A stretch of DNA of 64,000 nucleotides from assembly GCA_052327205.1 (NCBI GenBank), contig CM126217.1, forward strand, positions 39,742,001-39,806,000, written 5' to 3'. A program made the translations under genes and the position numbers. The first letter of the stretch is position 1. Each line of letters begins with the position of its first letter. The notes under the pieces are model-generated. The model made no database searches. It was given only the letters and a program-made list of their open reading frames with translations, and was not told where the DNA came from. This document shows, in pieces, positions 1 through 64,000 of this stretch. Source of the DNA: Somniosus microcephalus. Taxonomy: Eukaryota.

Positions 1-747
1 TGTCAGGTCCCCAATTTGCGAATGGACCCCGACACCTAGCGGTGGGAAACGGATTAAAGGCAATTAACTGCCTAATAACAGGTACTTGTCAGCAGTTTTC
101 AGCCTGTTCTTTGATTTTTATGCTTCTGGGTCGGGTTTCCCGACATCCGGACACCACGCCAGGTAAGTGTGGCGTGCTGCGAGTCTGGTGTACTGTTTGT
201 GAAAAGATGACAGCTGCAGAAGTGGTGTGAAGGATGCAATGCTGCACATGGTGCGTTTCAGAGCAAAGAAAGTGTTGGTTACTGCATTTTTAAAACATAT
301 ACATATTTCTTTAGCTTACAGGTTTTGAAATCCAACTATATGTCCAGTGCCACTTCATTGGGAGAACCTCTCTCACCAGTGATAGATCACTTCTGTCATC
401 TCACCTGCAGCTGCCATCTATTCCAGCATATGGAGGGAGTCATTGGAGAGCCTTTGTGCAGTGATTGTCAGTGTTTTCAGCACCTCCATGCTGTCAAACA
501 CTGAGAAATCAACTGTCAAAATAAAATTGTGCGTGGTCCCTTTAAGGAAACCGGCAGATGACGCGTCATCAAATGACGTCATCAGACCCGCTTCCTGTTA
601 AGTGGCCGGTAAGCCTGCTGGGCGGGCTTAACCAGGTCAATCAAGGGAAAATCACGTCTGTGGAGCAGAGGTAGCTGGGGGGCGGGACTGGAACCCAGAA
701 AACAGCTGTCCCGCACCCATCCCGACACCGATCACAAAATCACGGCC
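1..747. mobile_element. Probable non-autonomous DNA-transposon-like repeat in a DNM1L-like intron, truncated by the window start
   Basis: CpG-rich block ending AAAATCACGGCC and switching abruptly to AT-rich intron. Similar GGCC-type ends at ~12488 and ~42931. The partner terminus is not in the window. Confidence 0.3.
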
Positions 748-928
748 TATGTATTTGCGATGTCCAAATGTATATTGAGACCAGTGATAAATAATCGAAC
801 ATTTCTCAGTTGAGTTAATATAAGTTGAAGTGCCTGTTTAGTTGCTGTGCATATATTTCCATGTAATTTGTCAACAAAAATAATGCCATCATTGAAAGTA
901 TCTTAGCTAAGTTCTTCTGCTATTCTAG

Positions 929-1088
929 TGTGCCAAAAGCTGTGATGAATTTCCTAGTCAATTATGTGAAGGACAATCTACAAAGTGAACTGGTTGGTCA
1001 ACTGTACAAGTCAATGCTGCTGGAAGACCTTCTTACTGAATCAGAGGACATGGCCCAGCGCAGGAAGGAGGCTGCAGACATGCTAAAG
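929..1088 (+). CDS. DNM1L: Dynamin-1-like protein (Drp1), penultimate coding exon (GED domain)
   Basis: AG at 927-928, GT at 1089-1090, 160 nt. Translates to [53 protein letters not shown], near-identical to the vertebrate Drp1 GED. Orthologue versus paralogue not resolved. Confidence 0.93.
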
Positions 1089-1418
1089 GTATTAATTGTG
1101 TAGTTTAAAAACTGTTATTAATATCACAAAGTGGAATCTTTCATAATCCAAGTTCATAGAATTGTTCCTCTCATCCCTGAACCATGTATTATCCCTGGCC
1201 AGAAGAGGCAGTCTGTTTGTAGGCTTCTGTGAAAGTTGGGTTTTTTAAAATAAGGAAAGTAAACTGCTGTGAAGCGTATGTGCTCCTTTTGGTGCCTTCC
1301 CATGATGGCATGGCTGAAATCAGAGACTCACTCTAGGGAACCATGTGCATGAGCCATCACTTTGCTACTTGGGAGTAACAAATCTTCAGTATACTGCACA
1401 ACCATACTATTCAATGTA

Positions 1419-1740
1419 CAGGAAACTTTGGTTTATCCGGAGGTTATATGTCCGGAATACTCGATCTAACGGCAAAAATCAGGAGCCGTTTTCTATAAGT
1501 TTTTTTTAGTTCTCGTTGCTTTTTTTTCCCCCAGTCAGGCACTGCAAGGTCTGTAGCTATAGCAACAGCTTCAGCTAGAGATGCTTGCAGCTGCAGCCGA
1601 CTGTTTTGAAGCTGTTGCTAAGCAACAGGGTTTGTTGATTCACACGGAGCTTTTCAGTTCCGTAAGCTGGTATGTCCGGCACTTTTGATGGCACGGCACC
1701 AGCTCGGTCCCGTCAGTGCCGGATATCAGAAAGTTTCCTG
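1419..1740. mobile_element. MITE, Tc1/mariner-pogo type (copy 1), in the last DNM1L-like intron
   Basis: TIRs CAGGAAACTTT...AAAGTTTCCTG. TA on the left, CA on the right. Homologous to 54762-55084 and 61575-61887 in the opposite orientation. Confidence 0.85.
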
Positions 1741-1916
1741 CACTGCATTGTCATACCCTTATGTAGTAATTCTTACAATTTTATTTTATTGGTAAATTCC
1801 TGTGCCAAACAAGGTGAGGGATGCAGAACAGTTTATAAAAAAAAAAAATCACAAACTGTCAATCCAATCCAAATATGTGCAGAAACTGACCCTAAATGAT
1901 TTTTCTTCCCAAACAG

Positions 1917-1973
1917 GCCTTACAACGAGCCAGCCAGGTTATTGCAGAAATACGGGAAACCCACCTGTGGTGA
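1917..1973 (+). CDS. DNM1L: Dynamin-1-like protein, last coding exon
   Basis: Pyrimidine tract plus CAG acceptor (1914-1916), in phase with the previous exon. Encodes ALQRASQVIAEIRETHLW*, matching the Drp1 C-terminus. Confidence 0.93.
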   Translation, partial: ALQRASQVIAEIRETHLW

Positions 1974-4228
1974 ACCTCTTGGCCATACATCCTAGAGTTC
2001 CCTTGGATGGATACATCAATTACTTGAATGCTGCTGAATTGATAAATGCACTGTTTATTTGCTTACTGTGTAAAAATGTGTTTATAAACTGTCAGCTATG
2101 GCACTGAAAAGGAAACTACAGAAACCCAATGCCGTAAATCTCAAGCCCTTTATGTATTTCCTACTGAGCTTGTGTAATATTTGTTTCATAGTTCTGTGGT
2201 GGTACAAAATGCATTGTAAGTTTAAATTGGAAAATAGAAATCTTTGGAATCACACAATCCACTGATCTTGCCTCCATTCCAGCTTTTTGACCTCTCTGCA
2301 ATGTTTGCTCATTATGTAGGCAATGATATCCCATTAAGTTCATACAGTCTAGAAGTACTTGAAACAAATAATTTTTTGCATTGGCCATTTTTGCCTATGA
2401 AACACTTGAAATCATCACTTAATCTTTAGGGTGGTCCCATTAGGTGCATAAAAGATCTTTTTTACTTAGTTGTAGGTGCCCATATTGTTAAGAGCAAAGG
2501 ACCAAATGTCACTATGAAAATTTCTTCCTGGCCTGCACAAGTTACAAACTTGCAGATTTAGTAAATGCTAATATCTTTCCTGCCATGTTGTTCATGAGGC
2601 AGGACAAATTATGGGAGAAATGGAGGCTCAGGAATGTGAGAGAGCTCTGGGCCGAGGCAGTAAGTAGCAGGCTAAGGCCTGTCCGAGCATGAGACGCAGA
2701 GAGCAAGTAGCAGAAAAGGCTGATCCTGATTCTGAGAGGACCAGGGAGTAAGTGGCAGGAACCGTCCAGCAGACCTTATGCAGGTAAATTCAGACTTGCC
2801 TCTGTTGTTGTATCTCTACTGGGCTGAGTGTGGAGATTGAAGCAGGGAGCTGTTGTGACAGTTATGTCCTAGAGAAATATTTTTCTTAAGAAATTAGAAA
2901 CTGTAGAAATATGCAACCAATGAGAATGCAGACATGATGCAAGATTTAGTGATTATAGCTAGATACATGTAAAAAGGAACTTGCTGTTCCAGCAGTCAAT
3001 GAGAGTATGATGAAAGTACAAGCATCAACTATATTCTGCTCACCCAATCAAGCCAGAAATAACTGCTGATGCTATCTTTTTTTGTAGCTGGTTTACCAGT
3101 CTTGAGCTGCCATTTTTGGATGATGCAAAGTACATTTGCTGATACAAAAGGACATTAGATCTCTCATTGCATTAAGTTATCAAGTGTCCTCTATAAAGTC
3201 ACTCAGTACAGTATATGTGTGTAATACTGAAATGTTATTTTGCTATTTGATATTTTGTAATTTAACATTCAGCAAAGATTATTATACTTCAGATTTAACT
3301 TGCTACTTTTAGAAAAAATCCTTTGGTATAATTTCCCCTGCTTTCATTCTTATTCCCCTTCCCAAAAAATGAAGAAATTAAAAATTTGATACAAATATCA
3401 AGAGTCAAGGAATCAACCAATGGCACTTCTGGGCTCCAGGGATATTGGGATAGTTCCCAGTCCCTACTGGCTATCTGATTAGCAGTATCACTTATACTGT
3501 GTGCTGGAAGTGAGCACTTGTAATGTCATTTATTTTTTGGAGAGCCCCTAGTAGCTGGTCTGGTAGGGCCAAGGCTGCCCTTTGTACTATTGGTATAGGA
3601 GCAAGAAGACAATTAATAATCCGCCAACTATCTGTTCACAACCTGTCCACTGAAACTACTTGTAAGGAGCTGATGGTTACCGAGGACGGAAAATTGGTGC
3701 GAACATAAGGAACTAAGTTAAGTAAACTAAAAGCATTCAGGAAGTAACAACGGTGACGGCATCTAATCTTAGAACAAGGGACAGAATGGTGATACTTAAA
3801 GCTAAACCTGGTATTTGTACTATGAAGAGAGCCTGAGGAGATTGACTGAGAGTCATCAGCTGCTGTATTGTAAGTAAGAACTCAGTAGGATCTGAGAAAC
3901 AGGATTCAAATTTGGAACAGAACAAGGATTTGGTTTTTTTTAAACTATCGGTTGACTTAGAAATAAAAAGTTCCAGTTGTGTGAAAAGCTTGTTTCACCT
4001 TTTATCTCAAGGTTATTGGGTTAAAGGGTTTAACCTGAAGAATTACTTAAAACTGAGTGGTATGATGCATAAATTGGTTTTTCATGTTGTGATTTACAGA
4101 TTATATGATCGATTTGGTTAATGGTGCTTGAATTAGTGTGCGGTATTGTGTAATAATGATTGAAGTTAATGGATTAATCCATTGTAATCTTCCTAATAAA
4201 TGTAATTGGGTGTCAGTCAGGAAAATAA

Positions 4229-7200
4229 GTTTTTTTTAATTCGTTCATGGGATGTGGGCGTCGCTGGCAAGGCCAGCATTTATTGCCCATCCCTAGTTGC
4301 CCTTGAGAAGGTGGTGGTGAGCTGCTGCCTTGAACCGCTGCAGTCCGTGTGATCAGGGTTCTCCCACAGTGCTGTTAGGGAGGGAGTTCCAGGATTTTGA
4401 CCCAGAGACGATGAAGGATCAGCGATATACTTCTAAGTCAGGATGGTGTGTGACTTGGAGGGGAACTTGGAGGTGGTGGTGTTCCCATGCGCCTGCTGCC
4501 CTTGTTCTTCTAGGTGGTAGAGGTCGTGGGTTTGGGAGGTGCTGCCAAAGAAGCCTTGGCGAATTGCTGCAGTGCATCTTGTAGATGGTACACATTGCAG
4601 CCACGGTACGCTGGTGGTGGAGGGAATGAATGTTTAAGGTGGTGGATGGAGTGCCAATCAAGCGGGCTGCTTTGTCTTGGATGGTGTCGAGCTTCTTGAG
4701 TGTTGTTGGAGCTGCACTCATCCAGGCAAGTGGAGAGTATTCCATCACATTCCTGACTTGTGCCTTGTAGATGGTGGAAAGGCTTTTGGAGAGTCGGGAG
4801 GTGAGACGCTCGCCACAGAATACCTAGCCTCTGACCTGCTCGTGTTGCCACAGTATTTATGTGGCTGGCCCAGTTAAGTTTCTGGTCAATGGTGACCCCA
4901 CCTCAGGAGGGGGGGGATTCAGCGATAATAATGCTGTTGAATGTCAAGGGGCAGTGGTTAGATGCTCGCTTGTTGGATATAGTCATTGGCTGGCACTTGG
5001 TGTGGCGTGAATGTTACCTGCCACTTACCAGCCCAAGCCTGAATGTCGTCCAGGTCTTACTGCATGCGGGCATGGACTGCTTCATTATCTGAGGAGTTGC
5101 GAATGGCACTGAACACTGTGCAATCATCAGCGAACATCCCCACTTCTGACCTTATATTGGAGGGAAGGTCATTGATGAAGTAGCTGAAGATGGTTGAGCC
5201 TAGGACACTGCCCTGAGGAACTCCTGCAGCGATGTCCTGGGGCTGTGATGATTGACCTCCAACCACCACAACCATCTTCCTTTGTGCTAGCTATGAATCC
5301 AGCCAGTGGAGAATTTTCTCCCCGATTCCCATTGGCTTCAGTTTTACTAGGGTTCCTTAATGCCACACTCGACCAAATGCTACCTTGATGTCAAGGGCAG
5401 TCACTCTCACCTCGCCTCTGGAATTTAGCTCCATGTTTGGACCAAGGCAGTAATGATTCTGGAGCCGAGTGGACCTGGCGGAACCCAAACTGGGCATCAG
5501 TGAGCAGGTTATTGGTGAGTAAGTGCTGCTTGATAGCACTGTCGATGACACCTTCCATCACTTTGCTGATGATTGAGAGTAGACTGATGGGGCGGTAATT
5601 GGCCGGACTGGATTTGTCCTGCTTTTTGTGGACAGGACATAACTGGGCAGTTTTCCACATTGTCGGATAGATGCCAGTGTTATAGCTGTACTGGAACAGC
5701 TTGGCTAGAGGCGCGGCTAGTTCCGGAGCACAAGTCTTCAGCATGACAGTTGGGATGTTGCCACGGCCCACAGCCTTTGCTGTATCCAGTGCGCTCAGCC
5801 GTTTCTTGATGTCACGTTCAGTGAATCGAATTGGCTGAAGACTGGCTTCTGTGATGGGGGGACCTCAGGAGGCGGCCAATATGGATCATCCACTCGGCAC
5901 TTCTAGCTGAAGATGGTTGCAAACGCTTCAGCTTTGTCTTTTGCACTCAAGTGCTGAGCTCCACCATCATTGAGGATGGGGATATTTATGGAGCCTCCTC
6001 GTCCCATTAGTTGTTTAATGGTCCACCAGCATTCGTGGCTGGATGTGGCAGGACTGCAGAGTTTTGATCTGATCCGTTGATTGTGGGATCGCTTAGCTCT
6101 GTCTAGCATGCTGCTTCTGCTTTTTAGCATGCATGTAGTCCTGTGATGCAGCTTCCCCAGGTTGATACTGCATTTTTAGGTACGCCTGGTGGTGCTCCTG
6201 GTATGCTTTTCTACATTCCTGGCTTGATGGTAAAGGTAGAGTGAGGGATATGCTGGGCGATGAGGTTACAGATTGTGGTGGAATACAATTTTGCTGCTGC
6301 TGATGGCCCACAGTGCCTCATGGATGCCCAGTTTTGAGCTGCTAGATCTGTACTGAATCTATCCCATTTAGCACGGTAGTACCACACAACACGATGGAGG
6401 CTGTCCTCAGTGTGAAGACGGGACTTTGTTTCCACAATGGCTGTGTGGTGGTCACTGCTGCCAATACTGTCATGGACAAATGCATCTGCGACAGGTAGAT
6501 TGGTGAGTTACGAGGTCAAGTAGGTTTTTTCCCTCGTGTTGGTTCTCTCACCACCTGTCACAAGCCTAGACTGGCAGCTATGTCCTTCAGGACTCCTTCA
6601 GGACTCGGCAGCTCTGAGCCACTCTTGGTGAAGGACATTGAAGTCCCCCACCCAGAGTACATTCTGTGCCCTTGCTATTCTCAGCAATTCCTCCAAGTGG
6701 TGTTCAACATGGAGGAGTACTGATTCATCAGCTGAGCGAGGGCAGTAGTTGGTAATCAGCAAGAGGTTTCCTTACCTATACTTGACCTGAAGCCAGGAGA
6801 CTTCATGGGGTCCAGAGTCAATGTTGAGGACTCCCAGGGCCACTCCTTCCCGACTGTATACCACTGTGCCGCCAGTACCCCTGGTGGGTCTGTCCTGCCG
6901 GTGGGACAAGACATACCCAGCGATGGTGATGGAGGAGTTTGGGACATTGGCTGAAAGATATGATTCTGTGAGTATGACTATGTCAGGCTGTTGCTTGACT
7001 AGTCTGTGGGACAGCTCTCCCAATTTTGGCACAAGCCCCCAGATGATGGTGAGGAGGACTTTGCAGGGTTGACTGGGCTGGATGTGCCATTGTCATAGCC
7101 GGTGCCGAGGTCGATGCCGGGTGGTTCGTCTGGTTTTATTCTTATTGTTTTTGTAGTGGTTTTTTACAACTGAATGGCTTGCTAGGTCATTTCAGAGGGC

Positions 7201-7455
7201 AGTTAAGAGTCAACCACATTGCTGTGGGTCTGGAGTCACATATAGGCCAGACCAGGTAAGGATGGCAGATTTCCTTCCCTAAAGGACATTAGTCAACCAG
7301 ATGGGTTTTTAGTTTCATGGTCGTCATTACTGATACTAGCCTTTTATTCCAGATTTATTTAATTAACTGAATTTAAATTCCCCAGCTACCGTGGTGGGAT
7401 TTGAACTCACGTCTCCAGATCATTAGTCCAGTAACATAACCAGCATGCTACCATT
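4229..7455 (-). mobile_element. CR1-group non-LTR retrotransposon with a tRNA/SINE-derived 5' end, no ORF1, and a degenerate endonuclease + RT ORF2
   Basis: Minus-strand fragments read KVLLTIIWGLVPKLGELSHRLVKQQPDIVILTESYL (APE start), [23 protein letters not shown]. Several frameshifts. A-tail at 4229-4237. Pol III head at ~7385-7455. Confidence 0.88.
7150..7455 (-). promoter_or_regulatory. tRNA-derived SINE head and conserved body (resembles MetaSINE/SlmI type) forming the 5' end of the LINE
   Basis: A box TAGCATGCTGG (7450-7440), B box GTTCAAATCCC (7406-7396). Body ACTAATGTCCTTTAGGGAAGGAAATCTGCC...GTGACTCCAG is shared with the free SINE at 46717-47012. Family name is from memory. Confidence 0.75.
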
Positions 7456-7714
7456 TCCGATAAAGTTCAAGTAGTGAGCTGAATTTAAAACTAATTAATA
7501 CTCTTCAAGATTAAAATTTAATTCACAATCATACTCCTCTTGGAAATATTACATTCATAAACATTATTTTCCCCATGTGTGTGGGTATAATATATATATA
7601 TCATATAATTTGTATCTACTATTCAGTAGAGAGATGGTCTCCGACAAATGATTCGTCTGTGTTTTACAATCAGTTATGAGATCAGTTGTGATCTTAATCT
7701 TTACCATTAAGGTG

Positions 7715-7779
7715 TCGGTGCAGGCTCGATGGGCCGAAATGGCCTCTCTCTGCACTGTGGGGTTTCTGTGATTCTGTGA
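7715..7779 (+). mobile_element. Short CR1/HE1-type 3' tail fragment
   Basis: GCAGGCTCGATGGGCCGAAATGGCCT stem-loop followed by a TTCTGTGA-type tail repeat. Confidence 0.6.
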
Positions 7780-9281
7780 TAGTGCCTATTGAAATCATCC
7801 AGAGGTGAGAGTGGGCTTTATGTGGTTATGGTAGAAAGTATCTGTTCCAACTGGGATTATGTTCTTGACCAGTGGCTGCGAGGCACAGGCAGATATGTGG
7901 TGCAGTGGTTTTGCATTGTCTTTACTTCCTGCTCTAGAAGAAAATATTACTTAAAGCCAAGTGGAAGAAAATGAGAGTGCAGAACACATTTTTCCTCATG
8001 TTTCCTGCTGCAGTAGTATTATTTTCAAGACCACTGGTTTTCACAGGAAAAGTGAACAGAGAATTCAGTACTTAAAACACCAGAGTCCCATGCAATAAAA
8101 GAATTTGACTTATTCAGTCACTGCAAACCGTGTCCTTTTTCCAACATTGCAGCTGACTTTGACCCAGTGTCTACACAAACCACTTCCCGCAAGGTTTGCT
8201 GGATAATAAGCAGCAGTGCTGAGCTTAAGTGGTGGCTAAAACCAACTGAATCAGTACAGACCAGGGATTGAAGCCGGGATCTTCCTGAGCTTATGGCTCA
8301 ACTATTCAATGGTTGCATTCAACCATGCAATTGTATTTTAATACATGCAGGCTAGAGGAACCAAGTGGTGGAGTCTATTAACATGACCACTAAATGAACA
8401 GTATTCATTGGGATTCAGTTCTAGGTATCTCAGTGAATTAAGTAATCACATGCATTATGTCATCATTTAATGGTTCACAGAAATATTTTCATTACTTCCA
8501 TTTGTGAATCTAATGTCTGCTTTTAGGTTTTGATAGAATACACATTGGGTAAAAAGTTTCCTGTTCACTCATGTCAAGATGTGTCATTTCATTAACCTGT
8601 ATGCACTTACAGTAAACTGTATACCATTGCAGAGGGGTGTTGACAATGAAGGGGCTAGTATTGGTTAGCCTAGCATCTCATGGTTAACATATACATTTCA
8701 AGTATAATATAGATCCTGTATGTTTGAAACATGTACTAATGTTACCATTTATGCTTTCTGTATGGTACATGTCCATGACCAGTAATTTCACTTCTCTCAG
8801 TAATGCAAATCCCTTTAAGTCAGACAAACTAAATAAATTTGAATTGTCATTGGTAAAGATCAGTATATATTGAGTATAATATACATATCTTGGATTTGTA
8901 GAGAAGCTATTCAGTTAAATTGTGGCTCATAAGGTTTCACTAAAAGAAAGTTGCACAGCAGGACTCGGTACTGGCATAATGACATTGTAGACAGCATTAC
9001 AATTCAGCTGGATTTCTTTGTTTTGATAATGTCTATTCAAACAAACTGTATCCACTTTATTTAAAAAAAAAAGCAATCTTATTGCAATGAAATTAATATA
9101 ATGTACTCTTTTCCAAAGTCACTTGATCTAAATTATTCTTTTAGCACTAAATTAATACTTTGCTGTGTTATTTACATTGCTTAATTAAATTTAAAGATGT
9201 TTTAATTATCAGGGTTAAATTAATCACTAAAATAGAACATGCATTCAAAACATGTGTCTTCATGCTGACCAGTGTAGTCTA

Positions 9282-9645
9282 CATAGGATTACACAGGATA
9301 TACGGCACAGAAACAGGCCATTCGGCCCAACCAGCCCATGCTGGCGTTTATGCTCCACTCGAGCCTCCTCCCATCTTTCCTCATCTAAAACTATCAGCAT
9401 AACCCTCTATTCCCTTTTCTCTCATATGCTTGTCTAGCCTTCCTTTAAATGCATCTATACTATTCTCATCAACCACTCCATGTGGTAGCACCACTCTTTG
9501 AGTAAAGAAGTTTCTTCTAAATTCCCTATTGGATTTCTTGGTGACTATCTTGTATTGATGGCCTCTAGTTATGCTCTTCCCCACAAGTGGAAACATTCTC
9601 TCTGTATTCACTATCAAAAATTTTCATAATATTAAAGACCTCTGT
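9282..9645 (-). mobile_element. CR1 LINE 3' fragment
   Basis: ORF2 C-terminus (TRGHQYK...RRNFFTQRVV) plus 3' stem-loop and tail. Confidence 0.85.
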
Positions 9646-9898
9646 TACAGTTGACTTATTTATGAAAATTTGTTAAACAAATTCACTAGTTATAAGTGAT
9701 GAGCTGAACCGCTATATGAATTACAAGTACAGACGGGTGAATGCACAATTTATTGAACCTAGGAATAATCACTTGGAAACCATAATGATGCTAATACTTT
9801 TATATGTTTAATTAAATTTTTTATATTCCAGTCTATATATACATATGATAGTCACATATATGTACGCCTGTGTGTGTGTGTATATATATATATATATA

Positions 9899-10349
9899 CC
9901 TACACCATCCAGGACAAAACCACCCGCTTGATTGGCACCCATCCACCACCTTAAATATTCACTCCCTCCAGCTGTAGCTGCAGTGTGTACCAGCTACAAG
10001 ATGCACTGCAGCAATTCACTAAGGCTTCTTCGACAGCACCTCCTAAACCTGCGACCTCTACCATCTTAAAAGGACATGGGCAGCAGGTGCATGGGAACAC
10101 CACTACCTGCAAATTCCCCATCAAGTCACACCATCCTGACTTGGAAATATATTGCTGTTCCTTCATCGGTGCTAGGTCAGAATCCTGGAACTCGCTCCCT
10201 AACAGCACTGTGGGAGTACCTTCCCCTCACAGACTGCAGCGGTTCAAGAAGGTGGCTCACCACCACTTTCTCAAAGGCAATTAGGGATGGGCAATAAATG
10301 TTGGCTTTGCCAGCAATGCCCACAACCATGAACAAAACGTTAAAAAAAA
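9899..10349 (+). mobile_element. 5'-truncated copy of the 4229-7455 LINE family
   Basis: Matches the reverse complement of ~4240-4690 (GGGATGGGCAATAAATG...GCCCACA...A-tail). Confidence 0.85.
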
Positions 10350-10586
10350 CATACATATATGAGCTGTGAGCACAGAGCTTGGTGATGACAGAGTTGGGTG
10401 AATCTGCTGAATGGAGTGACGACAGGAATTTGGTGAGTGGGAATTCACTGGTAAGTAGTGGGTGAGTAATAGAGTGTGTTATCAAATGAAATTTAGCCTC
10501 GTTTTCTTTAAAACTACTTCAAAACTGCAAGTCAGTAGCAGTTAACAGTCAATCAGCTGTAAGTGGGTCCCTAACTAGTTTAATTA

Positions 10587-11216
10587 TAAAAGCAAAATGC
10601 TGCAGATGCTGGAAATCTGAAATAAAAACAAAATGCTGGAAATACTCAGCAGGTCAGGCAGCATCTGTAGAGATAATGTTTCAGGTCGATGACCCTTCGT
10701 CAGAACTGGGAAAAAGTTGAAGATGTAACAGATTTTTAAGCAAGTGTAGGGGGAGGGAAGGTCTGTGAGAGGATGGAAGGCAGAAGAGATTGAGACAAAA
10801 GGGATGATGGTGTAAGGCAAAAGGAGATGGTAATGGACCTGCTCAAACACAAGAAGGGAAACAGCAATGAAGATGAACAAGGTAAAAGAGACAAACGAAA
10901 ATCCTGTCAGAGAGAAGAGCAGAACTTCAAGGTGGGCATTCCTAGAAGAGAGGTAGCAGTGAATTAAACACTAATATACAAGAGCAAAATACTGCGGATG
11001 CTGGAAATCTGAAATAAAAACTGGAAATACTCAGGTCAGGCAGCATCTGTGGAGAGAGAAACAGTTAACGTTTCAGGTCGATGACCGTCAGAACTGGAAA
11101 AAGTTGGAGATGTAACAGATTTTTAAGCAAGTGCAGGGGCAGGGAGAGGGGGGAGGGGAGGAAAGAACAAAAGGGACGGTCTGTGATAGGATGGAAGACA
11201 GGAGAGATTAAGAGAC
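10587..11216 (-). mobile_element. Penelope-like element fragment with two tandem pseudo-LTR units
   Basis: Direct repeats starting (A)GCAAAATRCTGCRGATGCTGGAAATCTG at ~10590 and ~10983, each with a hammerhead-like core on the minus strand. Flanked by TTAATTA on both sides. Confidence 0.7.
10670..10709 (-). ncRNA. Minimal type I hammerhead ribozyme motif, partly degenerate
   Basis: Minus strand AGTT-CTGACGA-AGGGTCATCGACCT-GAAA-C. The second copy (11063-11097) keeps GAAACGTTAACT but lost bases after CTGACG. Confidence 0.65.
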
Positions 11217-11496
11217 TTATTAATTAGGGAGGTGTTCACTATTGTGGCTGGCAGTTGACTGACCAGTTGTAATTAGTGCGTTTCTAAAAGGTATAAGGGA
11301 TATCTGCTAAAGTACAGAGCGGTGAGGTGGGTGGATCTGCTAAGCGGAGTGGCTTGCTAAACCGTAATTAATTAGCTCTGAGGAGTTCAAATTAAAATTA
11401 ACTAAGGCTACCAACATTAAAGGGATTGGGATTGCATTAAATAAAAATTTGGTATATTAAATAAATAAACTAAAAACATATATAAACATGAGCATA

Positions 11497-11600
11497 ATAG
11501 CAAAATACTGCGGATGCTGTTCTGATGAAGGTTAACTCTGTTTCTCTCTCCACGGATGCTGCCTGGCCTGAGTATTTTTAGCATTTTCTGTTATTTTATA
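11497..11600. mobile_element. Short rearranged Penelope pseudo-LTR fragment (inverted junction)
   Basis: GCAAAATACTGCGGATGCTG joined to the opposite-strand piece TTCTGATGAAG-GTTAACTCTG... Confidence 0.6.
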
Positions 11601-12652
11601 AACATGAGCAGATGGACATTTAAGCAAAATAATGGACAGCTGAGACCTGTGCCATGTGGGAACTCCAGGATTCCTCCTTCATGTGTAGGAAGTGCCTCCA
11701 GTTCCTTGAACTCGAGCTCAGGGTTTCTGAGCTTGAGGAATGTCTGGAGTCATTACACGGCATAAGGGAGGCTGAGAATTTTCTTGAGCTCACATTCCAG
11801 GAGGTGGTCACCCCACAGCTACAGAGAGGCCAAGAGGATAGTAAGAGGGTGGCCATCTGACGGTATGTGGGGGCAGGCAGTGCGGGATTCCTCCAGGAGG
11901 GTGGCCATCTGACAGGGTATAAGGGGGCAGGCAGTGCGGGATTCCTCCAGGAGGGTGGCACTCTCAAACTGGTTTTCAGTGCTGAATACTAGTGCAGGTG
12001 ATGAAACTTCAGGGGAGTGGAGTCTGGAGCAAATCCACAGCACCATGGGGCAAATGACTGCACGGGTGGGGGCACAGGCACAGAAAAGTGAAGGGATCTG
12101 ACCAAGGTGGATTGGAATCAAAGGTTGGCAGGTAAAACAGTAAATCAGCAATGGGACGGTTTCAGAGTGGAGATAATTCGGGTACAGACTAGACACATTC
12201 CCATGAGGGGGAAAGGAAGGACATATGTCCCAATCTTTATTTTGTTCTCTGTAAAATTTATTAAAACTAAATTAGAATCTGTTCATTTTACTTCCTGTTT
12301 TGCTGTCTGAGAATTCTTCACCAACTTGATGACATCACTGTTGCTGGACACTGCAGATTTGCTTGATTTGGTGCCAGATTCAAACCAAGGTCAGGAGATG
12401 AAATTCACACCAGAGATTGCTACATTTTTGTTGGCAACTTTCTTTGAGGTCAGCGGCGAGTGCCGTCGCTTACCGCAAATTCCGGGCCATAGAGATTAAA
12501 ATGAAACAGGAAAAAGCTTAATGTTGGATTCATAATTCAGTAGAGACCCAAGCTTAATACAAAAAGTACAGGGGAGATCTGAAAAAGGAAAGCGGGACAA
12601 AGAGTGTATGACAATAGATTAGCAGGTAGTATAAAAGTCTTTTATAAACATA

Positions 12653-13872
12653 CTAGCTGGGGGTGCCGAGGCTTTTTTGAGGGCATGTTGTTGGAAGAGA
12701 GAAAGAGCGCGATGGGGGGGGGGTGGAAGAGAGAGCGACTGGGGGGGAAGAGAGAGAGAGAGCCTGGGGGGAAGAGAGCGAGAGACTGAGGGGAAGAGAG
12801 CGAGCGATTGGGGGGAGAGAGAGAGACGGGGAAGAGAGAGCGTGCGCGAGTGAGAGACGGGGGGAGAGAGAGCGAGCGAGAGACTGGGGGGGAAGAGAGA
12901 GACAGCGGGGAAGAGAGCAACAAGGGGGAGGAGAGGGAAGGAGAGAGAGACTGGGAGTGTGTTGAGAGAGAGAGGGAAGGGGAAGGAGAAGGGGAAGGAG
13001 GGCGATTGGGGGGAGAAGAGAGAGACGGAGTGTGAGTGAGAGAGAGAGAGACTGGGAGTGAGGGAGTGGGAGTGTGTGAGGGAGAGTGTGAGAGAGAGAT
13101 TGGGAGTGAGAGAGAGACTGGGCCGCCGCGGCTGCTCACCTGGTGGCTTTGGGTCGGGCTCTGGGGTGGGGCTGTTGACGCCGCGGGGAAGTTTTGTGCG
13201 CGGCGGCTCCCGGCACGGCCCGCAACTCAAGGCTCAGGCTTCCCAGGCTGCTAGGCCGCGCCCGGCGCCGGCACAGCCATTCGAAATGGCCGTCAAAGTA
13301 GGCGAGCCTCTGGGCGAAGGGCAGGGGTCACTTCATTTCCTACTGTTGCTAAATACAATTTAAAACTCAAATAAATTGTTATTTTCCTTAGTTCCCTAAC
13401 ACACAGAAAGTGTGGGGGAAAAAAATCATGATGAATCAAGATGGCAGCCACTCACCTCGGTTCAGAATGATAAGGCCCCGCCCACACACGGTTGGTCGAC
13501 CGTCAGGTCACTGAACTGTAGGATTGGTCAATCGTCAAGTCACTCAACACTCAACTGTAGGATGGCCCGCCTGCACGCGTAATGAACCCGTCCCCGTGAC
13601 GCAGCGATTAGTCAACCATCGGTCAACTGTCAGGTCGCTCGACCGTATGATTGGTCAACCTTCACGTCACTCAATGCTAATGAGCGGAACTTTTCCCATT
13701 TAATGAGCGGAATTTTGAAAGTTTTTGGGATACCGTGGGCACGATTTTTGTCTGACGGAAAAGTAAATACGCCTATGACCGGTCCGTAATCGTAAGCTTT
13801 CTTTTGATGTGACGCGCGTGTAGGTACGCTCTATAACTTTTGAACGTATAGAGAACGGACAGACAGACCGAT
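12653..13872 (-). mobile_element. Non-autonomous Helitron with internal GA tract and CpG-rich cargo
   Basis: 3' end CTAG|T on the minus strand at 12653. 13480-13870 is homologous to the 5' part of the complete Helitron at 39503-40122. The terminal TC end is not seen. Confidence 0.72.
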
Positions 13873-13974
13873 TGCCAAGGCTTTTTTGTAAAACAGCAGT
13901 TTACAGTCGGCCGCTGCCGCTCTGTGTCTCGGGCCGAGCGGTTGTGAGGCCCGGCCCGAGTGACCCCAACTCTG

Positions 13975-16900
13975 AGGGGGAGAGAGAGAGTAGAGAGAAT
14001 GGGGAGAGAGACTGAGGGGGAGAGAGAGAGAAAAATGGGGGAAGGGAGAGAGAGAGACTGCGCGAGACTGAGGGGCGAGAGAGAAAAATGGGGGAAGGGA
14101 GAGAGAGAGACTGCGCGAGACTGAGGGGCGAGAGAGAGAGAAAAATGGGGGAAGGGAGAGAGAGAGACTGCGCGGCGAGAGAGAAAAATGGGGGAAGGGA
14201 GAGAGAGAGACTGCGCGAGACTGAGGGGCGAGAGAGACAGGGAGAGAGAGAGACTGGGGAGAGAGAGAGGCTGGGGAGAGAGAGACTGGGGGAGAGAGAG
14301 CGACTGAGGGGTGAGAGAGAGTAGAGAGACGGGGGAGAGAGAGACTGGGGGGGAGAGAGATGGGGAGAAAGAGAGAGACTGGGGGGGAGAGAGAGAGACT
14401 GGGGGGGGAGAGAGAGAGAGAGAGACTGGGGGGGGAGAGCGAGAGAGACGGGGGGGGGGAAGAGAGAGAGACGGGGGGAGGAGAGAGAGAGAGACTGGGG
14501 GGGAGAGAGTGGGGGGGAGAGAGAGGGGGGGAGAGAGAGTGGGGGGGAGAGAGAGACGGGGGGGGAGAGAGAGACGGGGGAGAGAGAGAGACGGGGGGGG
14601 AGAGAGAGAGAGCGACTGAGGGGTGAGAGAGAGTAGAGAGAGACTGGGGAGGAGAGAGATGGGGAGAAAGAGAGAGACTTGGGGGAGAGGGAGAGAGAGA
14701 GACTGGGGGGGGGGAGAGCGAGAGAGACTGGGGGGGAGAGAGACGGGGGGGGAGAGAGAGACTGGGGGGGGAGAGAGAGAGAGAGACGGGGGGGGGAAGA
14801 GAGAGAGACGGGGGGGAGGAGAGAGAGAGACTGGGGGAAAGNNNNNNNNNNNNNNNNNNNNNNNNNNNNNNNNNNNNNNNNNNNNNNNNNNNNNNNNNNN
14901 NNNNNNNNNNNNNNNNNNNNNNNNNNNNNNNNNNNNNNNNNNNNNNNNNNNNNNNNNNNNNNNNNNNNNNNNNNNNNNNNNNNNNNNNNNNNNNNNNNNN
15001 NNNNNNNNNNNNNNNNNNNNNNNNNNNNNNNNNNNNNNNNNNNNNNNNNNNNNNNNNNNNNNNNNNNNNNNNNNNNNNNNNNNNNNNNNNNNNNNNNNNN
15101 NNNNNNNNNNNNNNNNNNNNNNNNNNNNNNNNNNNNNNNNNNNNNNNNNNNNNNNNNNNNNNNNNNNNNNNNNNNNNNNNNNNNNNNNNNNNNNNNNNNN
15201 NNNNNNNNNNNNNNNNNNNNNNNNNNNNNNNNNNNNNNNNNNNNNNNNNNNNNNNNNNNNNNNNNNNNNNNNNNNNNNNNNNNNNNNNNNNNNNNNNNNN
15301 NNNNNNNNNNTAACTAGTGGTGTTCCGCAGGGGTCAGTGCTGGGTCCCCAACTCTTTACAATCTATATTAACGATTTGGAGGAGGGGACCAAGTGTAACA
15401 TATCAAAGTTTGCAGATGATACAAAGATGGGACGGAAAGTAATGAGTGAGGAGGACATAAAAAACCTGCAAAGGGACATAGACAGGCTAAGTAAGTGGGC
15501 AGAGATTTGGCAGATGGAATACAATACTGGAAAGTGTGAAGTTATGCACTTTGGCAGGAAAAATCATAGAGCAAGTTATTATCTTAATGGCAAGAAACTG
15601 GAAAGTACTGTAGTACAAAGGGATCTGGGGGTCCTGGTGCACGAAACTCAAAAAGTTAGTATGCAGGTGCAGCAAGTGATCAAGAAGGCCAATGGAATGT
15701 TGGCTTTTATTGCTAGGGGGTTGGAATATAAAAACAGGGAGGTATTGCTGCAGTTGTACAAGGTATTGGTGAGGCCGCACCTGGAATACTGCATACAGTT
15801 TTGGTGTCCATACTTAAGAAAAGACATACTTGCTCTCGAGTCAGTACAAAGAAGGTTCACTCGGTTAATCCCGGGGATGAGGGGGTGGTCATATGAGGAG
15901 AGGTTGAGTAGATTGGGACTCTACTCATTGGAGTTCAGAAGAATGAGAGGCGATCTTATTGAAACATATAAGATTGTGAAGGGGCTTGATCGGGTGGATG
16001 CGGTGAGGATGTTCCCAATGATGGGTGAAACTAGAACTAGGGGGCATAATCTTAAAATAAGGGGCTGCTCATTCAAAACTGAGATGAGGAGAAACTTCTT
16101 CACTCAGAGGGTGGTAGGTTTGTGGAATTTGCTGCCCCAGAAAGCTGTGGAAGCTATATCATTAAATAAATTTAAAACAGAAATAGATAGTTTCCTAGAA
16201 GTAAAGGGAATAAAGGGTTACGGGGAGCGGGCAGGAAATTGGACATGAGTCTGGGTTCGGAATGGTCATGGCCCTGTGGGTAGTGGAGCGGGCCCAGGGG
16301 CCGTGTAGCCTTGTTCTGCTCCTACTGTGTTCTAATTCTGTTAGATTTCAGGAGATGGTTTTATTCCTGTTCCTGGCTGGGGTGGAGATCGCCTTTACAG
16401 AAGGGAAGTACTGTAGAAAATATAGGGACAGAGTGATCTCCTGGAAGAATTTCGATCGCCCAGATGGGTCGGAGAGGAATTTCCCAGATTTTTTTCTCCC
16501 AAATTGGCCATTGGGTCTTTATCTGGTTTTTCGCCTCTCCCGGGAGATCACATGGGTTCGGGTGGATGCAGAGTGATAGAAGATTTGAGGTTAGGATCAG
16601 ATCAGCCATGATCTTATTGAATGGTGGAGCAGGCTCGAGGGGCCGATTGGCCTACTCCTGCTCCTATTTCTTATGTTCTTAAGAGAGAGAGGGGAGGGAA
16701 GGAGAGGGAGGGAAGGAAGGAGAGAGGGAAGGGGAGAGGAGAAGGAGGGAGGGAGGGAAGAGAGAGAGGGAAAGGGAGGGAAAGAGAGAGAGGGAAGGAA
16801 AGGGGGAAGGAGAGAGAGAGGGAGGGAAGGGAAGGAGAGAGGAGAGAGAGAGAGGGAGGGAAGGAGGGAGGGAAAGATGGAGGGGAAAGAGANNNNNNNN

Positions 16901-19900
16901 NNNNNNNNNNNNNNNNNNNNNNNNNNNNNNNNNNNNNNNNNNNNNNNNNNNNNNNNNNNNNNNNNNNNNNNNNNNNNNNNNNNNNNNNNNNNNNNNNNNN
17001 NNNNNNNNNNNNNNNNNNNNNNNNNNNNNGGAGGGAAGGAGAGAGAGAAGGGGGAAGGGCAGAGAGAGGGAAGGAGAGAGAGAGGGAGGGAAGGGAGGAG
17101 AGAGAGAGGNNNNNNNNNNNNNNNNNNNNNNNNNNNNNNNNNNNNNNNNNNNNNNNNNNNNNNNNNNNNNNNNNNNNNNNNNNNNNNNNNNNNNNNNNNN
17201 NNNNNNNNNNNNNNNNNNNNNNNNNNNNNNNNNNNNNNNNNNNNNNNNNNNNNNNNNNNNNNNNNNNNNNNNNNNNNNNNNNNNNNNNNNNNNNNNNNNN
17301 NNNNNNNNNNNNNNNNNNNNNNNNNNNNNNNNNNNNNGAGGGAGAAGAAAGGAAGGAGAGAGAGAGGGAGAGGAGGGAAGGGGGGAAGGATAGGAGAGAG
17401 GGAAGGAGGGAAGAGAGAGAGAGAGGGNNNNNNNNNNNNNNNNNNNNNNNNNNNNNNNNNNNNNNNNNNNNNNNNNNNNNNNNNNNNNNNNNNNNNNNNN
17501 NNNNNNNNNNNNNNNNNNNNNNNNNNNNNNNNNNNNNNNNNNNNNNNNNNNNNNNNNNNNGNNNNNNNNNNNNNNNNNNNNNNNNNNNNNNNNNNNNNNN
17601 NNNNNNNNNNNNNNNNNNNNNNNNNNNNNNNNNNNNNNNNNNNNNNNNNNNNNNNNNNNNNNNNNNNNNNNNNNNNNNNNNNNNNNNNNNNNNNNNNNNN
17701 NNNNNNNNNNNNNAGAAGGGGAAGGAAAGGAGAGAGACGGGGAAGGGGAGGGAGAGAGCGGGAGGGAAGAGGGAGAGAGGGGAGAGAGAGAGGGAGGGAA
17801 GGAGGGAGGGAAAAGAGANNNNNNNNNNNNNNNNNNNNNNNNNNNNNNNNNNNNNNNNNNNNNNNNNNNNNNNNNNNNNNNNNNNNNNNNNNNNNNNNNN
17901 NNNNNNNNNNNNNNNNNNNNNNNNNNNNNNNNNNNNNNNNNNNNNNNNNNNNNNNNNNNNNNNNNNNNNNNNNNNNNNNNNNNNNNNNNNNNNNNNNNNN
18001 NNNNNNNNNNNNNNNGAGAGAGGGAGAGGAGGGANNNNNNNNNNNNNNNNNNNNNNNNNNNNNNNNNNNNNNNNNNNNNNNNNNNNNNNNNNNNNNNNNN
18101 NNNNNNNNNNNNNNNNNNNNNNNNNNNNNNNNNNNNNNNNNNNNNNNNNNNNNNNNNNNNNNNNNNNNNNNNNNNNNNNNNNNNNNNNNNNNNNNNNNNN
18201 NNNNNNNNNNNNNNNNNNNNNNNNAGGAGAGATAGAGGGAGGGAAGGAGAGAGAGAGAGGGGGGAAGGAGAGAGGGAAGAGGAGAGAGAGAGAGGGAAGC
18301 AAGGAGAGAGGAGGGAGAGAGAGGGAGGGAGGGAGAGGGCAGGAGAGAGGGAGGGAAGGAGAGAGAGAAGGGGAGGGAGGGAGGGAGAGGGAAGGGAGGG
18401 AAGAAGAGGGAGAGAGGAGGGAGAAGGGGAGGGAAGGAGAGAGAGAGAGGGGAGGGAGAGAAGGAAGGAGAGACAGAGGGGGAAGGAGAGAGAGAAGGAA
18501 GGAAAAGGGGAGGGAGAGAGAGAAGGAGAGAGGGAAGGAGAGAGAGGGAGGGAAGGAAGGGGAAGGAGAGAGGGAGAAGGAAGGAGAGGGGGAAGTGGAG
18601 GGAGAGAGAGATGGAGGGGAGGAGAAAGAGAGAGGGAGGGAAGACAGAGGGGGAAGGAGAGAGGGAAAGGAGAGAGAGAGGGAGGGAAGCAAGGGGAGAG
18701 GNNNNNNNNNNNNNNNNNNNNNNNNNNNNNNNNNNNNNNNNNNNNNNNNNNNNNNNNNNNNNNNNNNNNNNNNNNNNNNNNNNNNNNNNNNNNNNNNNNN
18801 NNNNNNNNNNNNNNNNNNNNNNNNNNNNNNNNNGGAAGGGAAGAGGAGAGAGAGAGGGAGGGAAGGGGAGGAGAGAGAGGGAAGGAGAGATGGAAGGAAG
18901 GAAGGAGAGAGAGAGGGGGAGGGAAGGGGAAGGAGAGAGAGAAGGGAGAGAGAGAAGGACAGAGAGAGAGGGAGGGAAGCAAGNNNNNNNNNNNNNNNNN
19001 NNNNNNNNNNNNNNNNNNNNNNNNNNNNNNNNNNNNNNNNNNNNNNNNNNNNNNNNNNNNNNNNNNNNNNNNNNNNNNNNNNNNNNNNNNNNNNNNNNNN
19101 NNNNNNNNNNNNNNNNNNNNNNNNNNNNNNNNNNNNNNNNNNNNNNNNNNNNNNNNNNNNNNNNNNNNNNNNNNNNNNNNNNNNNNNNNNNNNNNNNNNG
19201 AGAGGGAGAGGGAAGAGAGAGAGGGGGAAGGGGAGAGAAGGAGAGGGGGAGGGAAGGGGACGAGAGAGGGAAGGGGAAGGAGAGAGGGGAGGGAGAGAGG
19301 GAAGGAAGGGGAGAGAGGGAGGGAAGGGAGGGAGAGAGAGAGGGAGGGAAGGAAAAGGGGAGGGAGAGAGAGAAGGAAGGAGAGACAGAGGGGGAAGGAG
19401 AAAGAGAGGAGAGAGAAGGAAGGAGAGGATAGGAAAGAGGGGGAAGGAGGGAGAAGGGGAAGGAGACGGGGAGGGAGAGAGAGGGGGAAGGGGAGGGAAG
19501 GGGAGAGAGAGAGGGAAGGAGAGATAGAGGGAGGGAGAGGGAAGGAGAGAAGGAGGGAGAGAGAANNNNNNNNNNNNNNNNNNNNNNNNNNNNNNNNNNN
19601 NNNNNNNNNNNNNNNNNNNNNNNNNNNNNNNNNNNNNNNNNNNNNNNNNNNNNNNNNNNNNNNNNNNNNNNNNNNNNNNNNNNNNNNNNNNNNNNNNNNN
19701 NNNNNNNNNNNNNNNNNNNNNNNNNNNNNNNNNNNNNNNNNNNNNNNNNNNNNNNNNNNNNNNNNNNNNNNNNNNNNNNNNNNNNNNNNNNNNNNNNNNN
19801 NNNNNNNNNNNNNNNNNNNNNNNNNNNNNNNNNNNNNNNNNNNNNNNNNNNNNNNNNNNNGGAGGGGGAAGGGGAGGGAGAGGGAAGGCAGAGAAGGAGA

Positions 19901-21877
19901 GAGGGAGGGAATGAGAGAGNNNNNNNNNNNNNNNNNNNNNNNNNNNNNNNNNNNNNNNNNNNNNNNNNNNNNNNNNNNNNNNNNNNNNNNNNNNNNNNNN
20001 NNNNNNNNNNNNNNNNNNNNNNNNNNNNNNNNNNNNNNNNNNNNNNNNNNNNNNNNNNNNNNNNNNNNNNNNNNNNNNNNNNNNNNNNNNNNNNNNNNNN
20101 NNNNNNNNNNNNNNNNNNNNNNNNNNNNNNNNNNNNNNNNNNNNNNNNNNNNNNNNNNNNNNNNNNNNNNNNNNNNNNNNNNNNNNNNNNNNNNNNNNNN
20201 NNNNNNNNNNNNNNNNNNNNNNNNNNNNNNNNNNNNNNNNNNNNNNNNNNNNNNNNNNNNNNNNNNNNNNNNNNNNNNNNNNNNNNNNNNNNNNGAAGAG
20301 GAGAGAGAGGGAGGGGGAGGGGAGAGAGAGAGAGAGGGAAGGAGAGATGGAAGGAGGGAGAGAGGGAGGGAGAGGGAAGAGAGAGAGNNNNNNNNNNNNN
20401 NNNNNNNNNNNNNNNNNNNNNNNNNNNNNNNNNNNNNNNNNNNNNNNNNNNNNNNNNNNNNNNNNNNNNNNNNNNNNNNNNNNNNNNNNNNNNNNNNNNN
20501 NNNNNNNNNNNNNNNNNNNNNNNNNNNNNNNNNNNNNNNNNNNNNNNNNNNNNNNNNNNNNNNNNNNNNNNNNNNNNNNNNNNNNNNNNNNNNNNNNNNN
20601 NNNNNNNNNNNNNNNNNNNNNNNNNNNNNNNNNNNNNNNNNNNNNNNNNNNNNNNNNNNNNNNNNNNNNNNNNNNNNNNNNNNNNNNNNNNNNNNNNNNN
20701 NNNNNNNNNNNNNNNNNNNNNNNNNNNNNNNNNNNNNNNNNNNNNNNNNNGATGGAAGGAGGGAGAGAGGGAAGGAGAGAGAGAGAGGGAGGAGAGAGAG
20801 GGGGAAGGGGAGAGAAGGAGAGGGGGAGGGAAGGGGACGAGAGAGGGAGGGAAGGAGGAGAGAGAGAGAGAGGGAAGGGAGGAGAGAGAGAGGGAAGGGA
20901 GGGGAGAGAGGGAGGGAAGGGANNNNNNNNNNNNNNNNNNNNNNNNNNNNNNNNNNNNNNNNNNNNNNNNNNNNNNNNNNNNNNNNNNNNNNNNNNNNNN
21001 NNNNNNNNNNNNNNNNNNNNNNNNNNNNNNNNNNNNNNNNNNNNNNNNNNNNNNNNNNNNNNNNAGGAGAGAGGGAGGGAAGGGAAGGCAGAGAAGGAGA
21101 GNNNNNNNNNNNNNNNNNNNNNNNNNNNNNNNNNNNNNNNNNNNNNNNNNNNNNNNNNNNNNNNNNNNNNNNNNNNNNNNNNNNNNNNNNNNNNNNNNNN
21201 NNNNNNNNNNNNNNNNNNNNNNNNNNNNNNNNNNNNNNNNNNNNNNNNNNNNNNNNNNNNNNNNNNNNNNNNNNNNNNNNNNNNNNNNNNNNNNNNNNNN
21301 NNNNNNNNNNNNNNNNNNNNNNNNNNNNNNNNNNNNNNNNNNNNNNNNNNNNGAGAGAAGGNNNNNNNNNNNNNNNNNNNNNNNNNNNNNNNNNNNNNNN
21401 NNNNNNNNNNNNNNNNNNNNNNNNNNNNNNNNNNNNNNNNNNNNNNNNNNNNNNNNNNNNNNNNNNNNNNNNNNNNNNNNNNNNNNNNNNNNNNNNNNNN
21501 NNNNNNNNNNNNNNNNNNNNNNNNNNNNNNNNNNNNNNNNNNNNNNNNNNNNNNNNNNNNNNNNNNNNNNNNNNNNNNNNNNNNNNNNNNNNNNNNNNNN
21601 NNNNNNNNNNNNNNNNNNNNNNNNNNNNNNNNNNNNNNNNNNNNNNNNNNNNNNNNNNNNNNNNNNNNNNNNNNNNNNNNNNNNNNNNNNNNNNNNNNNN
21701 NNNNNNNNAAGGGGAGGGAGAGAGGGGGAGGAGGGAGAGAGGGGGAGGGAGGGAGGGAGGGAGGGAGGGAGAAGGGGAAGGAGGGAAGGAAAGGAGAGAG
21801 GAGAAGAGAGAGAGACTGGGAGTGTGTGAGAGATTGGAGTGTGAGAGAGAGATTGGGAGTGTGAGAGAGAGAGAGAG
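13975..21877. repeat. Long polypurine (GA/GGA-rich) low-complexity tract with many N runs, interrupted by a CR1
   Basis: Called bases are almost all G/A on the + strand. Units such as GAGAGAGACTGGGGG. All long ORFs here are artefacts. Confidence 0.95.
15312..16683 (+). mobile_element. Young CR1 LINE 3' part (RT to tail) with a composite 3'UTR
   Basis: Open frame [12 protein letters not shown]...KFADD...RPHLEY...TRGH to the stop at 16248. Tail ends TTATGTTCTT. Same family as 63294-64000. Confidence 0.92.
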
Positions 21878-22187
21878 CCTGGAGAAAGCAGACACGCTGA
21901 AGATGGGCTGCTGAATTTTCTTAAGGTTTTTATCTTTTAAGTGTAGAAAAAGCTACTTCTAAAAGCTAAAGTTAACTTTAGTCAAAGAGAGAATGTGAGA
22001 GAGTTCAGTTTAGTTTAGTTTAGTTTAGTTTAAGTTAAGTTAAATTTAGATTAAGTACTAGAGCGCCAAAGGAAAAAAAAAACCCGGAAAAAAGAAAAAA
22101 AAAAGAAAAAGCCAGCGAGATAAACCCGGATTAGCGAGGCACCGAAACAGAGCCCGAGCAGCAGCACGGAGCCTGAACCGCGAGAAC

Positions 22188-22630
22188 GGAGACCGGGAGG
22201 AGCGGCCCGAACCGGGACAACAAGTAAGAGGCCTGGGGAGGGCGAACCCGAGAACGCGAGGCCCAGAGACCGCGGGATCGGAGATCGGGAGGAGCGGCCC
22301 GAACCGGGACAGCAAGTAAGAGGCCTGGGGAGGGCGAACGTGAGACCCAGAGACCGCGGGATCGGAGACCGGGAGGAGTGGCCCGAACCGGGACAGCAAG
22401 TAAGAGGCCTGGGGAGGGCGAACGCGAGGCCCAGAGACCGCGGGATCGGAGACCGGGAGGAGCGGCCCGAACCGGGAAAGCGAGTAAGAGACCTGGGGAG
22501 GGTGAACCCGAGACCACGAGGTCGGAGAACGGGAGGAGCGGCCCGAACCAGGACAGTGAATAAGAGGCCTGGGGAGGGTGAACCCGAGACCACGAGGCCC
22601 AGAGACAGCGGGATCGGAGACCGGGAGACC
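22188..22630 (+). repeat. About five CpG-rich monomers (~76-92 bp) in the LINE 5'UTR
   Basis: Unit GGAGACCGGGAGGAGCGGCCCGAACCGGGACAGCAAGTAAGAGGCCTGGGGAGGGCGAAC... recurs at ~22188, 22279, 22364, 22448 and 22524. Confidence 0.9.
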
Positions 22631-23119
22631 AGGGCAGAAAACAGCCTGGTGAGTCAAAAAACCCGGGGGCCTGAGACCGACACGACGACGCGAGGAGAGC
22701 CGCCCGGAGAGCAAACGAGTCCGAGGAACGGAGAGTGGACGATTTTGGAGCAAGGAGAGAGAGAGCGAGTCCGAGGCCCGGAGAGCGAGAGAGTTGGAAG
22801 AGGAAAACACCGGAGAAAAAAGTTTTACATAATTCTACCTAAGTTTCATTTTATTCAAATTTAGTTCGAAAAAAAGAAAAAACCTGAAAAAAGAACAAAC
22901 CCGCGAGAAAAAGGAATAGAAACCCGAGAGAATAGATAAACTACCCAAACCAAGAGCCTGTGAAAGAAAGAGAAAGAGAAACTTTTAAGAGCAACTATAT
23001 CAAAGATGAACCCCTGAAAAACTTTCAATTTTGGACCTAAAAGTGGGATAAAGTGGAACGCGAAAAAAAAAAATATAAGAAAAAAAGTTATATATCTGAG
23101 ACAAGAACAAACGACTACA

Positions 23120-25532
23120 ATGAGCAGGGAAATGACATATCCTGAGCATTACACAAAAAATAAAACGACATAACACTAAAAAGTAACCCAGAGGTCCTCT
23201 ACGTTGACTATACCACACACAGAGGGATTAAGACGAAGAACAACCTCATATTCTACACCGACTCCACTCCCTCATGGAAGGAGACTTTAAAAAAACACTA
23301 CGCATACGTCTTCAGTGAAGGTATTGGCAGTGGAGGCAGACTGAAAATATGTAAAGATGGAAATCTAGATAAAGATGACCCCCTGTTAACCATAAGCTAC
23401 TACATCAAAACAGGAAAGATCATGATACAGGGGAATGCAGAAAATCTGAACTCCTTCGAAAAAGATTTCCCCCAGTTGAAAACTAATGCAGCCACAAAGA
23501 GGACCAATGGACAGGAGGCAATAGAGATTTGAACAGAGGATGAGGAGAGCCAAGCGGAGGAAGAAGAAGAGAGACCAGCAGAGGCAATCACCTCCCTGCC
23601 CAACTCCACCCCCCCCCACACCTCTCAACGCAAACACAATGCTGAAGGAGAGTCTGTCCAAACTAGAACTCGATTTCAACGAATACAGAGAAACACAGGC
23701 CAAGAATCTGAAGGAGGAACTCAAACAGCTGAAAACGAGTCCACCATCCACAAGCTGAGAAAGACCGTAGAGGAACAAAGAAATGAGATCAAAGAACTCC
23801 ATACTCAGCTAAACAAAACTATGGAGGCCGTAGAAAGGCTCAGCAGGCAACACAAAACTCCTAAGGTCCAAAAACCTGATGACACAAAAACAACACACAC
23901 AAGGACACAGAACCCATCGGATGCAACCCCACACGGGAACACATCAAAAGCCCCAAACCCCGCTCTTGCCACACAGTCTATCCCAGAAACCCAGCCAACA
24001 ACCAGCCCTCAGTCGAGCCATGCCAAGACTACGGCTACCCAGTCCTCACACACAGGAACACAAAAACCATCAGATACCCCCCCAAACGAGGACACACCGA
24101 AAGCCTCAAACCCTGCTCCTGCCACACAACATATCCCAGAAACCCAGCCAACAACCAGCCATCAGTCGAGTCTTGCCAAGACTACTGTTACCCAGTCTGA
24201 AAAACCAGCCCCTCAGGCAGTCACAATTCACAATTCAAATCGCTTTATTGGCATGATAAGTTACATCTTATGTTGCCAAAGCATCAAAATACATTTATGG
24301 TTTAGCACATAAACGCAGTTCTATTCATACAGTGTATAAACAGGTATATCCCTGAGTGTATAAATATACATTCGCATTGTTTATATATTTTCTTAGTTTA
24401 CTGGTTGTCCCTCTGTTCATGGCAAGCTGTAACATAGTGTGCCGCCAATGTTATACAGCTTCTCTCCTCTCCCAGTAGGAATGGGAGTTTTTGGTTGTCA
24501 TTCAGATTTCTGAAATCAGGGCATATTTGTGAGAATTTTTGGTAGAAATTCTCCCTGATGCCCTGATATTTTCCGCAGGCTGTGAGGAAGTGCATCTCTG
24601 TCTCCACTACTCCCTGACTGCAGTGAGAGCATATCCTGTCTTCTCTTGGTAGCCTGGTCTGCCTGTGTCTGCCTTTTTCGATCGCTAGGCTGTGTTCGCT
24701 AAGTCTGTACCTTGTCAAGGTTCTTCTCAGTTTGTTATCCTTTACCATGGTCAGGTAATCAGCTATGTTGTATTGTCTGTTTAGGGCCAAGTAGCAATTG
24801 AGTTTGCTTTGGGTTTTTGTTGTTTCTGCCCAATATGTCAGATATTTTTCCTTTTGCTTTTCCTGCTGACCGACTCCAACGGAAAGTTTCTGGACCCCCA
24901 GAGGCTGTCCCCAGGCCATCAAGTCCTGAAAAAATGGTGCAGCAACACAGACCAAGCAATGAAGGTCCTGAACAAAGAATCCCTTGGTAGCCCCAAATGG
25001 ATTGTGATCCACACAGGCACGAACGACCTACGCACACTACGGGGAGACACTGCTAGGGCAATGAGCAAGATGGCGGAAAAGGCCAGCAGGGAATTCCCCG
25101 AGACACAGATCGTGATCTCCACACTACTGCCCAGAAAGGACACCCCAGCCCATATAATCCACAACGCCAACAGGGAAATCGACAAGAGATGTTCTGTCCT
25201 CCCCAACGTCTACCTGGCCCATCATCCAAACATCAACACAAGGGACCTCTATGACGAAATACATCTACTCAAACAGCGGATGTGGGTCTTCGCAAAAAAA
25301 CCTCATAAACACTGCCAAAAGACGCAGCCGTCCCACCCCCTCTACCATTGGGAGCCCTAACCCAAACAGGACCACCAATGCACCCCACCCCCCTATACAA
25401 AACCAACAACAGAACCGTGCTTTTATACCTGACCCAAGACCCCCCTCTAGACCACAGACTGTAGACCAAGAACTGAGAAAGATCATGACGATGATGAACA
25501 GCCTGATAGAAAGCCGGAGAGGAATGCACTAA
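23120..25532 (+). pseudogene. Disrupted LINE ORF1 (coiled coil, two 51-aa repeats, SGNH-type esterase)
   Basis: Pieces in shifting frames: NLIFYTD, TGKIMIQG, SKLELDF, then LLTDSNGK / HTGTNDL / DEIHL (SGNH blocks I, III, V). Stops at ~23170 and ~23530, frameshifts, and a nested insertion. Confidence 0.75.
24225..24859 (-). mobile_element. 5'-truncated copy of a second, diverged RTEX-like family inserted antisense into ORF1
   Basis: Minus strand KQKEKYLTYW...LTRYRLSEHSLAIEKGRH...CSHC...ETEMHFL (stop at 24398), then GCTTTGGCAA...CATGCCAATAAAGC and a GAATTGT-type tail. Host ORF1 reads PQAVT on the left and FLLTDSNGK on the right. Confidence 0.88.
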
Positions 25533-25721
25533 ATTATTAATATTGTTATTTATCATTATCATTATTGTTATCTTATCAGTATTATTACTATTATTAGATA
25601 GCTATATGTGCATGCCTCATGAAATTTATACTAAATCATCATTTAGCATTATAGAAAATAGTGTTTCCACACGCATCCCACAAAATAGGTCCATTTTATT
25701 TTGTTTTTTTGAACTATATAA

Positions 25722-28700
25722 ATGCGTTCTTTCCACATAAGCTGCTGGAATATCCAGGGCCTCCGCTCCTCAACTTTTGGGATGAAGAGTACAGACCCTG
25801 AATTCCTAAAAGCTATAAAAGACATTGATATAATTGTGTTAACAGAAACATGGTGCCAAAAGGACGTGCCGACCCACTGTCCTCCAATGTACCATGAAAT
25901 CATTGTGCCCTCAGTAAAGAACACTAAAACACGCAAGGGCAGAACCTCCGGGGGAATATTGGTGTGGTATAAGGGAGAACTGGACAAACACATCTCACCG
26001 GTAAAACAGGGAAAATCACACGTATGGCTAAAACTAGATAAAAATATAGGAATAGCAAAAAAAGATGTTTACTTATGTGCGATCTACATACCTCCAATAG
26101 AATCGCCATATTTCGAAGAGGAGTTATTTGATACTCTCCACATGGAAATCAGCCATTTCCAGGCCCAAGGAAAGGTGATAATATGTGGGGACCTAAATGC
26201 AAGGACCGGTTGTGAACCTGACTTCATAGACCCACAGGGAAACAACCATGTGTTTGGCCAGACCCCTTTAGATGTCACACCAGCCATCGCAAATCGGAAC
26301 AACCTTGATCGTGAAATAAATAAAAGCGGTAGGGAGGTAGTGCAACTCTGCCGAGCCTTAGGCCTGTACATAGTTAACGGTAGGTTCAGAGGGGACTCCC
26401 TAGGGAGACTCACATACTCCTCAACTCTTGGGTCTAGTGTGGTGGACTATACAATCACTGACCTGGACCCCTCCGATATCAACTCATTCACTGTCAGGCA
26501 GCAATCCCCCCTCTCAGACCATAACCAAATAAATATGTACCTTAAACTTTCTGCCCAAACTACAGACACAAAAAAGGAACCCAGTAAGCTCCATAAAATA
26601 AACCAGACATACAGATGGGCCCCAGACAGTGGAGAAAAATTCATCACAGCACTAAAGTCACCTGATCTCACAAGTAAAATATCAAAATTTAAAGAAAACC
26701 CATACGAGATCACCAGAGATGGTGTAAACATGGCCATAGAGGATATAAATATGATCTTCCATGAGGCAGCTGTAAAAGCCGACCTTGTGAAACAGAAGAG
26801 GAAGCGTCACAAAAGACAAAATAAAAATAAGAAATGGTTTGACCACGAATGCAAAAATGCCAGAAAAGACCTGAGAAAAATATCAAACCAAAAGCATCGG
26901 CAACCAAACAATCCGGACCTACGTACTAGATACAATGAAACCCTCAAAAGATATAAACACACCATTAGGAACAAAACACAAAACTATACCCACAAAATAC
27001 TCGAAGAAATTGAAAACTCCACCAATCCAAAACAATTCTGGGAAATGTGGAATAACCTGAGTACAACACAATTGCAAGCATTACCAATCCAAGATGGCGA
27101 CATCTGGAGAACACATTTTGAAAACCTCTACAAAGACATCCCAATAAACGAAACAAACCCAAGTCAACATCAGGTCACAGAAAAACTCCACACATTAGAA
27201 GCAACAATTAAAGACAACCAAAACCCTCTAGACTCCCCAATCACATGGAAAGAACTGGCCACAAAAACAAAATCTCTCCACCTAAAGAAAGCCTGTGGCC
27301 CAGACAACATCAAAAATGAAATGCTCAAGTTCAGCAATATGGAGATGCAGGGTGCGGTCCTCAAATTATTCAACATCATATTACGTTCAGGCTGTTTTCC
27401 CGATATCTGGTGCCAAGGACTAATCTCCCCCATATATAAAAGTGGAAACAAATCAGACCCAAATAACTACCGCGGCATCTGTGTCAACAGTTGTCTAGGG
27501 AAGTTATTCTGCAGTATTCTAAATAGTAGATTACTTGATTTTCTTAACAAACATAATATCCTCAGAAAAAACCAAATAGGCTTTCTTCCAAAACACCGCA
27601 CCGCCGACCATATCTATACCCTTCACACCCTCATTGAAAAACATATACACCAAACAAAAAATGGGAAAATATTCGCCTGTTTCATCGACTTCAAGAAAGC
27701 CTTTGACTCTATATGGCACGAAGGGCTCTATTGTAAACTTCTTCAGTGTGGAATAGGGGGCAAAGTCTATGACCTTATTAAATCAATGTATCTGAAAAAC
27801 AAATGCGGGGTCAAAATTGGAGACAAACGCACCGATTTCTTCACCCAGAGAAGAGGCGTCCGGCAGGGCTGCAATTTGAGCCCGACCCTGTTCAACATAT
27901 ACATAAATGAATTAGCAGACATGCTGGAGCAAAGCGAGTCACCAGGTCTCCGTCTCCTGGATGGAGAAGTGAAATCCCTGTTCTATGCGGACGACCTGGT
28001 TCTGCTGTCTCCCACAGAACAGGGATTACAGCAACAACTAGACCTACTCGACAAATACTGCCAAAATTGGGCTCTAACAGTAAATCTAAAGAAAACCAAC
28101 ATCATGATTTTTCAAAAAAGGCCCAGATGTCAGGAAAACAAATACCAATTTACCCTCAGTGATACCGCTATAGGACACACTATGAGCTACACCTACCTTG
28201 GTCTAACTATTACAGCATCAGGGAGCTTCAGCATAGCAGTGAATGCACTAAAAGAAAAAGCCCGAAGAGCCCTATATGCAATAAAAAGAAAATTCTACAA
28301 CATCCAAATCTCAATCAAAATCTGGCTCAAAATATTTGACAGCATAATCCTGCCCATTGCACTGTACGGTAGTGAAGTATGGGGCCCGCTAAATCACCAA
28401 AGCTACACTAAATGGGAAAAACACACAATAGAAGCCCTACATGCAGAATTCTGCCGAAGCATCCTTCGCACCCAAAGAAAAACGCCAACAAATGCATGCA
28501 GAGCCGAACTAGGCAGATACCCACTGATAATAAACATCCAAAAACGAGCACTAAACTTCCTAAATCACCTCAAATCTAGCTCCCCAGACACCCTTCATTT
28601 CAAAGCCTTTCAGACCCAAGAGCTAAACCCAGAAAAGAGTCCCCTGAGTCAGCTGCTACTGAAACTAAGTACTCAGCCGGACCCTGACCAGCCCCAGACC

Positions 28701-29201
28701 AACACAGCCGTCCAAACACCAATCCGAGTGAACCAAATCATTAAACAATGCAAAGAAACCTACCTGGAACATTGGAACAAAATAACCGAAAGCCAAAGCA
28801 GATTAGAATGTTACCGGGCCCTAAAAAGAGATTATAAACTGGCAGACTACCTCACGACCATCAGAGACACAAAACAGAGACAGACCCTCACCAGGTACAG
28901 ACTAAGCGACCACCAACTGGAAATTGAAAAAGGCAGATACAAGAAATCCTGGCAGCCTAGAGAGAATAGAATATGCGATCAATGTCTGGCCGGCGAGGTT
29001 GAAACAGAAATGCATTTCCTCCTAAAATGCGAAAAATTCAACACATCAAGAAACATATTATTCAACAAGCTAAGCCAAACAACCCCAGATTTCAAGGAAT
29101 TGGATGACCTGTCAAAATTGAGATTAGTCCAGGGAGAAGGAGACAGACCATACCTTGGGGCCAAATATGTAACAACATGTCACAACCTGAGGACTGTTTA
29201 A
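25722..29201 (+). CDS. Intact LINE ORF2: AP endonuclease, reverse transcriptase and C-terminal Cys/His domain (1159 aa)
   Basis: WNIQGL, LTETW, GDLNAR, SDH (endonuclease); NYRGI, QIGF, DFKKAFD, GVRQG, YADD, YLG (RT); CDQC...EMHFLLKC. No stops or frameshifts. Confidence 0.95.
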   Translation: MRSFHISCWNIQGLRSSTFGMKSTDPEFLKAIKDIDIIVLTETWCQKDVPTHCPPMYHEIIVPSVKNTKTRKGRTSGGILVWYKGELDKHISPVKQGKSHVWLKLDKNIGIAKKDVYLCAIYIPPIESPYFEEELFDTLHMEISHFQAQGKVIICGDLNARTGCEPDFIDPQGNNHVFGQTPLDVTPAIANRNNLDREINKSGREVVQLCRALGLYIVNGRFRGDSLGRLTYSSTLGSSVVDYTITDLDPSDINSFTVRQQSPLSDHNQINMYLKLSAQTTDTKKEPSKLHKINQTYRWAPDSGEKFITALKSPDLTSKISKFKENPYEITRDGVNMAIEDINMIFHEAAVKADLVKQKRKRHKRQNKNKKWFDHECKNARKDLRKISNQKHRQPNNPDLRTRYNETLKRYKHTIRNKTQNYTHKILEEIENSTNPKQFWEMWNNLSTTQLQALPIQDGDIWRTHFENLYKDIPINETNPSQHQVTEKLHTLEATIKDNQNPLDSPITWKELATKTKSLHLKKACGPDNIKNEMLKFSNMEMQGAVLKLFNIILRSGCFPDIWCQGLISPIYKSGNKSDPNNYRGICVNSCLGKLFCSILNSRLLDFLNKHNILRKNQIGFLPKHRTADHIYTLHTLIEKHIHQTKNGKIFACFIDFKKAFDSIWHEGLYCKLLQCGIGGKVYDLIKSMYLKNKCGVKIGDKRTDFFTQRRGVRQGCNLSPTLFNIYINELADMLEQSESPGLRLLDGEVKSLFYADDLVLLSPTEQGLQQQLDLLDKYCQNWALTVNLKKTNIMIFQKRPRCQENKYQFTLSDTAIGHTMSYTYLGLTITASGSFSIAVNALKEKARRALYAIKRKFYNIQISIKIWLKIFDSIILPIALYGSEVWGPLNHQSYTKWEKHTIEALHAEFCRSILRTQRKTPTNACRAELGRYPLIINIQKRALNFLNHLKSSSPDTLHFKAFQTQELNPEKSPLSQLLLKLSTQPDPDQPQTNTAVQTPIRVNQIIKQCKETYLEHWNKITESQSRLECYRALKRDYKLADYLTTIRDTKQRQTLTRYRLSDHQLEIEKGRYKKSWQPRENRICDQCLAGEVETEMHFLLKCEKFNTSRNILFNKLSQTTPDFKELDDLSKLRLVQGEGDRPYLGAKYVTTCHNLRTV

Positions 29202-29400
29202 AATTAATATTGAACGTACCAAATGAAGTACAAAGACTGTTTAAAATTAATATTGTTTAAAAGTAATATTGTATGTACCCAACAAATGTCAAATCGATTG
29301 ACACCTACAGAATGTTTGAAAATGTACCTTTTTGCTATGTAAGCTTTGGCAATATGGTTCTCTGTAAACTTTCATGCCAATAAAGCATTTGAATTGAATT

Positions 29401-29779
29401 GAGAGAGATTGGGAGTGTGAGAGAGAGAGAGAGATTGGGAGTGNNNNNNNNNNNNNNNNNNNNNNNNNNNNNNNNNNNNNNNNNNNNNNNNNNNNNNNNN
29501 NNNNNNNNNNNNNNNNNNNNNNNNNNNNNNNNNNNNNNNNNNNNNNNNNNNNNNNNNNNNNNNNNNNNNNNNNNNNNNNNNNNNNNNNNNNNNNNNNNNN
29601 NNNNNNNNNNNNNNNNNNNNNNNNNNNNNNNNNNNNNNNNNNNNNNNNNNNNNNNNNNNNNNNNNNNNNNNNNNNNNNNNNNNNNNNNNNNNNNNNNNNN
29701 NNNNNNNNNNNNNNNNNNNNNNNNNNNNNNNNNNNNNNNNNNNNNNNNNNNNNNNNNNNNNNNNNNNNNNNNNNNAGAT

Positions 29780-29819
<40 letters not shown>

Positions 29820-32163
29820 AGTGAGAGAGAGAGAGAGAGAGATTGGGAATGAGAGAGAGAGAGNNNNNNNNNNNNNNNNNNNNNNNNNNNNNNNNNNNNN
29901 NNNNNNNNNNNNNNNNNNNNNNNNNNNNNNNNNNNNNNNNNNNNNNNNNNNNNNNNNNNNNNNNNNNNNNNNNNNNNNNNNNNNNNNNNNNNNNNNNNNN
30001 NNNNNNNNNNNNNNNNNNNNNNNNNNNNNNNNNNNNNNNNNNNNNNNNNNNNNNNNNNNNNNNNNNNNNNNNNNNNNNNNNNNNNNNNNNNNNNNNNNNN
30101 NNNNNNNNNNNNNNNNNNNNNNNNNNNNNNNNNNNNNNNNNNNNNNNNNNNNNNNNNNNNNNNNNNNNNNNNNNNNNNNNNAGAGAGATTGGGAGTGGGA
30201 GTGAGAGAGAGAGAGAGAGAGATTAGGAGTGAGAGAGAGAGAGAGATTGGGAGTGAGAGAGAGAGAGAGAGATTGGGAGTGAGAGAGAGAGAGAGAGATT
30301 GGGAGTGAGAGAGAGAGAGAGATTGGGAGTGAGAGAGAGAGAGAGAGAGATTGGGAGTGAGAGAGAGAGAGAGAGAGATTGGGAGTGAGAGAGAGAGAGA
30401 GAGAGAGATTGGGAGTGAGAGAGAGANNNNNNNNNNNNNNNNNNNNNNNNNNNNNNNNNNNNNNNNNNNNNNNNNNNNNNNNNNNNNNNNNNNNNNNNNN
30501 NNNNNNNNNNNNNNNNNNNNNNNNNNNNNNNNNNNNNNNNNNNNNNNNNNNNNNNNNNNNNNNNNNNNTGAAACAGAGATGCATTTCCTCCTAAAATGCG
30601 AAAAATTCAACACATCAAGAAACATATTATTCAACAAGCTAAGCCAAACAACCCCAGATTTCAAGGAATTGGATGACCTGTCAAAATTGAGATTAGTCCT
30701 GGGAGAAGGAGACAGACCATACCTTGGGGCCAAATATGTAACAACATGTCACAACCTGAGGACTGTTTAAAATTAATATTGAACGTACCAAATGAAGTAC
30801 AAAGACTGTTTAAAATTAATATTGTTTAAAAGTAACATTGTATGTACCCAACAAATGTCAAATCGATTGACACCTACAGAATGTTGGAAAACTGTACCTT
30901 TTTGCTATGTAAGCTTTGGCAATATGGTTCTCTGTAAACTTTCATGCCAATAAAGCATTTGAATTGGAAATTGGAATTGGAATTGGAGAGAGAGAGATTG
31001 GGAGTGTGAGAGAGAGAGAGATTGGGAGTGAGAGAGAGAGAGAGATTGGGAGAGTGGGAGNNNNNNNNNNNNNNNNNNNNNNNNNNNNNNNNNNNNNNNN
31101 NNNNNNNNNNNNNNNNNNNNNNNNNNNNNNNNNNNNNNNNNNNNNNNNNNNNNNNNNNNNNNNNNNNNNNNNNNNNNNNNNNNNNNNNNNNNNNNNNNNN
31201 NNNNNNNNNNNNNNNNNNNNNNNNNNNNNNNNNNNNNNNNNNNNNNNNNNNNNNNNNNNNNNNNNNNNNNNNNNNNNNNNNNNNNNNNNNNNNNNNNNNN
31301 NNNNNNNNNNNNNNNNNNNNNNNNNNNNNNNNNNNNNNNNNNNNNNNNNNNNNNNNNNNNNNNNNNNNNNNNNNNNNNNNNNNNNNNNNNNNNNNNNNNN
31401 NNNNNNNNNNNNNNNNNNNNNNNGAGAGATNNNNNNNNNNNNNNNNNNNNNNNNNNNNNNNNNNNNNNNNNNNNNNNNNNNNNNNNNNNNNNNNNNNNNN
31501 NNNNNNNNNNNNNNNNNNNNNNNNNNNNNNNNNNNNNNNNNNNNNNNNNNNNNNNNNNNNNNNNNNNNNNNNNNNNNNNNNNNNNNNNNNNNNNNNNNNN
31601 NNNNNNNNNNNNNNNNNNNNNNNNNNNNNNNNNNNNNNNNNNNNNNNNNNNNNNNNNNNNNNNNNNNNNNNNNNNNNNNNNNNNNNNNNNNNNNNNNNNN
31701 NNNNNNNNNNNNNNNNNNNNNNNNNNNNNNNNNNNNNNNNNNNNNNNNNNNNNNNNNNNNNNNNNNNNNNNNNNNNNNNNNNNNNNNGATTGGGAGAGAG
31801 AGATTGGGAGAGAGAGATTGGGAGAGAGAGATTGGGAGAGAGAGAGAGAGAGATTGGGAGAGGGAGAGAGAGAGAGAGAGAGATTGGGAGAGAGAGAGAG
31901 ATTGGAGAGAGAGATTGGGTGATAGAGAGAGAGAGAGAGAGAGATTGGGAGAGAGAGATTGGGAAGAGANNNNNNNNNNNNNNNNNNNNNNNNNNNNNNN
32001 NNNNNNNNNNNNNNNNNNNNNNNNNNNNNNNNNNNNNNNNNNNNNNNNNNNNNNNNNNNNNNNNNNNNNNNNNNNNNNNNNNNNNNNNNNNNNNNNNNNN
32101 NNNNNNNNNNNNNNNNNNNNNNNNNNNNNNNNNNNNNNNNNNNNNNNNNNNNNNNNNNNNNNG
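29401..32163. repeat. (GA)n-ATTGGGAGT satellite, heavily N-masked
   Basis: Repeated GAGAGAGATTGGGAGT(GA)n units of variable length. Confidence 0.9.
30569..30986 (+). mobile_element. Second 3' end of the RTEX-like LINE
   Basis: Near-identical to 29000-29400 with a few substitutions. Tail GAATTGG-type. 5' junction hidden by Ns. Confidence 0.85.
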
Positions 32164-32166
32164 GAG

Positions 32167-32782
32167 TACTCAGCCGGACCCTGACCAGTCCCAGACCAAC
32201 ACAGCGTCCAAACACCAATCCGAGTGAACCAAATCATTAAACAATGCAAAGAAACCTACCTGGAACATTGGAACAAAATAACCGAAAGCCAAAGCAGATT
32301 AGAATGTTACCGGGCCCTAAAAAGAGAATATAAACTGGCAGACTACCTCACGACCATCAGAGACACAAAACAGAGACAGACCCTCACCAGGTACAGACTA
32401 AGCGACCACCAACTAGAAATTGAAAAAGGCAGATACAAGAAATCCTGGCAGCCTAGAGAGAATAGAATATGCGATCAATGTCTGGCCGGCGAGGTTGAAA
32501 CAGAAATGCATTTCCTCCTAAATGCGAAAAATTCAACACATCAAGAAACATATTATTCAACAAGCTAAGCCAAACAACCCCAGATTTCAAGGAATTGGAT
32601 GACCTGTCAAAATTGAGATTAGTCCTGGGAGAAGGAGACAGACCATACCTTGGGGCCAAATATGTAACAACATGTCACAACCTGAGGACTGTTTAAAATT
32701 AAGGCTGTTTAAAATTAATATTGATGTACCAAATGAAGTACAAAGACTGTTAAAATTAATATTGTTTAAAAGTAATATTGTA
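32167..32782 (+). mobile_element. Third 3' fragment of the RTEX-like LINE
   Basis: Matches ~28668-29272 with small indels. Bounded by Ns on both sides. Confidence 0.85.
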
Positions 32783-33282
32783 NNNNNNNNNNNNNNNNNN
32801 NNNNNNNNNNNNNNNNNNNNNNNNNNNNNNNNNNNNNNNNNNNNNNNNNNNNNNNNNNNNNNNNNNNNNNNNNNNNNNNNNNNNNNNNNNNNNNNNNNNN
32901 NNNNNNNNNNNNNNNNNNNNNNNNNNNNNNNNNNNNNNNNNNNNNNNNNNNNNNNNNNNNNNNNNNNNNNNNNNNNNNNNNNNNNNNNNNNNNNNNNNNN
33001 NNNNNNNNNNNNNNNNNNNNNNNNNNNNNNNNNNNNNNNNNNNNNNNNNNNNNNNNNNNNNNNNNNNNNNNNNNNNNNNNNNNNNNNNNNNNNNNNNNNN
33101 NNNNNNNNNNNNNNNNNNNNNNNNNNNNNNNNNNNNNNNNNNNNNNNNNNNNNNNNNNNNNNNNNNNNNNNNNNNNNNNNNNNNNNNNNNNNNNNNNNNN
33201 NNNNNNNNNNNNNNNNNNNNNNNNNNNNNNNNNNNNNNNNNNNNNNNNNNNNNNNNNNNNNNNNNNNNNNNNNNNNNNNNNN
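32783..33282. other. Scaffold gap of exactly 500 N
   Basis: Round length, unlike the other N runs. Purine strand bias flips from GA to CT across it. Confidence 0.85.
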
Positions 33283-33504
33283 CTCCCCCTCAGTCGTTCT
33301 CTCTCTCTTCCCCCCCCCTCTCTCTACACCCCACCCTGCTCTGCTCTCTGCTTCTCTCTCCCCCCCCCCCACATCACTTCAGCATCTCCCCCACCCCCCG
33401 CTCACTCTTCGCTCTTCCCACTCCCCCCAGCTCACTCAGCTCCTCGACCCCCCCCTACTCTCGCCTCTCTTCCCCTCCCCCACTCACTTCGCTCTCTTCC
33501 CCCC

Positions 33505-33764
33505 TGTGATATAAAATAATAACTTCCGGGAAGTTATGTCATCACTTCCTGTGAACTGTGAACTTATGAACTATGTACAAACCTCACTTCCTGTCATGTG
33601 TCACTTCCTGTTGAACCTGGTATAAATACTGGTCTGTTCAGTATTGTAAGAGGCTTCTACCAGAGGCATGGGTAAAGACCCTCTCTTGTATATAGTGTGT
33701 TTTATAAGTTACTTAAAGCTTACTTTAAAGTTACTTGATGGTAAGCCTCCTTTTTCTTACATCA
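33505..33764 (+). repeat. Gypsy 5' LTR
   Basis: TGTGAT...ACATCA, with TATAAATA at 33621. Differs from the 3' LTR mainly by single-base indels. Confidence 0.95.
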
Positions 33765-33846
33765 ATTTAAGTAACTTAGTATTTCCACTCACAAATACTA
33801 GACCTTCGGACAAACTCGGAATTAAGGATCCAGGGAACCACCCATC

Positions 33847-36800
33847 ATGGAGAAAATCCTTAGACCTATTCGTCTGGACTTGGACCCGAATGCACCAGCA
33901 GCTGGCAGGGTATGGAAGCATTGGTACCGTACTTTTGAGAATTTTCTGGATGAATGTGAAGCGGATGCTCCTGCTAGATTGAAGATACTTATCAATTATG
34001 TGACCCCAAAAGTGTTCGAATATGTTGATGAATGGGATAATTACGATGAGGTGATTCGGGCACTTAAGAAACTGTATGCCAAGACCCCAAATGAGGTCTA
34101 TGCTAGACATCTACTGGCCACAGCCCGACAAGGGCCAGGGGAATCAATTGACGAATTCCTGCAAGAACTTCGCAGGCTCAGCGTAGATTGTAACTTTCAG
34201 GCAGCCTCAGCTGAGCTGTACCGCCAAGAAATGATTCGTGATGCTTTCATCTGCGGGATTGCCTCTCCATTTATACGCCAGCGTCTACTAGAAAGTAAAA
34301 CACTTGAGCTACAAAAACTTTTGACCTAGCTTGTTCACTGGATTTGGCAAAGAGAAATGCAGACCTCTATCAGCTGCCCAGATCTCGATCTGCTGCTGTA
34401 GCTGCAACCAGACAATTCAAGCGGTCTCAGGTGAACCCTATCATGGGGGAATATAATTCTGATAATTCTGATGAAGAAGAGGAGGACGACCCCACTTTAG
34501 CAGCCTCTTGGCAATCTAGGAAGGAATGCTTCTTTTGTGGAGATGCTTTTCACCCTAGGAAAACCTGCCCTGCTCGCAATGCAATCTGCAGTTATTGCAG
34601 GAAAAAAGGACACTTTGCTAAAGTTTGCCTATCAAGGGCCTCTACGAGGACCAATCCAGCTAAGGCCTACCGAACTGCCCCAATTAGGGCCTATCAAGAT
34701 GCTCCAGCTAGGACCTATCAAGCTTCCTCTCGAGCTCTCTCCCGAAGAAGCACACCGAGAGTTTTAGCCACTCTCTGTGCAACGACACCAATTACAGCTG
34801 CTTGCCCACAGAACCTGTCTCATGCAGCCACAAAAATTTCAATTAAAGGGCATACCTTAGATGCCTTAATTGACTCAGGAAGTACTGATAGTTTCATTAA
34901 GGAACAGATTGTTGCGAAATTGAAACTACATGTCTTCCCATCGGACCAGGCAATTGCGATGGCCCAGTCATCACTTAATACCAGAATCTCCGGCTTTTGT
35001 GTTGTTGATATGACACTTCATGGTCGTATGTATCCCTCCACCCGACTTTCGGTGCTCAAGGACTTATGTAGTGATCTCCTCTTAGGACTGGACTTCCAAA
35101 AACAGCACAAGAAACTCACCATTGAGTTTGGTGGATCCAAACCCGGACTTACTATTTCTAATATACCGTCTAAATTACCATTTTGTGCATTATCAGCAGC
35201 TTCATTTGATGAACCCTCATTATTTGCCAGTATTCCGCCTCAATGCCAACCGATAATAACGAAATCGCGGCGCTTTAATCAGGAAGACCAATCTTTTATT
35301 GCGGCTGAAATCTCTCGACTTCTAGCAGAGGATATCATTGAACCATGTTCGTCGCCCTGGCGGGCTCAAGTCGTCATTGTCAAGAACCCTCTAAAACCTC
35401 ACAAACAGCGACTATGCATCGATTATTCGCAAACCATCGATCAATATACCGACTTGGACGCCTACCCATTGCCACGCATTGATGATATGGTTAATAAACT
35501 GGTCGAATACAAAGTGTTCTCAACTTGCGATTTAAAAAGTGCCTATCATCAGTTACCCTTGAAGGTCTCAGATAAGCAGTACACAGCCTTTGAGGCTAAT
35601 GGACGGCTGTACCAATTTCGTCGCCTCCCATTCGGGGTTACTAATGGAGTGGCTGTCTTTCAACGGGCAATGGATGGCCTGGTTAAGCAGGAAAACCTAA
35701 GGGACACTTTTCCCTATCTTGATAACATTACCATTGCAGGTCACGATCAACAGGAACACGACTCCAACCTCCCAAAATTTCGGGATGCCCTCCATCGCCG
35801 TAATTTGACCCTGAATGAATCCAAATCTGTTGAGTCGCAACCGACCATCAACATCCTTGGCTACTGCGTAGGCAATGGTATCATTAAGCCAGACCCAGAA
35901 AGACTTCGCCCGCTCCAAGAGCTCCCGTCACCTAAGAATCCGGCTTCTTTACGTCGGGCTCTCGGTCTGTTTGCATACTACGCTAAATGGATTCCTCATT
36001 TTTCGGACAAAATCCAACCCTTGCTGCATGCTAGATCATTTCCACTGGGAACAGCGGCTGTTGCAGCCTTTAACCTTCTCAAAAAACAGTTGGAGAAAGC
36101 GGCTCTTCACTCCATTGATGAGAATCTCCCTTTCGTGGTTGAATGTGATGCCTCGGAGGTGGCGATCTCGGCTACTCTGAATCAGGAAGGTCGTCCTGTA
36201 GCATTTATGTCCAGGACCTTACAAGGTGCCGAGCTACATTATCCTCCGGTTGAGAAAGAAGCCACAGCCATCATAGAGGCGGTACGGAAGTGGAACCATT
36301 TTCTAGCTCGCCAGCACTTTACATTGATCACGGACCAACGATCAGTCGCCTTCATGCTCGATAATCGAAAACGAACCAAAGTTAAGAATAATAAAATACA
36401 ACTTTGGAGGATGGAACTGGCCTCTTTTGGTTATACCATTCTCTATCGGCCTGGCAAGGAGAATGTGGCCCCGGACACCCTCACACGGGCATTCTGCTCC
36501 ACTATGTCATCCTCCACCCTCATGGATGTCCACAATGGTTTGTGTCATCCTGGCGTTACGCGCATGCTACATTTCGTACGATCACGGAATCTCCCTTTTT
36601 CCACTGGAGATGTAAAGAAAATATGCTCAGAATGCCGGCTTTGTGCGGAATTAAAACCTCAGTTCTTCCGCCCCTCAGATGGTATACTCATACATGCAAC
36701 CCAACCGATGCAATGACTTAGCATCGATTTTAAGGGCCCAGTGCCCTCTTCAACTCGGAACACATATTTGCTCACCATGATCGACGAATATTCACGTTTT

Positions 36801-37752
36801 CCGTTTGCCTTCCCCTGCTCCAATCTGCTGCCTTGAGCAGGTATTTTCTCTCTGTGGCATGCCGGCTTATATTCACTCAGATCGGGGTCCATCCTTTATG
36901 TCGAGGGAACTCAAGGACTACCTCTCAGAACGGGGAATTGCTACAAGCAAAACAACACCATACCATCCCATCGGAAATGGGCAGGTAGAGAGGTATAACG
37001 GTATCATCTGGAATTCCGTACGTCTCGCTTTAAGATCTCGGGGCCTACCAGACCAGCAATGGGAAACAGTGCTTCCGGATGCATTGCAGTCTATACGGTC
37101 CCTGCTTTCTACAGCCACAAATACTACACCTCATGAGCGGTTCTTTGGATTCCAGCGTCGCTCATCTCATGGGACATCACTCCCGTCATGGCTAACTACT
37201 CCTGGACCTGTATTACTCCGAAGATACGTTCGGACATCTAAAAATGACCCTCTTGTAGACGAGGTCGAACTAACCGATGCCAACCCCACCTATGCAAACA
37301 TACGATATTCCGACGGCCGAGAATCTACCGTATCATTATGGGATCTGGCTCCCTGCCCACCAGGACCTAGTGGGACATCGGGTGATGGCATTTCACCAGG
37401 AAACTCTTGGGACCTATCGGGTACCCCTCTCCAGGATCCTGATCGGACACCAACTAGCTTGGTGCCGGTAGAACCCCGTGCTCAAGGTTGCGACCCTCCC
37501 AGTAGCACGCATGAAAGTACTGGTCCGCCACAGACCAGCTCTGCACCTCCCTCTGAACAGAGGCAGTCTGACTTTGAACCTATTGGGGCTCGTACTCGAA
37601 GCCATGATCTCCCCGACCCTTCACAGGGCAATCCAGGCCACACGGACTCTGGCCAATGGCCAACCGCATGTAAGCGGACCAGCGACCCTCTACGACGGGA
37701 ATCCAAACGGGTGCGACTCTTCCTTGTTCGGCGGCTGCGGACCAAAAGGTAG
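33847..37752 (+). pseudogene. Gypsy gag-pol with a frameshift at ~34315, a stop at 36714-36716 and a frameshift at ~36820
   Basis: Zinc knuckles CFFCG..H..C and CSYC...GH...C; protease LIDSGS; RT LPFGV...YLDN; RNase H CDAS/EKEA; integrase HPG, IDFKGP, HSDRG, GQVER. Confidence 0.9.
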
Positions 37753-37785
37753 ACCACAGCCTCCTAAACCTGCAGGAGGGAAGAA

Positions 37786-38039
37786 TGTGATAAAAATAAT
37801 AACTTCCGGGAAGTTATGTCATCACTTCCTGTGAACTGTGAACTGTGAACTATGAACATACCTCACTTCCTGTCATGTGTCACTTCCTGTTGGACTGGTA
37901 TAAATACTGGTCTGTTCAGTATTGTAAGAGGCTTCTACCAGAGGCATGGTAAAGACCTCTCTTGTATATAGTGTGTTTATAAGTTACTTAAAGCTTACTT
38001 TAAAGTTACTTGATGGTAAGCCTCCTTTTTCTTACATCA
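37786..38039 (+). repeat. Gypsy 3' LTR
   Basis: Follows the PPT. Direct repeat of 33505-33764. Confidence 0.95.
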
Positions 38040-38121
38040 CCCCCAACTCGCTCTCTCTCTCTCTTCCAACAACAACATGCCCTCAAAAAAGCCTCGGCAC
38101 CGCCGGGCACCCCCAGCTAGT

Positions 38122-38915
38122 ATAGATATAGATAGATGCTGCAAAATAGAGGCAGAGGGAGTTCAATGTCAGTAAATGTAAGGTAGTACATTGGTAAAAA
38201 AAGAATCATTATACTGTGAATGTGGGGAGCTGGGTGATGTGGAAGAGCGGAGGGATTTTGGGGTTCAGGTTCACAAGATATTAAAGCAACACCTCAAGTG
38301 GATAAGGCTGTTAAAGAATAAACAGAATACTGTGTTTTATGGGAAGAGGTATAGAGTATAAAAGTTGAGATGCAATGGCGAATCTATATAAACCTTAGTA
38401 AGCCCACAGTTGGAGAATTGTGGACAGTTTTGGGCTCTACACTATAGGAAGGATGTTGAGGTAATAGAGAGGGTACAGCACAGATTCACGAGGATGCTGC
38501 CTGGTGTGAGGAAATACTCTGGGGCTGTTTTTATTAGAACAGAGGAAATTACAGAATGATTTAATAGAGGCGCTTAAAATTACAAAAGGACAGCAGATAG
38601 AAACAGACTGTTTCCAGTATTTGAGAGTCTAGAACGAGGGGACATAGATACAAGATTAACTGTAAGAGATTTAGGACAGAGAGCAGGAGAATGTTTATTA
38701 CACAGAGGATTGTGAGGCTGTGGAGTTAGTGATTGAAACAGAGACCATGTCAACATTTAAATATAAGTTTGATAGATGGTTGGAGGAAAGGGGAAGGAAA
38801 GGATATGGGAAGAGGATGGGCACTTGGGATTGCGATGCTGCTCCTGTGGGGGAAAAACACCAACATAGACTGGTTGGGCCAAATGGCCTGTTATAATTTA
38901 CATGTAATTATATGA
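38122..38915 (+). mobile_element. Old degraded CR1 3' fragment
   Basis: Recognisable FNVSKC, PQLENCGQFW and TRGHRYK remnants plus a 3' stem-loop. Confidence 0.7.
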
Positions 38916-39317
38916 TTTTTTGGGGGAGGGGGATTTTAATATTTAAATGATGCAACCACCCAAAAGAGATGGATGCTGGCTCCCTCCACTCCTCAACCCC
39001 CACTATATAAATCAGGCAAATCCAACTGGGAAACGGGAAGTCTAGGTGTCGCTGTCCACACTGATACATGACAAGCGTTGGCTTGGGCTGGGACCCCACA
39101 CATGGCCAGCACCCACAGAACTGTACCCAGCAAGAGTCAGTGTCTTCAGGGAGGAGAGCATGGAAAGAAGCTATTGTGCTGTTGGTTGTATGGACAGTGC
39201 ACAAAGCTGGGCAATTGTTTCTTCATAACACTCCCCCTTCTACCAGCAGATGGCCCTGTTAGAACTCGTAACTGAGCGGAATTATTCAGAACAGATCATC
39301 AAACCTACTTACACCTC

Positions 39318-39498
39318 AATAGGAACATAGGAACAGGAGGAGGCCATTCAGCCCCTCAAGCCTGTTATATAGGAACAAGAGTGGGCCATTCAGCCCCTCA
39401 AGCCTGTTATATAGGAACAGGAGGAGGTCATTCAGCCCCTCGAGCCTGTTACATATGAACAGGAGTAGGTCATTCAGCTCCTCAAGCCCATTACATAG
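39318..39498 (-). repeat. ~41-bp minisatellite made of CR1 3' tail units (4 copies, resuming at ~41897)
   Basis: Unit ATAGGAACAGGAGGAGGCCATTCAGCCCCTCAAGCCTGTTAT. Confidence 0.8.
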
Positions 39499-39502
39499 AA
39501 TA

Positions 39503-40122
39503 CTAGCTGGGGGAGCCCGGCTTTGCCAGGGCTGTTTTGGGCCGGGCGGTTTAAATCGAGTCCCAGGCTTTGGGGCCTGTCTGTCTGTCTGTCCCTGTGT
39601 GAATCTGCTGCCGGGCAACATTTCTACCTTTTAATAGCTTCAAAGATGAAAGTGAAAGTACTTTTAAAAATTACATAACATTTACCAAAAATGTTTTATA
39701 AGAGATACTAACTTTTTCGAAGCTGGATTAGCAGAGTTTGAGCTGGAAGTAGTGAAGCAATGGCTGCCCGATGCCGGAGTTGAAAAGCATTAGTCCCGCC
39801 CACAGACGCAGCGATTGGCCAACCATCAGGCGACTGAACTGTAGGATTGGTCAATCGTGCCGGCACAGGATTGGTCGACCTTGACGTCAGTCAATCAATG
39901 CTACTTAGCAGATAATGAGTTTAATTTTGAAGGTTTTTTGCATAACGCGCGAACAATTTTTGTCCGGCCGAAACGTAAATATGCTTAGGACGGTTCTGGA
40001 ATCGTCAGCTTTCTTTTGACGTAACGCACGTGTAGGTACGCTCTATAACTTGAGAGTTAATTCAAGACAGACAGACAGACGGAATGACAGACAGAAGTAT
40101 CCTTTAATTTTATATATATAGA
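39503..40122 (-). mobile_element. Complete 620-bp non-autonomous Helitron
   Basis: Minus strand A|TCTATATATATAAAA...(CTGT)n...GCCCTGGCAAAGCCGGGC hairpin...CTAG|T. No TSD. Removing it restores AGAATATGAGAGTAAA, which is repeated just downstream. Confidence 0.92.
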
Positions 40123-41896
40123 TGAGAGTAAATTAACAGAATATGAGAGTAAACAAGCAGAATATGAGAGTAAACTAGCGAGGGACATAAAAACAGATTG
40201 TAAAAGCTTCTATAGATATGTAAAAAGGAAGAGATTAGCGAAAGTAAACGTGGGTCCCTTACATGCAGAGACAGGAGAAATTATAATGGGGAATAAGGAA
40301 ATGGCAGAGATGTTAAATACTTTGTATCTGTCTTCATGAAAGAAGACACAAAAGACATTCTGCAATAGTGAGGAATGAAGTGTCTAGTGAGAATGAGGAA
40401 CTTAAAAAAAAATTGTATTAGTAAAGAAATAGCACTGGAGAAATGAATGGGACTAAAAGCCAACAAATCCCCTTGACCTGATGGCCTACATCCTAGGGTT
40501 TTAAAAGAGGTGGCTACAGAGATAGTGGATGCATTGGTTTTGATCTTGCAGAATTCCCTAGATTTTAGAACAGTCCCAGCAGATTGGAAGACAGCAAATG
40601 TAACCCTGCTATTCAAGAAAGGAGGGAGTGAGAAAATAGGGAACTATGGAGAGAGAAAATAGGGAACTACAGGTCAGTTAGCCTGACATCAGTCGTAGGG
40701 AAAATGCTAGAATCTATTATTAGGGACATAGTAACAGGATTGGTTAAAGGACAGAAAACAGAGAGTAGGAATAAACGGGTCATTTTCAGGTTGGCAGGCT
40801 GTAGCTAGTGGAGTGCTGCAAGGATCAGTGCTTGGGCCTCAGCTGTTCACAATCTATATTAATGACTTAGATGAGGGGACCAAGTGTAATGTATCCAAGT
40901 TTGCTGATGATACAAAGTTGGGTGGGAAAGTAAGTTGTGAGGAGGACGCAAAGAGGCTGCAAAGGGATATAGACAGGTTAAGTGAGTGGGCAAGAACATG
41001 GCAAACAATGTTCCTTGTAAACTGTGCAGTCGCGCAGGGCCAAACAAAATTAGAGGGAATATTGATAGCAGATGGAATAAAATGTGGAGAAATGTGAAGT
41101 TATCTACTTTGGTAGGAAAAATAGAAAAGCAGAATATTTTTTAAATGGTGAGAGATTAGGAAATGTTGGTATTCAGAGGGGCCTGGGTGTCCTTGCACAC
41201 CAACCACAGAAAGTTAACATGCAGGTACAGCAAGCAATTAGGAAAGCAAATGGTATGTTAGCGTTTATTACAAAGGGATTGGAGTACAAGAGTAAAGAAG
41301 TCTTACTACAATTATATAGAGCCTTGTGAGACCACACCTGGAGTATTGTGTACAGTTTTGGTCTCCTTACCTAAGGAAGGATATGTATGCCTTAGAGGGA
41401 GTGCAATGAAGGTTCACCAGACTGGTTCCTGGGATGGGGGGATTGTCCTATGAGGAGAGATTGAGTAGACTAGGCCTATATTCTCTAGTGTTTAGAAGAA
41501 TGAGAGGTGATCTCATTGAAACATATAAAATTCTTAAGGGGCTTGACAGAGTAGATGCTGGGAGGATGTTCCCCTGGCTGGGGAATCTAGAACCAGGGGT
41601 CACAGTCTCAGAAGAAGGGGTCGGCTATTTAGGACTGAGATGAGGAAAAAAAATTTCACTCAAAGGGTTGTGAATCTTTGTAATTCTCTACCCCAGAGGG
41701 CTGTGGATGCTCAATCATTGAGTATATTCAAGACGGAGATTGATAGATTTTTGGATACTAAGGGAACCAAGGGATATGGGAATAGTGCGGGAAGGTGGAG
41801 TTGAGGTAGAAGATCAGTCATATTATTGAATGGCGGAGCAGGCTCGACGGGCCAAATTGACTACTCCTGCTCCTATTTCTTATGTTCTTGTGTTCT
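40123..41896 (+). mobile_element. CR1 LINE, 5'-truncated and internally deleted
   Basis: QGSVLGP, KFADD and HLEY fragments. Tail TTATGTTCTT. Confidence 0.9.
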
Positions 41897-42930
41897 TAAC
41901 AGGAGTGGGCCATTCAGCTCTTCAAGCCTGTTACATAGGAACAGGAGTAGGCCGTTCAGCCCCTTGAGCCTGTTCCACCATTCAATTAGAACATGGCTGA
42001 TCTGTACCTCAACTTCATTTACCTGGATTTTATCCATAAGCCTAGATGCCCTTATCTAACAAAAATCTATCGATCTCAGTCTTAAAAGCTCCAACTGACC
42101 CCCAGCATCCACAGCCTTTTGGGGGAGGGAGTTCCAGATTTCCAGTACACGTTGTGTGAAAAAGTGTTTCCTGATTTCACTCTTGAAAGGCCTAGCTCCA
42201 ATTTTAAGATTGTGCCCTCTTGTTCTGGATTCCCGCAGCAGAGGAAATAGTTTCTCTGTATCTACCCTATCGAATCCTTTTGTCATTCAGATGAGAAACA
42301 CCTTGATTGGATCACCCCTCAATCTTCTAAACCCAAAGGATTATAACCCAAGTTTATGCAACCTGGCCTCATAATGAAAACCATTAATCCCTGGTAATGA
42401 TCTGTGTATCTGCACACCAAGGTCCCTCTGCTCCTCTACCCCATCTAAAATCTCACCATTCAAGGTTAATTTTCTTTCCAAAATGTATTACTTCACATTT
42501 TTCTACATTGCACTGTTATAAAGCCAGAGCGCCTCTTTGCACTGCAGTCCTCATTAACAGGAAGACTGGCTTGCACACGCCAAGGCACTGGGCAAAGTCC
42601 ATTTTAAAAACTGGAAAGAACTTAGGAACATAGGAACAGGAGTAGGCTATTCAGCGCCTCAAGACGGTCCCACCAGTTAGATCATGGCTAATCTGTATCT
42701 TAACTCCATCTACCTGCCTTGGTTCCCTTACCCAACAAAAATCTGTCAATCTTAGTTGTGAAATTTTCAATTGATCTCCAGCCTCAACAGCTTTTTGGGG
42801 GAGGGAGAGTTCCAGATTTTCACTGCCCTTTGTGTGAAGAAGTGCTTCCTGACATCATCCCTGAACAGCCCAGCTGTAATTTTAAGGTTATGCCCCCTTG
42901 TTCTGGACTCCCCCACCAGAGGGAATAGTT
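41897..42930 (-). mobile_element. Cluster of CR1 3' fragments
   Basis: Two TRGHNLK...FFTQR pieces with tails at ~41900-41980 and ~42617-42660. Confidence 0.75.
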
Positions 42931-43496
42931 TGGCCGAGAAATTGGAACCTTTAGCGCTGACCGTTAAGGCCGGGTTTGAAGAAAAAATGGCGGCCGGCTC
43001 ACTTCCACCTACATCCAGAGTGGAACACGGCGGCCGCCATATTGGGCAGGCCGGAACGCTGCCGTTGCCTGCACTCGCCTCAAATACTTTAATGACCAAG
43101 AGCGTGACGTCAATCGCCGTGCAATGCCGAGCGATTTTGGACATCACTGCTCCTCTTACTGCCCTCTCCAAAGCACTCCTGTGCGTGCAGCCGTTGACAG
43201 CGTGTAGAGCCTGGAGAAAGCGGCAGAGATATATAGATCTCAGCCACAGTCTTCAATAACTCTGGAGCGTATGTCCAGTCCAGTGAGATGGCTCATGGTC
43301 ATTGCTGCAGAAACACATCAGCAGATTGAGTGCCTGTTCTATACACGTTAGATGCCAGCACTCAACCGGAGCAGGTCAGTGAGGTCTGGCTCAATGTATA
43401 CAGATCCTTCCTGAGCTGCGGTGCCCAGAACTGAATGCAGTTACTCCAGACAGGCTCCAACCAGAGCTCTATACAACTTCTGAAATATATAATTTA

Positions 43497-43670
43497 TTCT
43501 TCGGATGTGGGCGTCACTGGCAATGCCAGCATTTATTGCCCATCCCTAGTTGCCCTTGAGAAGGTGGTGGTGAGCTGCCTTCTTGAACGGCTGCAGTCCA
43601 GTGCTGAAGGTTCTCCCACAGTGCTTGTGCATGTCCGAGTCAGGATGGTGTGTGACTCGGAGGGGAACTC
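43497..43670 (-). mobile_element. Short 3' fragment of the 4229-7455 LINE family
   Basis: GGATGTGGGCGTCACTGGCAATGCCAGCATTTATTGCCCATCCC matches 4250-4292. Confidence 0.8.
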
Positions 43671-43936
43671 TGAGAAAAGATGTCCAGCAGTCATTAACAA
43701 ATGAAGTTAGGAGACTCATATGTTGTCCCATTCTTTTCACTTTTTCTACCTTGCCCCCTAAACTTGTGACTGCAGGCCCCAGAGTTAGAGCACACAAATT
43801 GAGGCAAGCAATGAGACCCATGGGTAGAATTACATAGAATGTATAGCACAGAAATAGGCCATTCGGCCCTTCTGGTCCATGCCGGTGTTTATGGACCAAA
43901 CAAACCGCCTCCCACCCCTCTTCATCTCACCCTATC

Positions 43937-44748
43937 TGTAGGGGGTGGTGTGTGTGTCAGCTTCACCTCTGACTCCTTTGAGCGGTTCGAATCGCTCCCA
44001 CTCCCTTGGTTCTAGACCTGGACTTATTTGGGGGTTGTAATGAAATTGCAACAAACAACTGAGTTGGTGAAAAGAACTTGGATTTTATTTGAGACAACAA
44101 AATATACACAACACAATAAATCTTATCACTCTAAAAGGGGGGAACACTTTGGAATATGCGAGGGAGAATGACAATAGACAAAAATACCTTACCCCTCCCA
44201 ATCCCACTATACTAACTAGGTTGAATTCCAGAGGACTAGGAAATGCTCACCAAACGCAGGAATAGTTTGTAGAGTGGGAAAAACTTGCAGATCTTCGGTT
44301 TCTTCCAGGTTGGTTTCTTGTTGGTCGCAGTGGCCCAATATTACCTAGTTGTTGGTAATATTGTTGGTTGTTTGTTTCGTGGGGCCCTTGGTCGCTGCGA
44401 TTCCTTCTGTTCTCCTTCTGTTGTCCCGAGGCTGATGTCTTTCGAATGAGCTGTGCCTTTTTCTGTGTCTGTCCGAACTGTACTGATCGAACCCATCGAA
44501 TGAACTGCCTTCTTGTGGAGACAGGTCTTTAGTTTATATGAAAACGAAACCTGCTAATCTTGTTAGATTTTTGGCTGGCTCATTAAGGGCCACTTGATTG
44601 GTCCCATTTAGTTAACTGGTTTCGGGATAGCTTCCTGAGTAGTTGAAGGTGGTGTAAAGTGGTTTTGAATGTCTCAAAGTCTTTTAATCTTAGATTTCCT
44701 GTAAGGCCTTCAAATTCTGTGCAGGTTCTTTTATGCATGGGTTTTACA
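43937..44748 (-). mobile_element. Possible solo LTR
   Basis: TGTA...TACA ends, minus-strand AATAAA at ~44084-44089, sits between CR1 tails. No TSD found. Confidence 0.4.
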
Positions 44749-46168
44749 TAGAAACATAGAAGATAGGAGCAGGAGTAGGCCATTCGGCCCTTCGAGCCTG
44801 CTCCACCATTCAATGTGATCATGGCTGATCATCCAAATTCAGTACCCTGTCCCTGCCTTTTCCCCATATCCCTTGATCCCTTTAGCCTCAAGAAATATAT
44901 CCAACTCTTTCTTGAATATATTTAATGAACTAGCCTCCACCGCCCTCTGTGGCAGAGAATTCCACAGGTTCACCACTCTCTGGGTGAAGAAATTCCTCCT
45001 CATTTCATTCCTAAATGGCTTACCCCTTATCCTTAGACTAGGACCTCTGGTTCTGGACTCCCCGGCCATCAGAAACATCCTTCCTGCATCTAGTCTGTCC
45101 AGGCCTGACAGAATTTTATAGGTTTCGATGAGATCCCCTCTCAATCTTCTAAACTCCAGTGAGTATAAGCCCAATCGACACAATCTCTCCTCATGCGTCA
45201 TTCCTGCCATCCCAGGTATCAGCCTGGTGAACCTTCACTGCACTCCTTCCATGGCAAGAACATCCTTCCTCAGATAAGGCGACCAAAACTGCACACAATA
45301 CTCAAGGTGCGGTCTCACCAAAGCCCTGCACAACTGCAGCAAGACATCCTTGTTCCTGTACTCGAACCCTCTCGCTACGAAGGCCAACATACCATTTGCC
45401 TTCTTAACCGCTTGCTGCACCTGCATGCTTACCTTCAGCGACTGGTGCACAAGAGCACCCAGGTCTCTTTGCACTTCCCCTTCTCCCAATCTATTACCAT
45501 TCAAATAATAATCTGCCTTCCTGTTTTTGCCACCAAAGTGGATAACCTCACATTTATTCACATTATAGTGCATTTGCCATGTTTCTGCCCAATCACCCAA
45601 CCTATCCAAATCGTACTGGAGTTTCACGACATTCGCCTCACAGCACACCCTCCCACCCAGCTTTGTATCATCTGCAAATTTGGAGATATTACATCCAATT
45701 CCCTCGTCCAGTCCATTAATATATATTGTGAACAGCTGGGGTCCTAGGACCGATCCTTGCGGTACCCCACTAGTCACTGCCTGCCACTCGGAAAATGACC
45801 CGTTTATTCCAACTCTTTGCTTTCTATCTGCCAACTAGTTCTCTGTCCAAGTCAATACCTTGCCCCCAATCCCATGTGCCTTAATTTTGCACGCTAATCT
45901 CTTATGCGGGACCTTATCGAAAGCCTTCTGAAAGTCCAAATACAGCACATCCACTGGTTCTCCCTTATCTATTTTACCAGTTAAATCCTCAAAAAATTCC
46001 AGTAGATTAGTCAAGCACGATTTACCTTTTGTAAATCCATGTTGACTTTGTCCGATCCTGTCACTGCTTTCCAAGTGCTCTGCTATTACATCTTTTATAA
46101 TGGACTCTAGCATTTTCCCCACTACCGATGTCAGTCTATAATTCCCCGCTTTTTCTCTACCACCTTTT
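44749..46168 (-). mobile_element. Young CR1 LINE 3' ~1.4 kb
   Basis: ORF pieces 46122-45835, 45834-45235 and 45210-44839 (QHGF, DFQKAFD, GVPQG, FADD). Tail at 44749. Confidence 0.92.
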
Positions 46169-46602
46169 TTGTCCTATGAGGAGAGGTTGAGTAGAACAGA
46201 GTTTAGAAAAACGAGAGGTGATCTCATTGAAATCCATAAGATTTTGAGAGGGCTTGACAAGGTAGATGCTCAGAGGCTGTTTCCCTTGGCTGGAGATTCG
46301 AGAACTAGGGTGCATAGTCTCAGGTTAAGGGGTCAGCCATTTAGCACTGAGATGAGGAGATATTTCTTTACTCAGAGGGTTGTGAATCTTTGGAATTCTC
46401 TACCCCAGAGAGCTGTGGATGCTCAGTCATTGAGTATATTCAAGGCTGAGATCAATAGATTTTTGGATTCTAAGGGAATCAAGGGATATGGAGATGGGGC
46501 GGGAAAGTGGAGTTGGGGTAGAAGGTCAGCCATGATCTTATTGAATGGCAGAGCAGACTCGAGGGGCTATGCAGCCTACTCCTGCTCCGACTTATGTTCT
46601 TA
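46169..46602 (+). mobile_element. CR1 3' fragment joined back-to-back with the previous copy
   Basis: LSYEERL...FFTQRVV plus tail. Confidence 0.88.
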
Positions 46603-46716
46603 AACCTGGGACATTCCGGGTCAGTATCTCACTAGACAATGCATTACCCAGTAAATTAATGTGTCGCTGCCTCATGTTTTTATGAGGAGGTTGCAACCAA
46701 CAAGTTGTTGTTTTCA

Positions 46717-47012
46717 CTTGTTCGTGGGATGTGGCCAACACTGGTAAGGCAGCATTTATTGACCGGAGGGCATTAAGACTCGGTCACATAGTGTGGGACT
46801 GGAGTCACATGTAGGCCAGATCAGGTAAGGACGGCAGGTTCCCTTCCCTGAAGGACATTTGAGAAACAGGTAGGGTTTTACCACTATACGACAGCTTCAG
46901 GGTCATTTCACTGCTGCTGGTCCACAAATGATCAGAATTATTGAACTCAATTTCACAACTTGCCAAATTGGGATTGGAATACAATTGCAAGTCCAATACC
47001 ATAACCACTAAG
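46717..47012 (-). mobile_element. Free-standing tRNA-derived SINE sharing its body and 3' tail with the 4229-7455 element
   Basis: Body GGAGTCACATGTAGGCCAGA...TTCCCTGAAGGACATT (cf. 7232-7290). Tail TTCGTGGGATGTGGCC...AGCATTTATTG (cf. 4244-4285). Confidence 0.75.
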
Positions 47013-47074
47013 CTAAACTGTCAAAGGTCCTTTCCAACTAAAGTTGTTTCCCAGTGAAGGCAACCTATAGATTT

Positions 47075-47400
47075 CGCTGTTGGTTCAGAGGGTAGCACAA
47101 TTGCTTATGAGCCTTAAGATTGAAGGTTCGAGCCCCGTTCCAGCACCTGGCCATGCAGTCTAGCCTGCCACTTCAGGCCAGAAGTGAGGGAGTGCTGCAT
47201 AATTGGGGATGCTATACCTATCCTTTGGAATGAAATGTTAAACTGTCTGCCTCACCAGGATGATGCTTGCGAGATCTGATGGCACTATTCAAAGAAGAAC
47301 AGTGAGTTAGCCTGCATAACACTCCAACCGGTCATTCATCACAATGGCTTTGTGTTGTGTGCAAAAATGCTTACATATTAAGCCATTACACTTTAAATAA
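47075..47400 (+). mobile_element. Old tRNA-derived SINE (Deu-domain type)
   Basis: A-box-like TGGTTCAGAGGG and B-box GGTTCGAGCCC. Body resembles the Deu domain (GATGGCACTATTCAAAGAAGA). Confidence 0.55.
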
Positions 47401-48397
47401 TTGATTGTGCTTGTGCTATATTCATTGCAGCGGCTGTGAGGACTCGTTGCAATCGAGGTAAGCAATTGTCTAAACATTTGTGTAACCAGAGCGGAAGATC
47501 ATTTGACAATTCTTGTATAAAATGTGAATTTGAGCTTTAATTGAATTTGGGTACTTTAAATGAATTGATGTATGTGTGGGACATAAAACAAACTGATGTG
47601 CTGATGTGTTGTAAAATTTCTATCGCTGCAAATAAATATTTAAACTGAAATTACCCACCCCATCTGCTACAAATCACAGGTGAGAGATCCCAGAGCACAG
47701 TGAGGGCACCACGATGCTGTCACAAACATCGAGACTGGGATGGCATTGGGGATATTACAACTGGCCCCAGTGTCCCTGGACTGGATTGATTTGAGGTGGG
47801 GTGGGGGGGGTTCTATCCAGTGTTTTAAGATGTGTGTGTGCTGGCTATGATGCCCCCAGAGTTGAATAGCCTGTCAACACTCATTGTTCAGGGTGACATA
47901 GTGAATGACACGGGTGAGGTAGCAGATGACTGTAAACTATACTTAGGAGTCACCTTCTTCAGGAGAGAGCAGTAAGTTGGGAAGAGTAAAAGAGTGGAGT
48001 AAAAAAGTGGAAGAATGGATTCTCCCTTACGAATCAAAGCATCTGTGGTAGTTCAAGAACTATCCTGGGATGATTGCCCAGCTTTCAAGGAGCAAATAGA
48101 AACTGTAAGATAGCCACCTCCAAAAGGACCGAGAGCTGAGAGTTCAGGAATAAGGGCACTTACCCAAACACTCCAAAGTTGGCATCCAAAAGCAGAGGTG
48201 GAATATTTAAAGGATCAATACTAATTGAAGAACACATGTTTGAAGAGTATTCAATAGGCCACACAGTCTGCAGAAAGGGCTATCAAAAGGGACTAGGTCT
48301 ATCATTAAATCGGGAATAATTTTCACGTTTGAATATAATTTGGATGATAGGGCTCAGTCTATTCTGTGATCTAAGGAAAAAGATACCAAGGGCTTTA

Positions 48398-49625
48398 ATA
48401 AGAACACAAGAACATAGGAGCAGGAGTAGGTCATACAGCCACTTGAGCCTGCTCTGCCATTCAATAAGATCATGGCTGGTCTTCGACCTCAACACCACTT
48501 TCCTGCCCCATCTCCATAACCCTTGATTCCCCTAGAGTCCAAAAATCTATCTCAGCCTTGAATATACTCAATGACTCAGCGTCCAGAGCCCTTTGGGGTG
48601 GAAAATTCCAAAGATTTACAACCCTCTGAATGAAAAATTTCTCCTCATCTCAGTGCTAAATGGTCAACCCCTTATCCGGAGACTATGCCCCCTAGTTCTA
48701 GACTCTCCAGCCAGGGGAAACAACCTCTCAGCATCTACCCTGTCAATCTCCCTCAGTATCTTATATGTTTCAATGAGATCACTGCTCATTCTTCTAAACT
48801 CCAAAGAGAATAGGCCCAATCTCTCCTCATAGGACAACCCTCTCATCCCAGGGATCAATCTAGTGAGCCTTCGTCGCACCGCCTCTAAGGCAAGTACTTC
48901 CTTCCTCAGATAAGGAGACCAAAACTGTGCACAGTACTCCAGGTGTGGTCTCACCAAGGCCCTGTACAATTGTAGTAAGACTTCCTTACTCTTATACTCC
49001 AACCCCCTTGCAATAAAGGTCAACGTGCTATTTGCCTTCCTTATTGCTTGCTCTATCTGCATGCTAACTTTGTTTCCTGTACAAGGACACCTAAATTTCT
49101 CTGAACACCAACATTTAATAGTTTCTCACCATTTAAAAAATATTCTATAAAATGACTAACCTCCCATTTGCCACCTTATTGCCCACTCACTTGAGCTGTC
49201 TATATCACTTTGCAGGCTCTTTGTGTCCTCCTCACAGCTTACTGTCCCCACCTAGCTTTGTATCATCAGAAAACTTGGATACATTGCACTCGGTCCCTTC
49301 ATCTAAGTCATTAATATAGATTGTAAATAGCGGAGGCCCAAGCACTGATCCTTGTGGTACTCCACTAGTTACAGCCTGCCAACCGGAAAATGTCCCGTTT
49401 ATCCTTACTCTCTGTTTTCTGTCCATTAACCAATCCTCTATCCATCCATGCTAATATATTACCCCCACCCCCATGAGCCCTTATCTTGCTCAATAACCTT
49501 TTATGTGGCACCTTATCGAATGCCTTTTGGAAAATCCAAATATACATCCACTGGTTTCCGTTTATCTACCCTGCTAGTTACATCCTCAAAAAACAAATAA
49601 ATTTGTTAAACACGATTTCCCTTTC
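48398..49625 (-). mobile_element. CR1 LINE 3' ~1.2 kb
   Basis: [20 protein letters not shown] and RPHLEY fragments. Tail at 48398. Confidence 0.9.
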
Positions 49626-52600
49626 TTTGGAGAAGATACATCTATAACTCATTTGGGTATAAAACCAAGTTACTAAGGGGATTTAATTCTGATTCCCTGT
49701 ACACTGCTCCTCATAAATCGGACGTTTATGTGGAGGTATCTGATGCTCATTTATCTACAAATTTATCAGCTAAACATTTGACTTCAACAGGTGGAAGGCT
49801 AAGATGGGGTATTAATCTTTCATTGTTTTGGGAACTACAATACATTAGGACTCAGGAGTAAGTTTAACCTCCCCAAGGAAACAAAATCTGCTCTCTAACA
49901 TCGCAGAGCAGTGAATGTCTACCTTTGGACAGGAGCTGTCTGGCAGGACTACTCTGTGAAATGATTCAATTTAACAAAATCATTTTGATAAATTTTCTTA
50001 CCTTCTGTTGTCCAAATTTAGGGTTAGTGATAGAAAACCAGAAACTGGGGGGGAAGAGTGGGTGATGGTCACTGCAGGGTTATTATGGTGGGAGATCTAG
50101 TTCAGTGAATCTTCTTTCTTTAGCCTGGGTTTCTGCTTTGAGTCACTTAGATGCAGATGCATGTCATTCAAATATAGTGCTGGACCATCACAGTCTAATA
50201 GAGGAGATATGAGCTTACAGGAATGATGACAATCACACCTCAGCAGAACTAACAGGTTTGCAATAAGCAATGGTGAAACCTAAAGCTCAGATGAGTCATC
50301 GGAACCATGTCTCCGGGAAGAGCCTCCATAATCAAAGATAAAATAGCAATGGAATCAGATGTCAATGAAAGTTAGGTTACTGGACAATCGTTGCCACCAC
50401 TATAATGTATGTATCTAAGGCTGGAAACCTGCAGAGGTGATTGTGTTCATCTCTAAATTCTTATCCCAATTATTGGACATACCTGTTGCTGACTCACCGT
50501 CTCCCTGACTCTAAGCCACCTTAGTCTGAAAACTCAACAGGTGGAACACAAAGCTAAGAAACCTGTGTTAAGGAAAGTGCAGGATAAACAAAACCGGAGT
50601 TACGTGGATCTACAAATCTCTAAGTGAGAACCAATCTCTAGAGTGACTCCATCAGCAAAACAGATGTTGCATACACTTGGATTATTCAAATACATGTCTT
50701 ACTGGCTTTACTTTCAAACCAACTCACTTGGAGTGGAATCTGCATCTAAGTATTTGGTTAACGAAGGGTGAATTTCTCAAATTCAACTTCTACACTCCAC
50801 AAGAGGCTTGGCTTAGTAATCGATCTAGGAGAGGAAAATGGAGAGCAAATTGTTACCTGTCACTGGCAATCTCCCAGAATGTGGGTTTTGAATCTTCAAA
50901 CACCTGTGTTTGATATTCTCAAAACTATGCAAATAATTTTCATGAGTTAAGAGTAGGATATTGTGTAATGAGTGCTGATTTCAACACAGTAAGGATGCAA
51001 GGAGCAGCAAGAACATATGGGAAGCTGTGTTTGGAACTTATGAGGAACCATTATCTTTACTGCCATTAAAGGCAATAATTTGTCATTAATAGGACTGGGA
51101 GTAATTGAATATCAGGTCACTACTAGAAGCATCTGAGCATGATTGCAACTCCTTGTTTGTTATCTATCTGGGGTTATCATTAATCTGCAGTTTATTGCAA
51201 CTCAAGTACTTTTATTTATTATATGCATGCTGATTTATTGTTTAATTATCATGGGGCTCTAAAGCCATTCATTACTCATAAGTAAACCTGGTTCGATGGG
51301 ATTGCGGCGATAGTTTTGGATCTGATATAAATGATATCCTCTTGCAGCAGAGGTTTGCAACTTTGGTTTCCTTAGGAGAGAGACTACTCCATTAATACTG
51401 TGCACATCTCATCTAGTCTTCTGTACACAAGCAGTCTTGTTCTTTTTTCCTTTAAGCTCTTGGACCTAGGTTTTGTCTTCCCTTGGCATGTTTATCCTTA
51501 GTCTCCTTGGCTGCTTTGTTCCTTTTTCTGGAATTTATCCCTGCCATGTTGCATCCTGATGTTGAACAGATGAGCGAGAAAGATCTGCATATTAGTCTTT
51601 GTTGTCATTCAGCAGCTGTTGTAGATACAAGAGGTGAGGATGGAGGCACCTGGAGGAACATTCCCACCCTCATCTCCTTTCCCTGTCTGTGGGAAAGGTG
51701 GCTGAATTGGTATGGGAAGTGCAGGTCAGGAGGATTTTCTTACCACCTTCTCAGACCCAATGTCCTTCAATGGTTTTTGGATGGCACAATGCATGTTCAA
51801 ATCAGAGTGCACCACACTAATGTGTCATAAATTAATGTCTCTGTATAAGAATTGAATTGCTGGTTTCATTTACTTAATTAAATCAAGGAAGCAAACCACC
51901 TTGATCCTTTAACAGCATTGTTCTCTTTGCTGTGCAAGGATTAGTTTGCGCTATTGTATAGATCTTGTATGCAACTGTCATGTGAAGTATTTATCCCTGT
52001 AAGATTATTTGACATTGTACTTCAGATATCTGTTCTTTTGCCAATTCTATCACATTGATGAGTGGATCACAACATTCCATTTCAAAAGGCAATTGAAAAC
52101 TCCTGTCAAGCTCTGTCTAAGGCAAAATCCATTTTAAAAGCATTCAACATTTACCTGCAGTACCAGTTAAGCACCAGTACAGGTGGTGTAGTGAGAGCCC
52201 TTGCAACGTTAAATGTTCTGTCACGTAACATTAGTGGAAAATCGAGCACTGATAGTGTCATTTGGCTCAGACAGTATACAATTGCACAACAAGGCCATAG
52301 TGCAGGAATCTGTCAGTCCGCATCAATGCAAGGACAAAAGGTAATTAATGTTAATCAGTAAATTTAACTGTAATGACATTTCAGACCCCCCCCCCCCTCC
52401 CAGGTTGAGATTAAAATCTATGCCTGGGGCTGGGAAGGAAACCTTATAGCACATCCCCACTCAGTCAGAGCCCAGTGAAGCTAAAGGGACTCCCTAAAGA
52501 TGTTAATCCGTGCCGAGAGGAGGGTAGGGGAATGTATCCCAGCCCTTGATATGTTATATTGCTGTCTCATCTTTCTCCTGATGCTCTGTCAGGATGTTCC

Positions 52601-54761
52601 TGCTGGATCTGCACCATGGTTCTTGCCCTACCTGCATTCGTTCCCTCCCCCCCCCCCCACCACCTCCAAAAAATGTAATTGCCACACGGCTGTCCAACCA
52701 ATTTTCTTATTTCCCCAGCTCCTTCACTGAGAAACAGCGCAAATTAAGAAAATGTTAAGAAACTCTCCTGCCCCAAACTGGGAGCATGGAAACAATGGGA
52801 TTCCCACCGTCTCCCCCCCACAACCCACACTCAAGGTTATTTTTCACGAAAAAAATTCCTCCCCCTCCCCCATCAAGCAAGTGCTGGAGAAAAATGAAGG
52901 CCCCTTTCCCCAGTGGAGACAATAATCGTGGCATTGAAATTGGGCATCACAGCTCACTGCATTGCCCACTCCCACAAAAGACAAAATGGTGGCATTGATG
53001 TCGGGTAGGAAAGCATACCAGAATCCTGTCCCCCATTGAGCCCAAAGTGGGGCTATTATTGGATGGTAGCAGAGCTGACCTGTGCCCCCCATGATACAAA
53101 AATCAGGGCACTGCTGGAGCCTAGAAGCTACTGGCCTCACCCACCGCACCCCCCTCCCCACCAGTGAGATCAATTTCAGGGTAGTGACAGCGTGCAAGAG
53201 CTTACCTGACCCCCACCATCAGACAACTGATCTGGGTACAAAAGCTCTCTGGCTTTAGTCCCTCGAATGGGGACCCCCCTTGATGTTGATGGTGGAAGAC
53301 TGTGATGGTGGTGCAGTTAAAGGCTAGGAGAAGATGGCTGGACCTTTTTCTTTGTTCGAGATGGTCATTACCAAGCACATGTGTGGCGGGAATGTTACCT
53401 GCCACTCGCCAGCCCGAGCCTGGATGTTATCCAGGTTTTGCTGGCCTGTACCATAGCAAAAGATCACCTTTCTACAAGTCAAATCAGCCAATGAAAGATC
53501 AAGCGGAATTTTTGTTTCCTAAATGTATTTATTTTATACATAACTGTGACAACTGGGAGGTAACACTGTCAAACACAGATCACAAGGATACAGTATGCTC
53601 ATGCCCACAGATTCCTGAAGAGATAGTCTCCTACCAGTGAAGATACAGTCGCACAACAGAAATACAGTGAAAAGAAAGAACCATTGAAACTACTTTGAAT
53701 AAATTAGTAATATAACAAAACAATTCCCATGTCTGCTTGGCAGCTGAGAGATTTTCTGTCTGTGCAGAAATTTAATGCTTCTCTAAATTTCTGCAAGATA
53801 GTTTAGTACAACTATCAGGAGCCCATGCGGCTTTAGCAACCTCAATGAACAAGAAAAATGTGTTCAGCCTCATCCCTTTCACTCCACCCTCCACCCCCAC
53901 TTTCCATTATTGAGTGCCTCAAAGCTGCAGTATCCCTTCTGATCAGGTAGCTTCAGCTCTTAGTACATCAACTGGGCACAGCACTCCTTGAAAGAGGCAG
54001 TTACGCCGTAGCCTGCTCCGCTTCTTCACAGCACAATGTTTTGACAGCCAGTCTTCAGGGATGGTAGTAAGAGTAAGGAAGACCATGAGGAGCAGTACTA
54101 AAAGAATACCGCACAGAAATCTGAGATACATGTTGGAAGTTCACAAAAGGCAGATTTCATATTTGTCAGAAAATAAATTTGTCAGCAGTGTGGGGAAACA
54201 CCAGATCTAGACTTCACAGGCACACTTTAACCCCCAACTGGTTTGGAAACAGCCAGCGGGCAGTTAGTGAAATTCCACCGCTGCCGGTCGGCCCCTTGGT
54301 TCTGTAGATCTGTCCTTTTCATTCGGAGTATTTGGAAAATGGCACAAAGTTTGAACAATCTAAATCGAGCAGGACAACATACCTGGATTGGGCTGTTCCC
54401 TCACACCGGGCAGGTCACTGCGTGTGCCATGATGGAGTGACGTTTCTGTACAATGTCATCCCTCGAGCAGGGCAGCTTCAGGATCCTGCCCATCCGACAC
54501 ACCACTGGATTCAAGGTGAATTATTCAACACGTCTCCGCCATTTACAACAACCTGGGGCTGACCAGATGCTCCTTGGCAATTGAGGACATCTACATTCAC
54601 AGTGAGGTTAATGCTCCGGGGGATGAGAGAGCACCAAGTGCTCAAGACCCTGGATTCCAAAACCAGGCCTTGTGCCATTCCAGTCCTCCTTTATTTCTCT
54701 TAACTGGCCCTATTTTTTAAAATAGCTGTGCTTCTTGTTTAGAAAGTCAAACTTCCACTTA

Positions 54762-55084
54762 CAGGAAACTTTCTGGTATCCGGCACTGACGGGACCGAGC
54801 TAGTGCCAGTGGATCAACACTGCCGGAAAAACGAGCGCTAATGTTAAAACATACGGAGCTTCTGAGCTCCGTCTGAAGCAACAAACCCTGTTGCTTAGCA
54901 ACAGCTTCAAAACAGTCGGCGCAGCTTTCAAGCGTCTCTGTAGCTAAGCAACAGCTTCAGCTAGACGCTTGCAGAGCCAGGACTGGAGAAAAAAAGCAAC
55001 GAAAAGTTAAAAAAAACTTATCTGAACCGACTCCTGAATTTTGCCGGTGGATAGAGCATTCCGGATATAAACGAAAGTTTCCTG
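54762..55084. mobile_element. MITE copy 2
   Basis: TA|CAGGAAACTTTC...GAAAGTTTCCTG|TA. Confidence 0.9.
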
Positions 55085-58000
55085 TACATTTCTCTTTACA
55101 GAGAATAACTAAAAAGAAAGTTTAGACCTGACATTTTAAAATGTTCAGAGTTGGGCTTCCTCACCACTTTCTGGTCCGGCCAGCCTCTGGTTACCTGTAG
55201 TTGTGTACGGTGAGATGGCACACTGACACTCGCGTGATTGTCCCTCTCTAATGCACTGCCACAGAAACAAAAGAACTAAAAAGGTGGGCACGGCTCAGAA
55301 ACAGAAGTGCTCTTTAACTCTTTGCAATTGTTTTTTTGTTCAAAAAAGACTTTAAACAACTAAAATACAACAATTTAATTTTTTTACTTCATTGTTAAGC
55401 AATGGTAGCCCATACGTTACTAATTCTGGGTTGAATTACTCCCCCAAAAGACACTTCATTCACTGCTAGTGTTTCAGAGGGCCATCAGGTTCCAGAGCTT
55501 CTCCAAACACATTTGCCTGTGGCACATTTGTGCAACGCTTCTCAGCAAGTATGTGGTGATATATCTGTTAAGCAGGAGGATTGAGGGTTGCAGAGATATT
55601 TAACGGCACTGCTTGAATTTTTTTTTTTTTTTTTAAACAGGGAGGTCAGAGAAGGAGATTAGTGACGGGAGTGGGAGAAGTGTGCTGACTGGTTTATTCG
55701 TGAATGGGAGACTTGAGCCAATCAAAAACCACTGCACCGCTAGAATAAAATACTGCATTGTTTTATTAAAAATCTCCAATCACTAAGACGCAGCTAATGA
55801 ACAACCAGTAACTGCCACTAAAGCAACCAATAAAATGCCTGAAATTTATCAAACTCCTTTGAGTGGCCATGTTGGTCCCCACCCACCCACATACACCCCT
55901 GAAAATAACACAGATTAAAAAAACAATTCTGGGATTTTAACAAGTCACTGAACTCCCTAATTCCCCGACAACTTTCCTCCCACAGGGACTGCTGCTCTCT
56001 TCAATGCCCTCTAATTTGCCCTGTGAACCATTTCCAAGTCTTCGATCCTAGGTGCCGTGGGTTTCCGTGCACATGTGGCCTGTGGGATCGGTGCCCCTCA
56101 CTGCTGTTCGGTTCTAACCACAGAGCTACAGATCCCAGCACGCTGCACTAAACTGTCAGCTCCAGGTTGAAGCGATGGCAATCCTCCCTTTCTCCCAGAG
56201 CGCTGGGCGTTGTACTCTTTTCAGGAATGCAATGGATTACATGTATGAAAGGCAATGAATTAAACGTTCTTTTTTCCAGCTTGCAGTGGGGTCCCATCGA
56301 GGAGTGCTGGTGTCACTTTTCCTTTGTAAGATGTGGGGTGAAGTGGGAAGAAGCAGTGCCTTTTCTATTGGCTAACTATCAGCCACTGGGGAACTGCAAT
56401 AATGAGTTTAGTGACTGTGCTCCCGAGTGTCTACAGGCTGTTCCATAAGGAATGCAAGTGCTTAGTTCCTGGGGAAAGAAGGGTCTTTAATATGGGATGG
56501 ACACAGCGATAGACACACACGGGACTGCTTGGGTGCCCGGCCACTGAGCCTCGTGACACTCAACGTTTTACATCCATTCAATAGTGTCCTGCCTCTTTGA
56601 TAAATGCGCCGATTTTGGATTCAGATCTAATTTTTGGGGAGGAAGGGGAATGTTTACATACTTACATTTACTATTCTGCACATCTTACTATTTTGCTGTA
56701 ATACAGTGTTGGTTTATTTTGGTTTTGTAATTCATGCCTAGAGTGGCCGAGAGGCGTGCCAGGAAGTTTTCAGATTTATATTCTCTGTTGAACATCTATA
56801 GGATTAAAAGTTGTGTCTCTGGCATGTATCCGCAGAATACAGGAAGCTGTCTGATGCGCCCACAGGGTAAAGTGTCAGGAGGATGTGAAACATTAATTAG
56901 CGCAAATTTCTCCTGCCTACCGCACATGAACGACCCTCACTACTCTGCTCCATGGCTCATGCTCCACACTACCTGAGAGTATCACCAAGGGAGATCCACT
57001 AACAGCTAATGAAGTCACCGGAGAGGAGTATGGTCCAATCATCTGGTCGCACAGGGTCAAGTGAGTCAGGGAAGATTTCCCTGCAAACTGCTTAGAATTG
57101 TTCCTTCAGCTGGGAACTTACCTAGGGGTCTCTCCGGCAGATGCTGCAGTCCTCGCACATCTTGGGTGTGCTCTATACATCACTTGCGCTCTATGTGAAG
57201 GGTACGATTCACTCCCTGTCACAGCACCCAACCCAGGATCATACTGGTCATAGGTTAAAAACTTCACAAACGCAGCCAAATGGCAGGGTCAGAACAATGC
57301 TTGCAAAAAAATCCTGCCCACGGCCCAAAAAGCAGGAGTGTGGAATTACCTCATTCACACAGCAATGACCTTGTACACAATACACTGTGCGACTCCAAGT
57401 GTGCTGTGTGAGCTCACGATAAAATGCTTACGTATGTTTGAATTCATACCTAGAGTTTGCGCAGACGGCACGCCAGGCTTTAATCAGGCTCATCGGTTTC
57501 ACACCAATGCGCTTTTCAACCTCGGCCACATGGGGCAGTGTTCCGGGTCACCAGCCAGCCAATCGGTGCCTCACACTGGAGCAAACCATTACAAGTTTCA
57601 GCTCAGCCAATCGGTGCCTCACACTGAAACGACAAGTTTCAGCTTTTCTCACGAGCCACTCAAAGGGGATACTGCAGATTTAAGGGATGGGCGGCATTCT
57701 GTAAAGCAGGGCTCTCAGTACTTCATGATCTGGACTGGAACATACACTTCAAAAGACAAAAATAAAGATTTGGGATCAACGTAACAAAATAGCAATCTTA
57801 AAAGCTACACAGTAGAATTAGTTTGAAACTTGTTAAGTACTGCAAGTACTTGTAAGCAAAGATGTATAAAGTCAACATATTCTGAACAAAAGGATGGCAA
57901 CATAAGAGCTTTATATTAGGAACAGCCTACAGGTCAGTCTTTATAAACACACCTGCATTGTGCCAATGTGCTTTCCTACAAATTACTAAATGTCTCCACT

Positions 58001-58980
58001 GAATCAGCAGGACGTATATATGTAACTGCACGAACAACAGGTGAAAGCCAAGTCATTCTGGGAATGAGCAGCGGGAAATGGCTCCCACACTTCCACTACT
58101 TCTGGTTACATTCACTGGAAGTCCACGACAGTGCTGAGCTGATTTTTTTCTGTCTGCTCACTCGGCCAGTGTTGAGAAGGAAAGATTGTGCTAGCTAGAA
58201 GAGCCTTGCTTTGCGATACTCGTATCGAACACCCGTACGAAGCTCTAACCTTGCGGCACACAGTCCTTTGCAGTAACCCAGCGTTGGTCCGTGATCCGAC
58301 TCTTGGAACGCTACTCTGATCTGCCTTCCGAAGAACGTGCAACAGCCTTCCGAGGAGCAGGCGAGCCACAGGCTCGGTGCATTAAATCGCTGGCACAGTG
58401 AGAGATTAACCCTGGTAAGGTACTGAAGGGAATAATATTCAAGGGAAGAAGTGAAATTCAAAACAAACCCGCACACCTGTCAGCTAAAGAACCTGAGTGT
58501 TAGATTATGGAGTCCTTCACTCACATTCAGGTGGTCGTAAATGAGGAAATTTGTCCCAGCATTTACAAATATACAGCAATCCATGCAGTCTCGGTCTTTG
58601 GGAGCAGTATGGGAATTACCTGGCCTGCTTGCTGCTTTGGTACCGAGTGGGTGCCTCCCACGTTGGCACCTGCCACTGTACGGCAGGCCTCAGTAAGCGA
58701 ATGGCATTGCTCCCGTTACAAGATGCACTAGTGTCAGTACAGGCAGTGCTGTTCCACATGACTATGTAACAGTTTTATACACTGGGGTATAACAAACAGT
58801 TCGAACAACAAACTCACTTTTTTTCTAGCAATTTGCCAGAAGTTGACAGTATTTTTTTCCGTGGTGTCATCGCTGCGATGAGTATCAGAGTAAGCAGTCA
58901 TAGGTATGTGCTTGAGGGGGGAGGTCAGCACCTCTCCCTCCCGAGTAATAGGTAAAGAAATAGGAAAGGTTTGGAATATG

Positions 58981-59487
58981 CTACTGATTCTGGAGTTGAA
59001 TCTCTTCTAGGATACTAGTGAGGTTCTCCAGTCCGAAGATGTAGCCTGTGTCAGGCCCGTCATGCACAGTTTGGTCATCCCGGAACCCCTTGAATGTACT
59101 GTGGGCAAAGTCTATCATCCGCACATCAATTTTCGGCAGGCCCCGAGTGCTGGTCAAGGAGGAAGATGAAGATGGCAAGGTACTTGTGCTTTCCTGCAGG
59201 TTGTCCGGGCTCAACGTCTCTGTGGATTTGTGTCGAAGATCTGCCTTTGTCTCCTTCCCGTCGTAGATGATCAGTAAAGAGCTGGAGTAGAAGCGGTAAG
59301 AATCTTGCTTTTCCAGAACCTCCTTGAGGCTACGAAGTTTCTGCAGAATAACATCAAACAAGTCCATACGCAGGTATATGCCATTGTGCAGGAACTGATA
59401 GAGAGCTTTTCCAAACCCTTCGATGGAAAGACCACGGCCATAGTACTTGTTCCTGCACACGTAATGCCCCGAGTCTAACTGATACAC
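58981..59487 (-). CDS. IP6K1: Inositol hexakisphosphate kinase 1, last coding exon
   Basis: Acceptor TTTTCAG at 59488-59494 (-). 169 codons VYQLDSGHYVCRNKYYGRGLSIEGF...FYSSSLLIIYDG...DVRMIDFAHSTFKGFRDD...QNQ*, with SSLL and IDF motifs and an IP6K1-type C-terminus. Confidence 0.93.
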   Translation of the reverse strand: MYQLDSGHYVCRNKYYGRGLSIEGFGKALYQFLHNGIYLRMDLFDVILQKLRSLKEVLEKQDSYRFYSSSLLIIYDGKETKADLRHKSTETLSPDNLQESTSTLPSSSSSLTSTRGLPKIDVRMIDFAHSTFKGFRDDQTVHDGPDTGYIFGLENLTSILEEIQLQNQ

Positions 59488-59819
59488 CTGAAAAGACAAA
59501 ACATGACTGGTCAGTGTGGCTTCTTGGACGAGCAATTCGCAGCACAACCAAATTGGCTGTTGGTAACCCGAAATACTCTATTAGTTTTCAACCTAACTGC
59601 AACCTTTGTATCCAGGCTGAGATACGCGAGTTCCCACCTACAAGTACCATTCCAGCACAATACAAACTTCAGTCTCACAACCTAGAGTCTGTTAATAACT
59701 CCCCATTAAAAATAACTCCATTGCAAAGAATTATAATTCACTCTAATGAATATTTTAGTTTGAGTTCTGATGCTTGGAGTGAAGGTTGAGAGGAAGTACT
59801 GAGGCAGACAGTGTGTGCG

Positions 59820-60615
59820 ATTATCAGTAGAGATAATTACACAGGGTCCTGTTGAGAGGAACGACAGTCGACAATATGAGGGAGTTGGATTATCAGTAGA
59901 GATTCAGGCAATAACACAGGGTGCTGGGGGGGAGGGGTTAGTAAGTGACAGTGCGAGGGAGCTGGATTATCAGTAGAGATTCAGGCAATAATACAGGGTG
60001 CTGGGGGGGGAGGGGTTACTGAGTGACAGTGCGAGGGAGCTGGATTATCAGTAGAGATTCAGGCAATAATACAGGGTGCTGGGGGGGGAGGGGTTACTAA
60101 GTGACAGTGCGAGGGAGCTGGATTATCAGTAGAGATTCAGGCAATAATACAGGGTGCTGGGGGGGAGGGGTTACTGAGTGACAGTGCGAGGGAGCTGGAT
60201 TATCAGTAGAGATTCAGGCAATAACACAGGGTGCTGGGGGAGGGGTTACTGAGTGACAATCCAGCTCCCTCGCACTATCAGTAAAGACAGAGGGGCAACA
60301 TGAGGGGAAAACATTTTTACGTAGGGAATTGTCATGATCTGGAATGCACTGCCTGAAAGGGTGGTGGAAGCAAATTCAAAAGTAACTTTCAAAAGGGAAT
60401 TGGATAAATACTGCTGGGGAAAAATTTGTATGGCTATGGGGAAAGAGCAGGGGAGTGGAACTAATTGGACAGCTCTTTCAAAGAGCCGGCACAGGTATGA
60501 TGGGCCGAATGGCCTCCTTCTGTGCTGTATCATTCTATGATTCTATGTAACATGGCGCTGGCTGGGAGAGGTTACTGAGCGATAGTGTGGGGAGCTGGAT
60601 TAACATCAGTAGAGA
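59820..60615. repeat. ~77-bp G-rich minisatellite in an IP6K1 intron (about 5 good units plus degenerate ends), interrupted by a CR1 tail (60287-60548, +)
   Basis: Unit GGATTATCAGTAGAGATTCAGGCAATAATACAGGGTGCTGGGGGGGAGGGGTTACTGAGTGACAGTGCGAGGGAGCT. Confidence 0.9.
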
Positions 60616-61574
60616 GAGTACTCTCCTTTGGCTGTGTCATTCCAGCATTCATTACAGAATTGGATGTGAAGAACTGCAATGTGAAAATTAAGATAGAACA
60701 GCAAAATGATTTTGCGAACTCCCCCCCCCCCACTTCCCCTGAACGGCAGCTGTGTGATCTTAAATGTTGGTAGGCTAAATTGACCATAGTTGGTAATATA
60801 ACTGAACCCAATCTTGCCCTCACTCAGTATCCGTTTTCCAGCAGAGGTGAATACATGACGAATAGGAGTGGGATCTCTGCTCATGCTTTCTCTCAGAAGA
60901 TACCAGGCATCCCAGTAGCAGTACCTCCAGTGAATGTGTCAAAAGAACTTCCTGATGTCAGTCCGAAACTTGTCTTTTACTGTGAGCCTCTTCCTACTGT
61001 CATGGTTCAGTTCCAGTTCCTATGCTGGATTTAACATTTCCTTTACTATCTGGTGTACCTCTATAAGATCACCTCTCAGTCACCTTCTTTCCTGGGTGAA
61101 AAGCCCATGTTTCTCTCATGTTTCCTCATATCTTAGACTCTGACTCTAGGGGTCAAGCTCATGGCCCTGCTCTGATCTGACTCCAGCACTCGAATGACTC
61201 GGTGACAAGAGCTGGACAGAGTGGGCAAGCTGTGGTCTAACCAGAACGTTGTACAGTTTGAACATGACTTCCTCTGACATCCGTTCTATTGTTTTGGTTA
61301 CATAGTTCTATGTTCTATTTCCTTTGTTGATTGCAGTTCTGCAGGGATTAGACATGTTGAGCATCAAGTCTAAAACTGCTAAACCTCTTTCACTTCTTAC
61401 CCATCTGACCATACAACATCCCCTGTGCAGTACTTTATACTTATAATGAATTTCATCAAAGAGCTTGCATTTATATAGCATCTTCTATATCCTCAGGATG
61501 AAAGACTATTCCACTGCATGCTAAATTTGTATTGGATATGTATTTTGTGAAGTCACCTTTGTGTTAACCAATTA

Positions 61575-61887
61575 CAGGAAACTTTGTGCTTTCCGGCACC
61601 GACGGGACCGAGCTGTTGCCGTTCCCTCAAAACTGCTGGACACACCAGCTCTAATGTTGAAAAATACGGAAGCTTTTGAGCTCCGTATCTGTCAACAAAC
61701 CCTGTTAGCAACAGCTTCTAAACAGTCCAAGCGTCTCTGTAGCTTAGCAACAGCAGACCTTGCAGAGCTTGACTGTTGAGGAAAAAAGCAACGAGAAGAA
61801 AAAAAACCTAATGAAAACGGCTCCTGATTTTTGCCAGTGGCTCGAGCATTCCGGACAGTTAGCCTCCGGATAACACAAAGTTTCCTG
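61575..61887. mobile_element. MITE copy 3
   Basis: TA|CAGGAAACTTTGTG...CACAAAGTTTCCTG|TA. Confidence 0.9.
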
Positions 61888-62109
61888 TACTCACAGATTG
61901 TAAGCACTTGTTATAACCTCACATGCGCACCTTGATTCATTGTACCACATGTATTTTTGATAAGTAACTTTTACAGCTCTTTATATAATCACTTTTTTCA
62001 TATTAATCAAAGTATACAATAGTCATTAAAACCTAGAATTTGTCAAGCTTTGCAAAACTGTGAGAAGCAGCAGCATTTTGCCTTTAAGCAACTGGTCTTG
62101 GGACTTATC

Positions 62110-62846
62110 TGTAAAACAGGAGATAACAGGTCCTGAAGTTGCTGGCTAAGACCTTGAGAAAAAGCAAGAGCCAGATAAGATGGGGGAACAGCCCTCTTCC
62201 TCTGGTGTAGGCCAATGATTGGTCAGCCAAGGTATGACATCTTGAGGACTAGTCAAGCAGCCCTTGTCCATCAAAGGTAGGGATGGGGAGTGGGCTGACT
62301 CTTTCCTTTGTCTGCCCTATTGGCCACCCCACCCTTTGGAAAGACCCCGATAGGGTAGATACCTGGGTCAGTATTGACCCTTGTAACCGCCCTCAAAAAT
62401 GGCATAAAAGAGGGATCACTTACGAGAGTTAGGCTGTAGAGCACCAGGAGCAAGGGCTGACCCTGGAGAAGAACCAGGCAGCAGTGGCCCACGAGGAGGA
62501 GGAGGATCCGGATTCGAACAGAGGTTACCCCAGCCGGGGTGAGAACAAGACAAGGGCCAACAGAGGATACCCCAGGCAGGGCGAGGCCAAGCCAAGGGCC
62601 AATGAACAGAGGATACCCCAGGCGGGGTGAGGTGGAAGAGACCCCAGATGGGGTGGAAGCTTCCTTCAAGACGTCTATCAAGAGGGCACCAACTCTACAG
62701 CACAGGTGATATAATTCTCATTCTGCACTGTAAACTATTGTTAAGGCACATACAAGTGTTGACCTTTCTGTAATACCTAATAAAATACCATTGTACCCTA
62801 TGGGAGTCACGTCGAACAATTGGGAAAAGGTGCAAAAACCCTGACA
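62110..62846 (+). mobile_element. Probable solo LTR (left edge uncertain)
   Basis: TGT...ACA ends, CCAAT boxes (~62213, 62319), TATA-like CATAAAA (62403), three ~45-bp internal repeats (62518-62632), AATAAA (62779). Confidence 0.55.
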
Positions 62847-63030
62847 TCAGGATGTCCCAAAGCACTTCACAGCCAATTATGTACTTTTGAAGTGTTGTTA
62901 CATAGGTAAACCGAGCAGCAAATTTGCAATGAAATAAATGACCAGGGAATTGTGTTTTTTTTTAATGGTATTGGTTGATGGATAAACATTGGCCAAGACA
63001 CCAGATGAACTCTCCTTATCTTCGAATAGT
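62847..63030 (-). mobile_element. SINE/L2-type tail fragment whose terminal piece appears to lie at 61463-61500
   Basis: CTTGCATTTATATAGC...TCAGGATG (61464-61500) continues as TCAGGATGTCCCAAAGCACTTCACAGCCAAT (from 62847). Confidence 0.5.
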
Positions 63031-63293
63031 GTAATCAAAAAGATTAATGGAATTTTAGCCTTCATAACTACAGGGCTAGAATATAAAAGGGGAAGAAGTT
63101 TTGCTACAGCTATACAAAGCCCTGGTTAGACCACATCTGGAGCACAGTATATAGTTCTGGGCACTGCACCTTAGAAAGAATACATTGGCCTTGGAAGGAG
63201 TGCGCGTGCGCGGGAGGAGTGCGTGCGCGGGAGTGTGTGTCTGTGTGAGTGGATAGAGTTAAGATAAACACCAGCCATGATCTCGTTAAATGA

Positions 63294-64000
63294 TAAGAAC
63301 ATAAGAACGTAAGAAATAGGAGCAGGAGTAGGCCAATCGGCCCCTCGAGCCTGCTCCGCCATTCAATATCATGGCTGATCTGATCCTAACCACCAATCTA
63401 CTATCACAGAACCATCTCCTGAATCTAACAGAATTAGACACACGAAATAGGAGCAGGATCAGGCTACACGGCCCCTGGGCCATGACCGATCCGAACCTAG
63501 ACTCATGTCCAAATTCCTGCCTGCTCCCCGTAACCCTTAATTCCCTTTACTTCTAGGAAACTGTCTATTTCTGTTTTAAATTTATGTAATGATGTAGCTT
63601 CTACAGCTTTTTGGGGCAGCATATTCCATGGACCTACCACCCTCTGAGTGAAGTAGTTCCTCCTCATCTCAGTTTTGAAAGAGCAGCCCCTTATTCTAAG
63701 ACTATGCCCCCTAGTTCTAGTTTCACCCATCATCGGGAACATCCTCCCCGCATCCACCCGATCCAACCCCTTCACAATCTTATATGTTTCAATAAGATCA
63801 CCTCTCATTCTTCTGAACTCCAATGAGTAGAGTCCCAGTCTACTCAACCTCTCCTCATATGTCCACCCCCTCATCCCCGGGATTAACCGAGTGAACCTTC
63901 TTTGTACTGACTCGAGAGCAAGTATGTCTTTTCTTAAGTACGGACACCAAAACTGTATGCAGTATTCCAGGTGCGGTCTCACCAATACCTTGTACAACTG
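63294..64000 (-). mobile_element. Young CR1 3' part, same family as 15312-16683, truncated by the window end
   Basis: Open frame YKVLVRPHLEYCIQFWCPYLRKD...GIWT*, near-identical to the 15.8-16.2 kb protein. Confidence 0.92.

What the first reader, a model, noticed from the sequence alone, without database searches (positions are those of the whole stretch)
4229..7455. Candidate RNA polymerase III-transcribed, protein-coding LINE: tRNA/SINE head fused to ORF2, no ORF1, no T4 terminator in 3.2 kb
Seen: on the minus strand a tRNA-type A box (7450-7440) and B box (7406-7396) and a SINE body run directly into the start of a CR1-group endonuclease-RT frame (~7060), with no room for ORF1. Reading 4240-7455 line by line I found no AAAA on the + strand, so no TTTT on the sense strand, while sense AAAA runs are frequent. 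Ordinary CR1s in this window do have sense TTTT (e.g. ~15705, 15799). The first sense TTTT lies in flanking DNA just past the A-tail (4222-4225), as for SINEs. Rough estimate assuming ~22% T: about 6 runs expected by chance. No in-frame ATG lies between a TGA at ~7094 and the endonuclease start in this copy. Established: vertebrate Pol III stops at T4 or longer and its transcripts lack an m7G cap. Inference: an autonomous SINE-headed LINE selected to avoid Pol III terminators and translated non-canonically. I do not recall such a system being described, but that needs a literature check. This copy has frameshifts and is not active.
Basis: partly seen in the sequence, partly recalled or inferred. 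Interest (0 to 1): 0.9.

Follow-up and report, generated by a model that had tools for sequence, protein, structure and literature searches.

The report
Protein-coding LINE with SINE promoter head
This is a decayed copy of an abundant shark jumping gene whose full-length copies begin with a tRNA-type promoter normally seen only on short non-coding repeats, encode a selected endonuclease-reverse transcriptase that has no AUG start codon, and avoid runs of T, so it is likely a protein-coding element made by RNA polymerase III and likely translated without a cap.

Summary
Observation confirmed and extended. The head-to-ORF2 junction defines a family (403 exact B-box-to-ORF matches; 6095 candidates). 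In 33 of 78 copies examined that reach the A box, shared sequence starts 8 nt before it, with unrelated flanks and no ORF1. Sense T4 runs are 0.07-0.22/kb and almost all private, against 2.0/kb in a CR1 of the same genome. TTT is at 0.33-0.38 of expectation, against at least 0.69 in all relatives tested. Two subfamilies show dN/dS 0.14-0.22, including the endonuclease, yet the first in-frame AUG is codon 281. The 147-nt stretch just before ORF2 (Deu domain, by recall) differs at 2 positions, against about 20% for the head. Short SINE forms join head to tail at 11 different junctions. Best reading: an autonomous, likely Pol III-made LINE with non-AUG translation driven by that stretch (0.7). 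Its last hairpin resembles a tRNA-Ala anticodon loop facing an in-frame GCU, as in dicistrovirus IRESs, but covariation gave no support. Polymerase, cap state and IRES activity are untested. Ten paper searches found no description; Repbase/Dfam were not available. This scan noted the same idea twice before, in other genomes.

The parts
7365..7458 (-). tRNA-derived head: element 5' end at 7458, A box 7450-7440, B box 7408-7397
   Evidence: across 33 copies the shared sequence starts 8 nt before the A box; subfamily differences in the boxes keep the A/B consensus (consensus recalled)
7310..7364 (-). AT-rich linker without T4; this copy lacks about 13 nt at its 3' end
   Evidence: 16 of 90 positions differ between subfamilies
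7164..7309 (-). Highly conserved core (Deu-domain-like by recall), ending in the TAA that precedes ORF2; candidate ribosome-recruiting element
   Evidence: 2 of 147 positions differ between subfamilies A and B
7170..7195 (-). Last hairpin of the core; 7-nt loop reads CU-AGC-AA like a tRNA-Ala anticodon loop; also holds an in-frame AUG-GCC-UAG mini-ORF in the family (one stem base mutated in this copy)
7066..7163 (-). Basic N-terminal leader of ORF2 (33-36 codons, no AUG); recurrent length classes 102/108/111 nt keep the frame; this copy has a private frameshift
6432..7065 (-). APE endonuclease domain; lies wholly upstream of the first in-frame AUG (6321-6319); end approximate
   Evidence: Pfam PF14529, PF03372 on a sister copy
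4887..5624 (-). Reverse transcriptase domain (FADD at 5134-5123); limits approximate
   Evidence: Pfam PF00078 on a sister copy
4293..7163 (-). Whole ORF2, broken in this copy (7 aligned pieces in 3 frames, 14 stops counted over partly overlapping pieces); a natural sister copy has a 967-codon open frame
4229..4292 (-). 3' tail shared with the short SINE forms: AATAAA 4284-4279, hairpin, GAA(T)n(A)n end
4222..4225 (-). First sense TTTT, in flanking DNA

Best explanation
This is a multi-copy shark retrotransposon made of a tRNA-type A/B-box head, a highly conserved 147-nt core and a single AUG-less endonuclease-RT frame under purifying selection; it is likely transcribed by RNA polymerase III as one 3.3-kb uncapped RNA and likely translated from a non-AUG codon set by the conserved core. 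Shown: family status, fixed 5' end, no ORF1, T-run avoidance, selection on ORF2 and on the core, and SINE-sized head-tail forms. Inferred steps: (1) TFIIIC/Pol III start about 8 nt before the A box and read to the first T4, in the tail or flank; selection removed T runs, down to low Phe use. (2) The core positions the ribosome so that decoding starts within about 6 codons after the TAA. My preferred guess is an anticodon-loop/GCU pseudoknot of the dicistrovirus IGR type (about 0.3); re-initiation after the AUG-GCC-UAG mini-ORF is the main alternative. (3) ORF2 binds the 3' tail and inserts copies by target-primed reverse transcription, without TSDs. (4) Internal deletions repeatedly leave head-core-tail SINEs. 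Invertebrate relatives mostly have predicted Met starts and normal T runs, so the head was likely captured by an already ORF1-less LINE.
For: 40 of 40 scored hits span the junction at 90-100% identity; 403 exact B-box-to-ORF matches, reversed control 0. Fixed 5' end in 33 copies, with 1 of 528 flank pairs similar. T4: 22 in 100.5 kb (A), 4 in 57.6 kb (B) and 10 in 45.5 kb (copies picked by ORF2 only); no site shared by more than 2 copies; CR1 control 93 in 46.7 kb. TTT O/E 0.33-0.38 in 6 copies, against 1.05-1.15 in CR1 and a minimum of 0.71 in 54 of 80 metagenomic relatives long enough to test. Synonymous simulation P0 0.003-0.03; 0 of 42 codon pairs able to form T4 do so, 5.4 expected. Phe 19.6 per 1000, below all 81 and 59 full-length relatives tested. 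dN/dS 0.14 (EN), 0.15, 0.22 (RT), 0.15; first common AUG at codon 281. Leader lengths are 3n in 58 of 66 copies. The upstream AUG is closed by a stop in 66 of 67 copies. Core 2/147 differences, head 18/85, linker 16/90. Whale shark gene models join core-derived peptide to the endonuclease.
Against: No experiment: polymerase, cap state and start codon are unobserved. In a single copy T4 absence is not significant against dinucleotide shuffles (P0 0.08), nor in 8 partial ORFs against codon shuffles (P 0.14-0.57). A and B are one lineage (dS about 0.2), so they are not independent replicates. A low-T relative with an ATG start (L240) has only 1 T4 in 2784 nt and TTT O/E 0.69, so composition alone can nearly remove T4. 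No covariation supports any pseudoknot; the AGC:GCU pairing is only 3-4 bp and was noticed after the fact; Rfam finds no IRES; the leader folds only slightly better than shuffles (z -1.45). The low divergence of the core could partly come from recombination with the many head-bearing copies. The N-terminal leader shows no protein-level constraint (0 synonymous, 5 non-synonymous changes).
Confidence: 0.7

Rival explanations
1. An ORF1-less LINE captured a SINE as its 5' UTR but is transcribed by Pol II (from the head or by read-through) and capped; T avoidance reflects base composition or another pressure.
For: ORF1-less APE elements are known (PMC3894237, passages). The closest relatives are about 930-990 aa on 3-4 kb contigs. 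L240 is nearly T4-free without a visible head.
Against: The 5' end is fixed at the tRNA +1 region. TTT and interrupted T runs are depleted while AAA and GGG are not. There are 9-11 upstream AUGs in the leader and none usable for ORF2, which suits cap-dependent scanning poorly.
Confidence: 0.17
2. Pol III transcription is right, but translation starts by ribosome loading at the AUG-GCC-UAG mini-ORF and re-initiation at the in-frame ACG (or by leaky read-through), not by a tRNA-mimic pseudoknot. This rivals step 2 only.
For: The AUG is in frame with ORF2, in good context, and present in 65 of 67 copies; ACG is the commonest fourth codon in B and ties with its CpG-decay form in A. L1 ORF2 is translated AUG-independently, perhaps by re-initiation (PMC11485995, passages).
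Against: The AUG lies in a hairpin stem inside a region conserved base by base. Two whale shark gene models suggest its frame relative to ORF2 is not fixed (back-inferred from protein, weak).
Confidence: 0.3
3. The long form is a non-autonomous passenger (a SINE carrying a dead ORF2) moved by another LINE.
For: No AUG before the endonuclease; two in-frame stops upstream.
Against: dN/dS 0.14-0.22 between A and the young subfamily B, whose branch carries both stops; a 967-codon natural open frame.
Confidence: 0.04
4. Chance neighbourhood of a SINE and a truncated LINE at this locus.
For: None found.
Confidence: 0

Closest known systems
SacSINE1 / DeuSINE superfamily (SacSINE1, LmeSINE1, SINE3, AmnSINE1)
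   Same: tRNA head, conserved central domain and LINE-type tail in a shark (PMC5499810, PMC4824008, passages). The short forms here have this layout. Sequence identity to SacSINE1 is recalled, not tested.
   Different: DeuSINEs are described as non-coding and sharing only the tail with a partner LINE (78.6% to L2-2_CM in PMC5499810; 'CR1-4_DR-like' in PMC3747384). Here head and core are the 5' end of the coding element itself.
ORF1-less APE-RT LINEs (Ingi/L1Tc, Vingi, 2A-bearing elements; ZfL2-2 and UnaL2 by recall)
   Same: Single EN-RT frame (PMC3894237, passages); basic N-terminal leader as in relatives.
   Different: No Pol III head or T-run avoidance is described for them; most relatives have predicted Met starts and normal T runs; no 2A motif is visible here.
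Bipartite non-autonomous LINEs and SINEs with RTE/Vingi 5' parts (Kojima 2018, PMC5786205)
   Same: Short elements arise by internal deletion of a LINE.
   Different: In that model the small-RNA head is added after the deletion and the LINE is Pol II-made; only RTE and Vingi 5' regions were found in SINE bodies. Here the head is already on the coding element.
Dicistrovirus IGR (type 6) IRES
   Same: About 150 nt conserved element directly before a non-AUG frame; anticodon-like hairpin and an in-frame GCU (features from PMC10516663 and PMC12221177, passages).
   Different: No Rfam match, no L1.1/SLIV/SLV motifs recognised, 3-4 bp pairing only, no covariation; the host is a retrotransposon. PMC3894237 raises such IRESs in non-LTR elements only as a hypothetical.
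R2 retrotransposons (recalled)
   Same: Non-Pol II, uncapped transcript and non-canonical initiation of a single ORF.
   Different: R2 is co-transcribed by Pol I within rDNA, has a ribozyme and a restriction-like endonuclease, and has no promoter of its own.
T+ SINEs (B2, Can; PMC9599045, passages)
   Same: AATAAA, variable T run and A tail at the 3' end.
   Different: AATAAA is lost in 16 of 17 subfamily B tails; T+ SINEs are non-coding and mammalian.

Membership tests
APE-type non-LTR retrotransposon (LINE) | APE endonuclease plus RT in one frame | tested here: met
APE-type non-LTR retrotransposon (LINE) | Dispersed copies, 5' truncation, common 3' end with A/repeat tail | tested here: met
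APE-type non-LTR retrotransposon (LINE) | Autonomy (ORF under selection) | tested here: met
   dN/dS 0.14-0.22; activity itself not assayed
APE-type non-LTR retrotransposon (LINE) | Pol II transcription, capped RNA | not testable with these tools
   sequence signs point to Pol III
CR1 clade in the strict sense | RT groups with vertebrate CR1 | tested here: not met
   the CR1 of this genome falls across a 100/100 split from this family in a 30-row, midpoint-rooted RT tree with one CR1 reference
CR1 clade in the strict sense | ORF1 upstream of ORF2 | tested here: not met
L2 / Crack / Daphne clades | RT placement against named references | not testable with these tools
   no named reference sequences were available
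tRNA-derived SINE (SINE2) | A and B boxes at the 5' end | tested here: met
   box consensus recalled
tRNA-derived SINE (SINE2) | Short, non-coding, non-autonomous | tested here: not met
   3.3 kb with a selected ORF; met only by the deleted forms
DeuSINE (SacSINE1) | Central domain homologous to Deu | not testable with these tools
   recalled resemblance; Nishihara 2006 not held; supplements unavailable or without the motifs; motif search found 0 papers
Pol III transcription unit | No T4 on the sense strand before the end | tested here: met
Pol III transcription unit | Pol III/TFIIIC occupancy, 5' triphosphate | not testable with these tools
   needs experiments
Type 6 (IGR) IRES | Non-AUG frame directly downstream | tested here: met
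Type 6 (IGR) IRES | PKI anticodon-codon pseudoknot supported by covariation | tested here: inconclusive
   anticodon-like loop and in-frame GCU present, and loop variants keep AGC; no compensatory changes beyond noise
Type 6 (IGR) IRES | PKII/L1.1 motifs, match to the known model | tested here: not met
   no IRES family among Rfam matches at E up to 1 or 10
Type 6 (IGR) IRES | Factor-free ribosome binding | not testable with these tools
   needs toeprinting

The most novel reading that the evidence does not exclude
Sharks carry an autonomous retrotransposon whose mRNA is made by Pol III and translated with no cap and no initiator tRNA, through a tRNA-mimic pseudoknot formed by the Deu domain. 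The Deu domain, conserved in SINEs across animals with no known function, would then be a ribosome-binding RNA: an IRES in this LINE, and a way for SINE RNAs to wait on ribosomes for LINE protein.
Probability: 0.27. Interest if true: 0.97.

Novelty: categorically new. Interest (0 to 1): 0.84.

Why it matters
It would remove the textbook division between Pol II-made coding LINEs and Pol III-made non-coding SINEs, and supply a natural 3.3-kb protein-coding Pol III transcript in a vertebrate. It also makes a standing question testable: papers read here state that the origin and function of conserved SINE central domains are unknown (PMC4824008, PMC5786205, PMC5499810). Here such a domain sits directly against an AUG-less ORF and is more conserved than the protein, so reporter and toeprint assays can ask whether it recruits ribosomes. 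The rating 'categorically new' depends on the inferred Pol III step; without it this is a new variant of an ORF1-less LINE.

Tried and rejected
ARAGORN: no tRNA gene. Rfam on the window copy and on a young leader: only sub-threshold matches, no IRES. PDB sequence search with the N-terminal 280 aa: no endonuclease hit. A structure was predicted for relative P0001, the first alignment row, and not used. Viral contigs: no relative. Metagenome and MAG contigs gave 80 and 4 loci of more distant relatives; a B-box-like motif upstream was found in 1 of the 80, and none was TTT-depleted to this level. Two old degraded copies used as queries returned only subfamily A copies, so no independent third lineage was found. 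Sequencing runs: no RNA holder listed; the contigs laid cannot show strand, start or expression. TSD search: none of 7 nt or more in 16 full-length copies, and 5 chance-level matches of 5-6 nt. Covariation search in the core over 79 aligned rows: nothing beyond noise. A long-range pairing of the 5' end with the ORF leader, seen in one fold, was dropped because the A head does not keep it. T+ polyadenylation as a required step was dropped because B lacks AATAAA. The upstream in-frame AUG as the start codon was rejected because it is closed by a stop in 66 of 67 copies. Supplements of PMC5499810 and one file of PMC4824008 could not be read and may hold the SacSINE1 and L2-2_CM sequences.
Full report
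OBSERVATION. The minus strand from 7458 to 4229 reads: A box 7450-7440, B box 7408-7397, a SINE-like body, an endonuclease-RT frame broken by frameshifts and stops, a short tail and an A run. It has 0 T4 runs in 3227 nt, against 21 A4, 8 C4 and 8 G4. For this copy alone the null depends on the model: P0 is 0.007 by mononucleotide shuffle and 0.08 by dinucleotide shuffle. The host is a shark: named shark protein records hold fragments at 71-88% identity.

FAMILY. A 301-nt junction query gave 6095 candidates; 40 of 40 scored span it, the 39 other than the window copy at 90-93%. An exact pattern from the B box to the ORF start has 403 matches and its reversed control 0. I fetched 39 junction copies, 20 copies of a younger subfamily B (96-98% to its query) and 20 copies picked by internal ORF2 queries (2 duplicates were dropped for later counts). 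Of 78 copies, 33 reach the A box. Column conservation begins 8 nt before it, and 1 of 528 pairs of upstream flanks is similar, at different offsets. Among the ORF2-picked copies 8 of 20 reach the head and the rest are 5' truncated with no shared upstream sequence. There is no ORF1. No TSD of 7 nt or more was found in 16 full-length copies. Runs of 9 coded organisms hold the stretch or part of it, some at small shares (23 of 24 rows). In the four runs laid, contigs break off at the same 5' and 3' limits in X1, a contig bridges the junction in X5, and X1 has a 6-nt insertion in the ORF leader. Whale shark gene models join core-derived peptide to the endonuclease.

T-RUN AVOIDANCE. T4 runs number 22 in 100.5 kb (40 copies), 4 in 57.6 kb (20 B copies) and 10 in 45.5 kb (18 ORF-picked copies). 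In the first set no site is shared by more than 2 copies, so they look like post-insertion mutations. Twenty CR1 copies from the same genome have 93 in 46.7 kb. TTT observed/expected is 0.33-0.38 in 6 copies, 1.05 and 1.15 in two long CR1 copies, and 0.71 at the lowest among 54 of 80 metagenomic relatives long enough to test; AAA and GGG are not depleted, and CCC is mildly so (0.73-0.79). Re-drawing synonymous codons for a natural open frame gives 3.1-5.2 runs (P0 0.03-0.003). Phe is 19.6 per 1000 residues, lower than in all 81 and 59 full-length relatives tested (overlapping sets). Against this: 8 partial ORFs are not individually significant, A and B are one lineage, and one low-T relative (L240) has 1 T4 in 2784 nt with TTT at 0.69. 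In 20 of 79 tails a T run of 4 or more lies in the 18 nt around the A tail, against 8.4% of flank windows, so some copies carry their own terminator.

CODING. Copy L100 has a natural 967-codon open frame; Pfam finds APE and RT domains in a sister copy. Using the commonest codon per column as a yardstick, A versus B gives dN/dS 0.14 (endonuclease), 0.15, 0.22 (RT) and 0.15, at dS 0.17-0.31; the first common in-frame AUG is codon 281, beyond the endonuclease. B is a well-supported branch among A copies in a tree whose bootstrap had not settled. The leader between the TAA and the endonuclease is a multiple of 3 in 36 of 44 A and 22 of 22 B copies, with recurrent classes of 102, 108 and 111 nt. 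The 111 class has its extra codon near codon 7, so translation likely starts before that (inference). An in-frame AUG 9 codons upstream is closed by a stop in 66 of 67 copies. Relatives mostly have a predicted Met and a basic leader; one begins MATKKN where this family reads TATKNN (short match, weak).

THE CORE. Between A and B the head differs at 18 of 85 positions and the linker at 16 of 90, but the 147 nt before ORF2 differ at only 2, below even the non-synonymous rate of ORF2. Head changes inside the boxes stay within the recalled A/B consensus. The last hairpin has a 7-nt loop reading CU-AGC-AA, and 12 nt after its base comes an in-frame GCU; recurrent variants change loop position 33, a G-C to G-U pair and a bulge. 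This resembles PKI of dicistrovirus IGR IRESs, which mimics an anticodon-codon pair before a non-AUG codon (PMC10516663, PMC12221177; passages). It is a lead only: 3-4 bp, noticed after the fact, no covariation, no Rfam IRES match.

SINES. A head-to-tail pattern has 67 exact matches with 11 different junction strings, control 0. The heads are 72-95% identical to those of the long form, and similar skips appear in the runs laid. This fits repeated internal deletion, though tail decay may account for some of the variety. By recall these short forms are SacSINE1-like and the core is the Deu domain; I could not test that.

PLACEMENT. In a 30-row RT tree the family lies among short elements from invertebrate sources, away from this genome's CR1. 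The closest full-length relatives are 41-45% identical and sit on 3-4 kb contigs, suggesting that the lack of ORF1 is older than the head (inference).

MECHANISM AND RIVALS. Most likely: Pol III transcription from the head through a terminator-free ORF, cap-independent non-AUG initiation set by the core, and target-primed insertion (0.7). Pol II transcription with a captured SINE leader is the main rival (0.17). For the initiation step, re-initiation after the mini-ORF is about as likely as the pseudoknot.

LITERATURE. Ten searches listed no paper describing a SINE-headed coding LINE; for most hits I saw only the listing. Read in part: PMC5499810 (parts 1-2 of 6 and passages), PMC5786205 (part 1 of 5 and passages), and passages of PMC7245038, PMC3747384, PMC4824008 (also 2 supplement files searched, 1 not), PMC10468316, PMC11485995, PMC9599045, PMC12221177, PMC10516663 and PMC3894237. 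PMC5786205 compared Repbase SINEs and LINEs and found only RTE and Vingi 5' parts in SINE bodies. Subscription journals, Repbase and Dfam were not searchable, so an existing database record cannot be excluded. R2, ZfL2-2 and UnaL2 are recalled. Two earlier notes of this scan report the same architecture in other genomes; they are unchecked AI notes and are not counted as support.

VERDICT. Real, multi-copy and under selection; very probably unusual in how it is transcribed and translated; unproven without RNA work. Interest 0.84.

Noticed in passing
window 9902-10349 (+), 43492-43669 (-), 53275-53443 (-), 46766-46905 (-): Further fragments of the same family: two 3' ends, an RT piece and an isolated core piece.
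   Followed up: partly
window 15313-16280 (+), 40725-41900 (+), 44852-46590 (-), 48400-49624 (-), 63290-64000 (-): Fragments of an ordinary young CR1 family, used as the control.
   Followed up: yes
window 26826-28289 (+): Another LINE ORF2, A-rich (39% A, 44 A4 runs), distant from both families.
   Followed up: no
window 33886-35933 (+): Gypsy-like gag-pol fragment.
   Followed up: no
window 28709-30868 and 32205-32794: Near-identical (99%) duplicated blocks of several hundred bases amid GA-rich simple repeats.
   Followed up: no
window 59793-60243, 22177-22627, 39285-39536: Tandem arrays of about 78, 84 and 42 nt; the 42-nt unit resembles a CR1 3' end.
   Followed up: no
L106:506-600 and L058: The head carries a second hairpin after the anticodon arm whose 5-bp stem differs at 3 pairs between subfamilies yet still pairs; the anticodon position reads AGT.
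   Followed up: partly
L103:3740-3790: A subfamily B copy with an A-type tail, a possible sign of template switching between subfamilies.
   Followed up: no
L091: A young B copy inserted inside a very old (72%) copy of the same family.
   Followed up: partly
L240:1-3099: Relative on a contig filed in a bacterial MAG, probably eukaryotic contamination; low T, 1 T4 run, ATG start.
   Followed up: partly
L034 (about 1700-3010, - strand): A 436-codon open frame resembling a Harbinger-type transposase, inserted in one copy (name by recall).
   Followed up: no
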